Shown here piece by piece: positions 1-52,740 of a stretch of DNA of 52,740 nt. The stretch is from Armatimonadota bacterium. Lineage in GTDB: Bacteria > Sysuimicrobiota > Sysuimicrobiia > Sysuimicrobiales > Humicultoraceae. The translations under genes were made by a program, and so were the position numbers. The DNA is taken from positions 1 through 52,740 of the forward strand of contig JBBIJB010000010.1 of the NCBI GenBank assembly GCA_037446215.1. Direction: 5' to 3'. Below the pieces are notes generated by a model. It did no database searches, had not been told where the DNA came from, and saw only the letters and a program-made list of their open reading frames with translations. How positions within the stretch are numbered: the first letter of the stretch is position 1; each line of letters starts with the position of its first letter.

Positions 1-177
1 GAGATGAGCGCCGAGTGGCCCCCCGAAAAGCGCGCCGCGATAGTGGCGGGCATCCCGCTGGGCAGGCTTGCCACCGCGGACGAGGTCGCCGCGGCGGTGG
101 CCTTCCTCGCGTCGGACGAGGCGGGGTTCATCACAGGCGAGACCCTTGATGTGAACGGCGGGGCGTGGATGGACTGA
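1..177 (+). CDS. Short-chain dehydrogenase/reductase (FabG-like), 3' fragment; 5' end outside window
   Basis: Frame-1 ORF running off the left edge. ...ATADEVAAAVAFLASDEAGFITGETLDVNGGAWMD is the conserved C-terminus of classical SDRs. TGA at 175-177. Confidence 0.8.
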   Translation, partial: EMSAEWPPEKRAAIVAGIPLGRLATADEVAAAVAFLASDEAGFITGETLDVNGGAWMD

Positions 178-231
178 TGTCGCACCGGCGCTCCTGCGCC
201 GGCGCGGAGAGGTAGGGGGGAAACCGACAAC

Positions 232-1284
232 ATGAGCAGGCGTTTCGCGGCATCGGCGCTTCGTGAGTTCGTGGCATCTGTGCTCGGTCGCGAAGGCGCG
301 CGGCCCGAGGATGCGGCTCTCGTGACCGAGGGGCTGGTGGCGGCGGACCTCCGCGGCGTGCACACGCACGGAGTGCTGCGCGCCGGGATCTACGTCACGC
401 GGCTCCGGGCCGGCTCGATAGACCCGAACGCGGCGCTCGCCGTGGTGAGGGACGCCGGGCCGGTCGTGGTGGTGGACGCGAGGGCCGGGTTCGGTATCGC
501 CATGGCCGCGAGGGCGATGGACCTGGCAGCGGACCGGGCCGCCGCCGGCGGCGCCTGCTTCGTCGGCGTGCGCAACAGCAACCACTGCGGCATGCTCGCA
601 TGGCTCGCGATGCGCGCCGTTGCCCGCGGCATGGTCGGCGTGGCGATCAGCAACGCCGACTCCCAGGTCGCGCCGTGGGGCGCCCGCGCAAAGTACCTCG
701 GCACCAACCCGATGGCGATCGCGGTCCCGGCCGGGGAAGAGCCGCCGCTGGTCTTGGACATGGCCACGAGCGTCGTCCCCCACAGCCGTATCCAGGCGGC
801 GCAGGCGCGCGGCGAGCAGATCGAGCCCGGCTGGGCGCTCGACCCGGAGGGCCGCTCCACGACCGATCCCGGGTTGGCCCTCCGCGGGGCGCTGCTGCCG
901 TTCGGCGGCCCCAAGGGCTCAGGGGTCTCCCTGATGATCGACGTGCTCGCCGGGCTCCTGACCGGAGCCCTCTCGGGGCCGGCGATCGCCCCCCTCTACG
1001 AGCAGCTCGACCGGCCCCAGGGCGCGGGCCACCTGATGCTGGCGATCTCGGTCGAGGCGTTCGGGCCGAGGGAGGAGTTCGCCGGGCGCGTGGACACGCT
1101 GATCAGGGAGGTCAGGGCCCTGCCCCCTGCCCAGGGGTATGACCGCGTCTATGTTCCCGGTGAGATCGAGCACGAGAGGGTGCTGGAGTACACGCGGGAC
1201 GGCATTCCTCTCCCGGACCACGTGATCGAGGCGACCGAGCGCCTCGCCGCGGAGGTCGGCATCGAGGCGCCGCGGCCGCTGTGA
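232..1284 (+). CDS. Ldh2-family (malate/L-lactate/sulfolactate-type) NAD(P)H-dependent dehydrogenase
   Basis: 350-aa ATG ORF with purine-rich RBS (GGAGAGGTAGGGGGG). Segments AADLRGVHTHGV, NSNHCGM, LGTNPMA and FGGPKGSG are typical of the Ldh_2 family. Confidence 0.85.
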   Translation: MSRRFAASALREFVASVLGREGARPEDAALVTEGLVAADLRGVHTHGVLRAGIYVTRLRAGSIDPNAALAVVRDAGPVVVVDARAGFGIAMAARAMDLAADRAAAGGACFVGVRNSNHCGMLAWLAMRAVARGMVGVAISNADSQVAPWGARAKYLGTNPMAIAVPAGEEPPLVLDMATSVVPHSRIQAAQARGEQIEPGWALDPEGRSTTDPGLALRGALLPFGGPKGSGVSLMIDVLAGLLTGALSGPAIAPLYEQLDRPQGAGHLMLAISVEAFGPREEFAGRVDTLIREVRALPPAQGYDRVYVPGEIEHERVLEYTRDGIPLPDHVIEATERLAAEVGIEAPRPL

Positions 1285-1294
1285 GGATGAGTCG

Positions 1295-2098
1295 GTGACC
1301 CACGGCGGCGGGAGAGCCACGACCGCTCGCGGCTCGGTTCAGGCGGTCGAGCGCGCCATGGCCATACTCGAGGCGATGGGCCGGGCAGGCCACCCCCTCT
1401 CGGTGAGGGAGATCGGCAAGCTGGTGGCGCTGCCCAGGCCGACCGTCTACCGCCTGCTCAACACGCTCGGCAGCCACGGCGCGGTTGCGGCCACCGACGG
1501 TGGATACGTGATCGGATCCCGCATCCTCTGGCTCGCGGCGCAGCGGCTCGAGCAGACTGAGCTGCGTGCCGCAAGCAGGCCTCATGTGCTGGACCTGCGG
1601 GACGACACCGGGCTCACCGTGCACGTGGGGGTCCTGGAGCAGGGGCAGGTCGTCTACATCGAGAAGGCGGAACCGCCCGGGCCGCTTCGCATGGCCTCCG
1701 CCATCGGCAGGATAATGCCCGCCCACTGCACGTCGCTGGGCAAGGCGATGCTCGCCTGCATGCCCGAGGAGACGGTGCGGGGATTGCTCCGCGCGTTCGG
1801 AATGCCCCGCAGGACTCCCAGGACGATCACGGATCCGGAGAAGATGATTGCCGATCTCGCCGCCACGAGCGGCCGGGGCTATGCCATAGACAACATAGAG
1901 AACGAGGACGGCATCCGTTGCGTCGGCGCCCCGATATTCGACCACCGGGGAGCGGTCGCGGGCGCGGTCAGCCTCTCGGGATCGACGAGGAGCGTCACTC
2001 TGGAGAGGATAAGGCGGGAACTGGGGCCGCGCGTCCGGGAGGCCGCCGAGCGGATCTCCCGCGCGCTGGGATGGGCCGGAGGCCGGATCGGTGCCTGA
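1295..2098 (+). CDS. IclR-family transcriptional regulator
   Basis: GTG start. N-terminal winged helix VQAVERAMAILEAMGRAGHPLSVREIGKLVALPRPTVYRLLNTL, plus an IclR effector domain (YAIDNIENEDGIRCVGAPIFD). Confidence 0.9.
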   Translation: MTHGGGRATTARGSVQAVERAMAILEAMGRAGHPLSVREIGKLVALPRPTVYRLLNTLGSHGAVAATDGGYVIGSRILWLAAQRLEQTELRAASRPHVLDLRDDTGLTVHVGVLEQGQVVYIEKAEPPGPLRMASAIGRIMPAHCTSLGKAMLACMPEETVRGLLRAFGMPRRTPRTITDPEKMIADLAATSGRGYAIDNIENEDGIRCVGAPIFDHRGAVAGAVSLSGSTRSVTLERIRRELGPRVREAAERISRALGWAGGRIGA

Positions 2099-3032
2099 GA
2101 TCATTGCGCTGGGCGAGCCGATGGTCGAGTTCGCGGCCGAGGAGCGCGGCAGGCTCGGCGAGGTTACCGCGTTCCGCCGGGGCTTCGGCGGAGACACCTC
2201 CAACTTCATAGTGGCGGCCGCTCGGCTTGGCGCCTCTACGGGCTACGTGACGCGGGTCGGCGGCGACGAGTTCGGCAGGTCGTTTCTCGATCTCTGGCAC
2301 AGAGAACAGGTTGACACCTCGGGCGTCGTCGTCGAGACAGACGGCTTCACGGCGGTCTACTTCATCTCCCAGAGGAAGGAAGGCGGGCACGACTTCACCT
2401 ACTACCGGGCCGGTTCTGCAGCCAGCCGTCTCTGTCCCGAGGACGTCGATCCCGAGTACGTCGGTGGGGCCCGGCTGCTTCACGTTAGCGGGATCTCCCA
2501 GGCCGTCTCGGAGTCGAGCCGCGCCGCGGTAGACGCGGCTATCGACCACGCGAGGGCCGGCGGGGCGCTGGTCAGCTACGACGCCAACATCCGCCCCAGG
2601 CTGTGGCCGCTCGACGCCGCGCGCGCGGCCGCGGACGGCGTCATCTCGAGGGCCGACGTGGTCTTCATGAGCACCGAGGACGCGGGCTACCTGTACGGAG
2701 ATGAGCCGGCCGAGGAGGTCGCCCGGCGCCTAGTCGCCGCCGGACCGCGCCTGGCAGTCGTCAAGCTGGGAGCCGGCGGCTGCATGGTCTTCTCGTCCGA
2801 GGGGGACGCGGTGACCGCCCCTGCCTGGCGGATAGATGTTATCGATGCGACCGGCGCCGGCGACGCCTTCGCGGCGGCCTTCCTGGTCGAGTGGATGCGC
2901 GGCGTAGACCCGGAGCCCGCGGCCCTCTTCGCCAACGCGGTGGGAGCGCTGACGGCGACAGGGCTTGGAGCCGTCGCGCCTATCCCGACGAGGCGGCGCG
3001 CCGTGGAGTTCCTCGCGGAGCGAGGGGAGTAG
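2091..3032 (+). CDS. PfkB-family sugar kinase, 2-dehydro-3-deoxygluconokinase-like
   Basis: GTG start overlapping the IclR stop by 8 nt. N-terminus MPEIIALGEPMVEF and the PfkB signature DATGAGDAFAAAFL. Confidence 0.85.
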   Translation: MPEIIALGEPMVEFAAEERGRLGEVTAFRRGFGGDTSNFIVAAARLGASTGYVTRVGGDEFGRSFLDLWHREQVDTSGVVVETDGFTAVYFISQRKEGGHDFTYYRAGSAASRLCPEDVDPEYVGGARLLHVSGISQAVSESSRAAVDAAIDHARAGGALVSYDANIRPRLWPLDAARAAADGVISRADVVFMSTEDAGYLYGDEPAEEVARRLVAAGPRLAVVKLGAGGCMVFSSEGDAVTAPAWRIDVIDATGAGDAFAAAFLVEWMRGVDPEPAALFANAVGALTATGLGAVAPIPTRRRAVEFLAERGE

Positions 3033-3063
3033 CAGGGGGGGGTAGGACGCGCGCGGCCCTGCG

Positions 3064-4416
3064 CTAGCCCGCAAACCTTCCCAGTATCAGCGCCATGTGC
3101 CGGATGCCCTGCCGGTAGTCCTCCAGCAGGATGTTCTCGTTCGGCCCGTGCGAGTTGCCCCTCGCGTGGCCGATCCCTGTCCCGACCGCCGGGGTCCCGA
3201 ACTGGCCGCACACCACGTGCATCGGCCCGGTCGCGGCCATCGTCGGCAGGACGATCGGCGGGATGCCGTGGATCTCCTCGGCCGTCTCCACCACCACGTC
3301 GACGATCGGCGCGTCGAACGGGGTCTTGGCGGGCTCCTCCATGCTCAAAGGCCGTACCTCTATGTCGCCGAAGCCCGTGTCGCGGAGGTGGCTACGCAGC
3401 TTGCCCAGGATATCCTCCGACCTCTGGTTGGCCACGAGCCTGAAGTCCACCTTCGCGACGGCGCGCCTCGGGAGGACGGTCTTCGAACCCTTCCCCGAGT
3501 AGCCGGAGGAGAGCCCGCAGATGGTGCAGGTGGGTTGGTAGAGGTAGGCCTTCATCAACTCGACCCCGCGTAGCCCTCTCAGGTACGAGGGGATGCCGAG
3601 ATCGCGCAGGATCGTCTCGTCGTCGCGCTGCGCCGCGATACGCTCGAGCTGACCTACCTCTGCCGGGCTCGGCTCCGCGACATCGTCGTAGAACCCGGGG
3701 ATCAGGACGCGCTCGTCCTGCCCCTTGAGCGTTGCCAGGGCCCAGACCAGCCGCCAGGCCGGGTTGGGGACTATCGCGCCCGACGCCGAGTGCAGGTCCC
3801 TGCTTGCGCACTTCGCCTCGAGCTCCACGTAGCAGATACCCTTGACGCCGAGGTAGATCGTGGGATTACCGTGGATGTCCTTCGCGCCCGACTCCCAGAT
3901 GCAGGCGTCGGCCCGCGCCAGGTCGGGTCTCTCGCGCAGCACCTCCTCCAGGTGCGGGCTGCCCACCTCCTCCTCGCCCTCTATCAGGAACTTGACGGTC
4001 GCCGGGAGCCGGCCCCGCACCCGGAGCCAGGCCTCCACCGCCGCGACCCGCGCCATGATGTTGCCCTTGGTGTCCTGGGCCCCACGGCAGTAGAGGCGGC
4101 CGTCGCGTATCTCCGCCCCGAACGGATCCGACTGCCACTCGTCCAGGGGATCCGGGGGTTGCACATCGTAATGGCCGTAGATCAGCAACGTGCGGTCGCT
4201 CTCCCCCTGGACATCCGCCGCCACCAGCGGCGGGCCCCCGCAGCCCGGCTCGATCCGAGCCGGTATGCCCTTGGAGCGCATCTGCGCCGCGAGCAGCTCC
4301 GCGCACTCCTCCAGGCCGACCTTCTGCGCCGAGATGGAGGGCTGCCGGCAGAGGCGCTGCAGGTCGCGTATGGACGCCTCCGCGTTCGACTCTATGTAGC
4401 GGAAGAGATCGTCCAT
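3064..4416 (-). CDS. M20-family metallopeptidase (dipeptidase / ArgE-DapE-like)
   Basis: The tracked 667-aa ORF (3064-5067) is over-extended. ATG at 4416 (MDDLFRYIES...) abuts the stop of the upstream gene. Motifs LLIYGHYDVQP, GRLYCRGAQDTKG and LIEGEEEVGS fit M20 peptidases. Confidence 0.85.
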   Translation of the reverse strand: MDDLFRYIESNAEASIRDLQRLCRQPSISAQKVGLEECAELLAAQMRSKGIPARIEPGCGGPPLVAADVQGESDRTLLIYGHYDVQPPDPLDEWQSDPFGAEIRDGRLYCRGAQDTKGNIMARVAAVEAWLRVRGRLPATVKFLIEGEEEVGSPHLEEVLRERPDLARADACIWESGAKDIHGNPTIYLGVKGICYVELEAKCASRDLHSASGAIVPNPAWRLVWALATLKGQDERVLIPGFYDDVAEPSPAEVGQLERIAAQRDDETILRDLGIPSYLRGLRGVELMKAYLYQPTCTICGLSSGYSGKGSKTVLPRRAVAKVDFRLVANQRSEDILGKLRSHLRDTGFGDIEVRPLSMEEPAKTPFDAPIVDVVVETAEEIHGIPPIVLPTMAATGPMHVVCGQFGTPAVGTGIGHARGNSHGPNENILLEDYRQGIRHMALILGRFAG

Positions 4417-4739
4417 CACTCGGCCTTTCGCTTCTGCTCTACGAAGTTCAGACGGAGGTTGGCGATGAGGTTGTCGAGATCCTTGCGCTCGGAGTCGCCC
4501 ACGCGCGGCTTCAGCACCTCGGCCAGGGCCGAGGCGGCGTCTATGGCTATCCTCGCCTCGTCGAAGTCGCGCTCTACCTTCCCGGTCGCGGGGTTGGGGA
4601 CCAGCCCCATCGTCTCCCAGGCCTTGGCGGAGAGCAGGTGTATGCAGGAGGCGACGAGCGTCCCGGAGTCGGGCAGCGGCGCGCCCCTGGCCTCCTCCTC
4701 CGGCTTGTGCTCTGCCTCTTCCTTCGGTGCGTCGGTCAT
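4416..4739 (-). CDS. DUF1844 domain-containing small acidic protein
   Basis: 107-aa ORF. Acidic N-terminus followed by LVASCIHLLSAKAWETMGLVPNPATGKVERDFDEARIAIDAASAL, which is the DUF1844 pattern. Packed tightly between the permease and the peptidase. Confidence 0.7.
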   Translation of the reverse strand: MTDAPKEEAEHKPEEEARGAPLPDSGTLVASCIHLLSAKAWETMGLVPNPATGKVERDFDEARIAIDAASALAEVLKPRVGDSERKDLDNLIANLRLNFVEQKRKAE

Positions 4740-4742
4740 CGC

Positions 4743-6773
4743 CTAGACCACCTCTCCTCTCTTCTCGCCCCTGGTCAGGTACTGGACCACTGCCACAGCC
4801 ACCACCGCGGCGATCGCCAGGGTGTCCTGGAGGGCGGACGGGTAGATCAACACGATCCCGGCCGCCGCGAGCACCGCGCGCTCCAGCAGCGATGCCCTCC
4901 GCAGGAACCAGCCCGTCATGGTCGCCGCGAGCGCGGTGAGCCCGAAGACGGCCGTCACTGAGACATACGCTACCGTCTGCCAAGGCGCCTGCAGCAGCAG
5001 CCCCATCCCCTGCTTGTGGAGGGTGAACATGAAGGGCACGACGAACGCGGGCAGCGTGTACTTCCACGCCATCATCATCGTCTTGAAGGGCCTTCCGCCC
5101 GTGAGGGCCGCGGCCGCCAACGGTGCCAGCCCGACCGGAGGCGAGACCTCCGAGAGGATCGCGTAGTAGAAGATGAACATGTGCGCCGCCAGCTCCGAGA
5201 CGCCCAGCTTGGTCAGCGCAGGCGCCACGATCACCGCGGCTATGATGTAGGTCGCTGTGATGGGAAGCGCGAGCCCGAGCACCCAGAGCGCGATCGCCGC
5301 GTAGATCAGCGTCAGCAGCAGGTGGCCGCCCGCGTAGGCGATGATCACGTCCGAGATCTTGAGCCCCAGGCCCGTCAGGTTCACGACGCCGACCACGATG
5401 CCCGCGGCCGCGCAGGTGACCGCTACGTTGAGCATCTGGCGGCTGCCGTTGTCCAGCGACGCGACCAACCCCGAGGGGTTGACCACCGCGCCCCCGAGGC
5501 GCACGCCGCCCCCCTCTGCCCGGAGCCCCCGGTCGGTCGGGCCGGCGCGGCGAAGCGTGACCAGCGCCGTGTCCCGCCGCAGCAGGCTGGTGGCAGCCGC
5601 TATCACTATCGCCCAGAAGACCGCCTTGATCGCAGTGAAGCCGATGATCATGAAGACCGGTATCAGGACAAGCGACGCCAGCAGGAACCAGTAGCGCAGG
5701 AGCAGCATCCTGACGTCCTGAGTGACGAACTCGACCTTCGCCAGCCCCATCCTGCGGGCGTCGAACTCGATCATCAGCATTATCGAGTAGTAGTAGAGGA
5801 CCGTGGGGATGGTCGCCATGATCACCACGGTCAGGTAGGAGATCTTGAGCATCTCGGCGATGATGAACGCCGCCGCGCCGAGTATCGGCGGCGAGATGAC
5901 CGCGCCTATGCCGCCGGCCGACAGCAGCCCGCCCGCCGACTCCCTATCGTAGCCCGCGCGCCGCAGCAGCGGGTAGGTGATCGCTCCCACCGCCACCGTG
6001 GTGGCGACGCCGCTGCCCGACGGCCCCCCCAACAGGAAGGAGGCGATCGTCGTCGCCTGTCCCGGTGCCGTCCTCCTGCCCTTGGTCACCGACAGGGCGA
6101 GGTCCACGAAGAACCTGCCCGCGCCCGAGGCCTCCAGCGTGGCGCCGTAGATCGTGAAGAGGATGATGAAGGTGGCCGACACCTCGAGCGGCACGCCGAA
6201 GATCCCCTCCAGCGTGATGTAGAGCTGCCCGACCACCCGCACCAGGTCGTATCCCCGGTGCGTCCAGGGCTCGGGCAGGTAGGGGCCCACGAAGGCGTAG
6301 GCGAGGAACGCGACGACGAGCAGCATCAGGGCTAGACCCACGGTCCTGCGCGTGGCCTCGATCACCAGCAGGATCGTGGCGATCCCGAAGACCATGTCCA
6401 GCGTAGTCGGGATGTACGACCTGTAGACGAACGCCTCGAAGTCCGCGAAGACGTAGCCGAGCGAGACCAGGCTCGCCGCGACGAGGGCTATGTCGAAGAC
6501 CGTCGGAGCCGTCCGCCGCAGCGTCCGGCGCGTCCCCGGGTAGAGCAGGAACGCCAGCACCAGCACGAACATCAGGTGGCGCGTCAGGTGTATGTGGCGT
6601 ATGAACGTGGCGTTGGCGGCGTAGAGGTGGTAGAGCGACATCGCGACCGCGAGTATCGTGACGGCCGTGCCCCACCCGCCTGCCAGCCTGCGGGTCTTGC
6701 CCTCGTACTCCTCGACGATCTCCTTGAGCTCTTCCTCGGACTTGACCGGCGCCGCCTCGTCGCGCTGTGCCAT
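4743..6773 (-). CDS. TRAP transporter fused permease (TAXI-type 4TM/12TM fusion)
   Basis: 676-aa polytopic membrane protein. Size, hydrophobic periodicity and its position after TAXI receptor and DUF1850 genes are characteristic of TAXI-TRAP fused permeases. Confidence 0.9.
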   Translation of the reverse strand: MAQRDEAAPVKSEEELKEIVEEYEGKTRRLAGGWGTAVTILAVAMSLYHLYAANATFIRHIHLTRHLMFVLVLAFLLYPGTRRTLRRTAPTVFDIALVAASLVSLGYVFADFEAFVYRSYIPTTLDMVFGIATILLVIEATRRTVGLALMLLVVAFLAYAFVGPYLPEPWTHRGYDLVRVVGQLYITLEGIFGVPLEVSATFIILFTIYGATLEASGAGRFFVDLALSVTKGRRTAPGQATTIASFLLGGPSGSGVATTVAVGAITYPLLRRAGYDRESAGGLLSAGGIGAVISPPILGAAAFIIAEMLKISYLTVVIMATIPTVLYYYSIMLMIEFDARRMGLAKVEFVTQDVRMLLLRYWFLLASLVLIPVFMIIGFTAIKAVFWAIVIAAATSLLRRDTALVTLRRAGPTDRGLRAEGGGVRLGGAVVNPSGLVASLDNGSRQMLNVAVTCAAAGIVVGVVNLTGLGLKISDVIIAYAGGHLLLTLIYAAIALWVLGLALPITATYIIAAVIVAPALTKLGVSELAAHMFIFYYAILSEVSPPVGLAPLAAAALTGGRPFKTMMMAWKYTLPAFVVPFMFTLHKQGMGLLLQAPWQTVAYVSVTAVFGLTALAATMTGWFLRRASLLERAVLAAAGIVLIYPSALQDTLAIAAVVAVAVVQYLTRGEKRGEVV

Positions 6774-6801
6774 CCGCCTCTCCTGGTCGCGCTTGTTGAT
6801 A

Positions 6802-7227
6802 CTACGGGGGGACGGTCCTCTCGAGCATCTGCCGCGCGCGTGGGATCCTCCTCACCTCCAGGCGGAGCGCCTCTCCCACGCCGGCCCGGTTGAGAGGGAT
6901 CGGGCGGCCGTCGACGCGCAGGCGCTGCTGCCCGGTTCTTCCGATCCTGACCACCAGGTCGGTCAACTCAGGGCCCCTCGACTTCGAGACGAGCCGGCCG
7001 TCCCTGGCCGCGTAGGGCGGATCCTGCGCGAGGTAGTCGAGGACCGCCTCGCTGGTGCTGGAGATCTCGACGAGCCGCAGGGCGCGCTCCGTCACCGCGA
7101 ACCGCTCCGTCGTGGGCGCGTTGTAGATCGAGTTGACGTAGTCGAGGTCCACCACGGAGCCGACGCGCACTCGGAGGCGCCATGCCAGCCTGCCGGAATC
7201 CGCCAGCGTGACGTCGAGTACCTGCAC
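6802..7227 (-). CDS. DUF1850 domain-containing protein (TAXI-TRAP accessory); 5' end uncertain
   Basis: GTG-initiated 141-aa ORF. The core VLDVTLADSGRLAWRLRV...DLDYVNSIYNAPTTERFAV resembles DUF1850, which typically sits between TAXI receptor and permease. The same frame stays open and coding-like upstream (see findings). Confidence 0.7.
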   Translation of the reverse strand: MQVLDVTLADSGRLAWRLRVRVGSVVDLDYVNSIYNAPTTERFAVTERALRLVEISSTSEAVLDYLAQDPPYAARDGRLVSKSRGPELTDLVVRIGRTGQQRLRVDGRPIPLNRAGVGEALRLEVRRIPRARQMLERTVPP

Positions 7228-7309
7228 GGGCGCAATCAGCGAAGCGCCCAGGGCCGCCGCGGCGATCGCGGCCGCTGTGGCGGCGACCCTCGGTGCGAGC
7301 CCCCTCGAC

Positions 7310-8290
7310 CTAGAACCCCTCGATGCCCCGCTCCTTGAAGAAGCGGATCGCGCCCGGATGGAACGGTACCGGCGACCGCCCGGCCACGCCTATCGTCGTG
7401 ATGTTGGCGGCCTCCTTGTGGACCTGCGCCAGCTCCGCGCGCCTCTCGTAGATCAGCTTCGTGATCTGGTAGGCGAGCTCGGCGTCGAACTCCTGGTGGA
7501 CCACAAGGAGGTTGGCCACGCCGACCGTGGGCGCGTCGGCCGGCATGCCGGGATAGAACTCCTTGAGGATCACCGAGCGGAAGTAGAGGTTGCCGTACTT
7601 GCGCTGCAGCGCCGGGATCACGCCGTCCATCGGGACCATGCGTATCCTCACGCCCGGGGAGGCGGCCAGATCCATGATGCCCGCGGTGGGGAGCCCGCCG
7701 CTCCAGAACAGCGCGTCTATCTTCTTGTCCTTGATCGCGTCCACCGATGGCGCCACGCCCAGGCGCTCGCGTCGGATGTCGCGGTCGGGGTGGATTCCGG
7801 CCGCCTCGAGGATCCGAAGCGCGGTTATCTCGGTGCCGCTGCCCGGCGCGCCGACGGAGACCCGCTTGCCGCGCAGGTCGGCGAGGGTGGCGATGCCCGT
7901 TCCCTCTATCGTGGCGAGGTGGTTGAAGTTGTTGTAGAGCGGCGTGAGGGTCCGTATGGGTATCGGTGAGCCCCGGAAGGTGTCCTCGCCCCTGAAGGCG
8001 TCGCTGGCGGTGTCGGCGAGCGTGAACGCAACGTCTGCGCGCTTCGCCTGGATCAGCCGCATGTTGTCCACGGAGGCCGGGGTGACCTCTGCGGTGGCCG
8101 TCACGCCCCCTATGTACCTGGAGATCATGGAGGCGAGCCCGCCTCCCATCGGAAAGTAGACGCCACCGGTTCCCCCGGTGGCGATCGACAGTCGAACCGC
8201 CGGGCCGGCCGTGGCCGGTCCCAGGGCCGCGGCGGCAAGGGCGAGCGCGAGCACGGAGATCGCAAGAGCACGTCCTGTGCGTCTGTTCAA
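7310..8290 (-). CDS. TAXI-family TRAP transporter solute-binding receptor
   Basis: TTG start 7 nt after GAGGGGGGA. Signal peptide ALAISVLALALAAAALGPATA. Hallmark SIATGGTGGVYFPMGGGLA of TAXI receptors. Confidence 0.9.
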   Translation of the reverse strand: MNRRTGRALAISVLALALAAAALGPATAGPAVRLSIATGGTGGVYFPMGGGLASMISRYIGGVTATAEVTPASVDNMRLIQAKRADVAFTLADTASDAFRGEDTFRGSPIPIRTLTPLYNNFNHLATIEGTGIATLADLRGKRVSVGAPGSGTEITALRILEAAGIHPDRDIRRERLGVAPSVDAIKDKKIDALFWSGGLPTAGIMDLAASPGVRIRMVPMDGVIPALQRKYGNLYFRSVILKEFYPGMPADAPTVGVANLLVVHQEFDAELAYQITKLIYERRAELAQVHKEAANITTIGVAGRSPVPFHPGAIRFFKERGIEGF

Positions 8291-8444
8291 CCTGTATCCC
8301 CCCTCAGGCAGCGCACTGACGAGCCGTCAATCTGCTCAACCCGCGTGTGTGTTGGGCCTTGTTCTATCCCCGGGCGCGTCTTTCCTGTGGGTGGCGCAGG
8401 GGCCCCTGCCTCGGCGGCAACACCCGTATTGCCCATCCAGGATC

Positions 8445-8456
8445 TGGTAGAATATA
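8445..8456. promoter_or_regulatory. AT-rich patch with overlapping divergent -10-like elements (+: TGgTAGAAT; -: TATATT)
   Basis: tggtagaatata is the only AT-rich island in the 560-bp divergent intergenic region. TGNTAGAAT fits an extended -10 on the + strand, and the complement reads TATATT for the TRAP operon direction. Confidence 0.3.
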
Positions 8457-8574
8457 AGGTCAAGGACAGCAGCGCAGCCACCTCAGACAGCCCGCAGGGA
8501 AGGAGGGCGGGGCAGCTGACCGTGAAGACTGGCCTCCCTGGCCTCCGCCTGCGTTTCGCGATGCGGTAGGCCGG

Positions 8575-8856
8575 GTGGTCGTGGCTCCCAACGAGATGGA
8601 CGAGACAATTGGAGAGCAGGCGACCGAACGGCGTGACCGGAGCCGGCAGCTTGTTGGGGCGAACGCCGATCCCGATGCGTCTGCCTACTCCGTGGCGCAC
8701 GACCCCCGAGTGCCCCTGCAGGCCATGGATAGGTTCACGGCCATCGTGCTCAGGGACGACGCCCACAAGCGCTTCGCTGCGTTCAAGCGACTGCATCGCG
8801 CAGACGAGCATGAGGGCACCGCCACGCCCGAGCAGGGTCGGGAGGACGCATCGTGA
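8575..8856 (+). CDS. Hypothetical small protein (about 86-93 aa), possibly translationally coupled to the HD-GYP regulator
   Basis: ORF with GC3 near 78% by hand count. Its stop overlaps the GTG of the downstream gene (atcGTGAcc). Alternative ATG at 8596. No family recognised. Confidence 0.3.
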   Translation: MVVAPNEMDETIGEQATERRDRSRQLVGANADPDASAYSVAHDPRVPLQAMDRFTAIVLRDDAHKRFAAFKRLHRADEHEGTATPEQGREDAS

Positions 8857-11723
8857 CCCTACCGCTTCGCGTGATGATCCTCGATGACGGGCCGGCAGAC
8901 GCCGAGCTGATGCTCGATGAGCTCAGGCAGGGCGGGTTTGTCCCTGACTGGACACGCGTCGAGACAGAGGCGGAGTTCGTGGACGCCCTCGACCCGAAGA
9001 TCGACGTCATCCTGGCCGACTACAACCTCCCCGGCTTCAGCGGGCTTCGGGCGCTGCGGCTCCTGAACGAGCGCGGCCTCGACGTGCCCTTCATCCTGGT
9101 CTCCGGCACCATCGGCGAGGAAGTAGCGGTCCGCGCCATGCAGGAGGGCGCCTCGGACTACCTGATCAAGGACCGCCTGGGCCGGCTGGGACAGGCCGTC
9201 TCCATGGCGCTGGAGAGGCGCAAGACGAGGCGCGCGCTCACTGAGGCGGAAGGCCGCTACAAGAGCCTCTTCGAGGGCGTCCCCATCGGGCTCTATCGCT
9301 CCACGCCCGAGGGCAGGTTCCTGGACGTGAACGACGCGCTGGTCGAGCTGCTGGGCTATCCGGACCGCGCCTCCCTGCTGGAGGTGAGCATTCGGGAATT
9401 CTACGAGCATCCCGAAGACCGGGACACGCTTCTCTCGAGCGCCGTGGAGGCAGGCGTCGTCCGGGACGCCGAGATCCGGCTGCTGAGGAGAGACGGCGAG
9501 GAGATCTGGGCCTCGCTCAATACCAGGGCGGTGAAGGGCGCCTCGGGAGAGGTCCTCTACTACGAGGGGAGCGTCGAGGATATCACCGCCCGGAAGCGCG
9601 CCTCGGAGGCACTGGCTGAGCGCGAGCGCTTCCTCTCGACGCTCAACGAGATCACCCGGGCCTCCCTGGAGTCGTGGGATGTCGATTCGATGTTGCAGAC
9701 GCTGGCCGAGCGGTTGATGGAGCTATTTGGGGCGGACGGCTGCTTCATCAACGCCTGGGACGAGGAGCGCCGGGTGCCGATGCCGGGGGCGGCAGCAGGC
9801 ACGGTGAGTGGGGCATACCCCGGGACGGTGCTTGCTGAGCCCGGAGAGCCGACGATCACAGGCGCAGTCCTGTCGGCGGGCCGAGCCCTTCCGGTGGAGG
9901 ACTACCAGAACAGCCCTCTCGTCAGCCGGCGCATCGCCGCGTCCTACCCGTGCAGGTCGGTCCTGGGCCTGCCCCTCATCTCAGGGCACTACAAGCTGGG
10001 GGTGGCGACTATCACCTTCGATGCGCCCCACCGGTTCACCGAGGAGGAGATGGCGCGCGGCGAGCAGGCCGCCCGCCAGATATCGCTGGCGATAGCAAAG
10101 GCCCGGCTCCTGGACGAGTCGGAGCGAAGGGCCGAGGAGCTGGCGGCCGCGGTCAAGGTGACCGGCGCGGTGCTGCGCACGCGCGACCTGGACGAGCGCA
10201 TAGAGGTCATTCTTCGCGAGATGATGTCGTTCGCCAAGACCGAGTATGGGGCCGCCTTCCTACTGGACGGGGACGGGGTCAGGCTGTGCGCGGCGCGCGG
10301 CTTCGCAGGATCCCTTCATGTCGAACTGCAGGGCCTCGGCAGGGACCGGGGAGAGTGGCTCCGGACCCCGCGCACGCTGAGCGGTAGCGCGGGCCAGCCG
10401 GATCTTCCCGAGTTCGCCCGACGCGAGGGCATCAGGTCATGGATCACGCTACCCCTGAGCCAGCCCCTCGCCCCCGGCCCATCAGAGGCGGAGTTCGCGG
10501 CCTCCTTCGTCCTGGCGAGCCGCGACGCGGACGTCGTCACCGACGAGCGTCTGGCGGCCCTCAGGCGGATGACCCCACCGCTCCGGCTTGCAGTGGAGAA
10601 CGCCCGGGCCTACCGCCGGGCGCAGGAGCGCATGGTGAGGCTGCGCTCCCTCCACGAGATCGACAGGGCCATCACCTCCAGTCTCGACCTCCGTACGACG
10701 CTCACGGTGCTCCTTGCTGAGGCCTGCTCGCAGCTCGACGTGGATGCCGCGGCGGTGCGCCTGTTCAACGCGCACACGCGCTCCCTGGAGTTCGCCGCCG
10801 CCAGGGGTTTACCGGAGAGCGAGTTGAGGCGCGCGGCCCGCGCCTCACGTCACAGCCACGCCTCACAGGCCGCCACGGAGAGGCGTGTAGTGCACGTACG
10901 GCATCTTGAGAAGGAGCAAGCAGACCCCCTCCTGGCGTACCTCTCGGCCGAGGGGTTCGCAGACCTCCTGGCGGTTCCTCTCATCGCCAAGGGGCGCGTG
11001 ACGGGCGTGCTGGAGCTCATGCACCGGAAGCCGCTGGACCGGGACCCCGACTGGAAGGGGTTCCAGGAGAGCCTGGCGGCCCAGGCGGCCATCGCGCTGG
11101 ACAGCGCGGCCATGTTCGAGGAGCTGCAGCGCTCCAGGGCCGAGGTGATCCTCGCCTACGATTCGACGCTAGAGGGGTGGGCCCGTGCCCTCGACCTGCG
11201 GAACGACGAGACCGAGGGCCGCACGGAGAGGATCTCCGAGGTCACCCTGCGGCTGGCCCAGGAGCTTGGTGTCCGCGAGGTAGACCTGGAGCAGATCCGC
11301 CGGGGGGCGATGCTTCACGACATAGGCGAGATCGCGGTCCCGGAAGCCGTCCTGCTCAAGCCCGGGCCCCTGACCGAGGAGGAGTGGGTCGAGGTGCGGC
11401 GCCACCCCACGGTGGCCTTCGAGATGCTCTCGGCGATTCCGTACCTGCGTCCCGCTCTCGACATACCCTACTGCCACCACGAGAGGTGGGACGGATCCGG
11501 CTATCCGCGCGGCCTGTCGGGCGAGCAGATTCCCCTGGCGGCCAGGATCTTCGCGGTCGTGGATGTCTGGGAAGCGCTCACCTCGAGCCGCCCCTACCGT
11601 GAGGCCTGGCCCGAGGCGAAGGCGCTGGCGTACATCCGCGAGAAGTCGGGCAGCCAGTTCGACCCGCGGGTCGTCGAAGCGTTCCTGCGGGTGATGACCG
11701 CTACCCCTCGACCGCCTGCCTGA
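8853..11723 (+). CDS. Response-regulator receiver / PAS / GAF / GAF / HD-GYP multidomain protein (putative c-di-GMP phosphodiesterase)
   Basis: GTG with GGGAGGA RBS. REC domain (VMILDDGPADAE...DVILADYNLPGFSG...SDYLIKD). PAS domain (VPIGLYRSTPEGRFLDVNDALVELLGY...YYEGSVEDITARK). Two GAF-like regions. HD-GYP domain (MLHDIGEIAVP...HHERWDGSGYPRGL). Confidence 0.9.
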   Translation: MTLPLRVMILDDGPADAELMLDELRQGGFVPDWTRVETEAEFVDALDPKIDVILADYNLPGFSGLRALRLLNERGLDVPFILVSGTIGEEVAVRAMQEGASDYLIKDRLGRLGQAVSMALERRKTRRALTEAEGRYKSLFEGVPIGLYRSTPEGRFLDVNDALVELLGYPDRASLLEVSIREFYEHPEDRDTLLSSAVEAGVVRDAEIRLLRRDGEEIWASLNTRAVKGASGEVLYYEGSVEDITARKRASEALAERERFLSTLNEITRASLESWDVDSMLQTLAERLMELFGADGCFINAWDEERRVPMPGAAAGTVSGAYPGTVLAEPGEPTITGAVLSAGRALPVEDYQNSPLVSRRIAASYPCRSVLGLPLISGHYKLGVATITFDAPHRFTEEEMARGEQAARQISLAIAKARLLDESERRAEELAAAVKVTGAVLRTRDLDERIEVILREMMSFAKTEYGAAFLLDGDGVRLCAARGFAGSLHVELQGLGRDRGEWLRTPRTLSGSAGQPDLPEFARREGIRSWITLPLSQPLAPGPSEAEFAASFVLASRDADVVTDERLAALRRMTPPLRLAVENARAYRRAQERMVRLRSLHEIDRAITSSLDLRTTLTVLLAEACSQLDVDAAAVRLFNAHTRSLEFAAARGLPESELRRAARASRHSHASQAATERRVVHVRHLEKEQADPLLAYLSAEGFADLLAVPLIAKGRVTGVLELMHRKPLDRDPDWKGFQESLAAQAAIALDSAAMFEELQRSRAEVILAYDSTLEGWARALDLRNDETEGRTERISEVTLRLAQELGVREVDLEQIRRGAMLHDIGEIAVPEAVLLKPGPLTEEEWVEVRRHPTVAFEMLSAIPYLRPALDIPYCHHERWDGSGYPRGLSGEQIPLAARIFAVVDVWEALTSSRPYREAWPEAKALAYIREKSGSQFDPRVVEAFLRVMTATPRPPA

Positions 11724-12675
11724 CCGCCCTCAGCGTCTCCTCCTGGGCGTCGATCGGGATCACGCAGCCCGCCGTGACCAGCAGCTTCTTCCCACCGACC
11801 TGGGAGATCGCGTCCCTGACCTCCTCTGCCGCCTTCTCCGGCGCCGCCTTTCCTATCGTGTCCATCGCGTCCACCCCGCCCGCAAGCGCGCCCGAGTACT
11901 GCTCGCGTGCCTCCTTGAGGGTCGGGGGCGTGCGGCGGTCGTGCCAGTTCACGACATGGACCGGGTAGTCGATCAACTGCTCGAACATGATCCGCTCGCC
12001 GTGGATGTGAAGCACCACGATCTCGGCGGAGCGGGCCGCGTCCAGGACCCGGAGGTCGTAGGGCCTGCCGAACTCCTCGTACTCCTCGACCGTCATGTAG
12101 CCGGTCGTCGCGCACTGCGTGGCGAAGAACAGGCCGTCTGCGCCCGCCGCGAGGCACTCCACGGCGAACTGCGATACCGCGTCGGTGACGATCTCGAGGC
12201 CTTCGTGCATCTCATCCACCGAATCGCGCAGGTAGCGCAGCAGGGCGGTCTCCCCGGAGAGCGTGCGGGCCACCGAGAGCGGGCTGAAGACCGTCGCCAG
12301 GACGATCTCATCGGGCAGCAGCCTCCGGACCTCGCGCACCGTCTTGATCTCGCGCCCATGGACGCCGGAGCTGACGTCGAGGCGTTTGAGCCTCGGCCAG
12401 TCCGTCTCCTTCTTGACGGGCCTGTCGGTGTAGTGCCGCGTCCCCTCGCGGTTGGGCCTGTAGGTGGAGCGCAGGCCCCAATCGTCTCCGTAGAAGCCGC
12501 TGGCGGGCGTCACCTTCACGAAGTCCCACTCGTACGAGCCCTGGAACGCCGCGTGGGCCTGGGCGAGAGCATCGGCCTTCTGATCCTGATCGGGGAAGTG
12601 CCGCCACAGCGCCACCGGCGGTCTGTCCACGGGCTGGCCGTCAATCGCGGCGAACACCCGTTCACGCCTCTTCAC
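11701..12675 (-). CDS. Uroporphyrinogen decarboxylase (URO-D) family protein, MtaA/CmuA-like
   Basis: GTG start with GGGAG RBS. N-terminus RVFAAIDGQPVDRPPVALWRHFP and overall length fit the URO-D / methylcobamide methyltransferase-like family. The 3' end overlaps the convergent HD-GYP gene by 23 nt. Confidence 0.8.
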   Translation of the reverse strand: MKRRERVFAAIDGQPVDRPPVALWRHFPDQDQKADALAQAHAAFQGSYEWDFVKVTPASGFYGDDWGLRSTYRPNREGTRHYTDRPVKKETDWPRLKRLDVSSGVHGREIKTVREVRRLLPDEIVLATVFSPLSVARTLSGETALLRYLRDSVDEMHEGLEIVTDAVSQFAVECLAAGADGLFFATQCATTGYMTVEEYEEFGRPYDLRVLDAARSAEIVVLHIHGERIMFEQLIDYPVHVVNWHDRRTPPTLKEAREQYSGALAGGVDAMDTIGKAAPEKAAEEVRDAISQVGGKKLLVTAGCVIPIDAQEETLRAVRQAVEG

Positions 12676-12788
12676 CTATCCACGCTCCCTTCTTCGCTGC
12701 GCATCTCGCAATCTAGATTCGAACGCCGCGCCCTATCTCCTCGTCGCAGCTCGCCCGCCGTCAGGGGCGGCCCCGCGCGGCGGCGGGG

Positions 12789-13376
12789 TTACCGCCTGAC
12801 CGGGAACTCCTCCACCAAGTAGAAGCGCCCCTCCACGTAATCGACCGCGGCGGCGGCGAGGTCGGGGAGGGCGTCGACCAGATCCCTGGCGAGCGACCTA
12901 CCCGCGGCCTCCGCGCAGAACGCCAGCAGGATGAGAGGGTGGCTCACCACCAGCGACGCGCGCCCGCATCGCATATCGCCGATCGCGCGAAGCTCCCTTG
13001 CCAGGCGTGCCGCGCCGTCGGCCAGGGACTCGCCGTCGGGGGAGGAGCCGTAGGAGTCGAACAGCCGGTCCACCCAGGCACAGTAGTCGGCCTCGCCGCA
13101 GGGCGGCGAGGCGGCCGCGATCTCGGCGAGCCCCTCCCGCGGCGTCACGGGAAGCGCGCGGGCGGCGGCGACCGCCTCCGCTGTCTCGACGGCGGCGCGC
13201 ATGGGTCTCGAGAAGACCGCATCGAACCCGAGGAGTGCCGCCGCGGCCATCTCGGCCTCCGCTAGGCCCTCCTCCGAGAGCGGCGGGTCGCCCTCCTCCG
13301 CGGCCGCCCAGTCGACGGCCCCCCGGTTGAGGAGCAACAGCCGCGTCCTGAGTGCATCAGGGGCGTCGTCGCTCAT
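12789..13376 (-). CDS. Histidine phosphatase (phosphoglycerate mutase) superfamily protein with a degenerate catalytic motif
   Basis: The tracked 382-aa ORF is over-extended; ATG at 13376 (MSDDAPDAL...). Layout LLLLNRGAVDW...PLSEEGLAEA...FSRPMRAAVETAE...LVVSHPLIL is colinear with the RHG...SH family, but RHG reads NRG. Confidence 0.65.
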   Translation of the reverse strand: MSDDAPDALRTRLLLLNRGAVDWAAAEEGDPPLSEEGLAEAEMAAAALLGFDAVFSRPMRAAVETAEAVAAARALPVTPREGLAEIAAASPPCGEADYCAWVDRLFDSYGSSPDGESLADGAARLARELRAIGDMRCGRASLVVSHPLILLAFCAEAAGRSLARDLVDALPDLAAAAVDYVEGRFYLVEEFPVRR

Positions 13377-13441
13377 GACCCTAGGTATTATGAGTTTCTT
13401 ACGGCCCGGCCCGTCTCCTTCGACCTTGAAGATGATATCGT

Positions 13442-13450
13442 TGGTATAGT
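13442..13450 (+). promoter_or_regulatory. Extended -10-like element TGgTATAGT upstream of the 13470 gene
   Basis: ttggtatagt lies 20 nt upstream of GGGAGG-GTG (13470), inside an unusually AT-rich 90-bp divergent intergenic region. Confidence 0.3.
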
Positions 13451-13469
13451 CGCTCTGGGAGGTGCTGCC

Positions 13470-14642
13470 GTGTCGTCGAAGGCGGGCGCTTTGGTCAGGG
13501 TCGTGCTGGTAGCGACCGTGGCGGTGACAGTGCTGCTGGGGGCGGCGCCTGCCCTGGCGGTGGAGACGCGCGCGGGCCAGGCAGTCCGAGTCGGCCCGGA
13601 CGAGGTCGTGAACGACGATCTCTACGTCGCCTCCAGCCGCACGACCGTGGAGGGCCGTGTGCGGGGCGACCTGATCTCGCTGGGCGGCAGCCTCCGGCTG
13701 CGCGGCAGCGTGGACGGCGACGCCCTCGTAGCCGCCGGGACCGCGGAGGTGTTGGGCGCGGTTGGGGCGAGCCTGCGGGTGATTGCGGGCACCCTCGTCG
13801 TCGAGGGGGCAGTCGGGAGGGATGCGACGGTTGCCGGCGGTACCGTGGAGTTCGAGAGGGGCTCTCGCATCGCCCGCGACGTCGCGGTCGCCGCCGGTAC
13901 GGTGTCCCTGAGGGGAGAGGTCGGGCGCAACGCGCACCTGGCCGGCGGGCGGACCGAGATTTCGGGCACCGTCGGGGGGAACGTGGTCGTGCGCGGGGGC
14001 GAGGTCGTCCTTCTTCCCACGGCGGTCGTGCGGGGCAGCCTCACCTACAGCAGCGACCGTCCCGTTACGATGTCCCCGGGCGCCACCGTAGTGGGAAGGG
14101 TCGTCGAGCGTCCCTACGCCGTGCCCAGGCCCTCGGCCGCGCAGGCGCTAAGGGGGGTTCGCGTAGTGCTCGGCATCCTCGACTTCTTCTGGCTGCTGGT
14201 CCTGGCCCTCGTGCTGGTCGCCGTGGTGCCCGGTCCCGCGCTGGCGAGCGCGGGGGCGCTCCGCGGCCGGCCCTGGGCCTCCCTGGTGATCGGCCTCGCG
14301 CTCGCCTTCCTGATCCCGGTCCTGACGATGATGCTCACACTGACCCTGGTCGGGATCCCGCTGGCGATAGTGGTCGTGCTCGGCGGCACGCTGGCCGTCT
14401 TCCTGGCGCACGTGGCCGCGGCGCTCGCGATCGGACAGCTCCTCTTCCCCAGCCTGCGCTCACGGTACTCGGAGGCGGCGATCGGAGCAGGGTTCATCGC
14501 GATCGCCACGAACCTGCCGGTCGTGGGCTACGCTCTGCGGATGCTCGTGCTCGCCTTCGGGCTGGGCGCCCTCGTGGTGGCGTGGTGGGGGAGGCGTACT
14601 CCTCCTGCGCCGGCCCCGACCGACCGCCCGATGGTGGCCTGA
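13470..14642 (+). CDS. Membrane protein: signal peptide, bactofilin-like Gly/Val beta-helical repeat ectodomain, C-terminal polytopic domain
   Basis: GTG start after GGGAGG. Signal peptide VVLVATVAVTVLLGAAPALA. About 190 aa of degenerate repeats (GRVRGDLISLGGSLRLRGSVDGDALVAAGTAEVLGAVGASLRVIAGTLVVEGAVGRDATVAGG...), followed by 4-5 predicted TM helices. Confidence 0.7.
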   Translation: MSSKAGALVRVVLVATVAVTVLLGAAPALAVETRAGQAVRVGPDEVVNDDLYVASSRTTVEGRVRGDLISLGGSLRLRGSVDGDALVAAGTAEVLGAVGASLRVIAGTLVVEGAVGRDATVAGGTVEFERGSRIARDVAVAAGTVSLRGEVGRNAHLAGGRTEISGTVGGNVVVRGGEVVLLPTAVVRGSLTYSSDRPVTMSPGATVVGRVVERPYAVPRPSAAQALRGVRVVLGILDFFWLLVLALVLVAVVPGPALASAGALRGRPWASLVIGLALAFLIPVLTMMLTLTLVGIPLAIVVVLGGTLAVFLAHVAAALAIGQLLFPSLRSRYSEAAIGAGFIAIATNLPVVGYALRMLVLAFGLGALVVAWWGRRTPPAPAPTDRPMVA

Positions 14643-14643
14643 A

Positions 14644-15468
14644 GTGGAGCTAGTGCCGAGGGTAGGGCTCACAGAGACGGCGGGGTTCGCGGTAGAGGTC
14701 GCGCTGGAGGCCTCCGATCTCGCGATGCGGATGCTCTCGGAGCCGCCGGCCGGGAAGGGCGTGCGCTACAAGAGCCCCACCGAGCTCGTTACGCGCGCGG
14801 ATCACGAGGTGGAGGAGCTGGTGGGCCGCAGGATCCGCGCGCGCTTTCCCGATCACGCGGTCTTGGGCGAAGAGGAGACGGCCCTGGGGACCGCCCCGGC
14901 CCACGGCCCGTCCGCCAGGTGGATAGTCGACCCCATCGACGGTACAGCCAACTTCGCCCACGGGATCCCGTGGTTCGCGGTCTCTATCGCACTCGAAGAG
15001 GCGGGCCGGGTTACCTGCGGCGTCGTGACGGTTCCACCCACCGGCGAGTGCTTCGTGGCCGAGCGCGGGCGCGGCGCCCACCTGCTGCACGGTCGGGCTG
15101 CGCCGGTGCGGCTTGCGGTCTCCGGGACCGGCGAGATCGGGCAGGCCCTGCTGGCGACAGGCCTCCCGCGGGAGCCCGACCGGCCCCGGCTGGTGCGGAC
15201 GATTCCCCGGGCGATGCTCCGATCGCTGGAGGTTCGTGTCATGGGCGCGGCCGCCGTTCACCTTGCCTACGTGGCCGCCGGCCGTCTGGACGCCTTCTGG
15301 GAGGCGGCGCTCAGCCCGTGGGACGTCGCGGCCGGGATTCTCCTGGTCGAGGAGGCGGGTGGGACGGTCACGGATCTGGAGGGCAGGCCGATCCGCGATC
15401 TCGGGGGCGATATTCTCGCCACGAACACGCTGCTTCACCCGGCCATGCTCGAGGTCATCGCCGGCTAG
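14644..15468 (+). CDS. Inositol monophosphatase family protein (SuhB/IMPase-like)
   Basis: Motifs VLGEEE, WIVDPIDGTANFAHG and AAGRLDAFWE...PWDVAAGILLVEEAGG are canonical IMPase family motifs. The GTG lies 1 nt after the upstream stop. Confidence 0.9.
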   Translation: MELVPRVGLTETAGFAVEVALEASDLAMRMLSEPPAGKGVRYKSPTELVTRADHEVEELVGRRIRARFPDHAVLGEEETALGTAPAHGPSARWIVDPIDGTANFAHGIPWFAVSIALEEAGRVTCGVVTVPPTGECFVAERGRGAHLLHGRAAPVRLAVSGTGEIGQALLATGLPREPDRPRLVRTIPRAMLRSLEVRVMGAAAVHLAYVAAGRLDAFWEAALSPWDVAAGILLVEEAGGTVTDLEGRPIRDLGGDILATNTLLHPAMLEVIAG

Positions 15469-16630
15469 CGCTTCGCTGTCCTGTGACCAGGCCCCGCGTC
15501 GCCGACGGGATCTGCGCAATTGACGCCGCGATCAGCACGGCGTACGTCGCGCCGAAGCCGACCATGAGCGAGAGGTCCTGATCCCCCAGCGGCGTCGTGA
15601 ACACACCGGGGTCCGCCATCACCATCACCGACGCGTGTATCGCGCCGACCAGCGGCAGCAACGCGAGCGCCAGCGCCCACCATCCCCCGGCGTGGGAGGG
15701 GGTGCCCACCAGCCAGGACGATGCGGCGGGATTCGCCTCGGAGACGCCTATGGCGCGCCTCATATCGAGCAGCCTCCGGAGGCGCAGCAGCACCGTCAGG
15801 GCGAGGCCGCCCAGCACCACCGGGAAGAAGCGCGCTACCTCCGCAGGCTGCGCCGGCAGCCAGTCAAGCTGGGCCGTCACGGCGTCCAGTCGCGCCTTCA
15901 TGGCGGCCTCGCCCGCTCCTACCCGTTCGACCCGCTCCCTGGCGGCGCGGAGCCGATCCCGAGCGTCCGCCCCGGCCGCCGCCAGCTGGAGCTTCAGGCC
16001 GCGCAGCCCTTCCTCGATTCCCCTTGCGACCTTCTCCAGATCGGGGGAGGCGAGGCCATACGATGCGCCCGGTGCCTGCCACCGCTGCCAGGACTCCGGG
16101 TCGGCCGCGAAGGCGCTTCTCAGCGCGGGGTTCAGCTCGAGCACGCTGCGGGCGACTCCGTTCCTCGCGGTGCGCAGCGCCCCTTCCACCATGGGCAGGT
16201 GGGTCCTCGCCTGGGCCAGCGGCTCCAGCGCGGAGTCCAGCGCGAGCGTCAGCGCCTCGGAGTGGACCCCTATCCGGCGGCGGACCGCCTCCTCGACGAC
16301 CGCGGCCTCCCCACCCCTCTCCACTATCTCGGCGATCGCGGCGTGCAGCTCGAGGGGGCCCGATTCAAACTGCCTACGGAACCGCACGAGAGCACCCGAG
16401 GTCGCCGCCAGGGCCCTCTGGGCCGACACGATCGCCGCCTCTTCATGGACCGCGCGCTCCAGAGCGACCTCGACCCGGGGCAGAGACGCCCTTGCCTGCA
16501 GGAAGGGCATCAGCACGAGAAGGTGGAGGATCCCCGCCGCCAGGAAGGCCAGCCAGAAGAAGGTGTGATAGGAACGGATCTCGGACGCGTAGACGGCGAG
16601 CGCACGCTCACGCTCCTGGTTGTCGGGCAC
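15455..16630 (-). CDS. Hypothetical membrane protein (TM - long helical region - 3 TM)
   Basis: Only this frame gives balanced composition and clear TM helices (FFWLAFLAAGILHLLVLMPFL; FFPVVLGGLALTVLLRL; WWALALALLPLVGAIHASVMVMA; LMVGFGATYAVLIAASIA). GTG at 16630 has GGAGG 7 nt upstream. The codons between 16720 and 16631 have low GC3, so the longer start is less likely. Confidence 0.6.
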   Translation of the reverse strand: MPDNQERERALAVYASEIRSYHTFFWLAFLAAGILHLLVLMPFLQARASLPRVEVALERAVHEEAAIVSAQRALAATSGALVRFRRQFESGPLELHAAIAEIVERGGEAAVVEEAVRRRIGVHSEALTLALDSALEPLAQARTHLPMVEGALRTARNGVARSVLELNPALRSAFAADPESWQRWQAPGASYGLASPDLEKVARGIEEGLRGLKLQLAAAGADARDRLRAARERVERVGAGEAAMKARLDAVTAQLDWLPAQPAEVARFFPVVLGGLALTVLLRLRRLLDMRRAIGVSEANPAASSWLVGTPSHAGGWWALALALLPLVGAIHASVMVMADPGVFTTPLGDQDLSLMVGFGATYAVLIAASIAQIPSATRGLVTGQRSASRR

Positions 16631-16713
16631 GACGCGCCTCCGCGGTGGATCGTGTTGGATTGGGTATCTGTTGGCTACCAGGCGGCCGCACGCCTTCTTT
16701 TTCCGCCCCGCCG

Positions 16714-16742
16714 TTGACACCGGCCCATCCCAGCGATACCCT
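16714..16742 (+). promoter_or_regulatory. Sigma-70-type promoter for the men operon: -35 TTGACA, 17-bp spacer, -10 TACCCT
   Basis: Perfect TTGACA at 16714-16719, exactly 17 nt, then TACCCT (TAnnnT) at 16737-16742. Predicted +1 is about 16749. Confidence 0.5.
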
Positions 16743-16748
16743 GCGACT

Positions 16749-16766
16749 AGACCGACGCGTCGGTCT
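16749..16766. promoter_or_regulatory. Perfect 18-bp palindrome AGACCGACG|CGTCGGTCT, candidate TetR operator
   Basis: Perfect inverted repeat starting at the predicted +1, 18 nt upstream of the TetR::MenF ATG. Size and dyad symmetry are typical of TetR-family operators. Confidence 0.55.
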
Positions 16767-16783
16767 GTTGACTACCGCCGCCT

Positions 16784-18886
16784 ATGACCCGACGCAGCAG
16801 CCCTGAGACAGCCACCCGCGACCGCCTGCTCGAGGCGGCGCTGGAGGTCTTTGCGAGGCTCGGCTACCACGGCGCCACCGTCGCCGACATAGTCGCGGCG
16901 TCGGGCAGCTCCAAGGGCGCCTTCTACCACTACTTCCCGAGCAAGCAGGGGATCTTCCTCGAGCTCCTCCGGAGCCTCTCAGACATGGTCGAGGCGGGTG
17001 TCGAGGGCGCCATCGCGCAGGAGAGGGGGGGGCTCGCTAAGGTAGAGGCCGCCCTGGCGGTGGTGCTCGGGGCCGTCTCCTCGCAGCGAAGCCTGGCGAG
17101 GATCCTCCTGATCGAGGCGGCGGCGCTGGGGCCGGAGTTCGAGGAGGGCAGACTGGCAATCCACCGCAGGTTCGCGGCCCTGATCAAGCGTCACCTGGAT
17201 CGAGCCGTGGCCGAGGGCGCCATCCCGGCGCAGGACACCGAGACCGCGGCAACCGCATGGATCGGTGCCGTGAACGAGATCCTGACCCAGCGGCTCGCGG
17301 CCGGTGGAGAGCTGATGCCCCTGCTGCCGCCGGTGCGCGCCCTGCTCCTCCGCAGCATCGGGGCCGGAGCAAGGGGCGACGGCGACCCCGCCCTAGCGGC
17401 CGGCGCCCGGCTGAGAGAGCGGGCGCTGGAGGCCGCGGGCAGGGCACGGGGGTTGGGGCGGCCCGTGCTGGCGTGGGTGTGCCTGCCGGTGCCAGCGGCC
17501 GATCCGGTCTTCTTGTTCGAGCGGCTGCGCTCGGCGCTCGGCGAGGCGGCGCTATGGTATCAGCCGCGGGAGCCGTTCAGCCTGGTGGCGGGAGGCAGGG
17601 CGTGGTCACCGCAGGCGGCCGGCCCGCCGAGGTTCGAGCAGGCGAGCCTGGCGTGGCGGGCACTCGCGGAGGAGTCCGTGGGAGGAGCGCCGGAGGGCTG
17701 GGGCACCGGCCCGGTGCTCTTCGGCGGCTTCGCCTTCGCTCCCGACCTCGCCCCGGGCGAGTCGCCGGCGGCCGCAAGCTGGCGCCAGTTCGGCACGGCC
17801 TCCATGGTGCTGCCGGACATCGCGGTGGCCTGCGCCGGCGACTCGAGCCTCCTGACGCTCTCCGTGCTCGTGGATGAGCAGGGGCGCGCGATGCGCGGCG
17901 GCTTCGACCTGACCACCCCTTCCGGCGCGAACGCGTGGGTCAGGAGTTGCATGGACCTCGTGGGAGGAGCTGCCGCGGAGGATCCCCAGGGTCCCAGGAG
18001 GGACTCCCAGGGAGTCGGCAGGCGCCATCGGTCCCCTTTCGCCTGCGCGGTGGAGGAGTTGCCCACAGCCAGCGCCTGGATGGAGGCCGTGGCCTCGGCG
18101 GCCCGGGCCGTGGCAGACGGCGAGCTGGAGAAGGTCGTCCTGGCGCGCGCGCTGAGGGTCCAGGGAGCGATTCCGGCCGCGGCCGAGATGCTGGGCAGGC
18201 TGGCGGCGGTCCATCCCGGATGCACCCTCTACGCGGTGAGCAGGGGGGAGGCGTGTTTCCTCGGCGCCACGCCTGAGCGGCTCGTCCGTCTGCGCCGGGG
18301 CAGGGTGAGCGCCGACGCGCTGGCCGGAAGCGCCCCGAGGGGAAGCACCCCGGAGGAGGACCGCAGGCTTGGGGAGCTGCTGCTCTCCAACCCCAAGGAT
18401 CGGCTCGAGCATGCCCTGGTGGTGGAGGAGGTACGCCGCGCGCTGATGGGGAGCTGCGACTCCGTCTCCGTCGGCGGCGAGCCGGTTCTCCTCAGGACGG
18501 CAAACGTTCAGCACCTGCACACGCCGATCGCAGGGACGCTGCGTGGGAGCCTGACGGCAGTAGACCTGGCCGGTGCCCTACACCCGACCCCTGCCGTCGG
18601 CGGGGTGCCGGTCGCGGCCGCACTGGAGTGGATCGACCGCCACGAGTCGGTGCCGCGGGGATGGTATGCCGGGCCGCTCGGGTGGGTGGACCTGAACGGA
18701 GACGGCGAGTTCGCCGTCGCCCTGCGCTGCGCCCTGGCAGGGCCCGGCGAGGCGCTGCTCTACGCGGGCTGCGGGATAATGGCGGACTCCGAACCGGAGG
18801 ACGAGTACGAGGAGTCCGCCCTCAAGCTGCGGGCGATGCTGGCCGCGATCGGCCTCGCCGGTCAAGAGAGAACGGCAGGGAAGTGA
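16784..18886 (+). CDS. menF: TetR-family DNA-binding domain fused in frame to isochorismate synthase (MenF)
   Basis: Single 700-aa stop-free ORF. Residues 1 to about 205 are TetR ([47 protein letters not shown]). Residues from about 215 to 700 are the chorismate-utilising enzyme ([51 protein letters not shown]...[19 protein letters not shown]). Confidence 0.85.
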
Positions 18887-18927
18887 GATCCCCGGCGGCG
18901 CGCCGACGGGGTGAGGGGGCGGCGGTT

Positions 18928-20782
18928 GTGACGACGGCCGAGAACGCGATGTACGCCTACGTCGGTGCGCTGGTGGACGAGCTGGTGCGCTCCGGCGTGG
19001 GGGATCTCTGTCTCTGTCCCGGGTCGCGCTCGACCCCGGTGGCGATCGCCGCCGCGCGCCATCCGGGCCTCAGGGTGTGGACGCTGATCGATGAGCGCTG
19101 CGCCGGCTTCTTCGCGCTCGGCGCCGCCCGGGCGTCACGCCGCCCGGTCGCCGTGCTCTCGACCTCCGGCACCGCGGCAGCGAACTTCCTCCCCGCCGTG
19201 GTGGAAGCGCACCACGCGAGGGTCCCGCTGGTCGTGCTCACCGCGGACAGGCCGCACGAGCTTCGGGAGTGCGGGGCGCCGCAGACGATCGACCAGATAA
19301 GGCTCTTCGGCGGCCACGCGAAGTGGTTCGTGGACCTGGCACTCCCCGAGGCGACGGAGCCGGTGCTGCGCTACGCCCGGGCGGTCGCCTGCCAGGCGGC
19401 GGCGATCTCGGTCGAGGCGCCCGCCGGCCCGGTACACCTCAACGTGCCGATGCGAGAGCCGCTGGTGCCTGTGTTCGTGCCCGAACAGATCCCACCGGAA
19501 GGACTGCGCGCGCCGGATGCCTGGGACGGTCGGGGAGGCGGGCGGCCCTACTGGAGCTCGGGCGGCGCCCGGAAGGTGGCCGAAGGCCCTACCGTCGCGG
19601 CACTGGCCCAGCAGCTCTCCGGCGCGGACCGCTGCCTGATCGCCTGCGGGCCCGGCGACGACCCGGAGCTGCCCGAAGCCGTGTGCAGGCTGGCGGCGCT
19701 CCTAGGGATCCCCGTGCTGGCAGACCCCCTCTCGCAGGTACGCTGCGGCCCTCACGACCGCGGGGTTGTGATAGATGCCTACGACCCGCTCCTGCGGGTC
19801 GGCAGGGCGGCCAAGGCGCTGGCACCCGATCTCGTGATCCGCTTCGGTGCGATGCCCGCGTCGAGGCCCCTGGTGCAGTACCTGGCGACCCATGCCGCCA
19901 CGGTTCCCACGGTCGTGGTCGACGAGGGAGGCGGGTACCGCGATCCCTCCCGCCTGGCGTCGCAGTTCATCGGCGCATCGCCGGCGGAGCTGTGCAGGCA
20001 GGTGGCTGCCCGGCTCTCCGACTCCGACAGGGAGGGGCCGGCCAAGAGGCGCTCCGCGGGAGCGCCGCGCAGGTGGCTTCGCACGTGGCGGAGGCTCGGC
20101 GCGCTGGCCCGCAGGGCCGTCGACGACCGTCTGGCATCGCTCGACGAGATGTTCGAGGGCAAGGTCTTCGCCGAGCTCTCGCGGTTGCTGCCTGATCAGG
20201 CGGTCCTCTACGTGGGCAACAGCATGCCGGTGCGCGACCTGGACACCTTCTTCGCGAGCACTTCCGAGCGGATCCGCTTCATGGGCAACCGCGGCGCCAG
20301 CGGCATAGACGGGCTGACCTCCAGCGCCTTGGGTGTTGCCGCCATGGGGGCGGCCGGGGCCGGGCCGGCCCCGCCCGTGGTGCTGGTGCTCGGCGACCTC
20401 TCCTTCTACCACGACATGAACGGGCTGCTTGCCGCGAAGCTCCACGACCTCAGCGCGACCATCGTGCTGATCAACAACGACGGCGGCGGCATCTTCTCGT
20501 TCCTACCCCAGGCCGGCTATCCGGAGCACTTCGAGGCCCTGTTTGGGACACCGCACGGACTCGAGTTCGCAGCGGCGGCGAAGCTCTACGGGGCGAGGTT
20601 CGAGCGCGCCGCGTCTTGGGCCGAGTTCCGGGCCGGGATCGAGCGCGGCATTGCTGTCGATCGTCGAGGTGAGGACCGATCGGGGGCGAAACGTCGAACT
20701 CCACCACGAGATCTGGGGAGCCGTGGAGCGCGCCCTGGGCACCGAAGCGCCCCGGGCCGCGCGCGGAAAGGGCCGCGGGTAG
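18928..20782 (+). pseudogene. menD: SEPHCHC synthase (MenD), interrupted by an apparent 1-nt frameshift near 20640-20655
   Basis: GTG 8 nt after GAGGGGG. ThDP enzyme motifs [31 protein letters not shown] and INNDGGGIF. The conserved C-terminus [29 protein letters not shown] plus stop (20780-20782) lies in the +1 frame relative to the body. Confidence 0.8.
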
Positions 20783-20812
20783 GCGGCGCCGGGGAGGCGG
20801 GATCGGAGTCCG

Positions 20813-21631
20813 ATGGCGCGGGTAGAGGTCAACGGCGTGCACCTGAACGTCGAGAGCGCAGGGGAGGGGTCGCCGCTGGTCCTGCTGCACGGCTTCACGG
20901 GCAGCACCGCGACCTGGGCTCCGCACATCGACGAGTTCGCCCGCTCCCACCGGGTCATCGCGATCGACAGCCTCGGCCACGGCCTCTCCGACTCGCCGGA
21001 CGACCCTGCTCGGTACGGCATAGGGTTTGCGTCCGAGGACCTCATCGCCGTGCTCGACCTGCTTGGAGTCGGAAAGGCCGCGCTGCTCGGCTACTCGATG
21101 GGAGGCCGCGTGGCCCTCTCCGTCGCGATCGTCGCCCCGGAGCGGCTGTCGGCGCTGGTAGTCGAGAGCGCCTCACCGGGCCTGCCGGACGGGGAGGCTC
21201 GCCGGGCGCGGGCCGACAGCGACGCCCAGCTGGCGAGCGAGATAGAGCAGGAGGGCGTGGAGGCGTTCATCGCCAGGTGGGAGCGCCTGCCCCTCTTCTC
21301 CAGCCAGTCCGGCCTCTCGGCGGAGGCGAGGGCGACGCTGCGGGACCAGCGCCTCGGCAACAGCGCAAAGGGCCTGGCCGGCAGCCTGCGCGGCCTGGGC
21401 CAGGGAAGCCAGCCGCCGCTGCACGACCATCTCCCCACGGTGCAGGCGCCGACACTCTTCATCGCCGGGGAGCTCGACCCCGGGTACTGCCGGATGGGAC
21501 GAGAGGTCTGCGGCCTGATACCGCGCTCCAGGCTCGCCGTTGTGCCCGGTGCAGGGCACGCGGTGCACCTGGAGCAGCCGGAGTCGTTCCGCGGGCTCGT
21601 ACTCGAATTCCTCAGAGAGGTGAACCGTTGA
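20813..21631 (+). CDS. menH: Alpha/beta hydrolase, SHCHC synthase (MenH)-like
   Basis: [10 protein letters not shown], nucleophile elbow [10 protein letters not shown], and C-terminal [11 protein letters not shown]. Its position between menD and menB supports the call. The stop overlaps the menB ATG. Confidence 0.8.
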
Positions 21632-22449
21632 TGCCAATCAAGTGGAAGCAGGCGAAGAAGTACACCGACATCATCTACCAGCGCGCCGAGGGAATAGCCA
21701 AGATCACGATCAACCGGCCCGAGGTCCGAAACGCCTTCCGGCCCGAGACCGTGATCGAGCTGATCGATGCCTTCGCCCACGCCCGCGACGACGCGTCGAT
21801 AGGGGTGGTTCTCTTCACGGGGGCCGGGGACAAGGCGTTCTGCTCGGGCGGCGACCAGCGCGTCCGCGGCGGCGCCGGCTATGTCGGCAAGGACAGGATA
21901 CCGCGGCTGAACGTGCTGGACCTCCAGCGCCAGATCCGCACCCTGCCCAAGCCGGTGATCGCGGTGGTGGCCGGATACGCGATAGGAGGCGGCAACGTGC
22001 TCGCGACCGTCTGCGACCTCACGATCGCCGCCGACAACGCGGTGTTCGGCCAGACCGGCCCGAAGGTGGGCAGCTTCGACGCGGGCTACGGCTCCACGTA
22101 CCTGGCGCGGATCGTGGGCCACAAGAAGGCGCGCGAGATCTGGTATCTCTGCCGCCAGTACTCGGCCGCGGAGGCGCTGGAGATGGGGCTGGTCAACGCG
22201 GTCGTGCCGCTTGACCGCCTGGAGGAGGAGGCGGTCCGGTGGGCCAGGGAGCTCCTGGACAAGAGCCCGATGGCGCTGCGCCTGCTGAAGGCCGCGTTCA
22301 ACGCCGACACCGACGGGCTGGCCGGCTTGGTACAGCTGGGCGGCGACGCCACCCTGCTGTACTACCACACCGAGGAGGCGCAGGAAGGTCGCAACGCCTA
22401 CCTCCAGAAGCGAAAGCCCGACTTCAAGAAGTTCACCCGGTACCCGTAG
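21631..22449 (+). CDS. menB: 1,4-dihydroxy-2-naphthoyl-CoA synthase (MenB)
   Basis: Crotonase-fold protein with a highly conserved MenB sequence ([28 protein letters not shown]...[11 protein letters not shown]...[16 protein letters not shown]...[17 protein letters not shown]). Confidence 0.95.
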
Positions 22450-22454
22450 CCCCG

Positions 22455-23363
22455 ATGCCGGCTTCCCACAGCGTGTCGCGGCGGGCCGCCTGGCTGATGG
22501 CGGCGCGCATTCCCACGCTGCCCGCGGCGGTGGCACCCGTCCTGGTCGGGACGGCGGCGGCGGCCGGCGACGGAGTCTTCCTGCTCCTGCCGGCCCTGGC
22601 GGCGCTGGCGGCCGCAATCCTCATCCAGATCGGCACGAACCTTCACAACGATGCCGCCGACTTCGTGCGCGGGGCCGACACCGCGGAGAGGCGCGGGCCG
22701 CGGCGCGCCGCGCAGAGCGGGCTGCTGACGCCGCGCCAGGTGCTTGCCGGCGCCTACTCGTGCCTTGCGCTCGCAGCGGCATGCGGGCTCTATCTCGTCT
22801 TCCTGAGGGGCTGGCCGCTGCTCCTGGCCGGTGCCCTCTCCCTGGCCGCGGCGGTGGGGTACACTTCCGGGCCGTGGCCGCTCGGATACAAGGGTCTTGG
22901 CGAGCTCTTCGTATTCCTGTTCTTCGGGGTGGTCGCCGTGGTCGGGAGCGACTACGTGCAGACCGGGGCGGTGCGGGCCGTCGCCCTGGCGGCTTCCGTG
23001 CCGGTGGGAGCGCTGTCCACCGCCATACTCCTACTCAACAACCTGCGAGACATCGATACCGACAGGGTAGCGGGCAAGCGGACCCTGGCCGTGCGGCTCG
23101 GACGCGTGGCGACGCGCATGCAGTACCTCGGCTGCCTCGCCGCGGCCGTGGTCGCACCGGCGGCGATGCGCGCTGCCGGCCTGCTGGGGCCGCTGTTCTG
23201 GCTGCCGTGGATCACGCTGCCGATGATGGCCGGGCTTGCCCGCACGGTGCTGCGTGAGGACCAGGCGCCGGCGCTCATCCGGGCGCTGAAGCGGACCGCG
23301 CTCCTGCTGCTCGTCTACGGCGCACTCCTGGCGGCGGCCCTCCTGGCAGGGACGCACCGGTGA
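22455..23363 (+). CDS. menA: 1,4-dihydroxy-2-naphthoate polyprenyltransferase (MenA)
   Basis: UbiA-family polytopic protein. NLHNDAADFVRGAD and NNLRDIDTDRVAGKRTLAVRLG are the two Asp-rich prenyltransferase motifs. ATG at 22455 lies 5 nt after the menB stop. Confidence 0.9.
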   Translation: MPASHSVSRRAAWLMAARIPTLPAAVAPVLVGTAAAAGDGVFLLLPALAALAAAILIQIGTNLHNDAADFVRGADTAERRGPRRAAQSGLLTPRQVLAGAYSCLALAAACGLYLVFLRGWPLLLAGALSLAAAVGYTSGPWPLGYKGLGELFVFLFFGVVAVVGSDYVQTGAVRAVALAASVPVGALSTAILLLNNLRDIDTDRVAGKRTLAVRLGRVATRMQYLGCLAAAVVAPAAMRAAGLLGPLFWLPWITLPMMAGLARTVLREDQAPALIRALKRTALLLLVYGALLAAALLAGTHR

Positions 23364-25684
23364 AAGGCGGCCAGGAGCCCTCCACTCGCATCGCCGGGCT
23401 GCCGGAGTGGGTCCTGGGCGCGGGCGGGTCGCCCCAAGGGCCGGACTGGCTCTCGCAGCGCGCTGCCGCCAATCCCGACGGCCTCGCGCTTCTCTGTGGG
23501 GCGGACCGTCTCACCTTCGGCGACCTGGACCTCCTGGCAAGTGGTGCCGCCCGGGAGCTAGCATCGCTGGGCGCCGGCCCAGGATCAAGGGTCGCGCTCC
23601 TCCTGCGCAGGGGGATCGCATTCACCGCGACGATGCACGCGCTCACCCGACTGGGCGCCCTGATGGTGCCCATGAACGGCCGCCTTGCGGTGGGCGAGCT
23701 CGCCTGGCGGCTGCGTGACTCCCGCGCCGAGCTCCTCCTTCACGACGGGGCTTTCGCCGATGCGGCGGCGACCGCTGCCGCCGGCGTGGAGGGACTACGC
23801 CTCGCGCGGGCGCCGTCGGGATCGGGGAGCCCCTCGGGCGAGGGCCCTCCAGCGGCCGGGTTCGATCTCGAGGCGCCGCAGTGCCTGATCCATACCTCGG
23901 CAACGACCGGCAGGCCCAAGGGCGTGCTGCTGACCTACGGCAACCACTGGTGGAACGCGATCGGATCCGCGCTGAACCTGGGGGTCAGCAGGGAGGACCG
24001 GTGGCTCGCGCCGCTCCCTCTCTATCATGTCGGAGGGCTGGCGATCCTCTGGCGCAGCGTCATCTACGGCATCCCGGCGGTGGTTCACGAAGCCTTCGAT
24101 CCAGAAGCCGCGAACCGCGAGATCGACCAGGGCGGGATCACGATCGTCTCGGTGGTGAGCACGATGCTCCGGCGTATGCTGGATGCGCGAGGCCCTCGCC
24201 CCTATCCGGATACGCTGCGCTGCGTCTTGCTCGGAGGGGGGCCGGCGCCCAGGGGGCTGATCGAGGAGTGCCTCGAGCGTGGTGTCCCGGTGGCATGCAC
24301 CTACGGCCTGACCGAGGCGGCCTCGCAGGTCGCCACCCTGCCGCCCTCCGAGCTCCGAGCCAAGCTCGGGTCAGCCGGGCGCCCGCTGCCGCCGTTCGAG
24401 ATCCGCATCGAGGCGCCTGATGGGGGAGGGGATTGCGAGGCCGGATCGGCCGGCGAGATCCTCGTCCGCGGCCCGGCAGTGATGCTCGGATACGCGGGCC
24501 GCCCCGAGGCGAGCGCACAGGCCCTACGCGACGGATGGCTGCACACCGGGGACCTCGGCTACCTCGACGGCGACGGCTACCTGTACGTCCTCGACAGGCG
24601 CGAAGACCTGATAGTCTCCGGCGGCGAGAACGTCTACCCTGCCGAGGTCGAGGCGGTGCTGCTGGAGCACCCCCTCGTGGAGGAGGCGTGCGTCGTTGGG
24701 ATCTCGGACGACGAGTGGGGGCAGAGGGTGGTCGCTGCGGTCCGGCCCCGTCCCGGGCCGCGGCCGGACATCGAGGAGTTGAGGAGGTTCTGCGCACGGC
24801 GGATAGCGGGCTATAAGCTCCCGAGCCGGCTGATCCTGACCGGCGAGATCCCCAGGACGCCGTCCGGCAAGATCAAGAGGTCCGAGGTTCGGCGTCGCGT
24901 CGAGCGAGCGGGCGCGCAAGGGTCGTCGGGTGCCCCCACGGCCGAGCACCTCCTGCCCGGCGGTCTCGTGCCGGAGAGGCGGAGTTGGGTACGCGAGGCG
25001 TTCCACAGCATATCCGGAACCTACGACCTGCTGAACCACCTGCTGAGCGGGGGCATGCACGTCCTCTGGAAGGCCGCCGCAGTCCGCGAGGCCGGCCTCA
25101 GGCCGGGCGGGGTCGGGCTGGACGTCTGCTGCGGGACCGCCGACCTCCTGATCCCGATGGCCCGCGCCGCCGGACCGGGCGGCCGGGCGCTGGGCGTGGA
25201 CTTCGCAGCGGGCATGCTCGAGGTGGCCGGGCGGCGGGTCGGTGAAGCGAGGCGCCGTACGCCGGGCCTTGCCGCCGTGGGGCTTGCCTGCGGAGACGCC
25301 GAGTCGCTGCCGGTCTGCGACGGCTCGGTCGATGCTGTGACCTTCGCCTTCGGGCTGCGCAACGTGGCCAGGCCCGAGACCGCGCTGCGCGAGGCGTTCC
25401 GGGTCCTGAGGCCGGGCGGCCGCCTGGTCGTTCTCGAGTTCGGCCACCCCGGCTCCAGGGTGATCCGCGCCGCGTACGACTTCTACTCGCAGGCCATCGT
25501 CCCGCGCCTAGGTGGCCTGATCTCGGGCCGTCGCGACGTCTACCGGTACCTCCACGACTCGATCCGCAGGTGGCCGGATGCGGCGGCGCTCGCCCGGTCG
25601 ATCGGCGAGGCCGGGTTCGCGACGGTCCGCTACAGGCCGATCTTCGGCGGGATCGCCGTCCTTCACGTGGCCGAGAAGGCCTAG
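23360..25684 (+). CDS. menE: o-Succinylbenzoate-CoA ligase (MenE) fused in frame to demethylmenaquinone methyltransferase (MenG/UbiE)
   Basis: Single 774-aa ORF; its GTG overlaps the menA stop (GTGA). Adenylation motifs IHTSATTGRPKGV, YGLTEA, TGDLGYLDGDGYLY and PSGKIKR run to about aa 515. A roughly 25-aa linker follows. The UbiE/MenG domain then shows VREAFHSISGTYDLLNHLLSGGMHVLWK, LDVCCGTADL, FGLRNV and LRPGGRLVVLEF. Confidence 0.85.
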   Translation: MKGGQEPSTRIAGLPEWVLGAGGSPQGPDWLSQRAAANPDGLALLCGADRLTFGDLDLLASGAARELASLGAGPGSRVALLLRRGIAFTATMHALTRLGALMVPMNGRLAVGELAWRLRDSRAELLLHDGAFADAAATAAAGVEGLRLARAPSGSGSPSGEGPPAAGFDLEAPQCLIHTSATTGRPKGVLLTYGNHWWNAIGSALNLGVSREDRWLAPLPLYHVGGLAILWRSVIYGIPAVVHEAFDPEAANREIDQGGITIVSVVSTMLRRMLDARGPRPYPDTLRCVLLGGGPAPRGLIEECLERGVPVACTYGLTEAASQVATLPPSELRAKLGSAGRPLPPFEIRIEAPDGGGDCEAGSAGEILVRGPAVMLGYAGRPEASAQALRDGWLHTGDLGYLDGDGYLYVLDRREDLIVSGGENVYPAEVEAVLLEHPLVEEACVVGISDDEWGQRVVAAVRPRPGPRPDIEELRRFCARRIAGYKLPSRLILTGEIPRTPSGKIKRSEVRRRVERAGAQGSSGAPTAEHLLPGGLVPERRSWVREAFHSISGTYDLLNHLLSGGMHVLWKAAAVREAGLRPGGVGLDVCCGTADLLIPMARAAGPGGRALGVDFAAGMLEVAGRRVGEARRRTPGLAAVGLACGDAESLPVCDGSVDAVTFAFGLRNVARPETALREAFRVLRPGGRLVVLEFGHPGSRVIRAAYDFYSQAIVPRLGGLISGRRDVYRYLHDSIRRWPDAAALARSIGEAGFATVRYRPIFGGIAVLHVAEKA

Positions 25685-26757
25685 TGGGGCGGTAGGGTGC
25701 TGCGCAACCACTGCATGACCGCCCACGTCATCCCCCGCACGTACTCCTCCGCCTGCCGAACCGAGCGAGGGTCGTCGTCGGCGAGATCGGCCGTGTAGAA
25801 GAAGCGGTCGTTGTAGAGGCGCTGCGAGATCTCCACCACGTAGTGCTGGGTGCCGAAGGAAGCATGGAACCAGTTGGACGCCTGGCCCATCGGCGCCAGC
25901 AGCGCCGTCGCGGGCGTCCGGCAGACCGCTGGGTCGAAGATCGCCGATCCAGGCTGGCAGAAACCGCCTGCCGATCTGGCCTCCATGATCCAGCCGGCGA
26001 TCCTCTGCGAGGCGCCTTGAAGGCGCGCGTGCTCGGCCGGAGGGGCAACGGGATCCTCCGGTCGGCCGGAGGACCACGGCCGCATCACCTGGCTGTTGGG
26101 GTAGGGGTTCCCGGCGTGGAAGTCGATCCCGAACCTGGGCCGCACCTCCAGCGCCAGGTCGCGCACTGCGCGCGCCTCGGGCTCGGAGAACGGCGCGCCT
26201 CCCCTGTAGTAGGAGGAGGCCGGATCCACGCATGCCGCCTGGTAGATCTCGCAGCGCTCCCATCTGAAGTCGTAGTTCCGGTTGAGGTCGACTCCGGGCG
26301 CGTCGCCGTTCTTCCGCCGGTTCCTGTCGTACCCCCAGGGGTTCTGGACCGGCACCACCCATACCTGATGGGAGTTGACGAGCGCCGCGACCTCCCCAGA
26401 GGAGCCGTGCGCGCTCACGAGCCCTTCAATCAGCGCGTACGCCACCCTAACCCCGAGGGGCTCACGGCCGTGGATCACGCCGACAAAGATCCATGAGGGC
26501 TCGTCTTCCTCGACCGCCGGGTTGTCGGATACCTTGGCCGCGAGGATCGGCCTGCCGTCAGCGCTCCTTCCGATCTCACGGACGTGGACTACTTCGGGGC
26601 TGCTCTGCTGCAGGTGGCGAAGGCGTACGGCGATCTGGTCGTAGGTGGGATAGTAGGCCTCCCGGATGGGCGGCGAGCCGGACGCGGCCGTGCCTCCCGC
26701 GAGCAGGAGGCAGGCAGCGGCTATCCACAGGCGGAGAGGCCTCTCGCCAGGGGTCAC
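25681..26757 (-). CDS. M14-family zinc carboxypeptidase, secreted
   Basis: Signal peptide LWIAAACLLLAGGTAASG. Zinc motif FVGVIHGREPLG (HxxE) and later FHAGNPY fit M14. It overlaps the convergent menE::menG 3' end by 4 nt. Confidence 0.8.
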   Translation of the reverse strand: MTPGERPLRLWIAAACLLLAGGTAASGSPPIREAYYPTYDQIAVRLRHLQQSSPEVVHVREIGRSADGRPILAAKVSDNPAVEEDEPSWIFVGVIHGREPLGVRVAYALIEGLVSAHGSSGEVAALVNSHQVWVVPVQNPWGYDRNRRKNGDAPGVDLNRNYDFRWERCEIYQAACVDPASSYYRGGAPFSEPEARAVRDLALEVRPRFGIDFHAGNPYPNSQVMRPWSSGRPEDPVAPPAEHARLQGASQRIAGWIMEARSAGGFCQPGSAIFDPAVCRTPATALLAPMGQASNWFHASFGTQHYVVEISQRLYNDRFFYTADLADDDPRSVRQAEEYVRGMTWAVMQWLRSTLPPH

Positions 26758-27857
26758 GCCGGGAGCACTCGGACCTCTCTGGGTAGGTTGCCCAGGCGCT
26801 CCGCGCCGGAGGCGGTGACGACGACGATCTCCTCCAGGCGGACTCCGAACTCGCCCTCCAGGTAGATGCCCGGCTCGATGCTGAACGTCATGCCTTCCTG
26901 GAGCGGGCTCTCGTCGGTGTGGGTCACCGAAGGCGCCTCGTGGCCCGATATGCCGATCCCGTGGCCGGTGCGGTGCGTGAACTGCGCCCCGAAGCCCGCT
27001 TCCTCTATGACCGAGCGCGCGGCGCGATCCACGTCGGCGATGGGCCTGCCCGGGAGCACGGCGTCCATCGCGGCGCGTACAGCCATCTCGACCACGGTGT
27101 GTACCTCGCGGTAGCGCGCTGAGGGCTCACCTAGGTAGGCCATCCGCGTGATGTCGGAGGCGTATCCGTCGAGGCGCCCGATGAGATCGACGAGGACCGG
27201 CTCTTGGCCCACCAACTCGCGGCTCCCCGAGTGGTGATGGGGATAGGCCGAGTTGGGGCCTCCGCCCACGATCGCGAGTCCCGCCTCCGAGACGCCCTGG
27301 AGCGCGAACGCCTCGGCGACGGCGCGAGCCACAGCCTCCTCGGTCACGCCGGGCCGGCACGCGGCGAACGCCGCGTCCATGGCGACATCCGCGGTGGCCG
27401 CCGACCGGCGCAGCGCGTCCACCTCGGCGGCGCACTTGATCATGCGGACGGGTGCGACCACCTCCGATCCCGGCACGAACTCGCTGCCCTGCCACCGCGC
27501 CTGCAGCAGCAAGAGGAAGTCGGCGCGCATCGTCTCGCCCGCGCAGACGCGGCCTCGGGCGCCAACCCGGTCGCGGGCCTGCGCCAGCACCGCACCGGGG
27601 CCCTCGGCGTCGGAGTAGGTGAGGAACGGCAGGTCGAGATGTGCCCGGGCCTGCGAGGCGTTCAACTCCGGGACCAGGAAGAGCGCGTCATCGGCCGTGG
27701 CGAACAGGAAGCAGGGCCGCTCGTCCGCGCGCGGCGAGTAGCCGAGGATGTAGAGCAGGTCGTCGCTGGGAGAGACGCAGAGGAGATCTACGCCGGCCGA
27801 TCGCATCCGGGCCCTGATTCGAGAGAGCCTCTCTTGCCCTGCTGTGGCTTCCGTCAC
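26754..27857 (-). CDS. M24-family Xaa-Pro aminopeptidase / dipeptidase
   Basis: GTG with GAGGAGG RBS. Creatinase-like N-domain plus pita-bread motifs VDLIGRLDGYASDITR, HRTGHGIGISGHEAP, FSIEPGIY and VRLEEIVVVT. Confidence 0.9.
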   Translation of the reverse strand: MTEATAGQERLSRIRARMRSAGVDLLCVSPSDDLLYILGYSPRADERPCFLFATADDALFLVPELNASQARAHLDLPFLTYSDAEGPGAVLAQARDRVGARGRVCAGETMRADFLLLLQARWQGSEFVPGSEVVAPVRMIKCAAEVDALRRSAATADVAMDAAFAACRPGVTEEAVARAVAEAFALQGVSEAGLAIVGGGPNSAYPHHHSGSRELVGQEPVLVDLIGRLDGYASDITRMAYLGEPSARYREVHTVVEMAVRAAMDAVLPGRPIADVDRAARSVIEEAGFGAQFTHRTGHGIGISGHEAPSVTHTDESPLQEGMTFSIEPGIYLEGEFGVRLEEIVVVTASGAERLGNLPREVRVLPA

Positions 27858-28007
27858 TGTGCTGCCTCCTCAGACGGCGGTGGTGGCTCCCATGCCGATC
27901 GCACACTCGGCCTACTCCTTCACGCTCGGGCGGCCGCGTACCTCCCGGGCCCGGTGTGCCCTGTTTGAAGGAGCGGCTACCCGGCCCGACGAATCCGCAC
28001 GGGTCAG

Positions 28008-28736
28008 ATGTCGATATCCAGCCAACGTGGAAGACCCGGCGCAACTGAAGTCGCCTTCCCGACCGGCGAGACCCTTCGCGGGGTCCGCGCCCGGGCGCGG
28101 AAGATCGCGGCCGTGCTCGCCGAGCGGTATCCCGTAGTGCGCCTGCCCCTGGAGCACAGGAGCCCTCTCCAGCTGCTGGTCGCTACGATCCTGTCGGCGC
28201 AGTGCACCGATGCGCAGGTGAACAGGGTGACTCCGGCGCTCTTCTCCCGCTACAGGACGGCGGCCGACTTCGCCTCGGCAGACCCCACCGAGCTCGAGGG
28301 CATGATCCACTCCACCGGCTTCTTCAGGCAGAAGGCGCGCGCGATAACGCGGATGGCCAGGTCCCTCGAGGAGAAGTTCGGCGGCGTGGTGCCTGACACG
28401 ATGGAGGAGCTGCTGCAGCTTCACGGCGTCGGTCGTAAGACCGCAAACGTGATCCTGGGAGCATTCGGCCGGCCCGGGATGGTGGTGGACACCCACGTCC
28501 GGAGGATAAGCAGGCGGCTCGGACTGACCGCCCACGACGATCCGGCCAAGATAGAGCAGGATCTGATGCTGCTGATCGAGCCCTCCGAGTGGTCCGACTT
28601 CTCGCTGCGGCTGGTCTACTTCGGGAGGCAGGTCTGCTCGGCGCGGCAGCCGGTGTGCCCGGCCTGCCCGGTGCGGCGACGATGTCCTTCGGCGGAGTTC
28701 TCGGGCAGGCCGCCCTGGATGGTGGGGAAGCGTTGA
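28008..28736 (+). CDS. nth: Endonuclease III (DNA-(apurinic/apyrimidinic site) lyase, Nth)
   Basis: LLVATILSAQCTDAQVN, HhH-GPD LHGVGRKTANVILG, and the [4Fe-4S] cluster loop CSARQPVCPACPVRRRC. Confidence 0.9.
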   Translation: MSISSQRGRPGATEVAFPTGETLRGVRARARKIAAVLAERYPVVRLPLEHRSPLQLLVATILSAQCTDAQVNRVTPALFSRYRTAADFASADPTELEGMIHSTGFFRQKARAITRMARSLEEKFGGVVPDTMEELLQLHGVGRKTANVILGAFGRPGMVVDTHVRRISRRLGLTAHDDPAKIEQDLMLLIEPSEWSDFSLRLVYFGRQVCSARQPVCPACPVRRRCPSAEFSGRPPWMVGKR

Positions 28737-30349
28737 GCACGGGACGTTCCGCGGTGATCGCGCGGCGCGCGATGGTCGCGACCGGCCACCCGCTCGCCAG
28801 CGCCGCCGGGATCGAGGTGCTGTCCGCGGGCGGCAACGCCGTGGATGCGGCGGTCGCGGTTGCCGCGGTGCTGGGCGTGGCGCAGCCGATGATGAGCGGG
28901 TTGGGCGGAGACACCTTCATGCTCGTCTACCTGCGGCGCCAGGACAGGGTATGGGGCTTGAATGGCGGCGGGCCTGCCCCGCTGGCGGCAACGGCCGAGC
29001 TGTTCAGGGGGCAGGGGCTGGCCCGCGTACCGGGCAGGGGCACGATCTCGGCCTCGGTCCCGGGTGCCGTGGCGGCGATGGAGAAGGCCCTCTCGCTGTG
29101 GGGCTCGGGCCGGTTCTCCCTCGGGCGGCTGCTCGATCCGGCGATCAGGTATGCCGAGGAGGGCGTGCCCGTGGCGCCCCACGTCGCCGGCTGGATCCGG
29201 GAGTCGGCACCGATCCTCGCGGAGTACCCGTCCTCGGCGGCCGTCTTCCTGCCCGGAGGCCTGCCCCCCGCTGAAGGCGATGTGCTTGTCCAGACAGACC
29301 TCGGCGGCTCCCTGCGAGAGGTGGCCTCCGGTGGAGCGGATGCCTTCTACAGGGGGCGGCTCGCGCATGCGATCTGCGACTACTGCCGAGGCCACGGCGG
29401 GCTGCTCTCCGCCGAGGACTTCGCGCGGTTTGGCGTGGAGGAGCACGCGCCGCTTCAGACCACGTATCACGGAGTGACGGTCTGCACCACTGCTCCTCCC
29501 TCGCAGGGGTTCCTGCTCCTCGAGATGCTGAACATCCTGGAGGGGTATGAGCAGGAGCCGTGGGGATCGGCGGACGGGATACACTGGGCGGTGGAGGCGA
29601 AGAAGCTCGCCTTCGCGGACCGCCTTGCCTACCTCGGTGATCCGTTGTTCGTTCCAAGTCCGGTGGAGGCGCTGCTCGACAAGTCCTACGCGGCGCGGCG
29701 GCGCCGCGAGATTGATCCCGGGCGCGCCGCGAAGTCCTGTTCGGGCGGCCTGCGGACGGCGGAGGGCGGCAACACCACCTACTTCTGCGTGGCAGACGTC
29801 GAGGGCAACCTGGTCTCCTACATCACCAGCCTCTCGGCGCTCTTCGGATGCGGCGACCTGGTCGAGGGCACGGGGATCATGCTGAACAACCGGGCCGGGA
29901 GGGGGTTCCTGCTCGCGGAGGGCCATCCCAACTGCATCGCCCCGGGCAAGCGGACCATGCACACGCTTACGCCGTACATGGCCCTGCGGGACGGCGTGCC
30001 CTGGCTGGTCTGGGGGACGCCGGGAGGCGACGCTCAGCCGCAGTGGAACCTCCAGGTCCTGCAGAACCTGCTCCATTCGGGCATGGATCTGCAGGCCGCG
30101 ATAGAGGCGCCGCGCTGGCGCAGCTTTCCGGGGGCAGACGCGGGCACGCTCGGCGGGCCTTTCGAGCTGCGCGTCGAGGAGGGGTTCCCCCGGGAGAGCC
30201 TCGAGGAGCTCGCGCGCCGAGGCCACGTGCTGGCGCCGATGGGCGCCCTCGAGGGCGGCGGAGCCCAGGCGGTGCTGGTAGACCGCAGCAGGGGGATCTA
30301 CGTCGGCGGCTCAGACCCCCGCGTAGACGGCTGCGCTGTAGGACTCTAA
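28733..30349 (+). CDS. ggt: Gamma-glutamyltransferase family protein (no obvious signal peptide)
   Basis: The tracked ORF start (28589) overlaps nth. TTG at 28733 overlaps the nth stop (TTGA); an alternative ATG is at 28772. Motifs ATGHPLASAAGIEVLSAGGNAVDAAVA, nucleophile region GGNTTYFCVAD and GTPGGDAQPQ. Confidence 0.85.
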   Translation: MSTGRSAVIARRAMVATGHPLASAAGIEVLSAGGNAVDAAVAVAAVLGVAQPMMSGLGGDTFMLVYLRRQDRVWGLNGGGPAPLAATAELFRGQGLARVPGRGTISASVPGAVAAMEKALSLWGSGRFSLGRLLDPAIRYAEEGVPVAPHVAGWIRESAPILAEYPSSAAVFLPGGLPPAEGDVLVQTDLGGSLREVASGGADAFYRGRLAHAICDYCRGHGGLLSAEDFARFGVEEHAPLQTTYHGVTVCTTAPPSQGFLLLEMLNILEGYEQEPWGSADGIHWAVEAKKLAFADRLAYLGDPLFVPSPVEALLDKSYAARRRREIDPGRAAKSCSGGLRTAEGGNTTYFCVADVEGNLVSYITSLSALFGCGDLVEGTGIMLNNRAGRGFLLAEGHPNCIAPGKRTMHTLTPYMALRDGVPWLVWGTPGGDAQPQWNLQVLQNLLHSGMDLQAAIEAPRWRSFPGADAGTLGGPFELRVEEGFPRESLEELARRGHVLAPMGALEGGGAQAVLVDRSRGIYVGGSDPRVDGCAVGL

Positions 30350-30368
30350 TGCAATGCGGAGGTGGGGC

Positions 30369-30962
30369 ATGGCAGATGCGCGTCACGAGCGAACCCTCGT
30401 CTTCCTCAAGCCGGACGGGGTGCAGAGGGGGCTTGCGGGAGCCGTGCTGTCACGGTTCGAACGGGCCGGGCTCAAGGTGGTCGCCCTCAAGATGGTGCGG
30501 CCCACGCCGGAGCTGCTCGAGCGCCATTACCCCTCCGACGAGGGGTTCATCGCGACCATAGGAGGCAAGACCCGCGAGGCGTTTGCCGCGGCCGGCCTCG
30601 ACATCATGGAGCAGGTCGGCTCCGACGACCCCCTGACCATCGGCCGCCAGGTGCGCCGGTGGCTGGTCGACTTCGTGGCCTCGGGCCCGGTGGTCGCCTT
30701 CGTCCTGGAGGGGACGCACGCGGTATCCGTCACAAGGAAGCTGGTCGGAGATACCCTTCCCTTCCGCGCGGCCCCGGGAACAATCCGCGGCGACTTCTCA
30801 GCGGACTCCCCGACCGTCGCCAACCTCCAGAAGCGCCCGGTGCGCAACGTGGTGCATGCCTCCGGAACGATCGAGGAGGCGGAGGCGGAGATCGCGCTGT
30901 GGTTCGCTGCTGATGAGATCCACGACTACCGGCGGGTGGACGAGGAGCTAGTCCTCGGGTAG
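30369..30962 (+). CDS. ndk: Nucleoside-diphosphate kinase, long form with internal insertions
   Basis: ATG 6 nt after GGAGGTGGGG. ERTLVFLKPDGVQRGL, GPVVAFVLEG, APGTIRGDF and active-site NVVHASG. About 197 aa versus roughly 140-150 for canonical Ndk. Confidence 0.85.
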   Translation: MADARHERTLVFLKPDGVQRGLAGAVLSRFERAGLKVVALKMVRPTPELLERHYPSDEGFIATIGGKTREAFAAAGLDIMEQVGSDDPLTIGRQVRRWLVDFVASGPVVAFVLEGTHAVSVTRKLVGDTLPFRAAPGTIRGDFSADSPTVANLQKRPVRNVVHASGTIEEAEAEIALWFAADEIHDYRRVDEELVLG

Positions 30963-31706
30963 CACCTCTCCAAGCACCCAGCCGCTGCCCGACAGCACCT
31001 GACCGGGGCGTGGATCGGCCGGAAGCGTCTCGCGATCGGCCGCCAGGGAGATCGTGACCCCCGAGGTCACGATGCGCACCCACCAAAAGGGCGCTCCGGT
31101 AGCGGGGTTCGTCATCCGCACCGACTCCTCGATGATCCCGGTGACCAGCGCGGTCGCATCCGCTTCGCCCACCGGCTCATCCACGCCGTGGTGGATGCTC
31201 GAGGCGAACGACTGGAGCGGGGGCCGGTAGGAGATCCCCCGGACCGACTCGTAGGCCTCCACATCCGGGTAGAGGGTCGCCTCGTGGAGTATCGCAGCGA
31301 GGCGTAGCGTCACCACCGCGCCCTCGCGCAGATCCTTCCTCACCGCGATGTAGTTGACCAGGTCGACCCTGAGCGGGAAGAGGCCGGAGTAGGGCTCGTC
31401 CTCCTCGGTGGGCTCCAGCCAGCCGTCGATCCATCCCTCGAAGCCGTCCTCGTCAGAGCTCCCCGAGCCGGTCAGGGCCATGCGGTAGGCGTCGTCCGTC
31501 GCGAAGAACGGGGTCGCAACGACCGCCTCTCCATCCGAGCCCGTCTGCACCCAGATCTCGGGGCCGACTCCCGGCGCCCACCTTACGAGAGCGCGCCCTC
31601 CGACCGAGGCGACCCGGCTTCCCGCGGAGGCGGCGGTCCTTGCCAGGGCCCAGTACTGGCGGGTCTCCTTTACCGGAAAGCCGATCGCGTCGAAGTGGCT
31701 GGACAT
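30948..31706 (-). CDS. Hypothetical cytoplasmic acidic protein (252 aa), no family recognised
   Basis: The tracked 359-aa ORF is over-extended. ATG at 31706 (MSSHFDAIGFPV...) is preceded by GAGGATAGG. Coding-like composition. The 3' end overlaps convergent ndk by 15 nt. Confidence 0.6.
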   Translation of the reverse strand: MSSHFDAIGFPVKETRQYWALARTAASAGSRVASVGGRALVRWAPGVGPEIWVQTGSDGEAVVATPFFATDDAYRMALTGSGSSDEDGFEGWIDGWLEPTEEDEPYSGLFPLRVDLVNYIAVRKDLREGAVVTLRLAAILHEATLYPDVEAYESVRGISYRPPLQSFASSIHHGVDEPVGEADATALVTGIIEESVRMTNPATGAPFWWVRIVTSGVTISLAADRETLPADPRPGQVLSGSGWVLGEVLPED

Positions 31707-31854
31707 CCTATCCTCGGGTTCTCCTCGACCGGGGCCCGCCCCTCCCTCTGATGAGAGGAGCACCCGAGCAGGTTTGGGGCGGATCTGGCAGAAAGAGTAG
31801 CCAGGTGGACCAGGCCGCGGCACGCACGCCGTGCGCCGCCCTGGAGGGGGGTAG

Positions 31855-33165
31855 GTGGCCATGAGATCACGCCATCTAGTTGCCGTGGCGGCCGGGGTCG
31901 CGCTGGCCGTGGGCCTGGGAGCGCTGCTCGTCAGCATCGTAGTCCGGCAGCAGCAGGCGCGCATGGCGTACTTCAGAGTGGTGGAGATCGCCGACGACGA
32001 GCCCGACCCCGCGGTGTGGGGGCGCAACTTCCCGGGCCAGTACGAGGCCTATATCAAGACCATGCGCACCTCGGAGCTCGTGAAGTACAGCGCCTACGGC
32101 AGGTACGGCGGTTCGGAGGCGTTCTCGAAGCTCGAGATGCACCCCGACTACGTCAAGATCTTCGCGGGCTATCCCTTTAGCGTGGACTATCGCGAGGAGC
32201 AGGGCCACCTCTGGGCCGTCCGGGACGTGATCCGGACCAAGCGGCTTGGCGACGCCAAGCCCGGCACCTGCATGACCTGCAAGAGCAGCCAGGTTCCCGG
32301 TCTCATGAAGACGCTCGGCCCGGCCGGGTTCTACGCGATGCCGATGAAGGAGATGGTCGAGAAGTACGACGTCAAGCACCCGATCTCGTGCGCCGACTGT
32401 CACGACGCCCGAACGATGGCGCTGCGCATATCTCGGCCGGCCTTCAGGGAAGGGATGGCGTCCAGGGGGATCGACGTGAGCAAGGCCTCCCGGCAGGAGA
32501 TGCGCACCTACGTCTGCGCCCAGTGTCACGTCGAGTACCACTTCAGGGGCAAGACCGAGAAGTACCTCGTCTTCCCCTGGTCGAAGGGCCTCCGGATAGA
32601 GAACGTCGAGGCCTACTACGACGAGATCAAGTTCTCCGACTGGGAGCACAAGATCACACGGGCGCCTATGGTCAAGATACAGCACCCGGAGTTCGAGCTC
32701 TGGTCGACGGGCAACCACGCCCGCTCAGGGGTCTCCTGCGCCGACTGCCACATGCCCTACATGAGGGTGGGCGCGGTCAAGATCACCGATCACTGGATCC
32801 GGACGCCGCTCGCCAACGTCGAGAACACCTGCACCACCTGCCACCGGCAGACCGCCTCCGAGATGCGCGCGCGGATCATGGAGGCTCAGTCGAGGACCCA
32901 CCAGCTCTTGACGCAGGGAGAGAAGGCGCTGATCGACGCGATGTCCGCGATCGAGAAGGCGATGGCGGAGGGCGCCAGCGACGAGGCGCTGGCCCCGGCC
33001 CGCGCGCTGCATCGCAGCTCCCAGATACGCTGGGACTTCATCAGCGCCGAGAACAGCATGGGGTTCCACAGCCCGCAGGAGGCCGTGCGGATCCTGGGAG
33101 ATGCGATCGACCGAGCCCGGCGAGCGGAGCTGGCCGCCGTCCGGGCCCCGAGGCCTCCGCGCTAG
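31855..33165 (+). CDS. nrfA: Ammonia-forming pentahaem cytochrome c nitrite reductase (NrfA)
   Basis: N-terminal membrane anchor or signal. Five haem sites in NrfA order: CMTCK (diagnostic CXXCK), CADCH, CAQCH, CADCH, CTTCH. Start is GTG 31855 or ATG 31861. Confidence 0.9.
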   Translation: MAMRSRHLVAVAAGVALAVGLGALLVSIVVRQQQARMAYFRVVEIADDEPDPAVWGRNFPGQYEAYIKTMRTSELVKYSAYGRYGGSEAFSKLEMHPDYVKIFAGYPFSVDYREEQGHLWAVRDVIRTKRLGDAKPGTCMTCKSSQVPGLMKTLGPAGFYAMPMKEMVEKYDVKHPISCADCHDARTMALRISRPAFREGMASRGIDVSKASRQEMRTYVCAQCHVEYHFRGKTEKYLVFPWSKGLRIENVEAYYDEIKFSDWEHKITRAPMVKIQHPEFELWSTGNHARSGVSCADCHMPYMRVGAVKITDHWIRTPLANVENTCTTCHRQTASEMRARIMEAQSRTHQLLTQGEKALIDAMSAIEKAMAEGASDEALAPARALHRSSQIRWDFISAENSMGFHSPQEAVRILGDAIDRARRAELAAVRAPRPPR

Positions 33166-33621
33166 GTGTCCCTTCCCATGCGCCTTCGGACCTCTCTCGG
33201 CCTGACGCTCGCCCTGACCGTGGGGCTGGTCCTCGGCCTGGGCGCCTTCACCTTCATCTACGGCAAGGGGTTCTCGTACTTCGTCGACGATCCGGCGGCC
33301 TGCGTGAACTGCCACGTCATGAAAGACAACTACGACTCCTGGGCCGCCGCCTCGCACAGGGGCGTTTCATGCAACGGGTGCCACGTCCCGTCCGGGACTG
33401 CGGCCAAGTACCTCTCGAAGGCCCGCAACGGCTGGCTGCACTCCTACGCCTTCACGTTCCGCGACGTCCAGGTGCTGAGGATAAGACAGCCAAACCAGCG
33501 CGTTGTGGACGCCAACTGCAGGTCGTGCCACGCGCGGCTGGTTTCGGATGTCTTTCCGGCGAGAGTCCGGGCGGGCAGGTACTGCTTCGACTGCCACAAG
33601 GGGGCGGGACACGGCTTCTGA
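33166..33621 (+). CDS. nrfH: Tetrahaem NapC/NirT-family quinol dehydrogenase (NrfH)
   Basis: N-terminal TM helix, then CVNCHVM, CNGCH, CRSCH and CFDCH. Starts immediately after the nrfA stop (GTG 33166, or ATG 33178). Confidence 0.85.
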   Translation: MSLPMRLRTSLGLTLALTVGLVLGLGAFTFIYGKGFSYFVDDPAACVNCHVMKDNYDSWAAASHRGVSCNGCHVPSGTAAKYLSKARNGWLHSYAFTFRDVQVLRIRQPNQRVVDANCRSCHARLVSDVFPARVRAGRYCFDCHKGAGHGF

Positions 33622-33642
33622 TCGAGGGGGGCGCGCACCGCA

Positions 33643-34620
33643 CTACCTGATGGCGTGCCTCTTGAAGAACTCCCATATGACGTCGCTGGCGTCTATGTCC
33701 CTGCTGGCCCTTCCGATCAGGCGCTCCGGCAGGTACTGGTAGCCTCCCGGCCACGTGTGGCCTCCGCCCTCCACCGCGTACAGGACGACCTCGCTTCCCT
33801 CCCAGCACGGCCCGTAGAGCTCGCGTCGCACGTGCGTCCAGTCACCGGGGGCGCGGTCGGGCTCCCAGGCCACCGCCGGCACGGGCAGGCACTGGTTGTG
33901 TGCGACCCAGTAGCCCAGCGTTTCCTGAACCGAGAGCGCCCGCCCGGCCTTCTGGCCCCCGGGAAAGCCTATGTCGCCGCCGTCCCAGGGTACGAGCGGA
34001 TCCCTTGTGCCGGGCATCAGCAGCACCGAGACGGGCCTGGAGGGATCCCGCATCCGCCCGATCTGCTCCGAGGAGTTGACCGCGACCACGGCGATCGCCG
34101 CGATCTTCGATGAGAGCTCACGCGCAAGCCTAAGCGACATCAGCCCGCCGTTTGAGATCCCCGTGGAGTAGACCCTGCTCCGATCGATCTGAGTCCCGGC
34201 AGACAGATGGTCGATCAGGGCGGCGATGAAGGCCACATCGTCGATGTTGTCCCGGTGGGCCCTGTAGGACGGTACCCCTCTGCCGTCGTTCCAGTGGCGG
34301 TCCACCCCGTCCGGGTAGACAACCGCGAATCCGTCACGCTCGGCCAGGAGGTTGAACCTCCCCTCCGTGAGCTGGATCATGTGCCTGCCTGTCCCTCCGC
34401 CGCCGTGCAGCGCGAGGACCAGGGGGAGCGGCCGGGATCTATCGTGGCCGCGCGGGACGTACAGGAGGTAGGTCCGGTGTAATCCCCCGAATGCCACCGC
34501 CCCCGCCGTGGCCCCGGGCGTGCCGCCTCCCGGGGTCTGGGCCACGGATGCGGTCGGGGCTCCCATCGCCGCCAGCACTGCAAGGACGCACGACAGGGCC
34601 GCGCAGGTACGGATGCTCAA
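33643..34620 (-). CDS. Secreted esterase of the PHB-depolymerase / LpqC family
   Basis: TTG at 34620 lies 6-7 nt after GGAGGGGAG and overlaps the upstream stop (TTGA). Signal peptide SIRTCAALSCVLAVLAAMGAPTASVAQ. LVLALHGGGGTG, VVYPDG and nucleophile STGISNGG. Confidence 0.8.
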   Translation of the reverse strand: MSIRTCAALSCVLAVLAAMGAPTASVAQTPGGGTPGATAGAVAFGGLHRTYLLYVPRGHDRSRPLPLVLALHGGGGTGRHMIQLTEGRFNLLAERDGFAVVYPDGVDRHWNDGRGVPSYRAHRDNIDDVAFIAALIDHLSAGTQIDRSRVYSTGISNGGLMSLRLARELSSKIAAIAVVAVNSSEQIGRMRDPSRPVSVLLMPGTRDPLVPWDGGDIGFPGGQKAGRALSVQETLGYWVAHNQCLPVPAVAWEPDRAPGDWTHVRRELYGPCWEGSEVVLYAVEGGGHTWPGGYQYLPERLIGRASRDIDASDVIWEFFKRHAIR

Positions 34621-35714
34621 GGAACTCCCCTCCACGATGACTGCTCCCAGATCCCCGGGACTGTCTGGTGACAGGAGGGGCACCGCCCCCCGATCTCTGC
34701 CAACCGGTTCGCCGCCACGTAGAACCCGCGGCGCTCCACGAGCAGGGCGCGGCAGCGGGGGCAGTAGGTGTTCTGGTACTGCCCGACACGCCCAGGAAGA
34801 TTGCCGGCGTACACGAACCGGAGCCCCGCGGTCTCGCCGGCGCCCGCAGCCCGCAGCAGCGTCTCCTCCGGGGTGTTCCGGAAGTCCGTCATCCTGTAGT
34901 CGGCGTGGAAGGCCGTCACGTGCCACGGTATGTCCTTGGAGATCGAGGCGATGAACCGCGCCACGTCACCGAGCTCCTCGTCGGAGTCGTTCCAACCCGG
35001 GATCACCAGCGTCACTATCTCGACCCAGAAGCCCATCTCGCAGGCCATCTCCACGCTCTCCAGGACATGATCGAGGACTCCGCCGAGCTCGCGGAACCGG
35101 CTTGGGTTCATCGTCTTGAGATCGATCTTGTAGCCGTCACACCAGGGGTTTAGGTAGGTGAGCGCCTCACGCGTGGCGTTGCCGTTGCTGACGACGCACG
35201 TGCGCAGCCCTGCCCGCCGCGCCTCCTTGAAGACAGCCACGCCCCACTCGGCGGTGATCAGGGGCTCGTTGTACGAGCTGGCCACGAGCCGCGCCCCATG
35301 GTGAAGCGCCAGTCTCACGATGCGCTCCGCGGGGATCTCCTCGGGCATCGCTCCCGCTGCCGGGTCGCGCAGCGCCTGCGAGGTGACCCAGTTCTGGCAG
35401 CCGGGGCAGTGGAGGTCGCACCCCAGCATCCCGAACGTCATCGTCCTGGCCCCAGGCAAGAGATGGTAGAAGGGCTTCTTCTCGATCGGGTCGCACTGGA
35501 GGCCCGCCACGTAGCCCCAGGGCACGCGCAGGGCGCCGTCCTCGTTGAAGCGCACCTTGCACACGCCGCGGTGGCCCGGCGGGATCACGCACCTGTGCCC
35601 GCAGGCCAGGCAGCGCACCCTGCTCCTCCCCATGGGTTCGCACAGCTCTCCAGGGGCGGTCCTCGCGTCGAGGAAGTCGGACAGGTCTCCCGTGTTGCCG
35701 GCCGGGCGAAGCAT
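34617..35714 (-). CDS. AmmeMemoRadiSam-system-type radical SAM enzyme (PflA-like activase family)
   Basis: ATG 6 nt after AAGGAGGG. N-terminal Cys cluster RCLACGHRCVIPPGHRGVCKVR, radical SAM CDLHCPGCQNW (CX3CX2C), C-terminal CPRC...CPSC. Confidence 0.85.
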   Translation of the reverse strand: MLRPAGNTGDLSDFLDARTAPGELCEPMGRSRVRCLACGHRCVIPPGHRGVCKVRFNEDGALRVPWGYVAGLQCDPIEKKPFYHLLPGARTMTFGMLGCDLHCPGCQNWVTSQALRDPAAGAMPEEIPAERIVRLALHHGARLVASSYNEPLITAEWGVAVFKEARRAGLRTCVVSNGNATREALTYLNPWCDGYKIDLKTMNPSRFRELGGVLDHVLESVEMACEMGFWVEIVTLVIPGWNDSDEELGDVARFIASISKDIPWHVTAFHADYRMTDFRNTPEETLLRAAGAGETAGLRFVYAGNLPGRVGQYQNTYCPRCRALLVERRGFYVAANRLAEIGGRCPSCHQTVPGIWEQSSWRGVP

Positions 35715-35732
35715 CGCCAGCCCTCCTTGACC

Positions 35733-35741
35733 ATTCTAACA
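35733..35741 (-). promoter_or_regulatory. Extended -10-like element TGtTAGAAT for the radical SAM/esterase operon
   Basis: The minus strand reads ctgTTAGAATggtcAAGGAGGgctggcgATG, placing the -10 about 19 nt upstream of the ATG. Confidence 0.35.
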
Positions 35742-35774
35742 GCGGGGGCGGCTCGAACCCATCAGAGGGCGGCG

Positions 35775-35802
35775 TTCACAGAAGATTCACATCCCATTCA
35801 CG
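35775..35802 (+). promoter_or_regulatory. Three direct repeats TTCACA-N5-TTCACA-N5-TTCACG with 11-bp periodicity; candidate OmpR/PhoB-family response-regulator box
   Basis: Repeats start at 35775, 35786 and 35797, exactly 11 bp apart. They lie in the divergent intergenic region upstream of the operon that encodes an OmpR-type regulator. Confidence 0.5.
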
Positions 35803-35882
35803 ACCCCTCCATTCCGGCCGGCTAGCTTAGTAGATGGAACGGTTCGTCAGAGGCACGAACGCGAGAGGAGATGAGGTAGACA

Positions 35883-36620
35883 GTGAGAAGCATGGCACGC
35901 GCGATAACGCTATCCCTGGCGGCCGCAGCCGTATTCGCGGTCGCACTACCTGCCTTCGCGCAGGGGTTCGGACCCGGCGGAGGGCCCGGGATGATGCAGC
36001 GCTGGTGGGGGAACCCGGCACAGCCCGGGGCGCAGCCCGCACCTCCCGCACTCCCGATAGACCAGGCGATCACGAGGGCGAGGCAGTACCTGGGTCAGTA
36101 CCGCAACCCCGACCTGGTGCCCTCCGAGATCATCGAGTTCGCAAACGTCTTCTACGTGACGGTCACGGAGAAGTCCACAGGTAAGGGCGCCTTCGGGCTG
36201 CTCGTCGACCGGTACAGCGGCAACGCACGGCCCGAGATGGGGCCTCCGATGATGTGGAACACCAAGTACGGCGGTCACACGTGGGCACCTGGCGGCTTTG
36301 GCGGGTACGGCCGCGGGCCCGGCATGATGGGTCCGCGCGGGCAGTTCCCCGGAACGCGGCCCTCGCCGGGCGCGGCCGGGGCACCGCAGCAGGCGCCCCA
36401 GCTTGATGAGGCCAAGGCGCGCGCCGCGCTTGTGGCCTGGGCAGGCCAGGCGTTTCCCGGCGCGACCGTTGGGAAGGCGATCGAGTTCCCCGGGTACTTC
36501 ACCTTCCGTCTGGTGCGCGATGGGAAGAGTTTCGCCCTCGCGAGCGTAAACAGCTATGGAGGCTGGGTCTGGTACGCTTGGCAGTATGGAGCGGTCGTTC
36601 GAGAGCAAGCGATCCGCTAA
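35883..36620 (+). CDS. Secreted Met/Gly-rich protein with PepSY-like domains
   Basis: GTG 6 nt after GAGG. Signal peptide ITLSLAAAAVFAVALPAFAQG. PepSY-like IDQAITRARQYLGQYRNPDLVPSEIIEFANVFYVTVTEKSTGKGAFGLLVD. Repeated GPGMM / PPMMW motifs. Confidence 0.7.
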   Translation: MRSMARAITLSLAAAAVFAVALPAFAQGFGPGGGPGMMQRWWGNPAQPGAQPAPPALPIDQAITRARQYLGQYRNPDLVPSEIIEFANVFYVTVTEKSTGKGAFGLLVDRYSGNARPEMGPPMMWNTKYGGHTWAPGGFGGYGRGPGMMGPRGQFPGTRPSPGAAGAPQQAPQLDEAKARAALVAWAGQAFPGATVGKAIEFPGYFTFRLVRDGKSFALASVNSYGGWVWYAWQYGAVVREQAIR

Positions 36621-36674
36621 GATCGTCGTGGGCCGATCCGTTGAAGGTGGCTCGACACCAAGGTTGACTGCGAG

Positions 36675-37040
36675 GTGAGGGGTATGAGCGGCAGGGACAT
36701 AGGCATCGTGGCACTTGTGGTAGTGGCCGTGCTCATCCTGCTGCCGCTGCTGGGTGGCATCGGGATGATGGGCAGCTGGCACATGTCCGGGCCGGGCATG
36801 ATGGGCGGACAGTGGTCCGGCGACAGGTGGGGGGGAGGCTGGTCCATGCCCTTCTTCGGGATGATCTTCTGGCTTCTGGTCCTGGCCGGCATCGTGCTGG
36901 TGGTCGTCTCGCTCGCGCGCAGGGGCGCGTCTCCTGAGCAGAAGCCCGCCGACGCTCCCCTGGACATCCTGAGGAGGCGGCTGGCCTCCGGGGAGATCAC
37001 GCGCGAGGAGTACGAGGCGGTCAAGAAGGAACTCATGTGA
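36675..37040 (+). CDS. SHOCT-domain membrane protein with a Met/Gly-rich loop
   Basis: Two TM helices flank GGIGMMGSWHMSGPGMMGGQWSGDRWGGGW. C-terminal SHOCT signature LDILRRRLASGEITREEYEAVKKEL. Start is GTG 36675 or ATG 36684. Confidence 0.75.
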   Translation: MRGMSGRDIGIVALVVVAVLILLPLLGGIGMMGSWHMSGPGMMGGQWSGDRWGGGWSMPFFGMIFWLLVLAGIVLVVVSLARRGASPEQKPADAPLDILRRRLASGEITREEYEAVKKELM

Positions 37041-37345
37041 ACAAGGGTCTGATCGCAGGGCTCATCTTGATAGCGGTCGGCGTCATCGGCCTGGCCGTCC
37101 TCCACGGGTCGGGAGCGGGGCGGGGGTGCTGGTCGTCCGGCCCGGGCGCGCCGCAGGCCCCCGTACGAGGGGCGATCACGATCGAGGTGGAGGCGAGGGA
37201 GTTCGCCTACGAGCCCTCGACCATAGAGGTCAAGGCGGGCCGGCCGTACAGCCTCAGGCTGACAAACAAGGGCGCCTTCTTCTACTGCAGCGTTCCCGGC
37301 CACCGCGAGAGGGGCATGGTCGGCACCCTGTTCGTCTCGCCGTAG
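37037..37345 (+). CDS. Membrane-anchored minimal cupredoxin-like protein
   Basis: GTG overlaps the upstream stop (GTGA). TM anchor GLIAGLILIAVGVIGLAVL. Cupredoxin start ITIEVEAREFAYEPSTIEVKAGRPYSLRLTNKG runs directly into the type-1 Cu loop FYCSVPGHRERGMVGTLFV. Confidence 0.65.
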   Translation: MNKGLIAGLILIAVGVIGLAVLHGSGAGRGCWSSGPGAPQAPVRGAITIEVEAREFAYEPSTIEVKAGRPYSLRLTNKGAFFYCSVPGHRERGMVGTLFVSP

Positions 37346-37361
37346 CGGGCGGCACAGCGCG

Positions 37362-38078
37362 ATGGCCGCGCGGCGCACGGTCCTCGTCGTGGACGACGAG
37401 CCAGAGATCGCCGAGATCGCACGCCGGTACCTAGAGCAGGACGGCTACGCGGTACTCACCGCATCGGACGGCAACGCGGCGATAGAGGCGTTCCACCGCG
37501 AGAAGGTCAGCCTGGTCGTACTCGACCTGATGCTGCCCGGGATCGACGGCTGGGAGGTTGCCCGCCGGATGCGGGCCGCGGGCACGGTTCCGATCATCAT
37601 GCTGAGCGCCCGGGGCGAAGAGGTGGACCGGCTCGTTGGGCTGGGGCTGGGTGCGGACGACTACATCACCAAGCCCTTCAGCCCCCGCGAGTTGGTCGCG
37701 AGGGTGCGTGCGGTGCTGCGCAGGTCGGCGGGCGAAGCAGCAGTGGAGACGCTCGAGGTGGGCGATCTCTCCATCGATCTCGGCCGGATGGAGGTGCGCA
37801 GGGGCGGGGAGGCGGTTGCGCTGACGCCGACGGAGTTCCGGCTGCTCGCGGCGCTCGCCAGGGCTCCCGGTCGTGTGTTTACCCGCCTCCAGCTCATCGA
37901 CCTCGTGCAGGGACAGGCGTTCGAGGGGTATGAGCGGACGATCGACGCGCACGTGAAGAACCTGCGGGCGAAGCTCGAGCCGGACCCGCGCAGGCCCCGG
38001 TACATCCTGACGGTTCACGGGGCCGGCTACAAGCTGGCCGAGCTCGACCGTGCGCCCGACGGGAGGGTAGGCGCGTGA
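37362..38078 (+). CDS. OmpR/PhoB-family response regulator
   Basis: REC domain (VLVVDDEPEIAEI...LVVLDLMLPGIDG...DDYITKPF) plus winged-helix output (LTPTEFRLLAALARAPGRVFTR...RTIDAHVKNLRAKLE...ILTVHGAGYKL). Confidence 0.92.
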   Translation: MAARRTVLVVDDEPEIAEIARRYLEQDGYAVLTASDGNAAIEAFHREKVSLVVLDLMLPGIDGWEVARRMRAAGTVPIIMLSARGEEVDRLVGLGLGADDYITKPFSPRELVARVRAVLRRSAGEAAVETLEVGDLSIDLGRMEVRRGGEAVALTPTEFRLLAALARAPGRVFTRLQLIDLVQGQAFEGYERTIDAHVKNLRAKLEPDPRRPRYILTVHGAGYKLAELDRAPDGRVGA

Positions 38079-38094
38079 CCGAGAGGGACACTCG

Positions 38095-39276
38095 ATGAGC
38101 AGCCTGCAGGTCCGGCTGGTCGCGGCGTTTGCCGCGATCGCGATAGTCTCCGCGGCCGCGGTCGCGGTGCTCACGAGCGCATCGGTCAGGGCGGAGTTCG
38201 ACAGGTACCTGTTCGGGGGACCGCCGGCGGGCCGGATCGCTCCAGATAGGCCGGGCGAAGCGCCCCAGCGGATGCCGCGCATGATGAGCCCGGAGCAGAT
38301 GCGGGCGATGATGAGGCGGGTGATGGGGGCGCCAGAGCTGCGATTCCTGGACCAACTACGCAGGGCCGCGTGGCAGGCCGCCGGGGTCGGTGTCCTGGCC
38401 GCGGTGCTGCTCGGGATCCTGACGGCGCGTTACCTGACAGCTCCGCTTCGGCGGATGTCGGCCGCGGCCGCGCAGGTGGGCCGGGGAGACCTGAGCCAGG
38501 AGGTGCCGGTGCCGCCGGGCGACGAGCTCGGCATGCTCGCGCAGGCGTTCAACGCCATGACCGCGGACCTGCGCCGGCTGGAGCAGAGCAGGCGCCACCT
38601 CGTCGCGGACATAGCGCACGAGCTGGGCACTCCGCTCTCGGTGCTTCAGGCCAATCTGGAGGGGATGCTCGACGGGCTGGTCGAGCCGTCGACCGACCGG
38701 CTCGCCGCCCTTCACACGCAGACGCGCCTTCTGAGCCGGCTCGTCGAGGACCTCCGCGATCTGTCGCTGGCGCAGGCCGGGCGGCTCGTGCTCCGGCTCC
38801 GGTCCGCCGACCTGGAGGCGCTGGTCGCGGACGCGGTCGCCGCCGTGGCGCCCTACGCCTCGGAGAAGAGCATCACCATCAGGAGCGCGCTCTCGGGCGG
38901 GATCCCACACGTCCGGGTAGACCGCGAGCGCATCGCCCAGGTGATCCACAACCTGCTAGACAACGCCATTCGGTATACTCCGGCAGGGGGCACCGTCACC
39001 GTCGGAACGGGCGCGGCGGACCTCGGGGCGGGATCGAGAGAGATCAGGCTGTGGGTCTCAGACACGGGTCCCGGCATCCCGCCCGAGGAGGAGGAGCGAG
39101 TCTTCGAGAGGTTCTACCGCAGCGACCCTTCACGGTCGCGGGCCAGCGGCGGGAGCGGGCTGGGGCTCGCGATCGTCAAATCCCTTGTGGAGGCCCACGG
39201 AGGCCGTGCGTGGGCTTCCGGCAGGCCGGGGGAAGGGAGCACCTTCACCATCGCGCTCCCCCTGCCTACCTCCTAG
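38095..39276 (+). CDS. Sensor histidine kinase (TM - Met-rich loop - TM - HAMP - HisKA - HATPase_c)
   Basis: H-box VADIAHELGTPLS, N-box HNLLDNAIRYTP, G-boxes DTGPGIP and GGSGLGLAIV. The extracytoplasmic loop contains MPRMMSPEQMRAMMRRVMG. Confidence 0.9.
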   Translation: MSSLQVRLVAAFAAIAIVSAAAVAVLTSASVRAEFDRYLFGGPPAGRIAPDRPGEAPQRMPRMMSPEQMRAMMRRVMGAPELRFLDQLRRAAWQAAGVGVLAAVLLGILTARYLTAPLRRMSAAAAQVGRGDLSQEVPVPPGDELGMLAQAFNAMTADLRRLEQSRRHLVADIAHELGTPLSVLQANLEGMLDGLVEPSTDRLAALHTQTRLLSRLVEDLRDLSLAQAGRLVLRLRSADLEALVADAVAAVAPYASEKSITIRSALSGGIPHVRVDRERIAQVIHNLLDNAIRYTPAGGTVTVGTGAADLGAGSREIRLWVSDTGPGIPPEEEERVFERFYRSDPSRSRASGGSGLGLAIVKSLVEAHGGRAWASGRPGEGSTFTIALPLPTS

Positions 39277-40060
39277 CCACCATGATCAGCTCGCCTGGGT
39301 ACCTGGAGCCGTACGGGCTCCTATCGTACCCGGCGTATACCTCCTCAAGCTCGAAGCCGCAACGCGCGAGCAGGTGCTCCGCCTCGTAGCGGAACAGGTA
39401 TCTCATCGCGAACGCGTGGACGAGCTTCTCCCTGGACCCGTCGGGATGGATCACGTGGTACGAGATCTCCGTGTGGCTGACCTGGTTGAAGAGGTCCTTT
39501 GAGACGAGCGTGTGGGATCTGGTCACCCGGCGCCCATCCGGCATCTCGAACTCGGGCTCCCTGCCGAGCTCCACGCCGACACTGTCGCCGGCCAGGATCT
39601 TGAGGGACGGGTTGAAGAGGTCGAGGATCAGCCTCCCGCCAGGCACCAGGTGCCGGTGGATGCCGGCCAGGCACCTAATCTGATCCTCGACAGTCGTGAG
39701 GTGCTGGAAGGGACGGAACGGGACTGTCACCAGGGCGAAGGCCTGCCGGAGGTCGAACTCCCGCATGTCCGCCTCGACCAGCCGCACCCGCGCCCGCACC
39801 TCGTCGGGTTCACAGGCGAGGCGATCGCGGCACACCGCGAGCATGTGCGGGGAGAGGTCCAGCCCGGTTATCTCGAATCCGGCTCTGGCCGTCGGTATCA
39901 GGACCCTTCCCGTGCCGCTGCCTATCTCGAGGAGGGGCCCCCCGTACTCGCGGGCGGCCTCGACGAAGAACTCGACGTCGCCGCGGTTGCCGTAGGGTAC
40001 GACATGGTCGTAGAACTCCGCCACGAAGGCGTACTCGTCGTACCCGCCGGCCCGCTCCAC
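39266..40060 (-). CDS. Class I SAM-dependent methyltransferase
   Basis: The tracked ORF is over-extended. GTG at 40060 overlaps the bfr stop. Motif I LLEIGSGTGRV, ITGLDLSPHML, and post-I/II regions LVPGGRLILD. Confidence 0.8.
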   Translation of the reverse strand: MERAGGYDEYAFVAEFYDHVVPYGNRGDVEFFVEAAREYGGPLLEIGSGTGRVLIPTARAGFEITGLDLSPHMLAVCRDRLACEPDEVRARVRLVEADMREFDLRQAFALVTVPFRPFQHLTTVEDQIRCLAGIHRHLVPGGRLILDLFNPSLKILAGDSVGVELGREPEFEMPDGRRVTRSHTLVSKDLFNQVSHTEISYHVIHPDGSREKLVHAFAMRYLFRYEAEHLLARCGFELEEVYAGYDRSPYGSRYPGELIMVARR

Positions 40061-40527
40061 TAGCCCAACTGCTCGACCAGGTAGTTCTGGATCCCCATCT
40101 GCTTGATCTGGTCGAGTTGCGCCTCGAGCCAGTCGGCGTGCTCCTCCTCGTCCTTCAGGATCGACTCGAGGAGCTCGCGGCTGCCGTTGTCCCCCGCCTC
40201 CGCAGCCAGGCGGACTCCCTCGTTGTAGGCCTTCACGGCCGCCTCCTCGGCGGCCAGGTCGTTCTTGTGCTGGGCCTCGACGTCCGGCCCGATCGTTATC
40301 TTGTTCAGCTTGCTCACTATCGGGGTTCCCTCGAAGAAGAGGATCCGCTCGATCAGCTTCTCGGCGTGCTTCATCTCCCCAATGGCGCGCTTCTCGATCG
40401 CCTTGTGGAGGCGCTCGTACCCCCAGTTGGAGCACATCTCCGAGTGCACCATGTACTGGTTGATGGCCGTCAGCTCATCGGCCAGCAGCGCGTTAAGCGT
40501 GTCTATGACCCTCTTGTCGCCCTTCAT
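40060..40527 (-). CDS. bfr: Bacterioferritin
   Basis: ATG after GAGGAGGAG. 155 aa: MKGDKRVIDTLNALLADELTAINQYMVHSEMCSNWGY... with the haem-ligand Met in IGEMKHAE and ferroxidase E/H residues (DEEEHADWLE). Confidence 0.92.
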   Translation of the reverse strand: MKGDKRVIDTLNALLADELTAINQYMVHSEMCSNWGYERLHKAIEKRAIGEMKHAEKLIERILFFEGTPIVSKLNKITIGPDVEAQHKNDLAAEEAAVKAYNEGVRLAAEAGDNGSRELLESILKDEEEHADWLEAQLDQIKQMGIQNYLVEQLG

Positions 40528-40642
40528 GCTCTCCTCCTCATCGCGCCGGAGTCCGCGGCCCCCTCCACCCGCCGGTGCGAAGTCGCCCAGCCCTCGGTCC
40601 GCTACCCTGTATTTTGACGTGGAGCGCGGTCCACCTTCCGGG

Positions 40643-41707
40643 TCAGTAGAATAGGGCCGATGGGTACTCCCTGCAAAGCGCCCGCCTGAAAGCCGGCATC
40701 TCTCGCCGATGCACCAGGGCAACGATACAGCCCCCGAAGCCCGCACCTGTCAGGCGCGCCCCCAGCGCGCCGCATCTGAGCGCGAGGGAGACGAGCCGGT
40801 CCAGCTCAGGGGTGGAGACGTCGTAGTCGTCCCGGAGGGACTCGTGGGACTCGCTCATCAACCGGCCGAAGGAGTCCGCGTCCGACGACCTGAGGGCGAC
40901 GACGCCGGCCATGACGCGCCGGTTCTCACCCACCACGTGTCGCGCCCGCCTGTCCAGGGGCTCGGGGAGGATCTCCAGGCGCCGCTCCATGCCGGGATCC
41001 TCGGCGGACAGGTCGCGAAGCGCCCCCACCCCCAGCAGCGCGGACGCCCGCTCGCACTCGTCCCTGCGCTGGTTGTAGCCCGCCTCGGCCAGCCTGCGCG
41101 CCACCCCTGAATCCACCACCGCGAAGGCCCACCCGCCCGGGATCGGTATCGCGTCGCTTCTGAGCGTGCGGGTGTCTATGAGCAGGGCCTCACCCGGGCT
41201 GCCCAGAGAGGCGGACAGCTGGTCCATGATCCCGCAGCGCACGCCCACGTACTCCGCCTCGGCCCGCTGGGCGATCAGCGCGATCTGGAGATCGCTGAGG
41301 GGCAGGGTGTAGAGCTCGCGCAGTGCGCGCAGCACGCCGACCTCCAGGGCCGCGGAGCTGGCAAGGCCTGCCCCTGTGGGGACACCCCTGCGGATGAGCA
41401 GCCGTGCCCCGGGGAGGTCGATCCCCTCCCGGCGCAGCGCGTGGAAGCAGCCCGCCACGTAGTCCATCCAGTTGCCCTCGGCCGCTTCGCCGAGCCCCCG
41501 CGACACCATCTCCTCGAAGCGCTCGGCGTAGGCCCGGATGCCGCCCTGGCCAGGCCCTGCCTCGACCCGCGTCGCGTGTGCCAGCGGTGTCGGCAGCACG
41601 AACCCCTCGTTGTAGTCGGTGTGCTCGCCGAGGAGGTTCACCCGTCCCGGGGCCTGCGCGAAGGCCGTCGCGGGAGAGCCGAAGATCGCCTCGAACCCGG
41701 CGGTCAC
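40643..41707 (-). CDS. galK: Galactokinase
   Basis: GHMP kinase. Galactokinase signature GRVNLLGEHTDYNEGFVLP, PTGAGLASSAA, and C-terminal GARLTGAGFGGC. The GTG overlaps the galT stop (GTGA). Confidence 0.9.
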   Translation of the reverse strand: MTAGFEAIFGSPATAFAQAPGRVNLLGEHTDYNEGFVLPTPLAHATRVEAGPGQGGIRAYAERFEEMVSRGLGEAAEGNWMDYVAGCFHALRREGIDLPGARLLIRRGVPTGAGLASSAALEVGVLRALRELYTLPLSDLQIALIAQRAEAEYVGVRCGIMDQLSASLGSPGEALLIDTRTLRSDAIPIPGGWAFAVVDSGVARRLAEAGYNQRRDECERASALLGVGALRDLSAEDPGMERRLEILPEPLDRRARHVVGENRRVMAGVVALRSSDADSFGRLMSESHESLRDDYDVSTPELDRLVSLALRCGALGARLTGAGFGGCIVALVHRREMPAFRRALCREYPSALFY

Positions 41708-42747
41708 CCCATCCGGACTCCCCGCAGCGCCGCCGCCGCGTCCTCGGGTTCGATATCAACGGCGAAAGTCCCGGCGCCCACCTCGGTGCCGGCCAGGTAC
41801 TTGAGCCGGTCGGGACCGCGTGCGAAGGGGTAGAACTCGACATGGAAGTGGAAGTAGGGCTCCTCGCCTCTGGGGGCGGCGTGCAGGGCCATCACGTAGG
41901 GCATAGGCCGGTCGAAGAGCGTGTCGTACCGCGCGACCGTGCGGCCCAGTGCCGCGGCGAGCGAGGCCCTCTCCGGGGCGTCGAAGGTCCACGGCCCAGG
42001 GTGGGCGCGCCTCGGAACCACCCACGCCTCGTACGGGAAGCGGGCGAAGGGAGGCACGACCACGGCCACGTGGTCGTCCTCCTCGACGGTGTGGCTGCCT
42101 CCGTCCAGGCCGAGGATCTCGCTGAGGTTCGTCCCCTGGCGGAACGCCTTGGATTCGCCCTGCAGGACGGGCGGCACGAAAGGGTAGGCGTAGACCTGGC
42201 CGTGGGGATGGTGCAGCGTCACCCCAACGGCCTCCCCCCTGTTCTCGAACGGCATGACGAAGGACACATCCGGGCGCGCGCCCAGCTCTTCGTATCGGTT
42301 CGCCCAGACGCGCACCAGCAGCTCCCTTCTCTCCTGGGAGAGCGTGGCCAGACTGCCCGCATGCTCGGGCGTGTAGACCACGACCTCGCACGCGCCCCCC
42401 ATGCGCCCGGCCCCCTCCGGGATCTCACGCTCGTCCGCGGGCCGGCCCGCGAGCGCCGGGAAGCGGTTCTCGAAGACCGCGATCTCGAAGTCGGCGAAGG
42501 GGATCTCGGTCGGCGGGCTGTCCTCACTCGAGGGGCAGAGCGGGCAGAACTGCGCGGGGGGGAGGAAGGTGCGCTCCTGGCGGGCCGCGGCATACGCGAC
42601 CCACTCCGACCGCAGCGGGTGCCACCGGAGGTGGGGCAGCCCCTCCGGCATCCCTGGGCCCTCATCCAGGGACTGAAGCGTGTTAGGAGCGGCCCCGAAG
42701 AGGAGCAGGCGGCGGCCGTCGGGCTTCTCGTGGCGGCGAACGATCAA
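41704..42747 (-). CDS. galT: Galactose-1-phosphate uridylyltransferase
   Basis: Zinc site CPLCP and active site HPHGQVYAYPFVPP (HxHxQ). TTG start after AAGGGG. Confidence 0.9.
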   Translation of the reverse strand: MIVRRHEKPDGRRLLLFGAAPNTLQSLDEGPGMPEGLPHLRWHPLRSEWVAYAAARQERTFLPPAQFCPLCPSSEDSPPTEIPFADFEIAVFENRFPALAGRPADEREIPEGAGRMGGACEVVVYTPEHAGSLATLSQERRELLVRVWANRYEELGARPDVSFVMPFENRGEAVGVTLHHPHGQVYAYPFVPPVLQGESKAFRQGTNLSEILGLDGGSHTVEEDDHVAVVVPPFARFPYEAWVVPRRAHPGPWTFDAPERASLAAALGRTVARYDTLFDRPMPYVMALHAAPRGEEPYFHFHVEFYPFARGPDRLKYLAGTEVGAGTFAVDIEPEDAAAALRGVRMG

Positions 42748-42756
42748 GCGAGCCCC

Positions 42757-43650
42757 TTACGTCGCTATCCCGAAGATCCTCCGCGCGTTCCCGGAGAGGA
42801 TGAGGGCGCGATCCTCGTCGCTGAGGCCGATGCGGTCCAGCGTGGCCCGCTGCTCGTCCAGGATCTCCTCCCTGAAGCCGCTGAAGAAGGTGGAGTCGGT
42901 GCCGAACATGATCCTCGACGGCCCGTAGACCCGCAGCGTGTCCCTGAACACCTGCTCCAGGCTGGGCTCTCCGGGCAGGTAGAGGCGCCAGTTGTTGGTC
43001 CCGGAGGTATCCACGCAGACGTTCTCCGTGTGATAGGCGATCAGCAGTGTCTCCCGCAGGAAGCCTGCGCCGAAGTGGGCGACGACGAATGTGACGTCGG
43101 GAAACTCCCGGCAGGGCGCCGAGAGGGCCAACGGGTTGGCGTGCATCAGGTCCTGCATCGCCCCCACGGTGACTCCGAAGTGGACGATGACGGGGAGGCC
43201 GCACTCCGCGGCCGCCTCGTAGACAGGGTAGACGATCCTGTCGTTCAGGTGGATGCGCAGCGTGGGCGCGTAGAGCTTCAGCGCCCTGATGCCCATTGAC
43301 GGAAACCTCCGCACCGTGCGCGCCGCGTCCGGATGGGCCGGGTCTATGAGCGACCCGCACCCGATCAGCCGTTCGGGCCGCATCCGGATGAACTCCGCCA
43401 GTTCCTCGTTGGCCTCACCCATCGCTATGAACAGCCCGGCCTGCACGCCCACCGTGTCGAACCGATCGAGCCACATCGCCGCCTGGTCTGCGAGGGTCAC
43501 GCTCTCGAGGTGCGCGATCCGCTCCTGGAAGGTGCGGCCCCTTGCGCGCACCCTCTCTCGCGCGGGCGCCCGATAGGCAGACATCCGATCGAGCATCCGC
43601 CGGAACATGATGGCCGTGTGCAGGTGCAGGTGCGCGTCTATCGTCTCCAT
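42757..43650 (-). CDS. Amidohydrolase-family (TIM-barrel metal-dependent hydrolase) protein
   Basis: N-terminal metal motif IDAHLHLH, later HFGVT...AHFGAGF and C-terminal FGTDS. Confidence 0.8.
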   Translation of the reverse strand: METIDAHLHLHTAIMFRRMLDRMSAYRAPARERVRARGRTFQERIAHLESVTLADQAAMWLDRFDTVGVQAGLFIAMGEANEELAEFIRMRPERLIGCGSLIDPAHPDAARTVRRFPSMGIRALKLYAPTLRIHLNDRIVYPVYEAAAECGLPVIVHFGVTVGAMQDLMHANPLALSAPCREFPDVTFVVAHFGAGFLRETLLIAYHTENVCVDTSGTNNWRLYLPGEPSLEQVFRDTLRVYGPSRIMFGTDSTFFSGFREEILDEQRATLDRIGLSDEDRALILSGNARRIFGIAT

Positions 43651-43659
43651 CCCGCCTCG

Positions 43660-44466
43660 CTACTGGTGGAGGATCTTGGAGAGAAACACCTTGGTCCTCT
43701 CCTCCCTCGGGTTGGTGAAGAAGTGCTCTGGGGACCCCTCCTCGACGATGATGCCCTGGTCCATGAAGGCCATGCGGTCCGCCACCTCGCGCGCGAAGCC
43801 CATCTCGTGGGTGACGACTATCATCGTCATCCCCCCCTCGGCCAGGTCGCGCATGACGTCGCGCACCTCCTGGATCATCTCCGGGTCGAGCGCGGAGGTC
43901 GGCTCGTCGAAGAGCATTATCTTGGGCTGCATAGCCAGGGCCCGCGCGATCGCCACGCGCTGCTGCTGGCCGCCGGAGAGATGCGAGGGATAGGCCGCGG
44001 CCTTCTCGGGGATGCCCACCCGCTCCAGGAGGCCCCGCGCGATCTGCTCGGCGCGCTCGCGTGTCCACTTCCTGACCTGGATCGGCGCCAGCATCACGTT
44101 GTCCAATGCGGTGAGGTGGGGGAAGAGGTTGAACGACTGGAAGACCATCCCGACCTCGCTGCGCACCGCGTCCGCGTTCGCGAAGTCGTCCGTGAGCTCT
44201 ATCCCGTCGACCACGATGCGGCCCGAGCTGTGGGCCTCGAGCCTGTTGATGCACCGGATCATCGTAGACTTCCCCGATCCCGATGGGCCGGCCACGACCA
44301 CGACCTCTCCGGCGCGGACCGACAGATTCACTCCCCGCAGCACGTGTTGGCGGCCGAACCACTTGTTGACGTCCTCGAGGAGTATGACCGGCGATGCCTC
44401 GGGTTTGGCTGGCTGTTCCATCGCTTCCCCTTGAGAGGCCGTCCCATCGCATTTCCCGGCCGTCAT
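43660..44466 (-). CDS. Polar amino-acid-type ABC transporter ATP-binding protein (GlnQ/HisP-like), no cognate permease nearby
   Basis: Walker [11 protein letters not shown]-loop, signature [15 protein letters not shown], Walker [14 protein letters not shown]-loop VVTHEM. Start is ATG 44466 (candidate leaderless) or ATG 44421. Confidence 0.9.
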
Positions 44467-44471
44467 ACGAC

Positions 44472-44500
44472 AGTGTAAGTGCCATCCTGTGCGATAACAA
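44472..44500 (-). promoter_or_regulatory. Candidate promoter TTGTTA-N17-TACACT, placing +1 at or near the ATG at 44466
   Basis: The minus strand reads ccTTGTTAtcgcacaggatggcactTACACTgtcgtATG, with an exact 17-nt spacer. The A of the ATG is the 6th nt after the -10. Confidence 0.35.
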
Positions 44501-44536
44501 GGAGTCCCGCAGGCCTGGTCGAATCCGAAGCTCCGT

Positions 44537-45289
44537 ATGCCGCAACTGCCGATGCTGGCACTGGTCGCGCTGGCAGCCGTCGTCTACTCCTCGATCGGCT
44601 TCGGGGGGGCCTCGGCGTACCTCGCCATCCTCAGCCTCTACGGGGTACCGCACGCCGAGCTGTCAACGAGCGCGCTGGTGCTCAACATCCTCGTGGCGGG
44701 CGTCGCAGCGTTCAACTTCGCGCGCGCCGGCCATCTTTCGGGAAGGGTCACCTGGCCGTTCGTGATCGCCTCCGTCCCCGCGGCCTTCCTGGGAGGGCGG
44801 CTGCCGGTGGGCGCTTCGGTCTACGGCCTGTTGCTCGCGGTCTCGCTCTTCCTGGCCGCGCTGCGGCTGTGGTGGTCCCCGGAGGCATCAGCGGCCGGGG
44901 AGGAGGGCAACAGGCCGGTCGGCTGGTCGCTGGCCCTGGTGGCGGGCGCCGCCATCGGCGTCCTGTCGGGGATAGTCGGCGTGGGCGGCGGGATCTTCCT
45001 GAGCCCCCTGATCATCCTGGCCGGGTGGGCGGGCCCCAGGCGGACCGCGGCCACCGCGGCGGTGTTCATCGTGGTCAACTCGATCGCCGGGCTCGTGGGC
45101 CGCGCGGCGCGCGGCGCGCTCGTCGTCGGCGACCTCGGCCTCCTGATCGCCGTAGCCTTCGCCGGGGGCGTCGTTGGGTCGAGGCTCGGAGCACGGAGGC
45201 TCCTGCCGGTGCACCTGCGGCGGGTGCTCGCGCTGATCCTGCTCACGGTGGCCTACCGCAACTTCAGGCTCTGGCTCGGGGCGCTCTAG
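44537..45289 (+). CDS. TauE/SafE-family sulfite/anion exporter
   Basis: 250-aa polytopic protein with the internally duplicated pattern [13 protein letters not shown]... / [17 protein letters not shown] typical of TauE/SafE (DUF81). Confidence 0.85.
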
Positions 45290-45308
45290 CGCGCGGCCAG
45301 GTAGTCTG

Positions 45309-45331
45309 ACATTCCCCGCCTCGGGGAATGT
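45309..45331 (+). terminator. Stem-loop: perfect 10-bp stem ACATTCCCCG / CGGGGAATGT, 3-nt loop, followed by TCATT
   Basis: Lies 19 nt after the TauE stop. Base pairing verified position by position (45309-45318 with 45322-45331). The U-tract is weak. Confidence 0.5.
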
Positions 45332-45361
45332 TCATTGGAGAATACCCTCAGGTGGATGCCC

Positions 45362-46849
45362 ATGAAGCTTGGAGAGATCCTTGTGGAACTGGGAGTCGTG
45401 TCCTCCGACCGGATTGAGGAGGCGCTCCGGCTACAGCGCGAGGCAGGGGGCAGGCTCGGGGAGATCCTCACCAGCCAAGGGTGGGTGCTCGAGGACGACG
45501 TCTGCTGGGCGCTCAGCAACCAGCTCGGACATCCCTACGTCTTCCTGACACCCGAGATCATAGATGTGACGGCGGTCAGGGCGGTTCCCGAGGAGCTGCT
45601 GCGCGCCCACCTCGTGGTTCCGATCCTCATGTCGGAGGGCGAGCTGACCCTCGGAATGGCCGACCCCACCGACGAAGTCGCCGTGGAGACGATAGGCGGC
45701 TACACCGGCATGCAGGTCAGGCGGGCGCTAGCGCGGGGCTCCAACATATCAGCGATCCTCGACCACGCCTTCTCGCAGGCGCCGCCCGAGCCCGAGATCG
45801 CAGACGACCGGGAGCCCGGAGGGCGGCAGCTGGTGAGGTTCCACCTTGTCCAGGCGGCGCAGCAGGGAGCGACCGCGGTCTACCTCGATCCGGGAAGCAA
45901 CGGCCGGGCTGCAGTCTCCTACCGGCTGCGGGGGACGGTCGTGGGGCGGCCCAGCGCGGCCCGTGAGGTCTACCTGGACGCGGTCCACTACATCCGCCAG
46001 AAGGCCAGGCTGGACGGCGAGACGGGGAGCGGGCAGTTCGTGTCCAACGTGGCAGGCCCTCCCATGGCCGTGGGCATCTCGCTGGTGGCCACGTATTTCG
46101 GGACCGCCGTGGCCATGGCGCTGCATCCGGAGAGGCAGCAACCCCCGCCGCCCGAGGCGCTCGGGCTGGCGTTGCCGGCCGGGCTCGAGGAGGCCAAACG
46201 CGGGCTGTACATCGTGGCCTGCTCGGACTCCCACACCAGGCAGACGACCTTGCACAGCCTGCTTCGGCTTAGACCCCAGGGCCGCCTCGTCACCGTCGAA
46301 GGGGCGGTCTACTCCGTCTACCCCCACGCGGCGCAGATCCCGGTCGGTCTGTTCGAGCCCGCCGCCTACGCGGTGGCGATACGAGGCGCGGCGGCGATCG
46401 GCCCGGAGACCCTGCTCATAGACGATCTCCCGGACACGGAGGCCGCGGCGGCGGCACTGGCCGGCGCGAGGAGCGCAGTGGTGCTGGCCGGATGCGCCTG
46501 CGGGAGCGTGCGTGCCATGCTGGCGCGCTACGAGCGCGTGCTCTCCGCCACGGAGGTGACCGGCCTGGTACGGGGGGTCCTGGCGGTGCGGCCGGTGAGG
46601 GCGCTCTGCCCGGCGTGTCGCGGCGAGAGGGGCCCCTCGGGCAGAAGGGGCTGCGACTCCTGCCTCTTCACCGGGTTCGGAGAGGCACACCTGCTCAGCG
46701 AGTACCTGGAGGCCCCGCACTCACTCGGCACTCTTCCCGCCGACGCCTATCCTGTGACGATGCACGCTCAGGCCGAGGCGCTTGTGGCTTCCGGCAAGGT
46801 TTCGCGCGACGAGGTTCTGCAGGCCCTGGAGGGCTACCCGTGGACATAA
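45362..46849 (+). CDS. PilB/GspE-family protein with an intact tandem MshEN (c-di-GMP-binding) N-terminus and a degenerate ATPase core
   Basis: ATG 6 nt after AGGTGG (the track start is TTG 45335). MKLGEILVELGVVSSDRIEEALRLQ-REAGG-RLGEILTSQGWVLEDDVCWALSNQ, then a T2SSE_N-like region. The C-terminal half is colinear with the neighbouring PilT but lacks Walker A, Asp box, Walker B and His box consensus. CPAC...CDSC is retained. Confidence 0.8.
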   Translation: MKLGEILVELGVVSSDRIEEALRLQREAGGRLGEILTSQGWVLEDDVCWALSNQLGHPYVFLTPEIIDVTAVRAVPEELLRAHLVVPILMSEGELTLGMADPTDEVAVETIGGYTGMQVRRALARGSNISAILDHAFSQAPPEPEIADDREPGGRQLVRFHLVQAAQQGATAVYLDPGSNGRAAVSYRLRGTVVGRPSAAREVYLDAVHYIRQKARLDGETGSGQFVSNVAGPPMAVGISLVATYFGTAVAMALHPERQQPPPPEALGLALPAGLEEAKRGLYIVACSDSHTRQTTLHSLLRLRPQGRLVTVEGAVYSVYPHAAQIPVGLFEPAAYAVAIRGAAAIGPETLLIDDLPDTEAAAAALAGARSAVVLAGCACGSVRAMLARYERVLSATEVTGLVRGVLAVRPVRALCPACRGERGPSGRRGCDSCLFTGFGEAHLLSEYLEAPHSLGTLPADAYPVTMHAQAEALVASGKVSRDEVLQALEGYPWT

Positions 46850-47937
46850 CAGATCTCCTCGTGATGACCAAGGAGCGAGGGGCCTCCGACCTGCACATCA
46901 CCTCCGGCGCGCCCCCCACCCTCCGAATACACGGTCGCCTGGTGAGACTGGATCACGCGACCTACTCGCGAGAACAGGTCCACACGCTGCTCTACGACAT
47001 CCTTACCGACGAGCAGAAGGCCCGCTTCGAGGAGGCCCACGACCTCGACTTCTCGCTCGAGCTGCTCGGGGTCGGGCGGTTCAGGGTGAACGCGTTCATG
47101 CAGCGCCTGGGCGAGGGGATGGTGATGCGGCTGATCCCCTCCAGGATCCAGACGCTCGACGATCTCGCGATGCCGCCCGTCCTCAAGGACCTCTCCCTGA
47201 AGAGCAAAGGGCTGGTCCTGGTCACCGGCCCGACCGGGTCGGGCAAGTCCACCACGCTGGCCGCGATGGTGGACCATATGAACGAGCACCGCGAGGAGCA
47301 CGTGATAACGATCGAGGACCCGATCGAGTTCGTCCACTCTCCCAGAAGGTGCAACATCAACCAGCGGGAGGTCGGCGCGCACACCCGCTCGTTCGCCGCG
47401 GCGCTCCGGGGCGCGCTGCGCGAGGACCCTGATGTAGTGCTCGTCGGCGAGATGCGCGACCTCGAGACGATCGCCCTTGCCATCACCGCGGCGGAGACCG
47501 GGCACCTCGTGCTCGCAACCCTGCACACCAACAGCGCGGCGCAGACGATAAGCCGCGTGGTGGACGTATTCCCTCCGCACCAGCAGGAGCAGATAAGGGT
47601 GCAGCTCTCCGAGGCTCTCCTGGGGGTCGTAGCGCAGACGCTCATCCCGCGGCTGGACGGAAAGGGGCGCGTCGCCGCCGTCGAGGTGATGGTGGCGACA
47701 CCCGCAATTCGCAACATGGTCCGTGAGAACAAGGTCCACCAGATCCCCTCTGCCATACAGACAGGCGCCAGGGAGGGGATGCAGAGTCTCGACCAGCACC
47801 TGAAGACCCTGGTGAAGCTCGGCAAGGTCTCCCGCGACGAGGCGGTCAGGCGTGCCGTCGAGAAGGAGGCGTTCGGCCAGGAGCGCGCCCTATCCGCCCT
47901 GCGCGGCGAGGCCGGCGGATTCCTGGCGAGGGACTAG
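46840..47937 (+). CDS. pilT: Type IV pilus retraction ATPase PilT
   Basis: The GTG at 46840 gives MDITDLLVMTKERGASDLHITSGAPP, the canonical PilT N-terminus. It overlaps the upstream gene by 10 nt. Walker A GPTGSGKST, EDPIEF, VLVGEMRD, TGHLVLATLHTN and the PilT signature AIRNMVRE. Confidence 0.92.
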   Translation: MDITDLLVMTKERGASDLHITSGAPPTLRIHGRLVRLDHATYSREQVHTLLYDILTDEQKARFEEAHDLDFSLELLGVGRFRVNAFMQRLGEGMVMRLIPSRIQTLDDLAMPPVLKDLSLKSKGLVLVTGPTGSGKSTTLAAMVDHMNEHREEHVITIEDPIEFVHSPRRCNINQREVGAHTRSFAAALRGALREDPDVVLVGEMRDLETIALAITAAETGHLVLATLHTNSAAQTISRVVDVFPPHQQEQIRVQLSEALLGVVAQTLIPRLDGKGRVAAVEVMVATPAIRNMVRENKVHQIPSAIQTGAREGMQSLDQHLKTLVKLGKVSRDEAVRRAVEKEAFGQERALSALRGEAGGFLARD

Positions 47938-47955
47938 CGGGGAGCGCGGCCCGGT

Positions 47956-49023
47956 ATGCGCATAGACGACCTGCTGGAGCACATGGAGGCGCGCGACGCC
48001 TCCGACCTCTACCTGAAGTCCGGCATCCCTCCGATGCTGAGGATCTCGGGAGAGCTTGTGGCGCTCGAAGGGCAACCGCTCGACGACGCTGCCGTAGGGC
48101 GGCTCGCCGACCAGATGATGACCGACAGGCACCGGGCCGACTTCGAGGCGCGCAGCCGCGCCGACATCGCGTACAGCTCGCCTCGGCTCGGCCGCTTCAG
48201 GGCCAACGCCTACATCCAGCGGGGGTCGCCCGCGGTCGTGATCCGGAGGGTGAGGACGCTCATCCCGTCGTTCGAGGAGCTGCGTCTTCCGCCAGTTGTG
48301 AGCTCGCTGGCGTTGCTCCCCCGCGGCCTCGTCCTCGTGGTCGGCCAGACCGGGGCAGGGAAGTCGACGACCCTCGCCGCGATGATCTCCTACCGCAGCC
48401 GCGAGCGAACAGGGCACATCGTCACGATCGAGGATCCGATCGAGTTCGTCTACACGGACGAGCGGAGCATCGTCAGCCAGAGGGAGATCGGCACCGATTC
48501 GGAGTCCTACAGCCTGGCCCTGCGGGACGCGCTGCGACAGGCACCCGACGTGATCATGATCGGCGAGATCCGGGACGAGGAGAGCGCGACCGCCGCGGTT
48601 CACTTCGCCGAGACGGGCCACCTGGTTCTCAGCACCGTCCACGCGACGAACGCCAGCCAGACCCTGGAGCGGATGCTCCACTTCTTCCCGGCCTCCGCCC
48701 ATGACGGAGTCGCGCTGCAGCTCTCGCTCAACCTGAGCGCAATCGTCTCTCAGCGCCTGATCCCTCTCAAGGACGGCCGGGGCCGGGCCGTGGCTGCCGA
48801 GGTGATGCTTGCGACCCCGCGGGTCAGGGAGCTGCTCCGAAAGCAGGACCTGGCGGGCATCCGCGGCGTCATGAGCTCGCCGGCCGGGATCCAAGAAGGG
48901 ATGCAGACCTTTGACCACGCTCTCTTCCGGCTAATCAAGGAGGGCCTGATCGACGTCGACACCGGGCTCGGCGCCGCCGACAGCCCCAGCGACCTTCGGA
49001 TGCGGTTGAAGGGGCTCGTCTAG
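47956..49023 (+). CDS. PilT/PilU-family ATPase paralogue (PilU-like; lacks the AIRNLIRE signature)
   Basis: MRIDDLLEHMEARDASDLYLKSG, Walker A GQTGAGKST, EDPIEF, IMIGEIRD, TGHLVLSTVHATN. The AIRN position reads RVRELLRK. Confidence 0.88.
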   Translation: MRIDDLLEHMEARDASDLYLKSGIPPMLRISGELVALEGQPLDDAAVGRLADQMMTDRHRADFEARSRADIAYSSPRLGRFRANAYIQRGSPAVVIRRVRTLIPSFEELRLPPVVSSLALLPRGLVLVVGQTGAGKSTTLAAMISYRSRERTGHIVTIEDPIEFVYTDERSIVSQREIGTDSESYSLALRDALRQAPDVIMIGEIRDEESATAAVHFAETGHLVLSTVHATNASQTLERMLHFFPASAHDGVALQLSLNLSAIVSQRLIPLKDGRGRAVAAEVMLATPRVRELLRKQDLAGIRGVMSSPAGIQEGMQTFDHALFRLIKEGLIDVDTGLGAADSPSDLRMRLKGLV

Positions 49024-49041
49024 ACGGATCCCGGGATCCGT
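49024..49041. terminator. Perfect 18-bp palindrome ACGGATCCC|GGGATCCGT between convergent stops (bidirectional hairpin candidate)
   Basis: It fills the gap between the pilU-like stop (49021-49023) and the cyclase stop (49041-49043). As RNA it gives a 7-bp stem with a CCGG loop. No U-tract. Confidence 0.4.
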
Positions 49042-50552
49042 CAGGCGGTGGCGGCGACCACCCTGTCGCGCCCCTGCGACTTAGCCCTGTAGAGCGCCGA
49101 GTCGGCCGCCCTCAGCAGCGTCTCGGCGGTGCTGCCGTGATCGGGGAAGGCGGCAACCCCCAGCGAGATGCTGATGCCTCCAAGGGACTGCCCCCTATAG
49201 GGGACATTCAGGCCCTTGGCGGCCATCCGCATCTCCTCTGCCCTCTCCGTCGTCGCCTCCAGCGAGGCCTCGGGGAGGATCACCGCGAACTCCTCGCCGC
49301 CGTAGCGGCAGACGATGTCTTCCCTCCTGAACCTCGTACCCAGCAGGTCTCCGAGGGCTCGCAGCAGCGCGTCGCCCGCCAGGTGGCCGAACGTGTCGTT
49401 GAACTGCTTGAAGTGGTCGAGGTCCAGCATGATGATTCCCACCTGCGCGTGCCGCCTGTCTGCCCTGTGGAGCTCCCTGTCCAGGCTCTCCTCCATGTAG
49501 CGCCGGTTGTAGAGCCCCGTGAGCGGATCGCGTATCGACTGGTGGCGCAGGCTCTCGCGCAGCTTCAGGTTGGCCAGGCTGAGCGCTATCTGCTCGGCCA
49601 CGGAGGCGGCCAGGTTGTGCTCGGCGGCCTGATCGGTGCCGCCCGCCCGCTCAGCCACGGACCTCGGAGGCGAGTGGAGGGTGAGGACCCCGAGTGCCTC
49701 GCCCTGCGCCATCATCGGCACGCACACGTAGCGCCGCGCCGACTGCGGGTCCACGTGCCTGCACAGCGCGCCGCCCTGCTCCTCGCTCACCGAGTGGGTC
49801 CTGCCGCGCCGAAGCGCCCAGCAGTCCTCAGGCGCGAAGATCCGGTCGTCTCCCCCGTGCTCGCCCCAGACGGCCACCGCCTCGAGCAGCTTCTTGGATG
49901 GGTTGAGCAGGCTGACCACACCAGCCCTGCGGCGGAACAACCGGGGCATGCGCTCGGCCAGTACCGCGAACGCCTCCTCTCCCGACTGGCAGCTCTGGAG
50001 CAGATCGACCATCTCGCTGAGGGACTCCATCTCCACCGTGCGCCCCTCGAGCTCCTCGACCAGCGCGGTCAGCCTCTCGTTGGCTATCCTGGACGACTCC
50101 TCGGCCCGCCGCCTGTCCGTTATGTCCTCGATCACGCCCTCGTACCAGGAGATGCGGCCCTGGGCGTCCCGCACCGCCCTGGAGGTGTCACGCGCCCAGA
50201 CGATCTCGCCGTCCCGTTTCTTCAGGCGGAACTCGAAGCCCCGCACCGCGTCACCCGTCGCCACCAGCGCCTGCCACCTGGCCCGATCTGCCGGGTCCTC
50301 GTAGAGGCCGTCAACGCTGCCCACGCTCAGGAGGGAGTCGAGGCTCTCGAAGCCCAGCAGGCCCGCCAGGGCCGCGTTGGCGTCCAGCAGGCGCCCGGAC
50401 GGCGTCGATACGTAGACGCCGATGGGGATCCTGTCGAAGAGGCGGCGGAGGTTGGAGGCCTCTCCGGGCGACCAGGTTATCGCCTCCGGGGCTCCCGCTG
50501 TCCCACCGGACGCCTGGGTTGCCCTTGGCTTCTTCTTACCCATCGCGCACAC
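49041..50552 (-). CDS. PAS-GAF-GGDEF diguanylate cyclase
   Basis: PAS domain ([27 protein letters not shown]...[18 protein letters not shown]), a GAF-like middle region, and GGDEF with an intact active site ([12 protein letters not shown]...[11 protein letters not shown]...[11 protein letters not shown]). Start is GTG 50552 or ATG 50543. Confidence 0.9.
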
Positions 50553-50577
50553 CGCTCCCCACCCCCGCCCGCTTGAA

Positions 50578-52740
<2,163 letters not shown>

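Follow-up and report, generated by a model that had tools for sequence, protein, structure and literature searches.

The open reading frame at positions 16784-18886 of the window, as we call the whole stretch of 52,740 nucleotides analysed here, raises the question of whether a TetR-family regulator and the isochorismate synthase MenF are truly joined in one protein and, if they are, whether the joining itself creates a mode of control over menaquinone synthesis. We consider it probable that the gene encodes a genuine single-product fusion in which both modules are functional and the TetR dimer represses its own men operon, the fusion being modular and near-neutral. To our knowledge, little is understood of how the transcription of menaquinone (vitamin K2) biosynthesis genes is controlled beyond a few model organisms. 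Full-text literature searches yielded no TetR-type control of men or mqn operons and no account of a TetR::MenF fusion, in line with the first-pass annotation, the author of which knew of no such fusion. The named fused proteins in the public records examined are called plain "isochorismate synthase".

The gene is present in the list of open reading frames as a single stop-free frame (Table 1), and the peptides previously quoted from it were all located: residues 31-58 and 182-195, the segment ARGDGDP at residues 196-202, and the MenF motifs. Profile matches (Pfam and TIGR00543) bear out the proposal that the TetR and MenF halves are both complete, and the AlphaFold2 model is composed of two confident domains with a low-pLDDT linker between them. 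The fused gene is the first of a menF-D-H-B-A-E::G operon, as had been read from the sequence, and the identities of the downstream genes were confirmed by Pfam. The MenF module is therefore placed together with menD, menH, menB, menA, and menE, which is a menaquinone-specific context, and the same is true of the orthologs. The operon contains a second gene fusion, MenE::UbiE. The menD gene of the window carries an 11-nt frameshifting deletion (at 20653/20654) relative to that of a sister assembly; the window is not free of errors or mutations.

Table 1. Features of the fused gene, its upstream region, and the men operon, in window coordinates
Feature	Position	Strand	Description and basis
Tentative promoter: TTGACA (16714-16719), 17-nt spacer, TACCCT (16737-16742)	16714..16742	+	Read from the sequence
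Putative operator, perfect 18-bp palindrome AGACCGACGCGTCGGTCT	16749..16766	.	Sequence and ortholog comparison
TetR::MenF fusion gene	16784..18886	+	700 aa plus stop, ATG start; ORF list, Pfam, NCBIfam
TetR module, aa 1-195	16784..17368	+	Pfam, AlphaFold2, solved-structure matches
TetR_N HTH, aa 15-61	16826-16966	+	Pfam
Linker ARGDGD, aa 196-201	17369..17386	+	Only low-confidence stretch between the modules
MenF isochorismate synthase module, aa 202-700	17387..18883	+	Pfam, NCBIfam, Foldseek
Chorismate_bind, aa 430-681	18071-18826	+	Pfam PF00425, 1.7e-74
K450 codon	18131-18133	+	Catalytic Lys by alignment to EntC K147
E498 codon	18275-18277	+	Catalytic Glu by alignment to EntC E197
Rest of the men operon	18928..25684	+	Pfam; gene calls in sister assembly L087
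menD	from 18928	+	Pfam
menH	20813-21631	+	Pfam
menB	ends 22449	+	Pfam
menA/UbiA	ends 23363	+	Pfam
menE::ubiE/menG fusion	23360-25684	+	Pfam

The TetR module has the composition of a TetR-family protein: a three-helix helix-turn-helix (HTH) motif is followed by an all-helical C-terminal domain for ligand binding and dimerisation, and the AlphaFold2 model contains nine helices over residues 7-191. The HTH motif matches positions 1-47 of the 47 positions of the profile TetR_N (PF00440; 2.6e-16, 59.6 bits against a cut-off of 24), and residues 84-166 match Pfam TetR_C_24 with 29.1 bits (cut-off 26.4). The nearest solved relatives, FadR/YsiA and MbdR, match the module over its full length. Residues S43, K44, G45, Y48, F51, P52, and K54 are invariant in the alignment of the TetR subfamily, and G45 and Y48 are aligned with the DNA-contacting residues G42 and Y45 of Bacillus halodurans FadR.

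The MenF module scores 309 bits against the NCBIfam isochorismate synthase profile TIGR00543 (cut-off 224.75) and just 118 bits against that of salicylate synthase, TIGR03494 (cut-off 325). Its best Foldseek matches are the structures of Escherichia coli MenF (PDB: 3bzn, 2eua, and 3bzm), with E values of about 1e-31 and target TM scores of 0.82-0.84; DhbC, ICS1, and EntC rank next, and the TM values to MenF, DhbC, and EntC are 0.82-0.89. Residues K450, E498, E542, E674, and E677 align to K147, E197, E241, E373, and E376 of EntC and are invariant in the 17 fused and stand-alone sequences of alignment A1. In EntC (K147/E197) and MenF (K190/E240), these are the general-base lysine and general-acid glutamate, and the further glutamates bind Mg2+. 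With its catalytic residues and fold intact, the module would convert chorismate into isochorismate. A lineage-specific insert at residues ~396-418 is modelled with low confidence.

The absence of a stop codon is weak evidence for a fusion when taken alone, because the G+C content of the window is 69.5% and stop-free frames arise readily by chance, as exemplified by a mechanical 1273-aa frame at 18628-22449. This base composition, the menD deletion in the window, and the prevalence of the two-gene form among relatives could all be cited for an assembly or sequencing artefact, in which a spurious indel erased the stop codon of tetR and two genes are in truth present. The fusion is established by comparative sequence evidence instead. 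Three 700-aa proteins that are 99% identical originate from different NCBI assemblies, and one of the three is also present in a raw-read Logan assembly. In the contig index, an exact look-up of P0001 gave no record, and the sister proteins P0121 and P0122 took its place. The junction was compared across four independent assemblies, one of them from the raw reads of a different run: it has the same length in all four, and the proteins differ by substitutions only. In addition, the junction of the fused ortholog L001 (75% identity) is at the same place, and Illumina-based metagenome-assembled genomes supplied many divergent fused orthologs, although three loci (L003, L004, and L071) belong to long-read or low-coverage assemblies in which indels are possible. 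GC3 across the junction is 0.87-0.90, the same as in the remainder of the frame. The selection pattern also fits a translated linker between functional modules: relative to L001, dN/dS is 0.85 for the linker (residues 196-235), 0.165 for the MenF catalytic domain, and 0.088 for the TetR module, within which the HTH motif has a value of 0.075 and the C-terminal domain one of 0.089. The comparison of the four junctions and the fused orthologs essentially refute the artefact, which retains a negligible probability. Because the dN/dS of the TetR module lies below that of the MenF catalytic domain, the TetR module appears to be still functional after the fusion.

The origin of the junction can be read from the closest unfused relative, L005, in which tetR is directly followed by menF as a separate gene, the presumed ancestral order. 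The tetR gene of L005 extends to 3708, past the menF ATG at 3695, so that the two genes overlap by 14 nt. The alignment of the junctions shows a deletion of ~21 nt at the linker of the window relative to L005, which removed the tetR stop codon at the overlapping stop and start and joined the two frames. Among the fused orthologs, the linker varies in length from about 10 to about 60 residues. In the window, pLDDT is below 50 at residues 196-199.

Two proteins could still be made from the single frame, either by internal initiation or by proteolysis of the linker, which is flexible, modelled with low confidence, and potentially accessible to proteases. The ancestral stop/start overlap and an in-frame GTG at 17465, put forward earlier as the start of a stand-alone MenF, agree with this reading. 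The GTG is indeed present (codon V228) behind GGGGGTTGGGG, a G-rich stretch, but its role as a start is without support. It encodes the family-conserved valine of the motif RPVLAW, which explains its conservation, and initiation there would remove the conserved helix formed by residues 202-224 (pLDDT 85-96), which is present in all stand-alone MenFs. The nearby in-frame TTG at 17453 is a CTG in L001, the alignment contains no conserved methionine or valine at the MenF boundary of the other fused orthologs, and a scan of 17200-17600 for an internal promoter gave no call. Furthermore, internal initiation would leave the TetR module fused, since there is no stop codon behind it. An internal promoter or start for a separate MenF is therefore conceivable but unsupported, and we regard the production of two proteins from the frame, by either route, as improbable.

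Upstream of the gene, the palindrome noted in the first reading as an operator is present as a perfect 18-mer. It includes the core GACCGAC-NN-GTCGGTC shared by the family (16750-16765) and is located 17 nt 5' of the ATG and 7 nt 3' of a -10-like hexamer. The hexamer belongs to a promoter-like TTGACA-17-TACCCT element that is identical in L001, and in L003, L002, and L004 the operator is closely preceded by similar elements (TTGACC-17-TACGGT, TATACT, and TATCAT). A sigma-70 scan called no promoter upstream of the frame, and TACCCT matches the -10 hexamer at three of six positions; the promoter is kept as tentative only. A motif scan of the 52.7-kb window identified one perfect copy of the operator. 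The only additional matches, two sites with two mismatches at 6949 and 31242, are at chance level, as three matches including the perfect site compare with 0.95 expected, and at least three were obtained in 12 of 100 shuffles.

The operator stands out when related loci are compared. The 84 loci (656 kb) contain 25 perfect sites, 20 of which are within -150 to +20 of a tetR start; the other five, four in futalosine loci and one in L056, are directly ahead of menaquinone genes and not beside tetR. Enrichment was counted at thresholds of 12, 13, and 14 of 14 bases, and sites with at least 13 matching bases are found near tetR in 41 of the 84 loci, against 0.13 expected. The palindrome is very probably the operator of the TetR module itself. 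The earlier proposal that menaquinone synthesis is autoregulated appears well founded, given the palindrome at the regulator's own gene and the men operon behind it. These observations also bear on whether the DNA binding of the TetR module has decayed, so that the N-terminal domain is a relic that now does no more than aid the dimerisation or solubility of MenF. Fusions can come before the loss of one function, which is a general consideration and not direct support; here, the HTH motif and the TetR C-terminal domain are under stricter selection than MenF, TetR_N matches its entire profile, G45 and Y48 are invariant, and a perfect operator is kept upstream. Such a relic is highly improbable.

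The two-gene arrangement is the rule among relatives. A separate tetR is located immediately 5' of menF in 33 GTDB species genomes, and five of the fetched loci are fused. The first-pass annotation would have abandoned the fusion if orthologous loci always encoded separate proteins; they nearly do, with fusion as a recurrent exception. About 10 divergent fused proteins were collected, and fused forms make up at least nine clusters at 50% identity among 1.84 billion representatives, seven of them confirmed by Pfam. All fused orthologs examined by locus head men operons. The fused forms are polyphyletic in the TetR tree, which was calculated by neighbour joining and has no bootstrap support, so that the number of independent fusion events is approximate: certainly at least two and probably at least four. 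On this comparative evidence, the TetR::MenF fusion is real but lineage-specific, an exception among its relatives.

The TetR subfamily is found beside menaquinone genes of the classical or the futalosine pathway in at least 65 of the 84 loci. Classical men genes are present in 43 loci, futalosine genes in 13, and UbiA/UbiE only in nine, whereas the fetched DNA of 17 loci shows no menaquinone gene. The phyla in which the regulator-operator pair precedes menaquinone genes include Chloroflexota, Armatimonadota, and Rokubacteria/Methylomirabilota. Judged from this gene context, the subfamily seems to consist of menaquinone-synthesis regulators that share a conserved operator and have so far escaped description. 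Because the subfamily and its operator adjoin menaquinone genes of either pathway, the regulatory logic most likely sits in the TetR module and not in MenF.

This distribution weighs against the proposal, made when the fusion was first noticed, that the fusion itself creates the regulation and that MenF substrate occupancy gates DNA binding. In such a trigger enzyme, the occupancy of MenF by chorismate or isochorismate, or its catalytic state, would act allosterically on the TetR module and set its DNA binding, so that pathway flux is sensed directly. The presence of a DNA-binding module and the first enzyme of the pathway in one polypeptide, which apparently regulates its own operon, speaks for this idea, as do the short linker of the window, about 6-10 residues, and the repeated origin of the fusion and its maintenance under purifying selection, which make an advantage conceivable. 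Nevertheless, the same TetR and operator are unlinked in most relatives (33 separate against five fused) and occur in futalosine operons that lack MenF. The TetR module retains a complete ligand-binding domain of its own. Conservation of the linker is poor and its evolution almost neutral, unlike what would be expected of an allosteric coupler, and no rigid connection of the two modules is modelled with confidence. We therefore consider a trigger enzyme unlikely. There is a similarly small chance that, in the fused lineages, substrate or product occupancy of MenF, or MenF-mediated oligomerisation, tunes the binding of the TetR dimer to the operator. If this were true, the protein would be an enzyme-gated TetR repressor without precedent in the literature searched, on top of an unrecognised menaquinone regulon that spans phyla.

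In the preferred reading, that of a modular fusion with an autonomous repressor, a dimer of the TetR module would occupy GACCGAC-NN-GTCGGTC, which is placed 3' of the -10 region and 5' of the start codon, and would repress its own men operon. As in other members of the family, a small-molecule effector in the pocket of the TetR C-terminal domain would lift the repression. Through the fusion, two genes that were already co-transcribed, and possibly coupled in translation, would yield covalently linked products at a ratio of 1:1, with the dosage of the repressor equal to that of MenF; the regulatory mechanism would not require the fusion. The unfused majority argues that the fusion is probably near-neutral, and its recurrence could equally signify a selective benefit. 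Elsewhere, the regulator-operator pair would also control futalosine-pathway and prenyltransferase operons. Because the pair occurs with these operons too, an effector shared by both routes is more likely than a men-specific intermediate, although this is speculative; equally speculative candidates are chorismate, menaquinone or demethylmenaquinone species, and the polyprenyl diphosphate donor of the side chain. A CoA thioester of the men pathway (OSB-CoA or DHNA-CoA), suggested by the similarity to FadR and MbdR, was downgraded as an effector, because the arginine anchor of FadR is not conserved and the futalosine operons lack OSB-CoA and DHNA-CoA. In TetR regulators, ligand binding causes derepression. 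The direction of regulation is uncertain, because this logic is awkward for the end-product control of a biosynthetic operon.

The fusion may serve as a natural "Rosetta stone" that reveals a regulator and its target, here a TetR subfamily whose 16-bp operator is sharply defined. Together, the subfamily and the operator delineate a testable menaquinone regulon and a route to an effector that could report quinone demand, and the pair may be used as a compact engineering part. The junction also provides a clean, datable case in which a small deletion at a stop/start overlap has joined a transcription factor to the enzyme that it targets.

Among solved structures, the ~190-aa TetR module is most similar to the FadR/YsiA-MbdR group (E 6e-26 to 2e-20), which comprises FadR of B. 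halodurans (PDB: 5gp9 and 5gpc), FadR of B. subtilis (PDB: 1vi0 and 3whb), and MbdR of Azoarcus (PDB: 4uds). Common to them are the nine-helix architecture, the DNA-contacting glycine and tyrosine of helix alpha-3, and autoregulation, predicted here, through a palindrome at the regulator's own promoter, co-oriented with the controlled genes. The FadR box consists of inverted ATGA(A/G)T repeats, in contrast to GACCGAC-NN-GTCGGTC. The ligand-anchoring Arg117 of B. halodurans FadR (Arg116 in B. subtilis) aligns to E120, a position that is variable in the family, but a conserved arginine is located two to three residues away in the alignment to 5gp9, and an alignment shift is possible. The partners of FadR and MbdR are genes for the degradation of fatty acids and aromatic compounds, whereas those of the subfamily are men, mqn, ubiA, or ubiE genes. 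Unlike its relatives in this group, the regulator of the window bears a ~500-aa enzyme at its C-terminus. By sequence, the TetR module of the window belongs to a subfamily that is related to FadR and is not FadR itself.

The MenF module resembles the stand-alone enzymes MenF, EntC, and DhbC in its fold, catalytic lysine and glutamate, metal-binding glutamates, N-terminal helix, and the first place in a men operon; it differs from them in the N-terminal TetR extension of ~200 residues and in the insert. In PutA, BirA, and NadR, a DNA-binding domain and a pathway enzyme likewise share one polypeptide, and the catalytic or ligand state of the enzyme is the signal. For the fusion described here, the regulation of its own pathway is indicated by the operator. 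Its DNA-binding domain has the TetR fold instead of the ribbon-helix-helix, winged-HTH, and HTH folds of PutA, BirA, and NadR, and, unlike in those proteins, the DNA-binding module possesses its own ligand domain and is unfused in most relatives. As in other "Rosetta-stone" fusions, fused and split orthologs coexist, the junction is a former stop/start overlap, and the linker varies and is under weak constraint. The usual fusions of this type join two enzymes or subunits, whereas here a transcription factor is joined to its target enzyme, which ties their copy numbers together.

The fusion gene heads a men operon in which it is followed by genes for MenD, MenH, MenB, UbiA-type MenA, and a MenE::UbiE fusion. 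Within its single frame, Pfam identifies a full-length TetR_N helix-turn-helix at residues 15–61 (2.6e-16), TetR_C_24 at residues 84–166, and Chorismate_bind at residues 430–681 (1.7e-74). The protein scores 309 bits against the cut-off of 224.75 for the NCBIfam isochorismate synthase family TIGR00543. The 700-residue ORF, TetR and MenF modules, men operon, and palindrome described in the first-pass annotation were all recovered at the same positions.

Several other features of the region were observed. The men operon of the window has no gene for MenC (o-succinylbenzoate synthase, MR_MLE), although the fused-type Chloroflexota operons L002 and L004 do contain one. The operon holds another in-frame fusion, MenE::UbiE, in which a MenE-type AMP-binding domain (residues 32–504) precedes a UbiE/MenG methyltransferase (residues 541–773); this suggests a tendency of the lineage to join neighbouring men genes. 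The divergent upstream gene shares the operator-bearing intergenic region with the fusion gene, and together with the DUF8173 gene is syntenic with loci L001, L085, and L087. L087 (sister assembly GCA_037444465.1) encodes an intact MenD of 621 aa; relative to it, 11 nt (CCAATAGCGGC) are missing from the window at 20653/20654 in the 3' end of menD. The loss places the last ~45 MenD residues in the +1 frame and generates a stop-free frame running into MenB; it reflects either a genuine frameshift specific to the strain or an error in the assembly.

Positions of features in the window
Feature	Position	Strand	Description
DUF8173 gene	13470-14642	+	
Divergent gene	15455-16630/16720	-	391-421 aa, depending on start codon chosen; no Pfam match
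Palindrome AGACCGACGCGTCGGTCT	16749-16766		perfect 18 bp, upstream of fusion ORF
TetR::MenF ORF	16784..18886	+	700 aa, single ORF
men operon	16784-25684		
Stop-free frame	18628-22449		1273 aa, menD into MenB
MenE::UbiE	23360-25684	+	774 aa

The AlphaFold2 model of the fusion protein (mean pLDDT 84.6, pTM 0.69) contains nine TetR helices at residues 7–191, a low-confidence linker at residues 196–199, and a confidently predicted MenF fold, which begins with a helix at residues 202–224 and includes a low-confidence, lineage-specific loop at residues 396–418. The best Foldseek matches are E. coli MenF structures (target TM 0.82–0.84). Residues K450, E498, E542, E674, and E677, which align to K147, E197, E241, E373, and E376 of EntC (PDB: 5jxz), are invariant in fused and stand-alone sequences. 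The N-terminal helix of the MenF module is common to stand-alone MenFs, which indicates that the enzyme module is complete. It is unlikely that the single ORF yields separate TetR and MenF products: the internal GTG at 17465, previously proposed as a start for a stand-alone MenF, would truncate the helix that stand-alone MenFs keep.

Because the G+C content of the window is 69.5%, stop-free frames are cheap, as exemplified by the mechanical 1273-aa ORF, and the missing stop between the modules required independent support. The 90%-identity cluster of the protein contains three 700-aa sequences from three different NCBI contigs, which share 99% identity and show no differences other than substitutions. 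The junction has the same length, with point differences only, in four assemblies (the window, GCA_037444465.1, GCA_964567635.1, and an independent raw-read Logan assembly of SRR11582139). The ortholog in L001 (75% identity) carries the fusion at the same position, and GC3 across the junction is 0.87–0.90, as in the remaining ORF. The fusion is real, and the junction indel that the first-pass annotation sought to exclude, or any other assembly artefact, is a highly improbable cause of it. The window and L001 share the fusion by descent, and a comparison of the two gives a dN/dS of 0.088 for the TetR module (helix-turn-helix, 0.075), 0.165 for the MenF catalytic domain, and 0.85 for the linker region. 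Selection has therefore continued to act on both modules after they were joined, and the TetR half is no relic.

A word-indexed search retrieved about ten divergent fused proteins of the same domain architecture (38–42% identity; TetR_N, TetR_C, and Chorismate_bind), mostly from Chloroflexota MAGs; those with a source name are labelled only 'isochorismate synthase'. HMMER, run exhaustively against 1.84 billion cluster representatives, gave 5,129 MenF-like matches at E <= 1e-30, and only about nine of the top-ranked matches have the length of the fusion, seven of them Pfam-confirmed. Protein P0134 (574 aa) is another isochorismate synthase fusion, with an N-terminal type II chorismate mutase (CM_2, residues 13–90) preceding Chorismate_bind. 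A fused ortholog heads a men operon in all four contigs fetched. One genome for each GTDB species was scanned using an alignment restricted to the TetR module. Among the 84 loci classified, the fusion is present in five; in 33, a distinct tetR immediately precedes menF on the same strand; menF is divergent in one; and 45 have no menF within the fetched DNA.

The TetR closest to that of the window, from Armatimonadota locus L005 (73% identity), is not fused: tetR extends to 3708 and menF starts with an ATG at 3695, so that the two genes overlap by 14 nt. In the alignment to L005, about 21 nt precisely at this overlap are missing from both the window and L001. A neighbour-joining tree built from the TetR modules intersperses fused and unfused forms: the window and L001 adjoin L005, and several separate fused Chloroflexota lineages have unfused nearest neighbours. 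The tree points to at least two and probably at least four independent fusion events, a count that is approximate because the tree carries no bootstrap support. Linkers of ~10 to ~60 residues fit independent junctions. The fused examples L003, L004, and L071 call for caution, as their assemblies are long-read or low-coverage. Contig L003 also carries a 634-aa gene call (12795–14699) combining ECH (MenB) and MR_MLE (MenC) domains, and its menD and menE look fragmented. The combined call is probably long-read indel noise, which lowers confidence in the L003 TetR::MenF fusion too.

The putative operator is the strongest comparative signal for the regulator. Its core, GACCGAC-NN-GTCGGTC, has 25 perfect copies in 656 kb of fetched loci, 20 of which lie within -150 to +20 of a tetR start. 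The other five directly precede menaquinone genes: mqnC/E in L010:112, L013:144, L014:108, and L035:169, and the divergent menF/ubiE promoter region in L056:3129. With at least 13 of 14 bases matching, a site near tetR occurs in 41 loci, compared to 0.13 expected. In the window, the one perfect copy is positioned 7 nt downstream of a -10-like hexamer, a placement that recurs in L001–L004; a site just downstream of the -10 is a classical repressor position. The upstream element TTGACA-17-TACCCT, a tentative promoter of the fusion gene, fell below the criteria of the promoter scan tool.

Across the 84 loci, classical men genes accompany tetR in 43, futalosine genes in 13, only UbiA/UbiE in nine, only an NMT1-like gene in two, and no such gene within reach in 17. 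At loci lacking menF, the genes after tetR are futalosine genes (VitK2_biosynth MqnA/D-type in L017, MqnC/E-type radical-SAM in L048), a UbiA prenyltransferase (L011, L052, and L057), or, in several Dehalococcoidia, menB-menA with a divergent ubiE. In the Rokubacteria/Methylomirabilota-type loci L010, L013, L014, L035, and L056, the perfect operator is away from tetR: it lies ~55 nt upstream of mqnC/E-mqnA/D, with tetR ~3.8 kb downstream, or, in L056, between divergent menF and ubiE. This placement suggests that the regulon reaches the futalosine pathway. The same TetR beside men, futalosine, and UbiA/UbiE genes is thus a predicted regulator of menaquinone biosynthesis irrespective of pathway. 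In Armatimonadota and Anaerolineales loci, an NMT1/THI5-like gene (periplasmic-binding-protein fold) follows the same tetR (L007:4655, L008:3129–4544, L009:2684–3649, and L012:4612–5562), and in some cases a UbiA gene lies a few kb further on.

The best-supported reading, which we consider probable, is a modular fusion of a dedicated menaquinone repressor with its first target enzyme. A short deletion where the stop and start of the two genes overlapped would have welded the repressor to MenF; the TetR part would still bind the operator over the promoter and auto-repress the men operon, and the MenF part would still make isochorismate. The tether may mainly fix regulator and enzyme at 1:1 and be tolerated or mildly useful, which would explain its recurrence. 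The first-pass annotation suggested that MenF occupancy gates DNA binding by the TetR part. Such gating is unlikely: most relatives are unfused, which makes it unnecessary, the linker is variable and nearly neutral, and a pathway-independent regulator implies a mechanism that does not depend on MenF. Full-text literature searches found no description of a TetR::MenF fusion or of this regulator family. The main interest lies in the conserved regulator–operator pair to which the fusion points, more than in the fusion itself.

Among solved structures, the TetR module is closest to FadR/YsiA, an acyl-CoA sensor from Bacillus (PDB: 5gp9, 1vi0, 3whb), and to MbdR, which senses 3-methylbenzoyl-CoA (PDB: 4uds); the matches cover all ~190 residues. 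The DNA-reading residues of FadR, Gly42 and Tyr45 (PMC5397183), correspond to G45 and Y48 of the fusion protein, which are invariant in this TetR subfamily. However, the ligand-anchoring Arg117 of FadR aligns to a non-conserved position and the subfamily operator differs from that of FadR, which sets the module apart from FadR. The similarity to FadR and MbdR would suggest a men-specific CoA thioester as effector, but since the same regulator occurs on both routes, a shared compound such as chorismate, a (demethyl)menaquinone species, or the polyprenyl diphosphate donor is the more likely candidate. TetR::MenF combines a TetR one-component repressor with a Rosetta-stone fusion.

Follow-up and report, generated by a model that had tools for sequence, protein, structure and literature searches.

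The gene at 45362..46849 on the forward strand of the window, that is, the whole 52,740-nucleotide stretch of DNA analysed here, encodes a 495-residue protein, hereafter pseudo-PilB, which we take with a probability of roughly 0.6 to be a c-di-GMP-gated pseudo-ATPase acting on PilT/PilU or on the pilus platform. The protein combines an MshEN module and an N2 domain with a degenerate ATPase core and a Cys4 zinc motif, as described from its ORF, Pfam/NCBIfam matches, motif alignments, a structure model, a fold search and dN/dS. The original prediction of a c-di-GMP receptor pseudo-ATPase is supported, at the level of sequence, by domain anatomy, motif loss, selection, orthologues and synteny. 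Since pseudo-PilB is conserved under selection and almost always co-translated with PilT, it is probably a signal-controlled regulator of pilus dynamics.

The reading frame and its start are those first proposed: a Shine–Dalgarno-like AGGTGG, read from the sequence at 45350..45355 (+), precedes the ATG at 45362 by 6 nt and favours this codon over the alternative TTG start at 45335 (+). Neither tblastn nor Pfam searches on 20 further ORFs revealed a pilB, pilC, pilM or pilin gene within the window, so that the pilus machinery of the organism is deduced from its relatives. Over the whole window, no riboswitch or other RNA element matched Rfam at the gathering threshold and no tRNA was found, and a scan for promoters and terminators gave nothing above chance.

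The sensor part of the protein is intact. Its predicted c-di-GMP-binding module, MshEN_N (residues 2-54; 45365..45523, +), consists of two 24-residue motifs, motif I (residues 2-25, KLGEILVELGVVSSDRIEEALRLQ) and motif II (residues 31-54, RLGEILTSQGWVLEDDVCWALSNQ), separated by the 5-residue spacer REAGG, and this tandem arrangement, already noticed by eye, is confirmed by the NCBIfam c-di-GMP_motif model NF053729 (63.9 bits, E 8.6e-18, cut-off 38). The MshEN_C/T2SSE_N subdomain follows (residues 56-140; 45527..45781, +); Pfam MshEN (PF05157) scores 57.9 bits against a cut-off of 23.1, and phmmer matched PilF GSPII domains, Geobacter PilB and MshEN 5HTL. The MshEN consensus comprises two 24-residue copies of (R/K/L)LGxxhhxxGhhxxxxLxxxLxxQ with 5 residues between them (PMC5013675, PMC11731258), from which the window protein departs at K2, I18, T37, W41 and V47. 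When 14 key positions of this consensus are judged by relaxed classes of our own definition, 13 match and W41 is the single miss, and a Lys at position 1 of motif I is compatible with nanomolar c-di-GMP binding, as in PilF GSPII-B (PMC11731258). By the same classes, 12-14 of the 14 positions are matched in 28 of 29 family members; the c-di-GMP motif is conserved in all orthologues, three of which, scanned with NF053729, scored 58.5-79.3 bits (cut-off 38). From these motifs, we infer that pseudo-PilB may bind c-di-GMP through MshEN.

The C-terminal half has a weak but real homology to secretion ATPases. Its match to Pfam T2SSE (PF00437) reaches 26.6 bits, only just above the gathering score of 24.9; BLASTP aligns it colinearly with the neighbouring PilT (25% identity over 247 aa, E 2e-6), and an AlphaFold model, with a pLDDT of about 80 for residues 1-408 and low confidence over residues 409-471, gave GspE, PilB and PilF structures as its best Foldseek matches (E about 1e-15). 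These results bear out the earlier view of this half as a true homologue colinear with PilT, and on the model the PilB/GspE N2D+CTD fold is retained. The family models for the active enzymes are far from satisfied, with 54.5 bits for TIGR02538 PilB (cut-off 675.65) and 44.7 bits for TIGR02533 (cut-off 630.25).

A motif-by-motif alignment agrees with the claim that every catalytic element is replaced. Walker A GPTGSGKTT has become CSDSHTRQT, devoid of glycine and with Arg for the Walker Lys (the remnant ACSDSHTRQTT lies at 46217..46249, +); the Asp box EDPVE has become EGAVY; the Walker B/Glu motif VGEIRD has become IDDLPD; and the His box TGHLVLSTLHT has become SAVVLAGCACG. In the predicted structure, a helix begins at residue 290 and the P-loop seems cut down to 3 residues. 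The arginine-finger motif of N2D, RLPQDGR, is also lost, a shorter and non-conserved ETGSGQF standing in its place; this loss had not figured in the original prediction. The replacements of the catalytic motifs are the same in all 27 orthologues. The tetracysteine motif CPAC...CDSC (46607..46663, +), said at the outset to be kept, is indeed retained, its residues C416, C419, C431 and C434 being invariant in a seven-sequence alignment (A2). Such a motif is typical of PilB/GspE-type (extension) ATPases and not of PilT-type ones. Judged by its motifs, pseudo-PilB would be devoid of ATPase activity.

The family was delineated by a genome scan combined with an exhaustive profile search, a word-indexed search having under-reported it (about 8 members). 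Orthologues occur in 27 GTDB species representatives, all with the same degenerate motifs and, where named, all assigned to Candidatus Sysuimicrobiota (ex CSP1-3); all known family members come from uncultured MAGs, and most orthologues carry a receiver domain fused at their N-terminus. Measured against an 83%-identical orthologue, pseudo-pilB has a dN/dS of 0.13 over its whole length and of 0.18 within the dead ATPase half (CTD), to be compared with 0.15 for the neighbouring TauE gene and 0.08 for PilT, so both the survey of orthologues and the check for purifying selection came out on the side of a maintained protein. The pattern of conservation is inverted relative to real PilBs: in the pseudo-PilB family, the sensor is the most conserved part (mean pairwise identity of 0.62/0.58 for MshEN) and the ATPase core the least (0.41 for the CTD core), whereas canonical PilBs show 0.35/0.30 for MshEN and 0.60 for the CTD core.

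A separate and catalytically intact pilB does exist in a related genome, L001, where it is divergently encoded beside the orthologue of pseudo-pilB (TIGR02533 637 bits, all motifs); pseudo-PilB and this neighbouring real PilB are colinear, with 27% identity over 451 aa. The canonical PilB of L001 scores 29.8 bits with NF053729 (cut-off 38) and matches 8-9 of the 14 key MshEN positions. A division of labour, in which the real PilB lost c-di-GMP binding and pseudo-PilB took it over, was considered and rejected as a general rule, as 109 of the 118 canonical homologues of this PilB keep 13-14 of the 14 positions; the pattern fits only the Geohabitans-like lineage, to which the L001 PilB belongs.

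The genomic context points to the retraction machinery. Directly after pseudo-pilB come a PilT retraction ATPase (46840..47937, +; TIGR01420 485.9 bits, cut-off 319.1), all of whose motifs are intact (GPTGSGKST, EDPIE, GEMRD, TGHLVLATLH and AIRNMVRE), and a PilU-like second PilT paralogue (47956..49023, +; TIGR01420 410.4 bits) with intact ATPase motifs (GQTGAGKST, EDPIEF, GEIRD, TGHLVLSTVH) and without AIRNLIRE. The start of pilT was first placed 10 nt downstream of pseudo-pilB; we place it instead at GTG 46840, which overlaps the pseudo-pilB stop codon by 10 nt, because homologues start with VDITDLL and because the same start is called in the 99%-identical contig L005. This tight arrangement recurs: the pilT start lies -27 to +28 nt from the end of pseudo-pilB in 25 of 27 species-level loci, all of which belong to one phylum and are thus phylogenetically non-independent, and overlap or near-abutment persists down to about 31-35% protein identity, across two families of the phylum. 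At most orthologous loci, pilU follows pilT. In the same scan, pilT was the next gene at only 11 of 47 canonical pilB loci. These show, on the other hand, that pilB–pilT adjacency is ancestral in some Terrabacteria, so that some of the linkage could reflect descent and not function. Outside the main clade, an intact pilT directly follows a degenerate MshEN-PilB in 4 of the 4 further, apparently unrelated lineages checked. Overall, the strict and translationally coupled synteny supports a PilT-linked role, being equally compatible with capping, poisoning, recruitment and platform modes of action.

Signalling genes are also common in this neighbourhood, HD-GYP or GGDEF genes being present at about half of the orthologous loci; REC-HD-GYP genes and hybrid histidine kinases are found directly upstream at several loci, and GGDEF genes near some. 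In the window, a convergent gene at 49041..50552 (-) encodes a PAS-GAF-GGDEF diguanylate cyclase (Pfam GGDEF 175.9 bits) with intact GGEEF and RxxD sites, likely a local source of c-di-GMP. Homologous convergent GGDEF genes follow pilU at two other loci (L022 and L024), but the gene is absent from the 99%-identical strain L005 and is therefore dispensable.

On the mechanistic side, we propose that pseudo-PilB would be a catalytically dead PilB paralogue whose selected function may be to sense c-di-GMP through its N-terminal MshEN and, in most orthologues, phosphorylation as well through the fused receiver. Translational coupling to PilT would keep its amount in a constant ratio to those of PilT and PilU, and its PilB-like N2/CTD scaffold and zinc motif would most likely mediate contact with a binding partner, namely the hexamers of PilT/PilU or else the PilM/PilC platform, over which PilB and PilT compete. 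Under the proposed scheme, the level of c-di-GMP would set the balance between extension and retraction. By analogy with MshE and PilT of V. cholerae, retraction might be held back when c-di-GMP is high; both the partner and the direction of the regulation are guesses.

Among the alternatives, one concerns the platform itself: pseudo-PilB might be a dominant-negative competitor that docks on PilM/PilC in place of PilB through N1/MshEN_C and blocks extension in a c-di-GMP-dependent manner, without any direct contact with PilT. We regard this as rather unlikely, although MshEN_C ranks with the most highly conserved regions of the family (the mean identity of 0.58 given above), the homologous subdomain of GspE binds GspL (PDB 4PHT, the top structural match), the Cys4 motif of PilB/GspE-type ATPases is retained, and a real PilB coexists in L001. 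What speaks against it is that the gene is coupled to pilT rather than to pilB, pilC or pilM, and that this coupling to pilT recurs in the four further, apparently independent lineages. This mode of action is compatible with our best explanation.

It is more doubtful still that pseudo-PilB is a c-di-GMP scaffold with an output outside the pilus, such as exopolysaccharide or biofilm genes, the pilT neighbourhood being then a relic of an ancestral pilB–pilT operon. The adjacency seen at 11/47 canonical loci would fit such a history; PilB of M. xanthus is reported to act as an EPS signalling protein, apart from its motor role (PMC5544727), and Humicultoraceae are the only family of Sysuimicrobiota detected in biofilms (PMC11604079). 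However, an abutment with pilT that is held to about 31-35% identity in two families, and that is found in unrelated lineages besides, argues for functional coupling.

We consider it very unlikely that the protein still hydrolyses or binds nucleotides at a non-canonical site made of the Arg at the Walker Lys position, the Glu of the Asp box and the DD at Walker B. In its favour, R293, E313 and D355 do not vary across the seven sequences of alignment A2, the Arg at the Walker Lys position is found in all main-clade orthologues, and GxxGxGR[ST] is kept by some other degenerate MshEN-PilB lineages. Against it, the P-loop glycines are all gone, the predicted loop has 3 residues, neither the arginine fingers nor the catalytic Glu nor either His remains, and conservation within the family is lowest in the CTD. 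Finally, the idea that the gene is a pseudogene in decay, or a real pilB distorted by assembly or sequencing errors, has as its sole point the very weak T2SSE score (26.6 bits). It is rejected as scarcely credible on the basis of the orthologues and of dN/dS: 27 species and independent assemblies show an uninterrupted frame, dN/dS is 0.13, the degenerate motifs are themselves conserved, and GC3 is 0.86, as in coding sequence of this DNA.

The preferred reading, a c-di-GMP-gated pseudo-ATPase, can be set beside known systems. With MshE of V. cholerae, PilB of Chloracidobacterium and Myxococcus and PilF of Thermus, pseudo-PilB shares the domain order (MshEN_N, MshEN_C, N2D, CTD, Cys4) and the tandem 24-residue c-di-GMP motif, and it matches their structures and MshEN domains. 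Unlike them, it is without the motifs for ATP binding, hydrolysis and the arginine finger, falls more than 570 bits below the TIGR02538 and TIGR02533 cut-offs, is encoded with pilT–pilU rather than with pilC or pilM, and has its conservation in the sensor rather than in the motor. XpsE/GspE of Xanthomonas is active as an ATPase, but its MshEN is degenerate and has lost c-di-GMP binding (PMC5013675). It belongs to the same two-module family, likewise with one module deprived of its ligand site, and from the motifs pseudo-PilB would be its mirror image, XpsE having a dead sensor and a live motor where pseudo-PilB combines an intact sensor with a dead motor; it is the canonical PilB of L001 that resembles XpsE, with its c-di-GMP motif at 29.8 bits versus 38.

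The proposed role of pseudo-PilB, a non-motor relay of c-di-GMP or two-component signals to PilB or PilT, is also akin to that of FimX–PilZ–PilB in Xanthomonas and Pseudomonas and of DrdR, a response regulator of Xanthomonas linked to pilus motors (PMC13507683). FimX likewise works via degenerate enzyme domains, but the folds are unrelated (GGDEF-EAL, PilZ and REC-REC), and these regulators are neither motor paralogues nor translationally coupled to pilT. A further parallel is the archaellum protein ArlH/FlaH, a KaiC/RecA-like, ATP-binding partner of the motor ATPase ArlI/FlaI. The shared concept is that of a non-motor partner with a P-loop fold modulating a hexameric motor of the PilT/VirB11 superfamily; ArlH/FlaH, however, belongs to another family, has kept its ATP binding and lacks a c-di-GMP module.

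As first surmised, a search of the literature for such an ATPase-dead MshEN PilB found no described example. Pseudo-PilBs are at present annotated automatically as 'PilB', 'GspE' or 'ATPase, T2SS/T4P/T4SS family', and under these names the pilus-motor content of MAGs is over-inferred. In c-di-GMP signalling, the pseudoenzyme principle has to our knowledge been embodied so far by degenerate GGDEF and EAL receptors, and pseudo-PilB would extend it to the secretion-ATPase superfamily. Control of type IV pili by c-di-GMP is known mainly via the extension motor, through the MshEN of MshE/PilB and through FimX–PilZ–PilB. With regard to this, we tentatively suggest that PilT-paired MshEN pseudo-PilBs could form a widespread and unrecognised class of c-di-GMP receptors, present both in Ca. 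Sysuimicrobiota and in several lineages unrelated to it (genomic GC 40-51%). They could supply the direct path, missing so far, along which c-di-GMP and, through the fused receiver, two-component signals reach the retraction motor or the choice of motor on the platform. Pseudo-PilBs might, for instance, gate PilT/PilU in the form of non-hydrolysing subunits or of stacked rings, for which the PilT–PilU stack of bioRxiv 10.1101/2025.10.30.685630 offers a comparison. A naturally occurring and selected ATPase-dead PilB, co-translated with PilT and with a sensor that fits the high-affinity consensus, thus provides both a tool and a testable hypothesis for the control of retraction by PilT/PilU and for the exchange of PilB and PilT at the pilus platform.

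The gene encoding the PilB/GspE homologue that we call pseudo-PilB (45362-46849, + strand) is an intact 495-codon ORF, with an AGGTGG ribosome-binding site read 6 nt 5' of its ATG and a GC3 of 0.86, typical for coding sequence in this 69% GC DNA. The tandem MshEN c-di-GMP module claimed for its N terminus was borne out: residues 2-54 are near consensus (63.9 bits against a cut-off of 38 for NF053729, the NCBIfam c-di-GMP motif model), Pfam MshEN matches residues 56-140 (57.9 bits), and sequence matches of the domain comprise PilF GSPII domains, Geobacter PilB, and V. cholerae MshEN (5HTL). The consensus consists of two copies of RLGxx(L/V/I)(L/V/I)xxG(L/V/I)(L/V/I)xxxxLxxxLxxQ, five residues apart (PMC5013675). 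Position 1 of motif I is a lysine here, as in Thermus PilF GSPII-B (KD 6 nM), Chloracidobacterium PilB, and Deinococcus PilB, a residue demonstrated to favour affinity and included in a consensus widened to (R/K/L)LG... (PMC11731258). Between 12 and 14 of the 14 key MshEN positions are kept in 28 of 29 family members, and the predicted module looks functional.

The remainder of the protein is barely above the Pfam T2SSE threshold (26.6 bits vs. 24.9). Pseudo-PilB is a true PilB/GspE homologue, because its alignment with the neighbouring PilT is colinear (E 2e-6), in line with the homology proposed for its C-terminal half, because a 451-residue alignment (E 3e-25) links its 49%-identical orthologue P0003 to the adjacent canonical PilB, and because its AlphaFold model (pLDDT ~80 at residues 1-408, low at 409-471) finds GspE, PilB, and PilF as best structure matches (E ~1e-15). 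Alignment with canonical PilB and MshE sequences upheld the original observation that every catalytic element is replaced, Walker A reading CSDSHTRQT instead of GPTGSGKTT, the Asp box EGAVY instead of EDPVE, Walker B with the catalytic Glu IDDLPD instead of VGEIRD, and the His box SAVVLAGCACG instead of TGHLVLSTLHT; a short unrelated stretch also stands in for the arginine-finger motif RLPQDGR of N2D, the domain preceding the C-terminal ATPase domain (CTD). As also noted originally, the zinc motif is kept, all four cysteines being invariant. The protein scores >570 bits below the equivalog cut-offs for PilB and GspE, and in the model the post-P-loop helix begins 3 residues early, leaving a 3-residue loop. 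Residual nucleotide binding is very unlikely here. In the former active site, R293, E313, and D355 are invariant, which hints at a constrained pocket; speculatively, they could form a salt-bridge network locking one conformation.

A word-indexed search returned only ~8 relatives, and a scan of GTDB species representatives yielded 27 loci (L010-L036). The named carriers, Candidatus Geohabitans, Fervidifonticultor, and Tepidifontimicrobium, fall into two families within Candidatus Sysuimicrobiota (the phylum previously known as CSP1-3), many remaining loci being labelled Armatimonadota. GxxGxGK[ST] is missing from all 27 orthologues, most of which share conserved substitutes (roughly hhGC.D..hR.ThLH, W.LET.PVY, ADLhhVDD, and VLAGH.Q.D). 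Against the 83%-identical orthologue of L004, Nei-Gojobori dN/dS was 0.13 overall, 0.09-0.14 in MshEN, and 0.18 in the dead CTD, compared with 0.15 for the neighbouring TauE and 0.08 for PilT. A decaying gene is ruled out by these 27 loci with shared replacements, the dN/dS of 0.13, and the retained MshEN motifs. The conservation gradient is inverted relative to canonical PilBs: mean pairwise identity is 0.62/0.58 in the two MshEN subdomains and 0.41 in the CTD core, versus 0.35/0.30 and 0.60 in 30 sampled canonical PilBs. The sensor is the selected part, and the ATPase scaffold is kept but relaxed. A shorter subclade (L032-L036, e.g. Ca. Tepidifontimicrobium thermophilum, Sysuimicrobiaceae; ~470-480 aa) lacks the receiver domain and, in a further loss, the Asp-box Glu (VVVLAGA), and has an altered first cysteine pair (ALCRCA, one residue apart vs. 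CxxC); its pseudo-pilB still lies 3 nt ahead of pilT-pilU.

PilT had been placed 10 nt downstream; the gene does adjoin pseudo-pilB, but its GTG start at 46840, which agrees with homologues and with how the gene is called in contig L005 (99% identical), overlaps the stop by 10 nt, and pseudo-pilB is, judging from this arrangement, co-translated with PilT. The window's PilT (TIGR01420, 486 bits) carries AIRNMVRE and is followed after 18 nt by a PilU-like paralogue (410 bits) without AIRNLIRE, itself adjoined by a convergent PAS-GAF-GGDEF gene whose GGEEF and RxxD sites are intact; the window holds no further pilus gene. In 25 of the 27 species-level loci, the distance from the pseudo-pilB stop to the start of pilT is -27 to +28 nt, the exceptions being L030 (a truncated contig) and L027; PilU comes next in most. 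Among the canonical pilB loci of the same scan, taken as a control, pilT is the immediate downstream neighbour in only 11/47. Most orthologues bear an N-terminal receiver domain with a phospho-acceptor Asp, and REC-HD-GYP, hybrid histidine kinase, or GGDEF genes adjoin about half of the 27 loci. In L027 (Ca. Fervidifonticultor quintus; 3191-5356 and 8536-10104), a REC-pseudo-PilB without downstream pilT has a separate REC/GGDEF/HD-GYP/PilT/PilU cluster ~3-7 kb upstream, which may be a rearranged module.

The GGDEF gene between pilU and katG (49024-50576) is wholly absent from L005 (GCA_037444465.1), where 84 unrelated bases (13663-13746) occupy its site in otherwise 99% identical sequence; this strain probably lost it, since the distantly related L022 and L024 each have a homologous GGDEF gene, likewise convergent, after pilU. 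Between the pilU and GGDEF stops, a perfect 18-nt palindrome, ACGGATCCCGGGATCCGT (49024-49041), overlaps the GGDEF stop codon by one base; it may form a hairpin that terminates transcription in both directions, although it lacks a T tract. A TauE/SafE sulfite-exporter family gene (44537-45289, +) directly precedes the operon, likewise in L004 and L005, and lies within 10 kb of it in the more distant L003, L011, and L027. The window's second c-di-GMP turnover enzyme, a 956-aa REC-PAS-GAF-GAF-HD-GYP protein (8853-11723, +), lies ~34 kb upstream. Elsewhere, a 700-aa ORF (16784-18886, +) joins TetR N- and C-terminal domains to a chorismate-binding enzyme domain, and a 774-aa ORF (23360-25684, +) an AMP-binding enzyme domain to a UbiE/COQ5 methyltransferase domain; such pairings are usually split between separate proteins, and the two may be genuine fusions or mechanical ORFs that were extended too far.

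A search for a separate intact pilB found none in the window and one beside the orthologue in L001, divergent and upstream of pseudo-pilB (TIGR02533, 637 bits, all motifs present). This canonical PilB (8031-9773, -) has a degenerate second c-di-GMP motif (HLARVILEMEVEPRREVAAAVAAH; NF053729 29.8 bits vs. 38), the reverse of its neighbour. Since the motif is kept in most homologous PilBs, this reversal is limited to the L001 lineage. A Candidatus Edwardsbacteria MAG (L067, 8105-15090) carries three tandem full-length canonical pilB genes, then pilT.

When 1.84 billion representative proteins were searched exhaustively by profile, >50,000 T2SSE proteins were returned, and canonical Walker A is missing in 47 of the best 147. 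Once fragments and Sysuimicrobiota members were removed, these best 147 still included many unrelated MshEN-PilB-like proteins whose P-loop, Walker B, and His box are degenerate (e.g. P0038, P0040, P0041, P0049, P0072, P0096, P0115, and P0166); such proteins are annotated at source as "PilB", "GspE/PulE family", or "hypothetical". In all four lineages examined (40-51% GC contigs), an intact ~350-aa PilT lies 1-35 nt directly after the degenerate gene (P0040, L090 6001-8649; P0038, L092 598-3400; P0072, L093 6001-8749; P0096, L094 6001-8706), and the c-di-GMP motif is above threshold in three. L090 additionally encodes GAF histidine kinases, a REC-GGDEF gene, and a second, canonical PilB. The metagenomic P0014 (701 aa, ENA) is partly degenerate (Walker A GPEGSGRT, Walker B VVLLRGLPD, no His box), with a poor MshEN motif I and C-terminal zinc-ribbon repeats and receiver domain.

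MshE, PilB, and PilF share the architecture of pseudo-PilB, which lacks every catalytic feature defining their membership, and Xanthomonas XpsE is its mirror image, with a live motor and a dead MshEN. FimX-PilZ and DrdR (PMC13507683), as accessory regulators, resemble its predicted role functionally, and degenerate GGDEF/EAL receptors resemble it conceptually. The fusion partners that Wang et al. give for MshEN include REC, HD-GYP, and CheA, among others, but no inactivated ATPase domain; no degenerate or inactive PilB or T2SSE protein, or pseudo-form of either, turned up in our literature search, and the Sysuimicrobiota description mentions neither pili nor c-di-GMP.

Within sequence analysis, the motif losses, the kept sensor, and the conserved family support the original reading of a c-di-GMP receptor pseudo-ATPase, a reading that builds on the selected sensor, the relaxed scaffold, the co-translation with PilT, and surrounding genes that make, break, or respond to c-di-GMP and phosphorylation. 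Pseudo-PilB could act directly on PilT/PilU, by forming mixed hexamers with them, capping them, or stacking on them, or could recruit PilT to the platform; that it instead competes with PilB at the platform seems rather unlikely. With a probability of roughly 0.6, we favour a pseudo-ATPase that c-di-GMP, joined in most species by phosphorylation, would gate, and whose PilB-like body would engage PilT/PilU or the PilM/PilC platform and thereby shift the balance between pilus extension and retraction one way or the other.

Follow-up and report, generated by a model that had tools for sequence, protein, structure and literature searches.

A catalytically degenerate paralog of the pilus ATPase PilB/GspE that has kept a c-di-GMP receptor motif, here called psiPilB, is encoded in overlap with pilT and followed by a pilU-like gene. 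This conserved dead PilB sensor coupled to PilT-PilU points to an undescribed signal control of pilus retraction, and gene order and motifs suggest that psiPilB probably serves the retraction motors PilT and PilU as a signal-sensing partner without catalytic activity. No functional description of a dead-PilB/pilT pair was found in the literature. The features listed below lie in the window, which is the whole stretch of 52,740 nt that was analysed (JBBIJB010000010.1); coordinates are counted from its first nucleotide and (+) and (-) denote its strands.

44537-45289 (+): TauE/SafE-family exporter gene, upstream flank (Pfam PF01925, 103.8 bits)
45312-45327 (+): short GC hairpin between TauE and psiPilB, terminator-like (consensus scan)
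45362-46849 (+): psiPilB, catalytically degenerate PilB/GspE paralog, 495 aa (504 aa if TTG 45335 is the start)
45365-45523 (+): tandem 24-residue MshEN c-di-GMP motifs, predicted binding, residues 2-25 and 31-54
46220-46243 (+): degenerate Walker A, CSDSHTRQ (residues 287-294) replacing GPTGSGK[ST]
46418-46435 (+): degenerate Walker B, IDDLPD replacing VGEIRD
46607-46663 (+): zinc-binding tetracysteine CxxC...CxxC of GspE/PilB type, retained (CPAC...CDSC)
46840-47937 (+): pilT, intact retraction ATPase (TIGR01420 489.5 bits, cut-off 319.1)
47956-49023 (+): pilU-like accessory retraction ATPase, intact (TIGR01420 410.4 bits)
49024-49041 (no strand): perfect 18-bp palindrome ACGGATCCCGGGATCCGT separating pilU from the convergent cyclase gene
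49041-50552 (-): PAS-GAF-GGDEF diguanylate cyclase (Pfam PAS, GAF, GGDEF; TIGR00254 193 bits)
50578-52632 (-): KatG catalase-peroxidase, downstream flank (Pfam peroxidase, 232.6 bits in two stretches)

The ATG of psiPilB at 45362 is preceded by AGGTGGA at a spacing of 5 nt. Upstream of this ATG the frame stays open as far as TTG 45335; at the matching position a relative of 83% identity has an ATG, so that the true start may be at 45335. The protein consists of MshEN, N2D and an ATPase core that is dead but holds a zinc tetracysteine, the PilB-type N1, N2 and C-terminal domains all being kept. Reading the motif states against solved PilF/PilB structures and the same genome's own PilB revealed that, besides Walker A and Walker B (core GEIRD to DDLPD), the Asp box (EDPVE to EGAVY) and the His box (TLHTN to GCACG) have degenerated. 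The canonical Walker A GxxGxGK[ST] is missing from 20/20 psiPilB orthologs, among which the replacement motifs GC.D...R[ST]T and [VI]DD recur. R293, E313 and D355, which occupy the positions of the Walker-A Lys, the Asp-box Glu and the Walker-B Glu, are invariant in the family, so that some nucleotide binding by psiPilB is still conceivable. All four cysteines of the zinc motif are invariant as well (family alignment A1). In Pfam searches psiPilB matched MshEN with 58 bits and T2SSE with 26.5 bits, barely over the cut-off of 24.9, and it scored far below the PilB/GspE family cut-offs (TIGR02538, 54.5 vs 675.65 bits; TIGR02533, 44.7 vs 630.25 bits). An AF2 model (mean pLDDT 68.9, below 50 beyond residue 410) found GspE, PilF and PilB as best Foldseek matches, with E values of 1e-17 to 1e-13; according to this model, which is of moderate confidence, psiPilB retains the N2D and C-terminal domain fold of PilB/GspE.

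The two MshEN motifs of psiPilB, KLGEILVELGVVSSDRIEEALRLQ (motif I) and RLGEILTSQGWVLEDDVCWALSNQ (motif II), are joined by the 5-residue spacer REAGG and conserved as a tandem across the orthologs. The N-terminus reached 63.9 bits against the c-di-GMP motif model NCBIfam NF053729 (cut-off 38). Compared to the motif definition of PMC5013675, motif I has K instead of R at position 1 and I instead of L at position 17, and motif II differs at positions 7 (T), 11 (W) and 17 (V); every deviation except the Thr of motif II is allowed by the relaxed motif of that paper. The N-terminus thus matches the motif of an MshEN c-di-GMP receptor domain and is predicted to bind the nucleotide, possibly with reduced affinity because of the Lys for Arg in motif I and the Thr at a hydrophobic position in motif II. 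Degeneration of the four ATPase motifs and retention of the MshEN motif agree with the sequence-only reading of this DNA, in which the PilB relative had been taken for a sensor-type pseudo-ATPase.

The GTG start of pilT at 46840 precedes the psiPilB stop TAA (46847-46849), giving a 10-nt overlap, with GGAGGG located 6 nt 5' of the pilT start. PilT carries GPTGSGKS, EDPIE, GEMRD, TLHT and AIRNMVRE, i.e. Walker A, Asp box, Walker B, His box and AIRNxxRE, and its nearest solved structure is P. aeruginosa PilT (3jvu). A gap of 18 nt separates the pilT stop (47935-47937) from the pilU ATG (47956), so that both junctions are as first described from the sequence. The second ATPase has intact catalytic motifs, lacks AIRNLIRE (PRVRELLR at that site) and is nearest to P. 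aeruginosa PilU (9n32, 343 bits, vs 264 bits for PilT 3jvu). By sequence it is a PilU, since it belongs to the PilT family, lacks AIRNLIRE, is encoded behind pilT and has known PilU as its closest relative.

In the related genomes pilT lies directly downstream of psiPilB at 19/19 loci and pilU comes next at 14, the psiPilB stop and pilT start overlapping by 1, 10, 22 or 28 nt at 14/19 loci. Two MshEN peptide patterns served to fetch the metagenome loci, which therefore form a biased sample; among those with enough sequence, pilT was found within 300 nt downstream of receiver (REC)-psiPilB genes in 11/11, of psiPilB genes in 24/26 and of genes encoding MshEN-only proteins in 14/15 cases (Walker-A-less relatives pooled, 49/52), and of Walker-A-positive PilB genes in 0/10. 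Adjacency to pilT also occurs outside the dead paralog, since the same genome's true PilB has a pilT downstream too. Genomes without psiPilB mostly also lack a PilU ortholog. Twenty genomes and dozens of metagenome contigs hold an intact psiPilB frame, and the gene is under purifying selection, with a dN/dS of 0.13 against the 83%-identical relative (TauE 0.15 and PilT 0.08 in the same comparison; 0.26 for the dead core alone). The proposed tie of a PilB relative to PilT and PilU is therefore supported by a strongly conserved and tightly coupled pairing that includes a gene under purifying selection.

Most psiPilB orthologs have a receiver domain at the N-terminus and a hybrid histidine kinase gene upstream, often together with a REC-HD-GYP phosphodiesterase gene, as in the order dCache-HK-REC, REC-HD-GYP, REC-psiPilB, PilT, PilU of one relative. 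At REC-type loci the kinase is upstream in most cases and HD-GYP occurs in 8; REC-less loci have neither. These receiver domains and kinases had been overlooked in the earlier reading. Their presence in most orthologs implies that the ancestral input was largely a phosphorelay, and the ortholog architectures imply that the psiPilB of the window is a pared-down copy that evolves faster, its lineage forming a long branch. The REC-HD-GYP genes directly upstream in many relatives lend indirect support to an involvement of c-di-GMP.

The best sequence and fold matches of psiPilB are the MshEN extension ATPases (V. cholerae MshE 5HTL, T. thermophilus PilF, M. xanthus and Geobacter PilB), with which it shares the N-terminal tandem 24-residue c-di-GMP motif, the N2D and C-terminal ATPase-type fold and the zinc tetracysteine. 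However, these are active extension motors, whereas in psiPilB all four ATPase motifs have degenerated and the gene, unlike theirs, is linked to pilT and pilU instead of pilC. Binding of c-di-GMP to MshE sets the balance between extension and retraction (PMC7096442; PMC5013675). Non-motor signalling proteins that bind and tune pilus motor ATPases are known from the FimX-PilZ-PilB system of Xanthomonas and Pseudomonas (PMC8389850, PMC5595344) and from the receiver protein DrdR of X. campestris (PMC13507683). Like the role proposed for psiPilB, these are c-di-GMP receptors or receiver domains acting on pilus motors, but their folds (EAL/GGDEF, PilZ, REC-REC) are unrelated, they act mainly on PilB, and none of them is a degenerate motor paralog or translationally coupled to pilT.

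In Geobacter sulfurreducens, the pilB-like GSU0435 ('mshE') is located directly 5' of pilT3 (GSU0436), an order that three Geobacter species share; expression of both proteins is high on Fe(III) oxide, and PilT3 complements a P. aeruginosa pilT mutant (PMC5065972). This resembles the position of psiPilB directly upstream of a pilT paralog. Nevertheless, GSU0435 is treated there as a putative ATPase and not as a pseudo-ATPase, and PilU, receiver domain, kinase or HD-GYP are not reported for the pair in that study. The tandem of pilT and pilU, both intact and with PilU lacking AIRNLIRE, is as in P. aeruginosa and V. cholerae, where, in contrast to the window, no PilB-derived gene precedes and overlaps pilT. 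PilU-type paralogs perform best when coupled to the primary PilT (PMC11656802).

From sequence and gene order we infer that psiPilB would be made together with PilT through the stop/start overlap, followed by PilU, and would bind c-di-GMP as well as, most likely, the PilT/PilU motors or their docking site on a single type IVa pilus machine encoded elsewhere. Retraction would thereby become signal-dependent. In the genome of the window the signal would be c-di-GMP alone, while in most relatives phosphorylation of the receiver domain by the adjacent hybrid histidine kinase would be added and the REC-HD-GYP phosphodiesterase would tune c-di-GMP. A broader version, in which dead PilBs and MshEN-only relatives are widespread cross-phylum regulatory subunits that attach to PilT rings or assemble jointly with them and supply the missing sensor in trans, is conceivable but considerably more tentative. 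If this broader version is true, c-di-GMP directly gates pilus retraction too and not extension alone, and the receiver-bearing forms put retraction under a dedicated phosphorelay as well.

Alternatively, the dead PilB could interfere chiefly with extension and take the docking site of PilB on PilM/PilC or poison PilB hexamers, with the outcome that PilT/PilU retraction wins by default, without direct contact to PilT. The retained PilB-type domains and zinc site are compatible with such a role, as are the view that PilB N1 engages the stator complex and reported ATPase-ATPase interactions (PMC11656802). However, the linked gene is pilT and neither pilB nor pilC, and the MshEN-only proteins, devoid of the ATPase-like part, are equally pilT-linked, which suggests that the functional pair consists of the MshEN head and PilT. 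We consider competition with PilB unlikely.

An action of psiPilB on PilT/PilU had originally been proposed as part of a local circuit, in which the adjacent cyclase is the dedicated c-di-GMP source for the MshEN pseudo-ATPase. The cyclase is as described, with an intact GGEEF (residues 418-422) and an I-site RxxD (RRED) five residues upstream, and converges on pilU (stop 49021-49023) at a distance of 17 nt across the 18-bp palindrome. This palindrome takes in the T of TCA 49041-49043, which is the cyclase stop TGA read on the other strand, and may be a bidirectional hairpin terminator; as RNA it folds with -24.8 kcal/mol, at a z of only -1.5 and without a U-tract. The convergent arrangement recurs in one other genus (G020/L058), and the c-di-GMP phosphodiesterase in relatives' operons makes local c-di-GMP control plausible in principle. 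Nonetheless, the cyclase adjoins the module in only 2/20 genome loci (G000, G020) and 0/80 metagenome loci. Of the four-gene arrangement, conservation in relatives thus holds for psiPilB-pilT and pilU and fails for the cyclase, and with it the proposed circuit fails on gene order. Homologs of about 51% identity in same-genus genomes have unrelated contexts without pilus genes nearby, two of these genomes (G001 and G002) carry a cyclase homolog and no module, the genome has 8 GGDEF genes, and the opposite strand precludes co-transcription with the module. The cyclase is a neighbour and no conserved member of the module, and it is improbable as its dedicated signal source.

The module might also serve a machine other than a pilus, e.g. 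a secretion system or DNA handling. Whole-genome searches gave no match to PilC, secretin, N-methyl pilins, PilM or prepilin peptidase on the window's contig, as had been noted for the surroundings of the module, two further PilT paralogs exist in the genome (one adjoining pilB-pilC), and an alternative apparatus has been discussed for the Geobacter mshE-pilT3 pair (PMC5065972). However, these searches found one complete type IVa set on other contigs (C120 carrying pilB-pilT-pilC-pilins, C103 PilD and secretin, and C69 PilM), with a single copy each of PilC, secretin, PilM and PilD in a genome that is 91% complete, so that a second machine could be missed. This set therefore gives no support to the suggested non-pilus use, against which the AIRNxxRE of PilT and the nearest solved relatives of both ATPases, P. 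aeruginosa PilT and PilU, also argue, making it very unlikely. Finally, that psiPilB is a functionless, degenerating duplicate, as loss of all catalytic motifs and the long branch could suggest, is contradicted by its low dN/dS, its intact frame and the conservation of replacement motifs and start/stop overlap, and is scarcely credible.

The flanks were correctly recognized as a TauE exporter and katG. TauE (GC3 of 0.93) also immediately precedes psiPilB in the relative of 83% identity (L149) and lies within 10 kb of it in another (L066); it is syntenic in relatives, yet probably no part of the psiPilB-pilT-pilU module. The hairpin following it overlaps a possible Shine-Dalgarno sequence of the alternative TTG start 45335 and is weak, the count of such hairpins in the consensus scan not being above shuffled expectation.

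The source of the window is a metagenome-assembled genome of 2.16 Mb in 149 contigs (91% complete), in which the window is contig C10, with a G+C content of about 69%; NCBI assigns near relatives in the public databases to Armatimonadota. Gene order was called from codon-position G+C (GC3) together with Pfam matches, and GC3 also set the flanking frames, which Pfam assigned to TauE, an ABC ATPase, an amidohydrolase and GalT.

Genes of the locus, called from GC3 and Pfam
44537-45289, forward strand, TauE
45362-46849, forward strand, PilB-like gene (pseudo-PilB)
46840-47937, forward strand, pilT
47956-49023, forward strand, pilU-like gene
49041-50552, reverse strand, PAS-GAF-GGDEF cyclase
50578-52632, reverse strand, katG

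The junctions were as a sequence-only reading had described them: the pseudo-PilB stop and the GTG start of pilT share 10 nt (GTGGACATAA), with GGAGGG shortly 5', pilT and pilU are spaced by 18 nt, and the convergent stops of pilU and the cyclase are separated by a perfect 18-bp palindrome. The RNA of this palindrome, which has no U-tract, folds little better than shuffled sequences; with a z of only -1.5 it was rejected as a significant structure, and it is at most a possible terminator. Searching 44000-51000 against Rfam at E up to 1 revealed neither a c-di-GMP riboswitch nor another RNA family, a promoter scan found no sigma-70-like site, and terminator-like matches were no more frequent than expected from shuffling. 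The pseudo-PilB frame is open from a TTG at 45335 (LENTLRWMPM-KLG..., ambiguity 45335-45364). Since L149, a relative's locus with 83% identity, carries an ATG at the equivalent position and conserves the nine extra residues, the protein may comprise 504 aa rather than 495 aa.

Alignment of pseudo-PilB to solved PilF, PilB and GspE and to the true PilB of the same genome showed that all four catalytic motifs have been replaced.

Catalytic motifs, canonical form and pseudo-PilB
Walker A: GPTGSGK[ST]; CSDSHTRQ
Asp box: EDPVE; EGAVY
Walker B: GEIRD; DDLPD
His box: TLHTN; GCACG

R293 stands at the lysine position of Walker A, and E313 and D355 at the glutamate positions of the Asp box and Walker B, respectively, and all three are invariant in the family; we therefore label the protein as predicted to be catalytically inactive, and this label makes no claim on nucleotide binding. 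The zinc site (CxxC...CxxC) is retained. Pseudo-PilB scored far below the curated models of both PilB and GspE, and GspE, PilF and PilB were the best structural matches of its AlphaFold2 model, which is of moderate confidence (pLDDT 68.9) with a poor C-terminal stretch of 85 residues. Residues 2-54 comprise two 24-residue MshEN motifs, as defined in PMC5013675, with a 5-residue spacer and minor deviations, and this segment exceeds the cut-off of NCBIfam NF053729 (38 bits) with 63.9 bits. A single-protein search of genome contigs with pseudo-PilB returned only distant PilB-like matches.

That pseudo-PilB is a relic was rejected by dN/dS (Nei-Gojobori) between the window and L149, which has the same TauE-pseudo-PilB-pilT order and the same 10-nt overlap. 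The ratio was 0.13 for the whole gene, 0.11 for the MshEN region, 0.08 for the N2D region, 0.26 for the degenerate core and 0.07 for the C-terminus, with 0.15 for TauE and 0.08 for the PilT N-terminus. Pseudo-PilB is thus under selection.

In the comparison with 40 relatives, clear pseudo-PilB orthologs (34-49% identity, E 1e-67 to 1e-123) were cleanly set apart from true PilB paralogs (about 1e-30). In all 19 ortholog loci retrieved for neighbourhood comparison, pilT (68-79% identical) lies directly 3' of the pseudo-PilB gene, and pilU follows in 14. In 14/19 loci the end of the pseudo-PilB gene and the beginning of pilT share 1, 10, 22 or 28 nt, the remainder having gaps of 2-27 nt, and the conserved C-terminal PWT of pseudo-PilB is dual-coded with the pilT start. 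PilU orthologs co-occur with pseudo-PilB: about 15 of the 40 relatives are devoid of both and retain only the pilB-adjacent pilT. A close ortholog was present in 29 of the 94 genomes of the phylum, which as defined by the tool holds only 94 species, all of one order. The proposed tie of a sensor pseudo-ATPase to PilT and PilU is therefore supported by the conserved three-gene order. In one genus (G014:C1 and G022; L051, L052) a pseudo-PilB-pilT pair and a separate pilT-pilU pair occupy different loci, so that the module can be split.

Linkage to pilT was also recorded in 80 metagenome loci, a biased sample because the scan was seeded by patterns; only loci with enough downstream sequence were counted.

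Metagenome loci with pilT within 300 nt
Receiver-bearing pseudo-PilB: 11/11
Receiver-less pseudo-PilB: 24/26
MshEN-only (about 141 aa): 14/15
Walker-A-positive PilB: 0/10

Furthermore, in a profile search of 1.84 billion representatives, 155 proteins were examined (eight query sequences plus the top matches), 53 of which, counting only those longer than 440 aa, have no Walker A motif. Those of them that carry a name are called PilB or GspE, an annotation that would lead to wrong counts of extension motors among uncultured lineages.

The MshEN-only proteins, found on low-G+C metagenome contigs, keep the tandem motifs well, and are all annotated as hypothetical, from Candidatus Atribacteria where a name exists (L097, L101, L102, L104, L107, L108, L112, L115, L117, L118, L124, L126, L132, L133, L141, L143, L147). 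Their genes mostly lie 42-83 nt upstream of pilT, at 238 and 443 nt in two cases. A separate pseudo-PilB lineage from soil metagenomes (L105, L110, L111, L123, L128, L144, L146), encoded 12-15 nt upstream of pilT, has about 480 aa, GPPRSGGS at Walker A and no zinc cysteines; it has lost the leading Arg from both MshEN motifs (LTS.. and LIG..), and c-di-GMP binding may thus be lost in this lineage.

Of the 19 orthologs, 15 have a receiver domain at the N-terminus, its acidic pocket being of the usual kind. At L066:6640-14191 (GCA_030018905.1), from the same genus, the order is dCache-HAMP-histidine kinase-REC, REC-HD-GYP, REC-MshEN-degenerate ATPase, PilT and PilU, with TauE and a catalase close by. 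The five-gene operon, in which neighbouring genes overlap by 4 nt, also occurs in L072, L078, L056, L059 and L060. Most receiver-type loci have the hybrid kinase upstream and eight have REC-HD-GYP; neither was found in the receiver-less loci. A tblastn match at 11121-11678 with the HD-GYP portion of REC-HD-GYP from relatives (44% identity, 188 residues) shows that an HD-GYP-type phosphodiesterase gene is present elsewhere in the window. In the tree, the window's pseudo-PilB groups on long branches with that of G008 (49% identity), the other form that lacks a receiver, and is a stripped-down, faster-evolving variant; the PilT tree is star-like and does not resolve a single origin of the receiver-less form. 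In G008, the closest receiver-less relative (L048:3-1199 / L067:8031-9773), a 580-aa full-length MshEN-T2SSE gene lies divergently upstream of pseudo-PilB.

To our knowledge, regulation of pilus retraction is poorly understood. Where c-di-GMP is known to control type IV pili, it acts on extension ATPases through the MshEN head (MshE/PilB), the FimX-PilZ-PilB complex likewise places second-messenger control on the extension motor, and receiver proteins such as DrdR bind PilB and PilT. The literature searched on pilus-motor control described no catalytically dead PilB regulator. We propose that pseudo-PilB would bind c-di-GMP through its MshEN head and contact PilT/PilU, or their docking site, thereby gating retraction. 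The same node would receive input from a phosphorelay and an HD-GYP enzyme in relatives. Pseudo-PilB could instead plug the PilB site; however, the MshEN-only proteins show the same linkage to pilT, which argues that MshEN head and PilT form a functional pair and favours an adaptor or gate over such a plug. MshEN fusions to REC, HD-GYP and other domains are listed without a function in PMC5013675, and PMC5065972 reports a co-expressed mshE-pilT3 pair whose conservation covers three Geobacter species. The Geobacter MshE is described there as a putative ATPase. What appears new is a PilB-derived, putatively non-catalytic MshEN protein tied to retraction motors. Conserved, selected and translationally coupled to PilT/PilU, and connected in relatives with a phosphodiesterase for c-di-GMP and a sensor kinase, it would offer a concrete candidate for retraction under signal control, a proposal that purified proteins could test directly.

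The dedicated circuit with the local cyclase, also suggested earlier, was not supported. Among the relatives' genome loci a homolog of the cyclase converges on pilU only in G020, and none adjoins the module in the 80 metagenome loci; gene order thus speaks against the cyclase and not against the three-gene core. In five same-genus genomes, two of which do not carry the module, homologs of about 51% identity occupy unrelated contexts. TauE and KatG homologs do not adjoin them there, and synteny was rejected as an explanation. The genome has eight GGDEF genes.

A non-pilus use of the PilT-like motors found no support either, as a complete pilus system is encoded on other contigs: true pilB (with its own MshEN), pilT, pilC and pilins on C120, prepilin peptidase and secretin on C103, pilM on C69, a fourth PilT on C96, and additional pilin genes on several contigs. 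Both retraction motors of the window are intact, PilT with P. aeruginosa PilT and PilU with P. aeruginosa PilU as best solved relative. The genome search found no more than a single copy each of the platform gene, secretin, PilM and peptidase; most simply, the module serves this one machine. The pilB-adjacent PilT (C120:2322-3356, reverse strand) has GPTGHGKS at Walker A and about 35 residues inserted ahead of AIRNLVRE. One short stretch of C103 (957-5475) holds a GGDEF-domain gene (957-1418), the prepilin peptidase (2632-2937) and the secretin (5005-5475), and this GGDEF gene is possibly another c-di-GMP link to the pilus machine.
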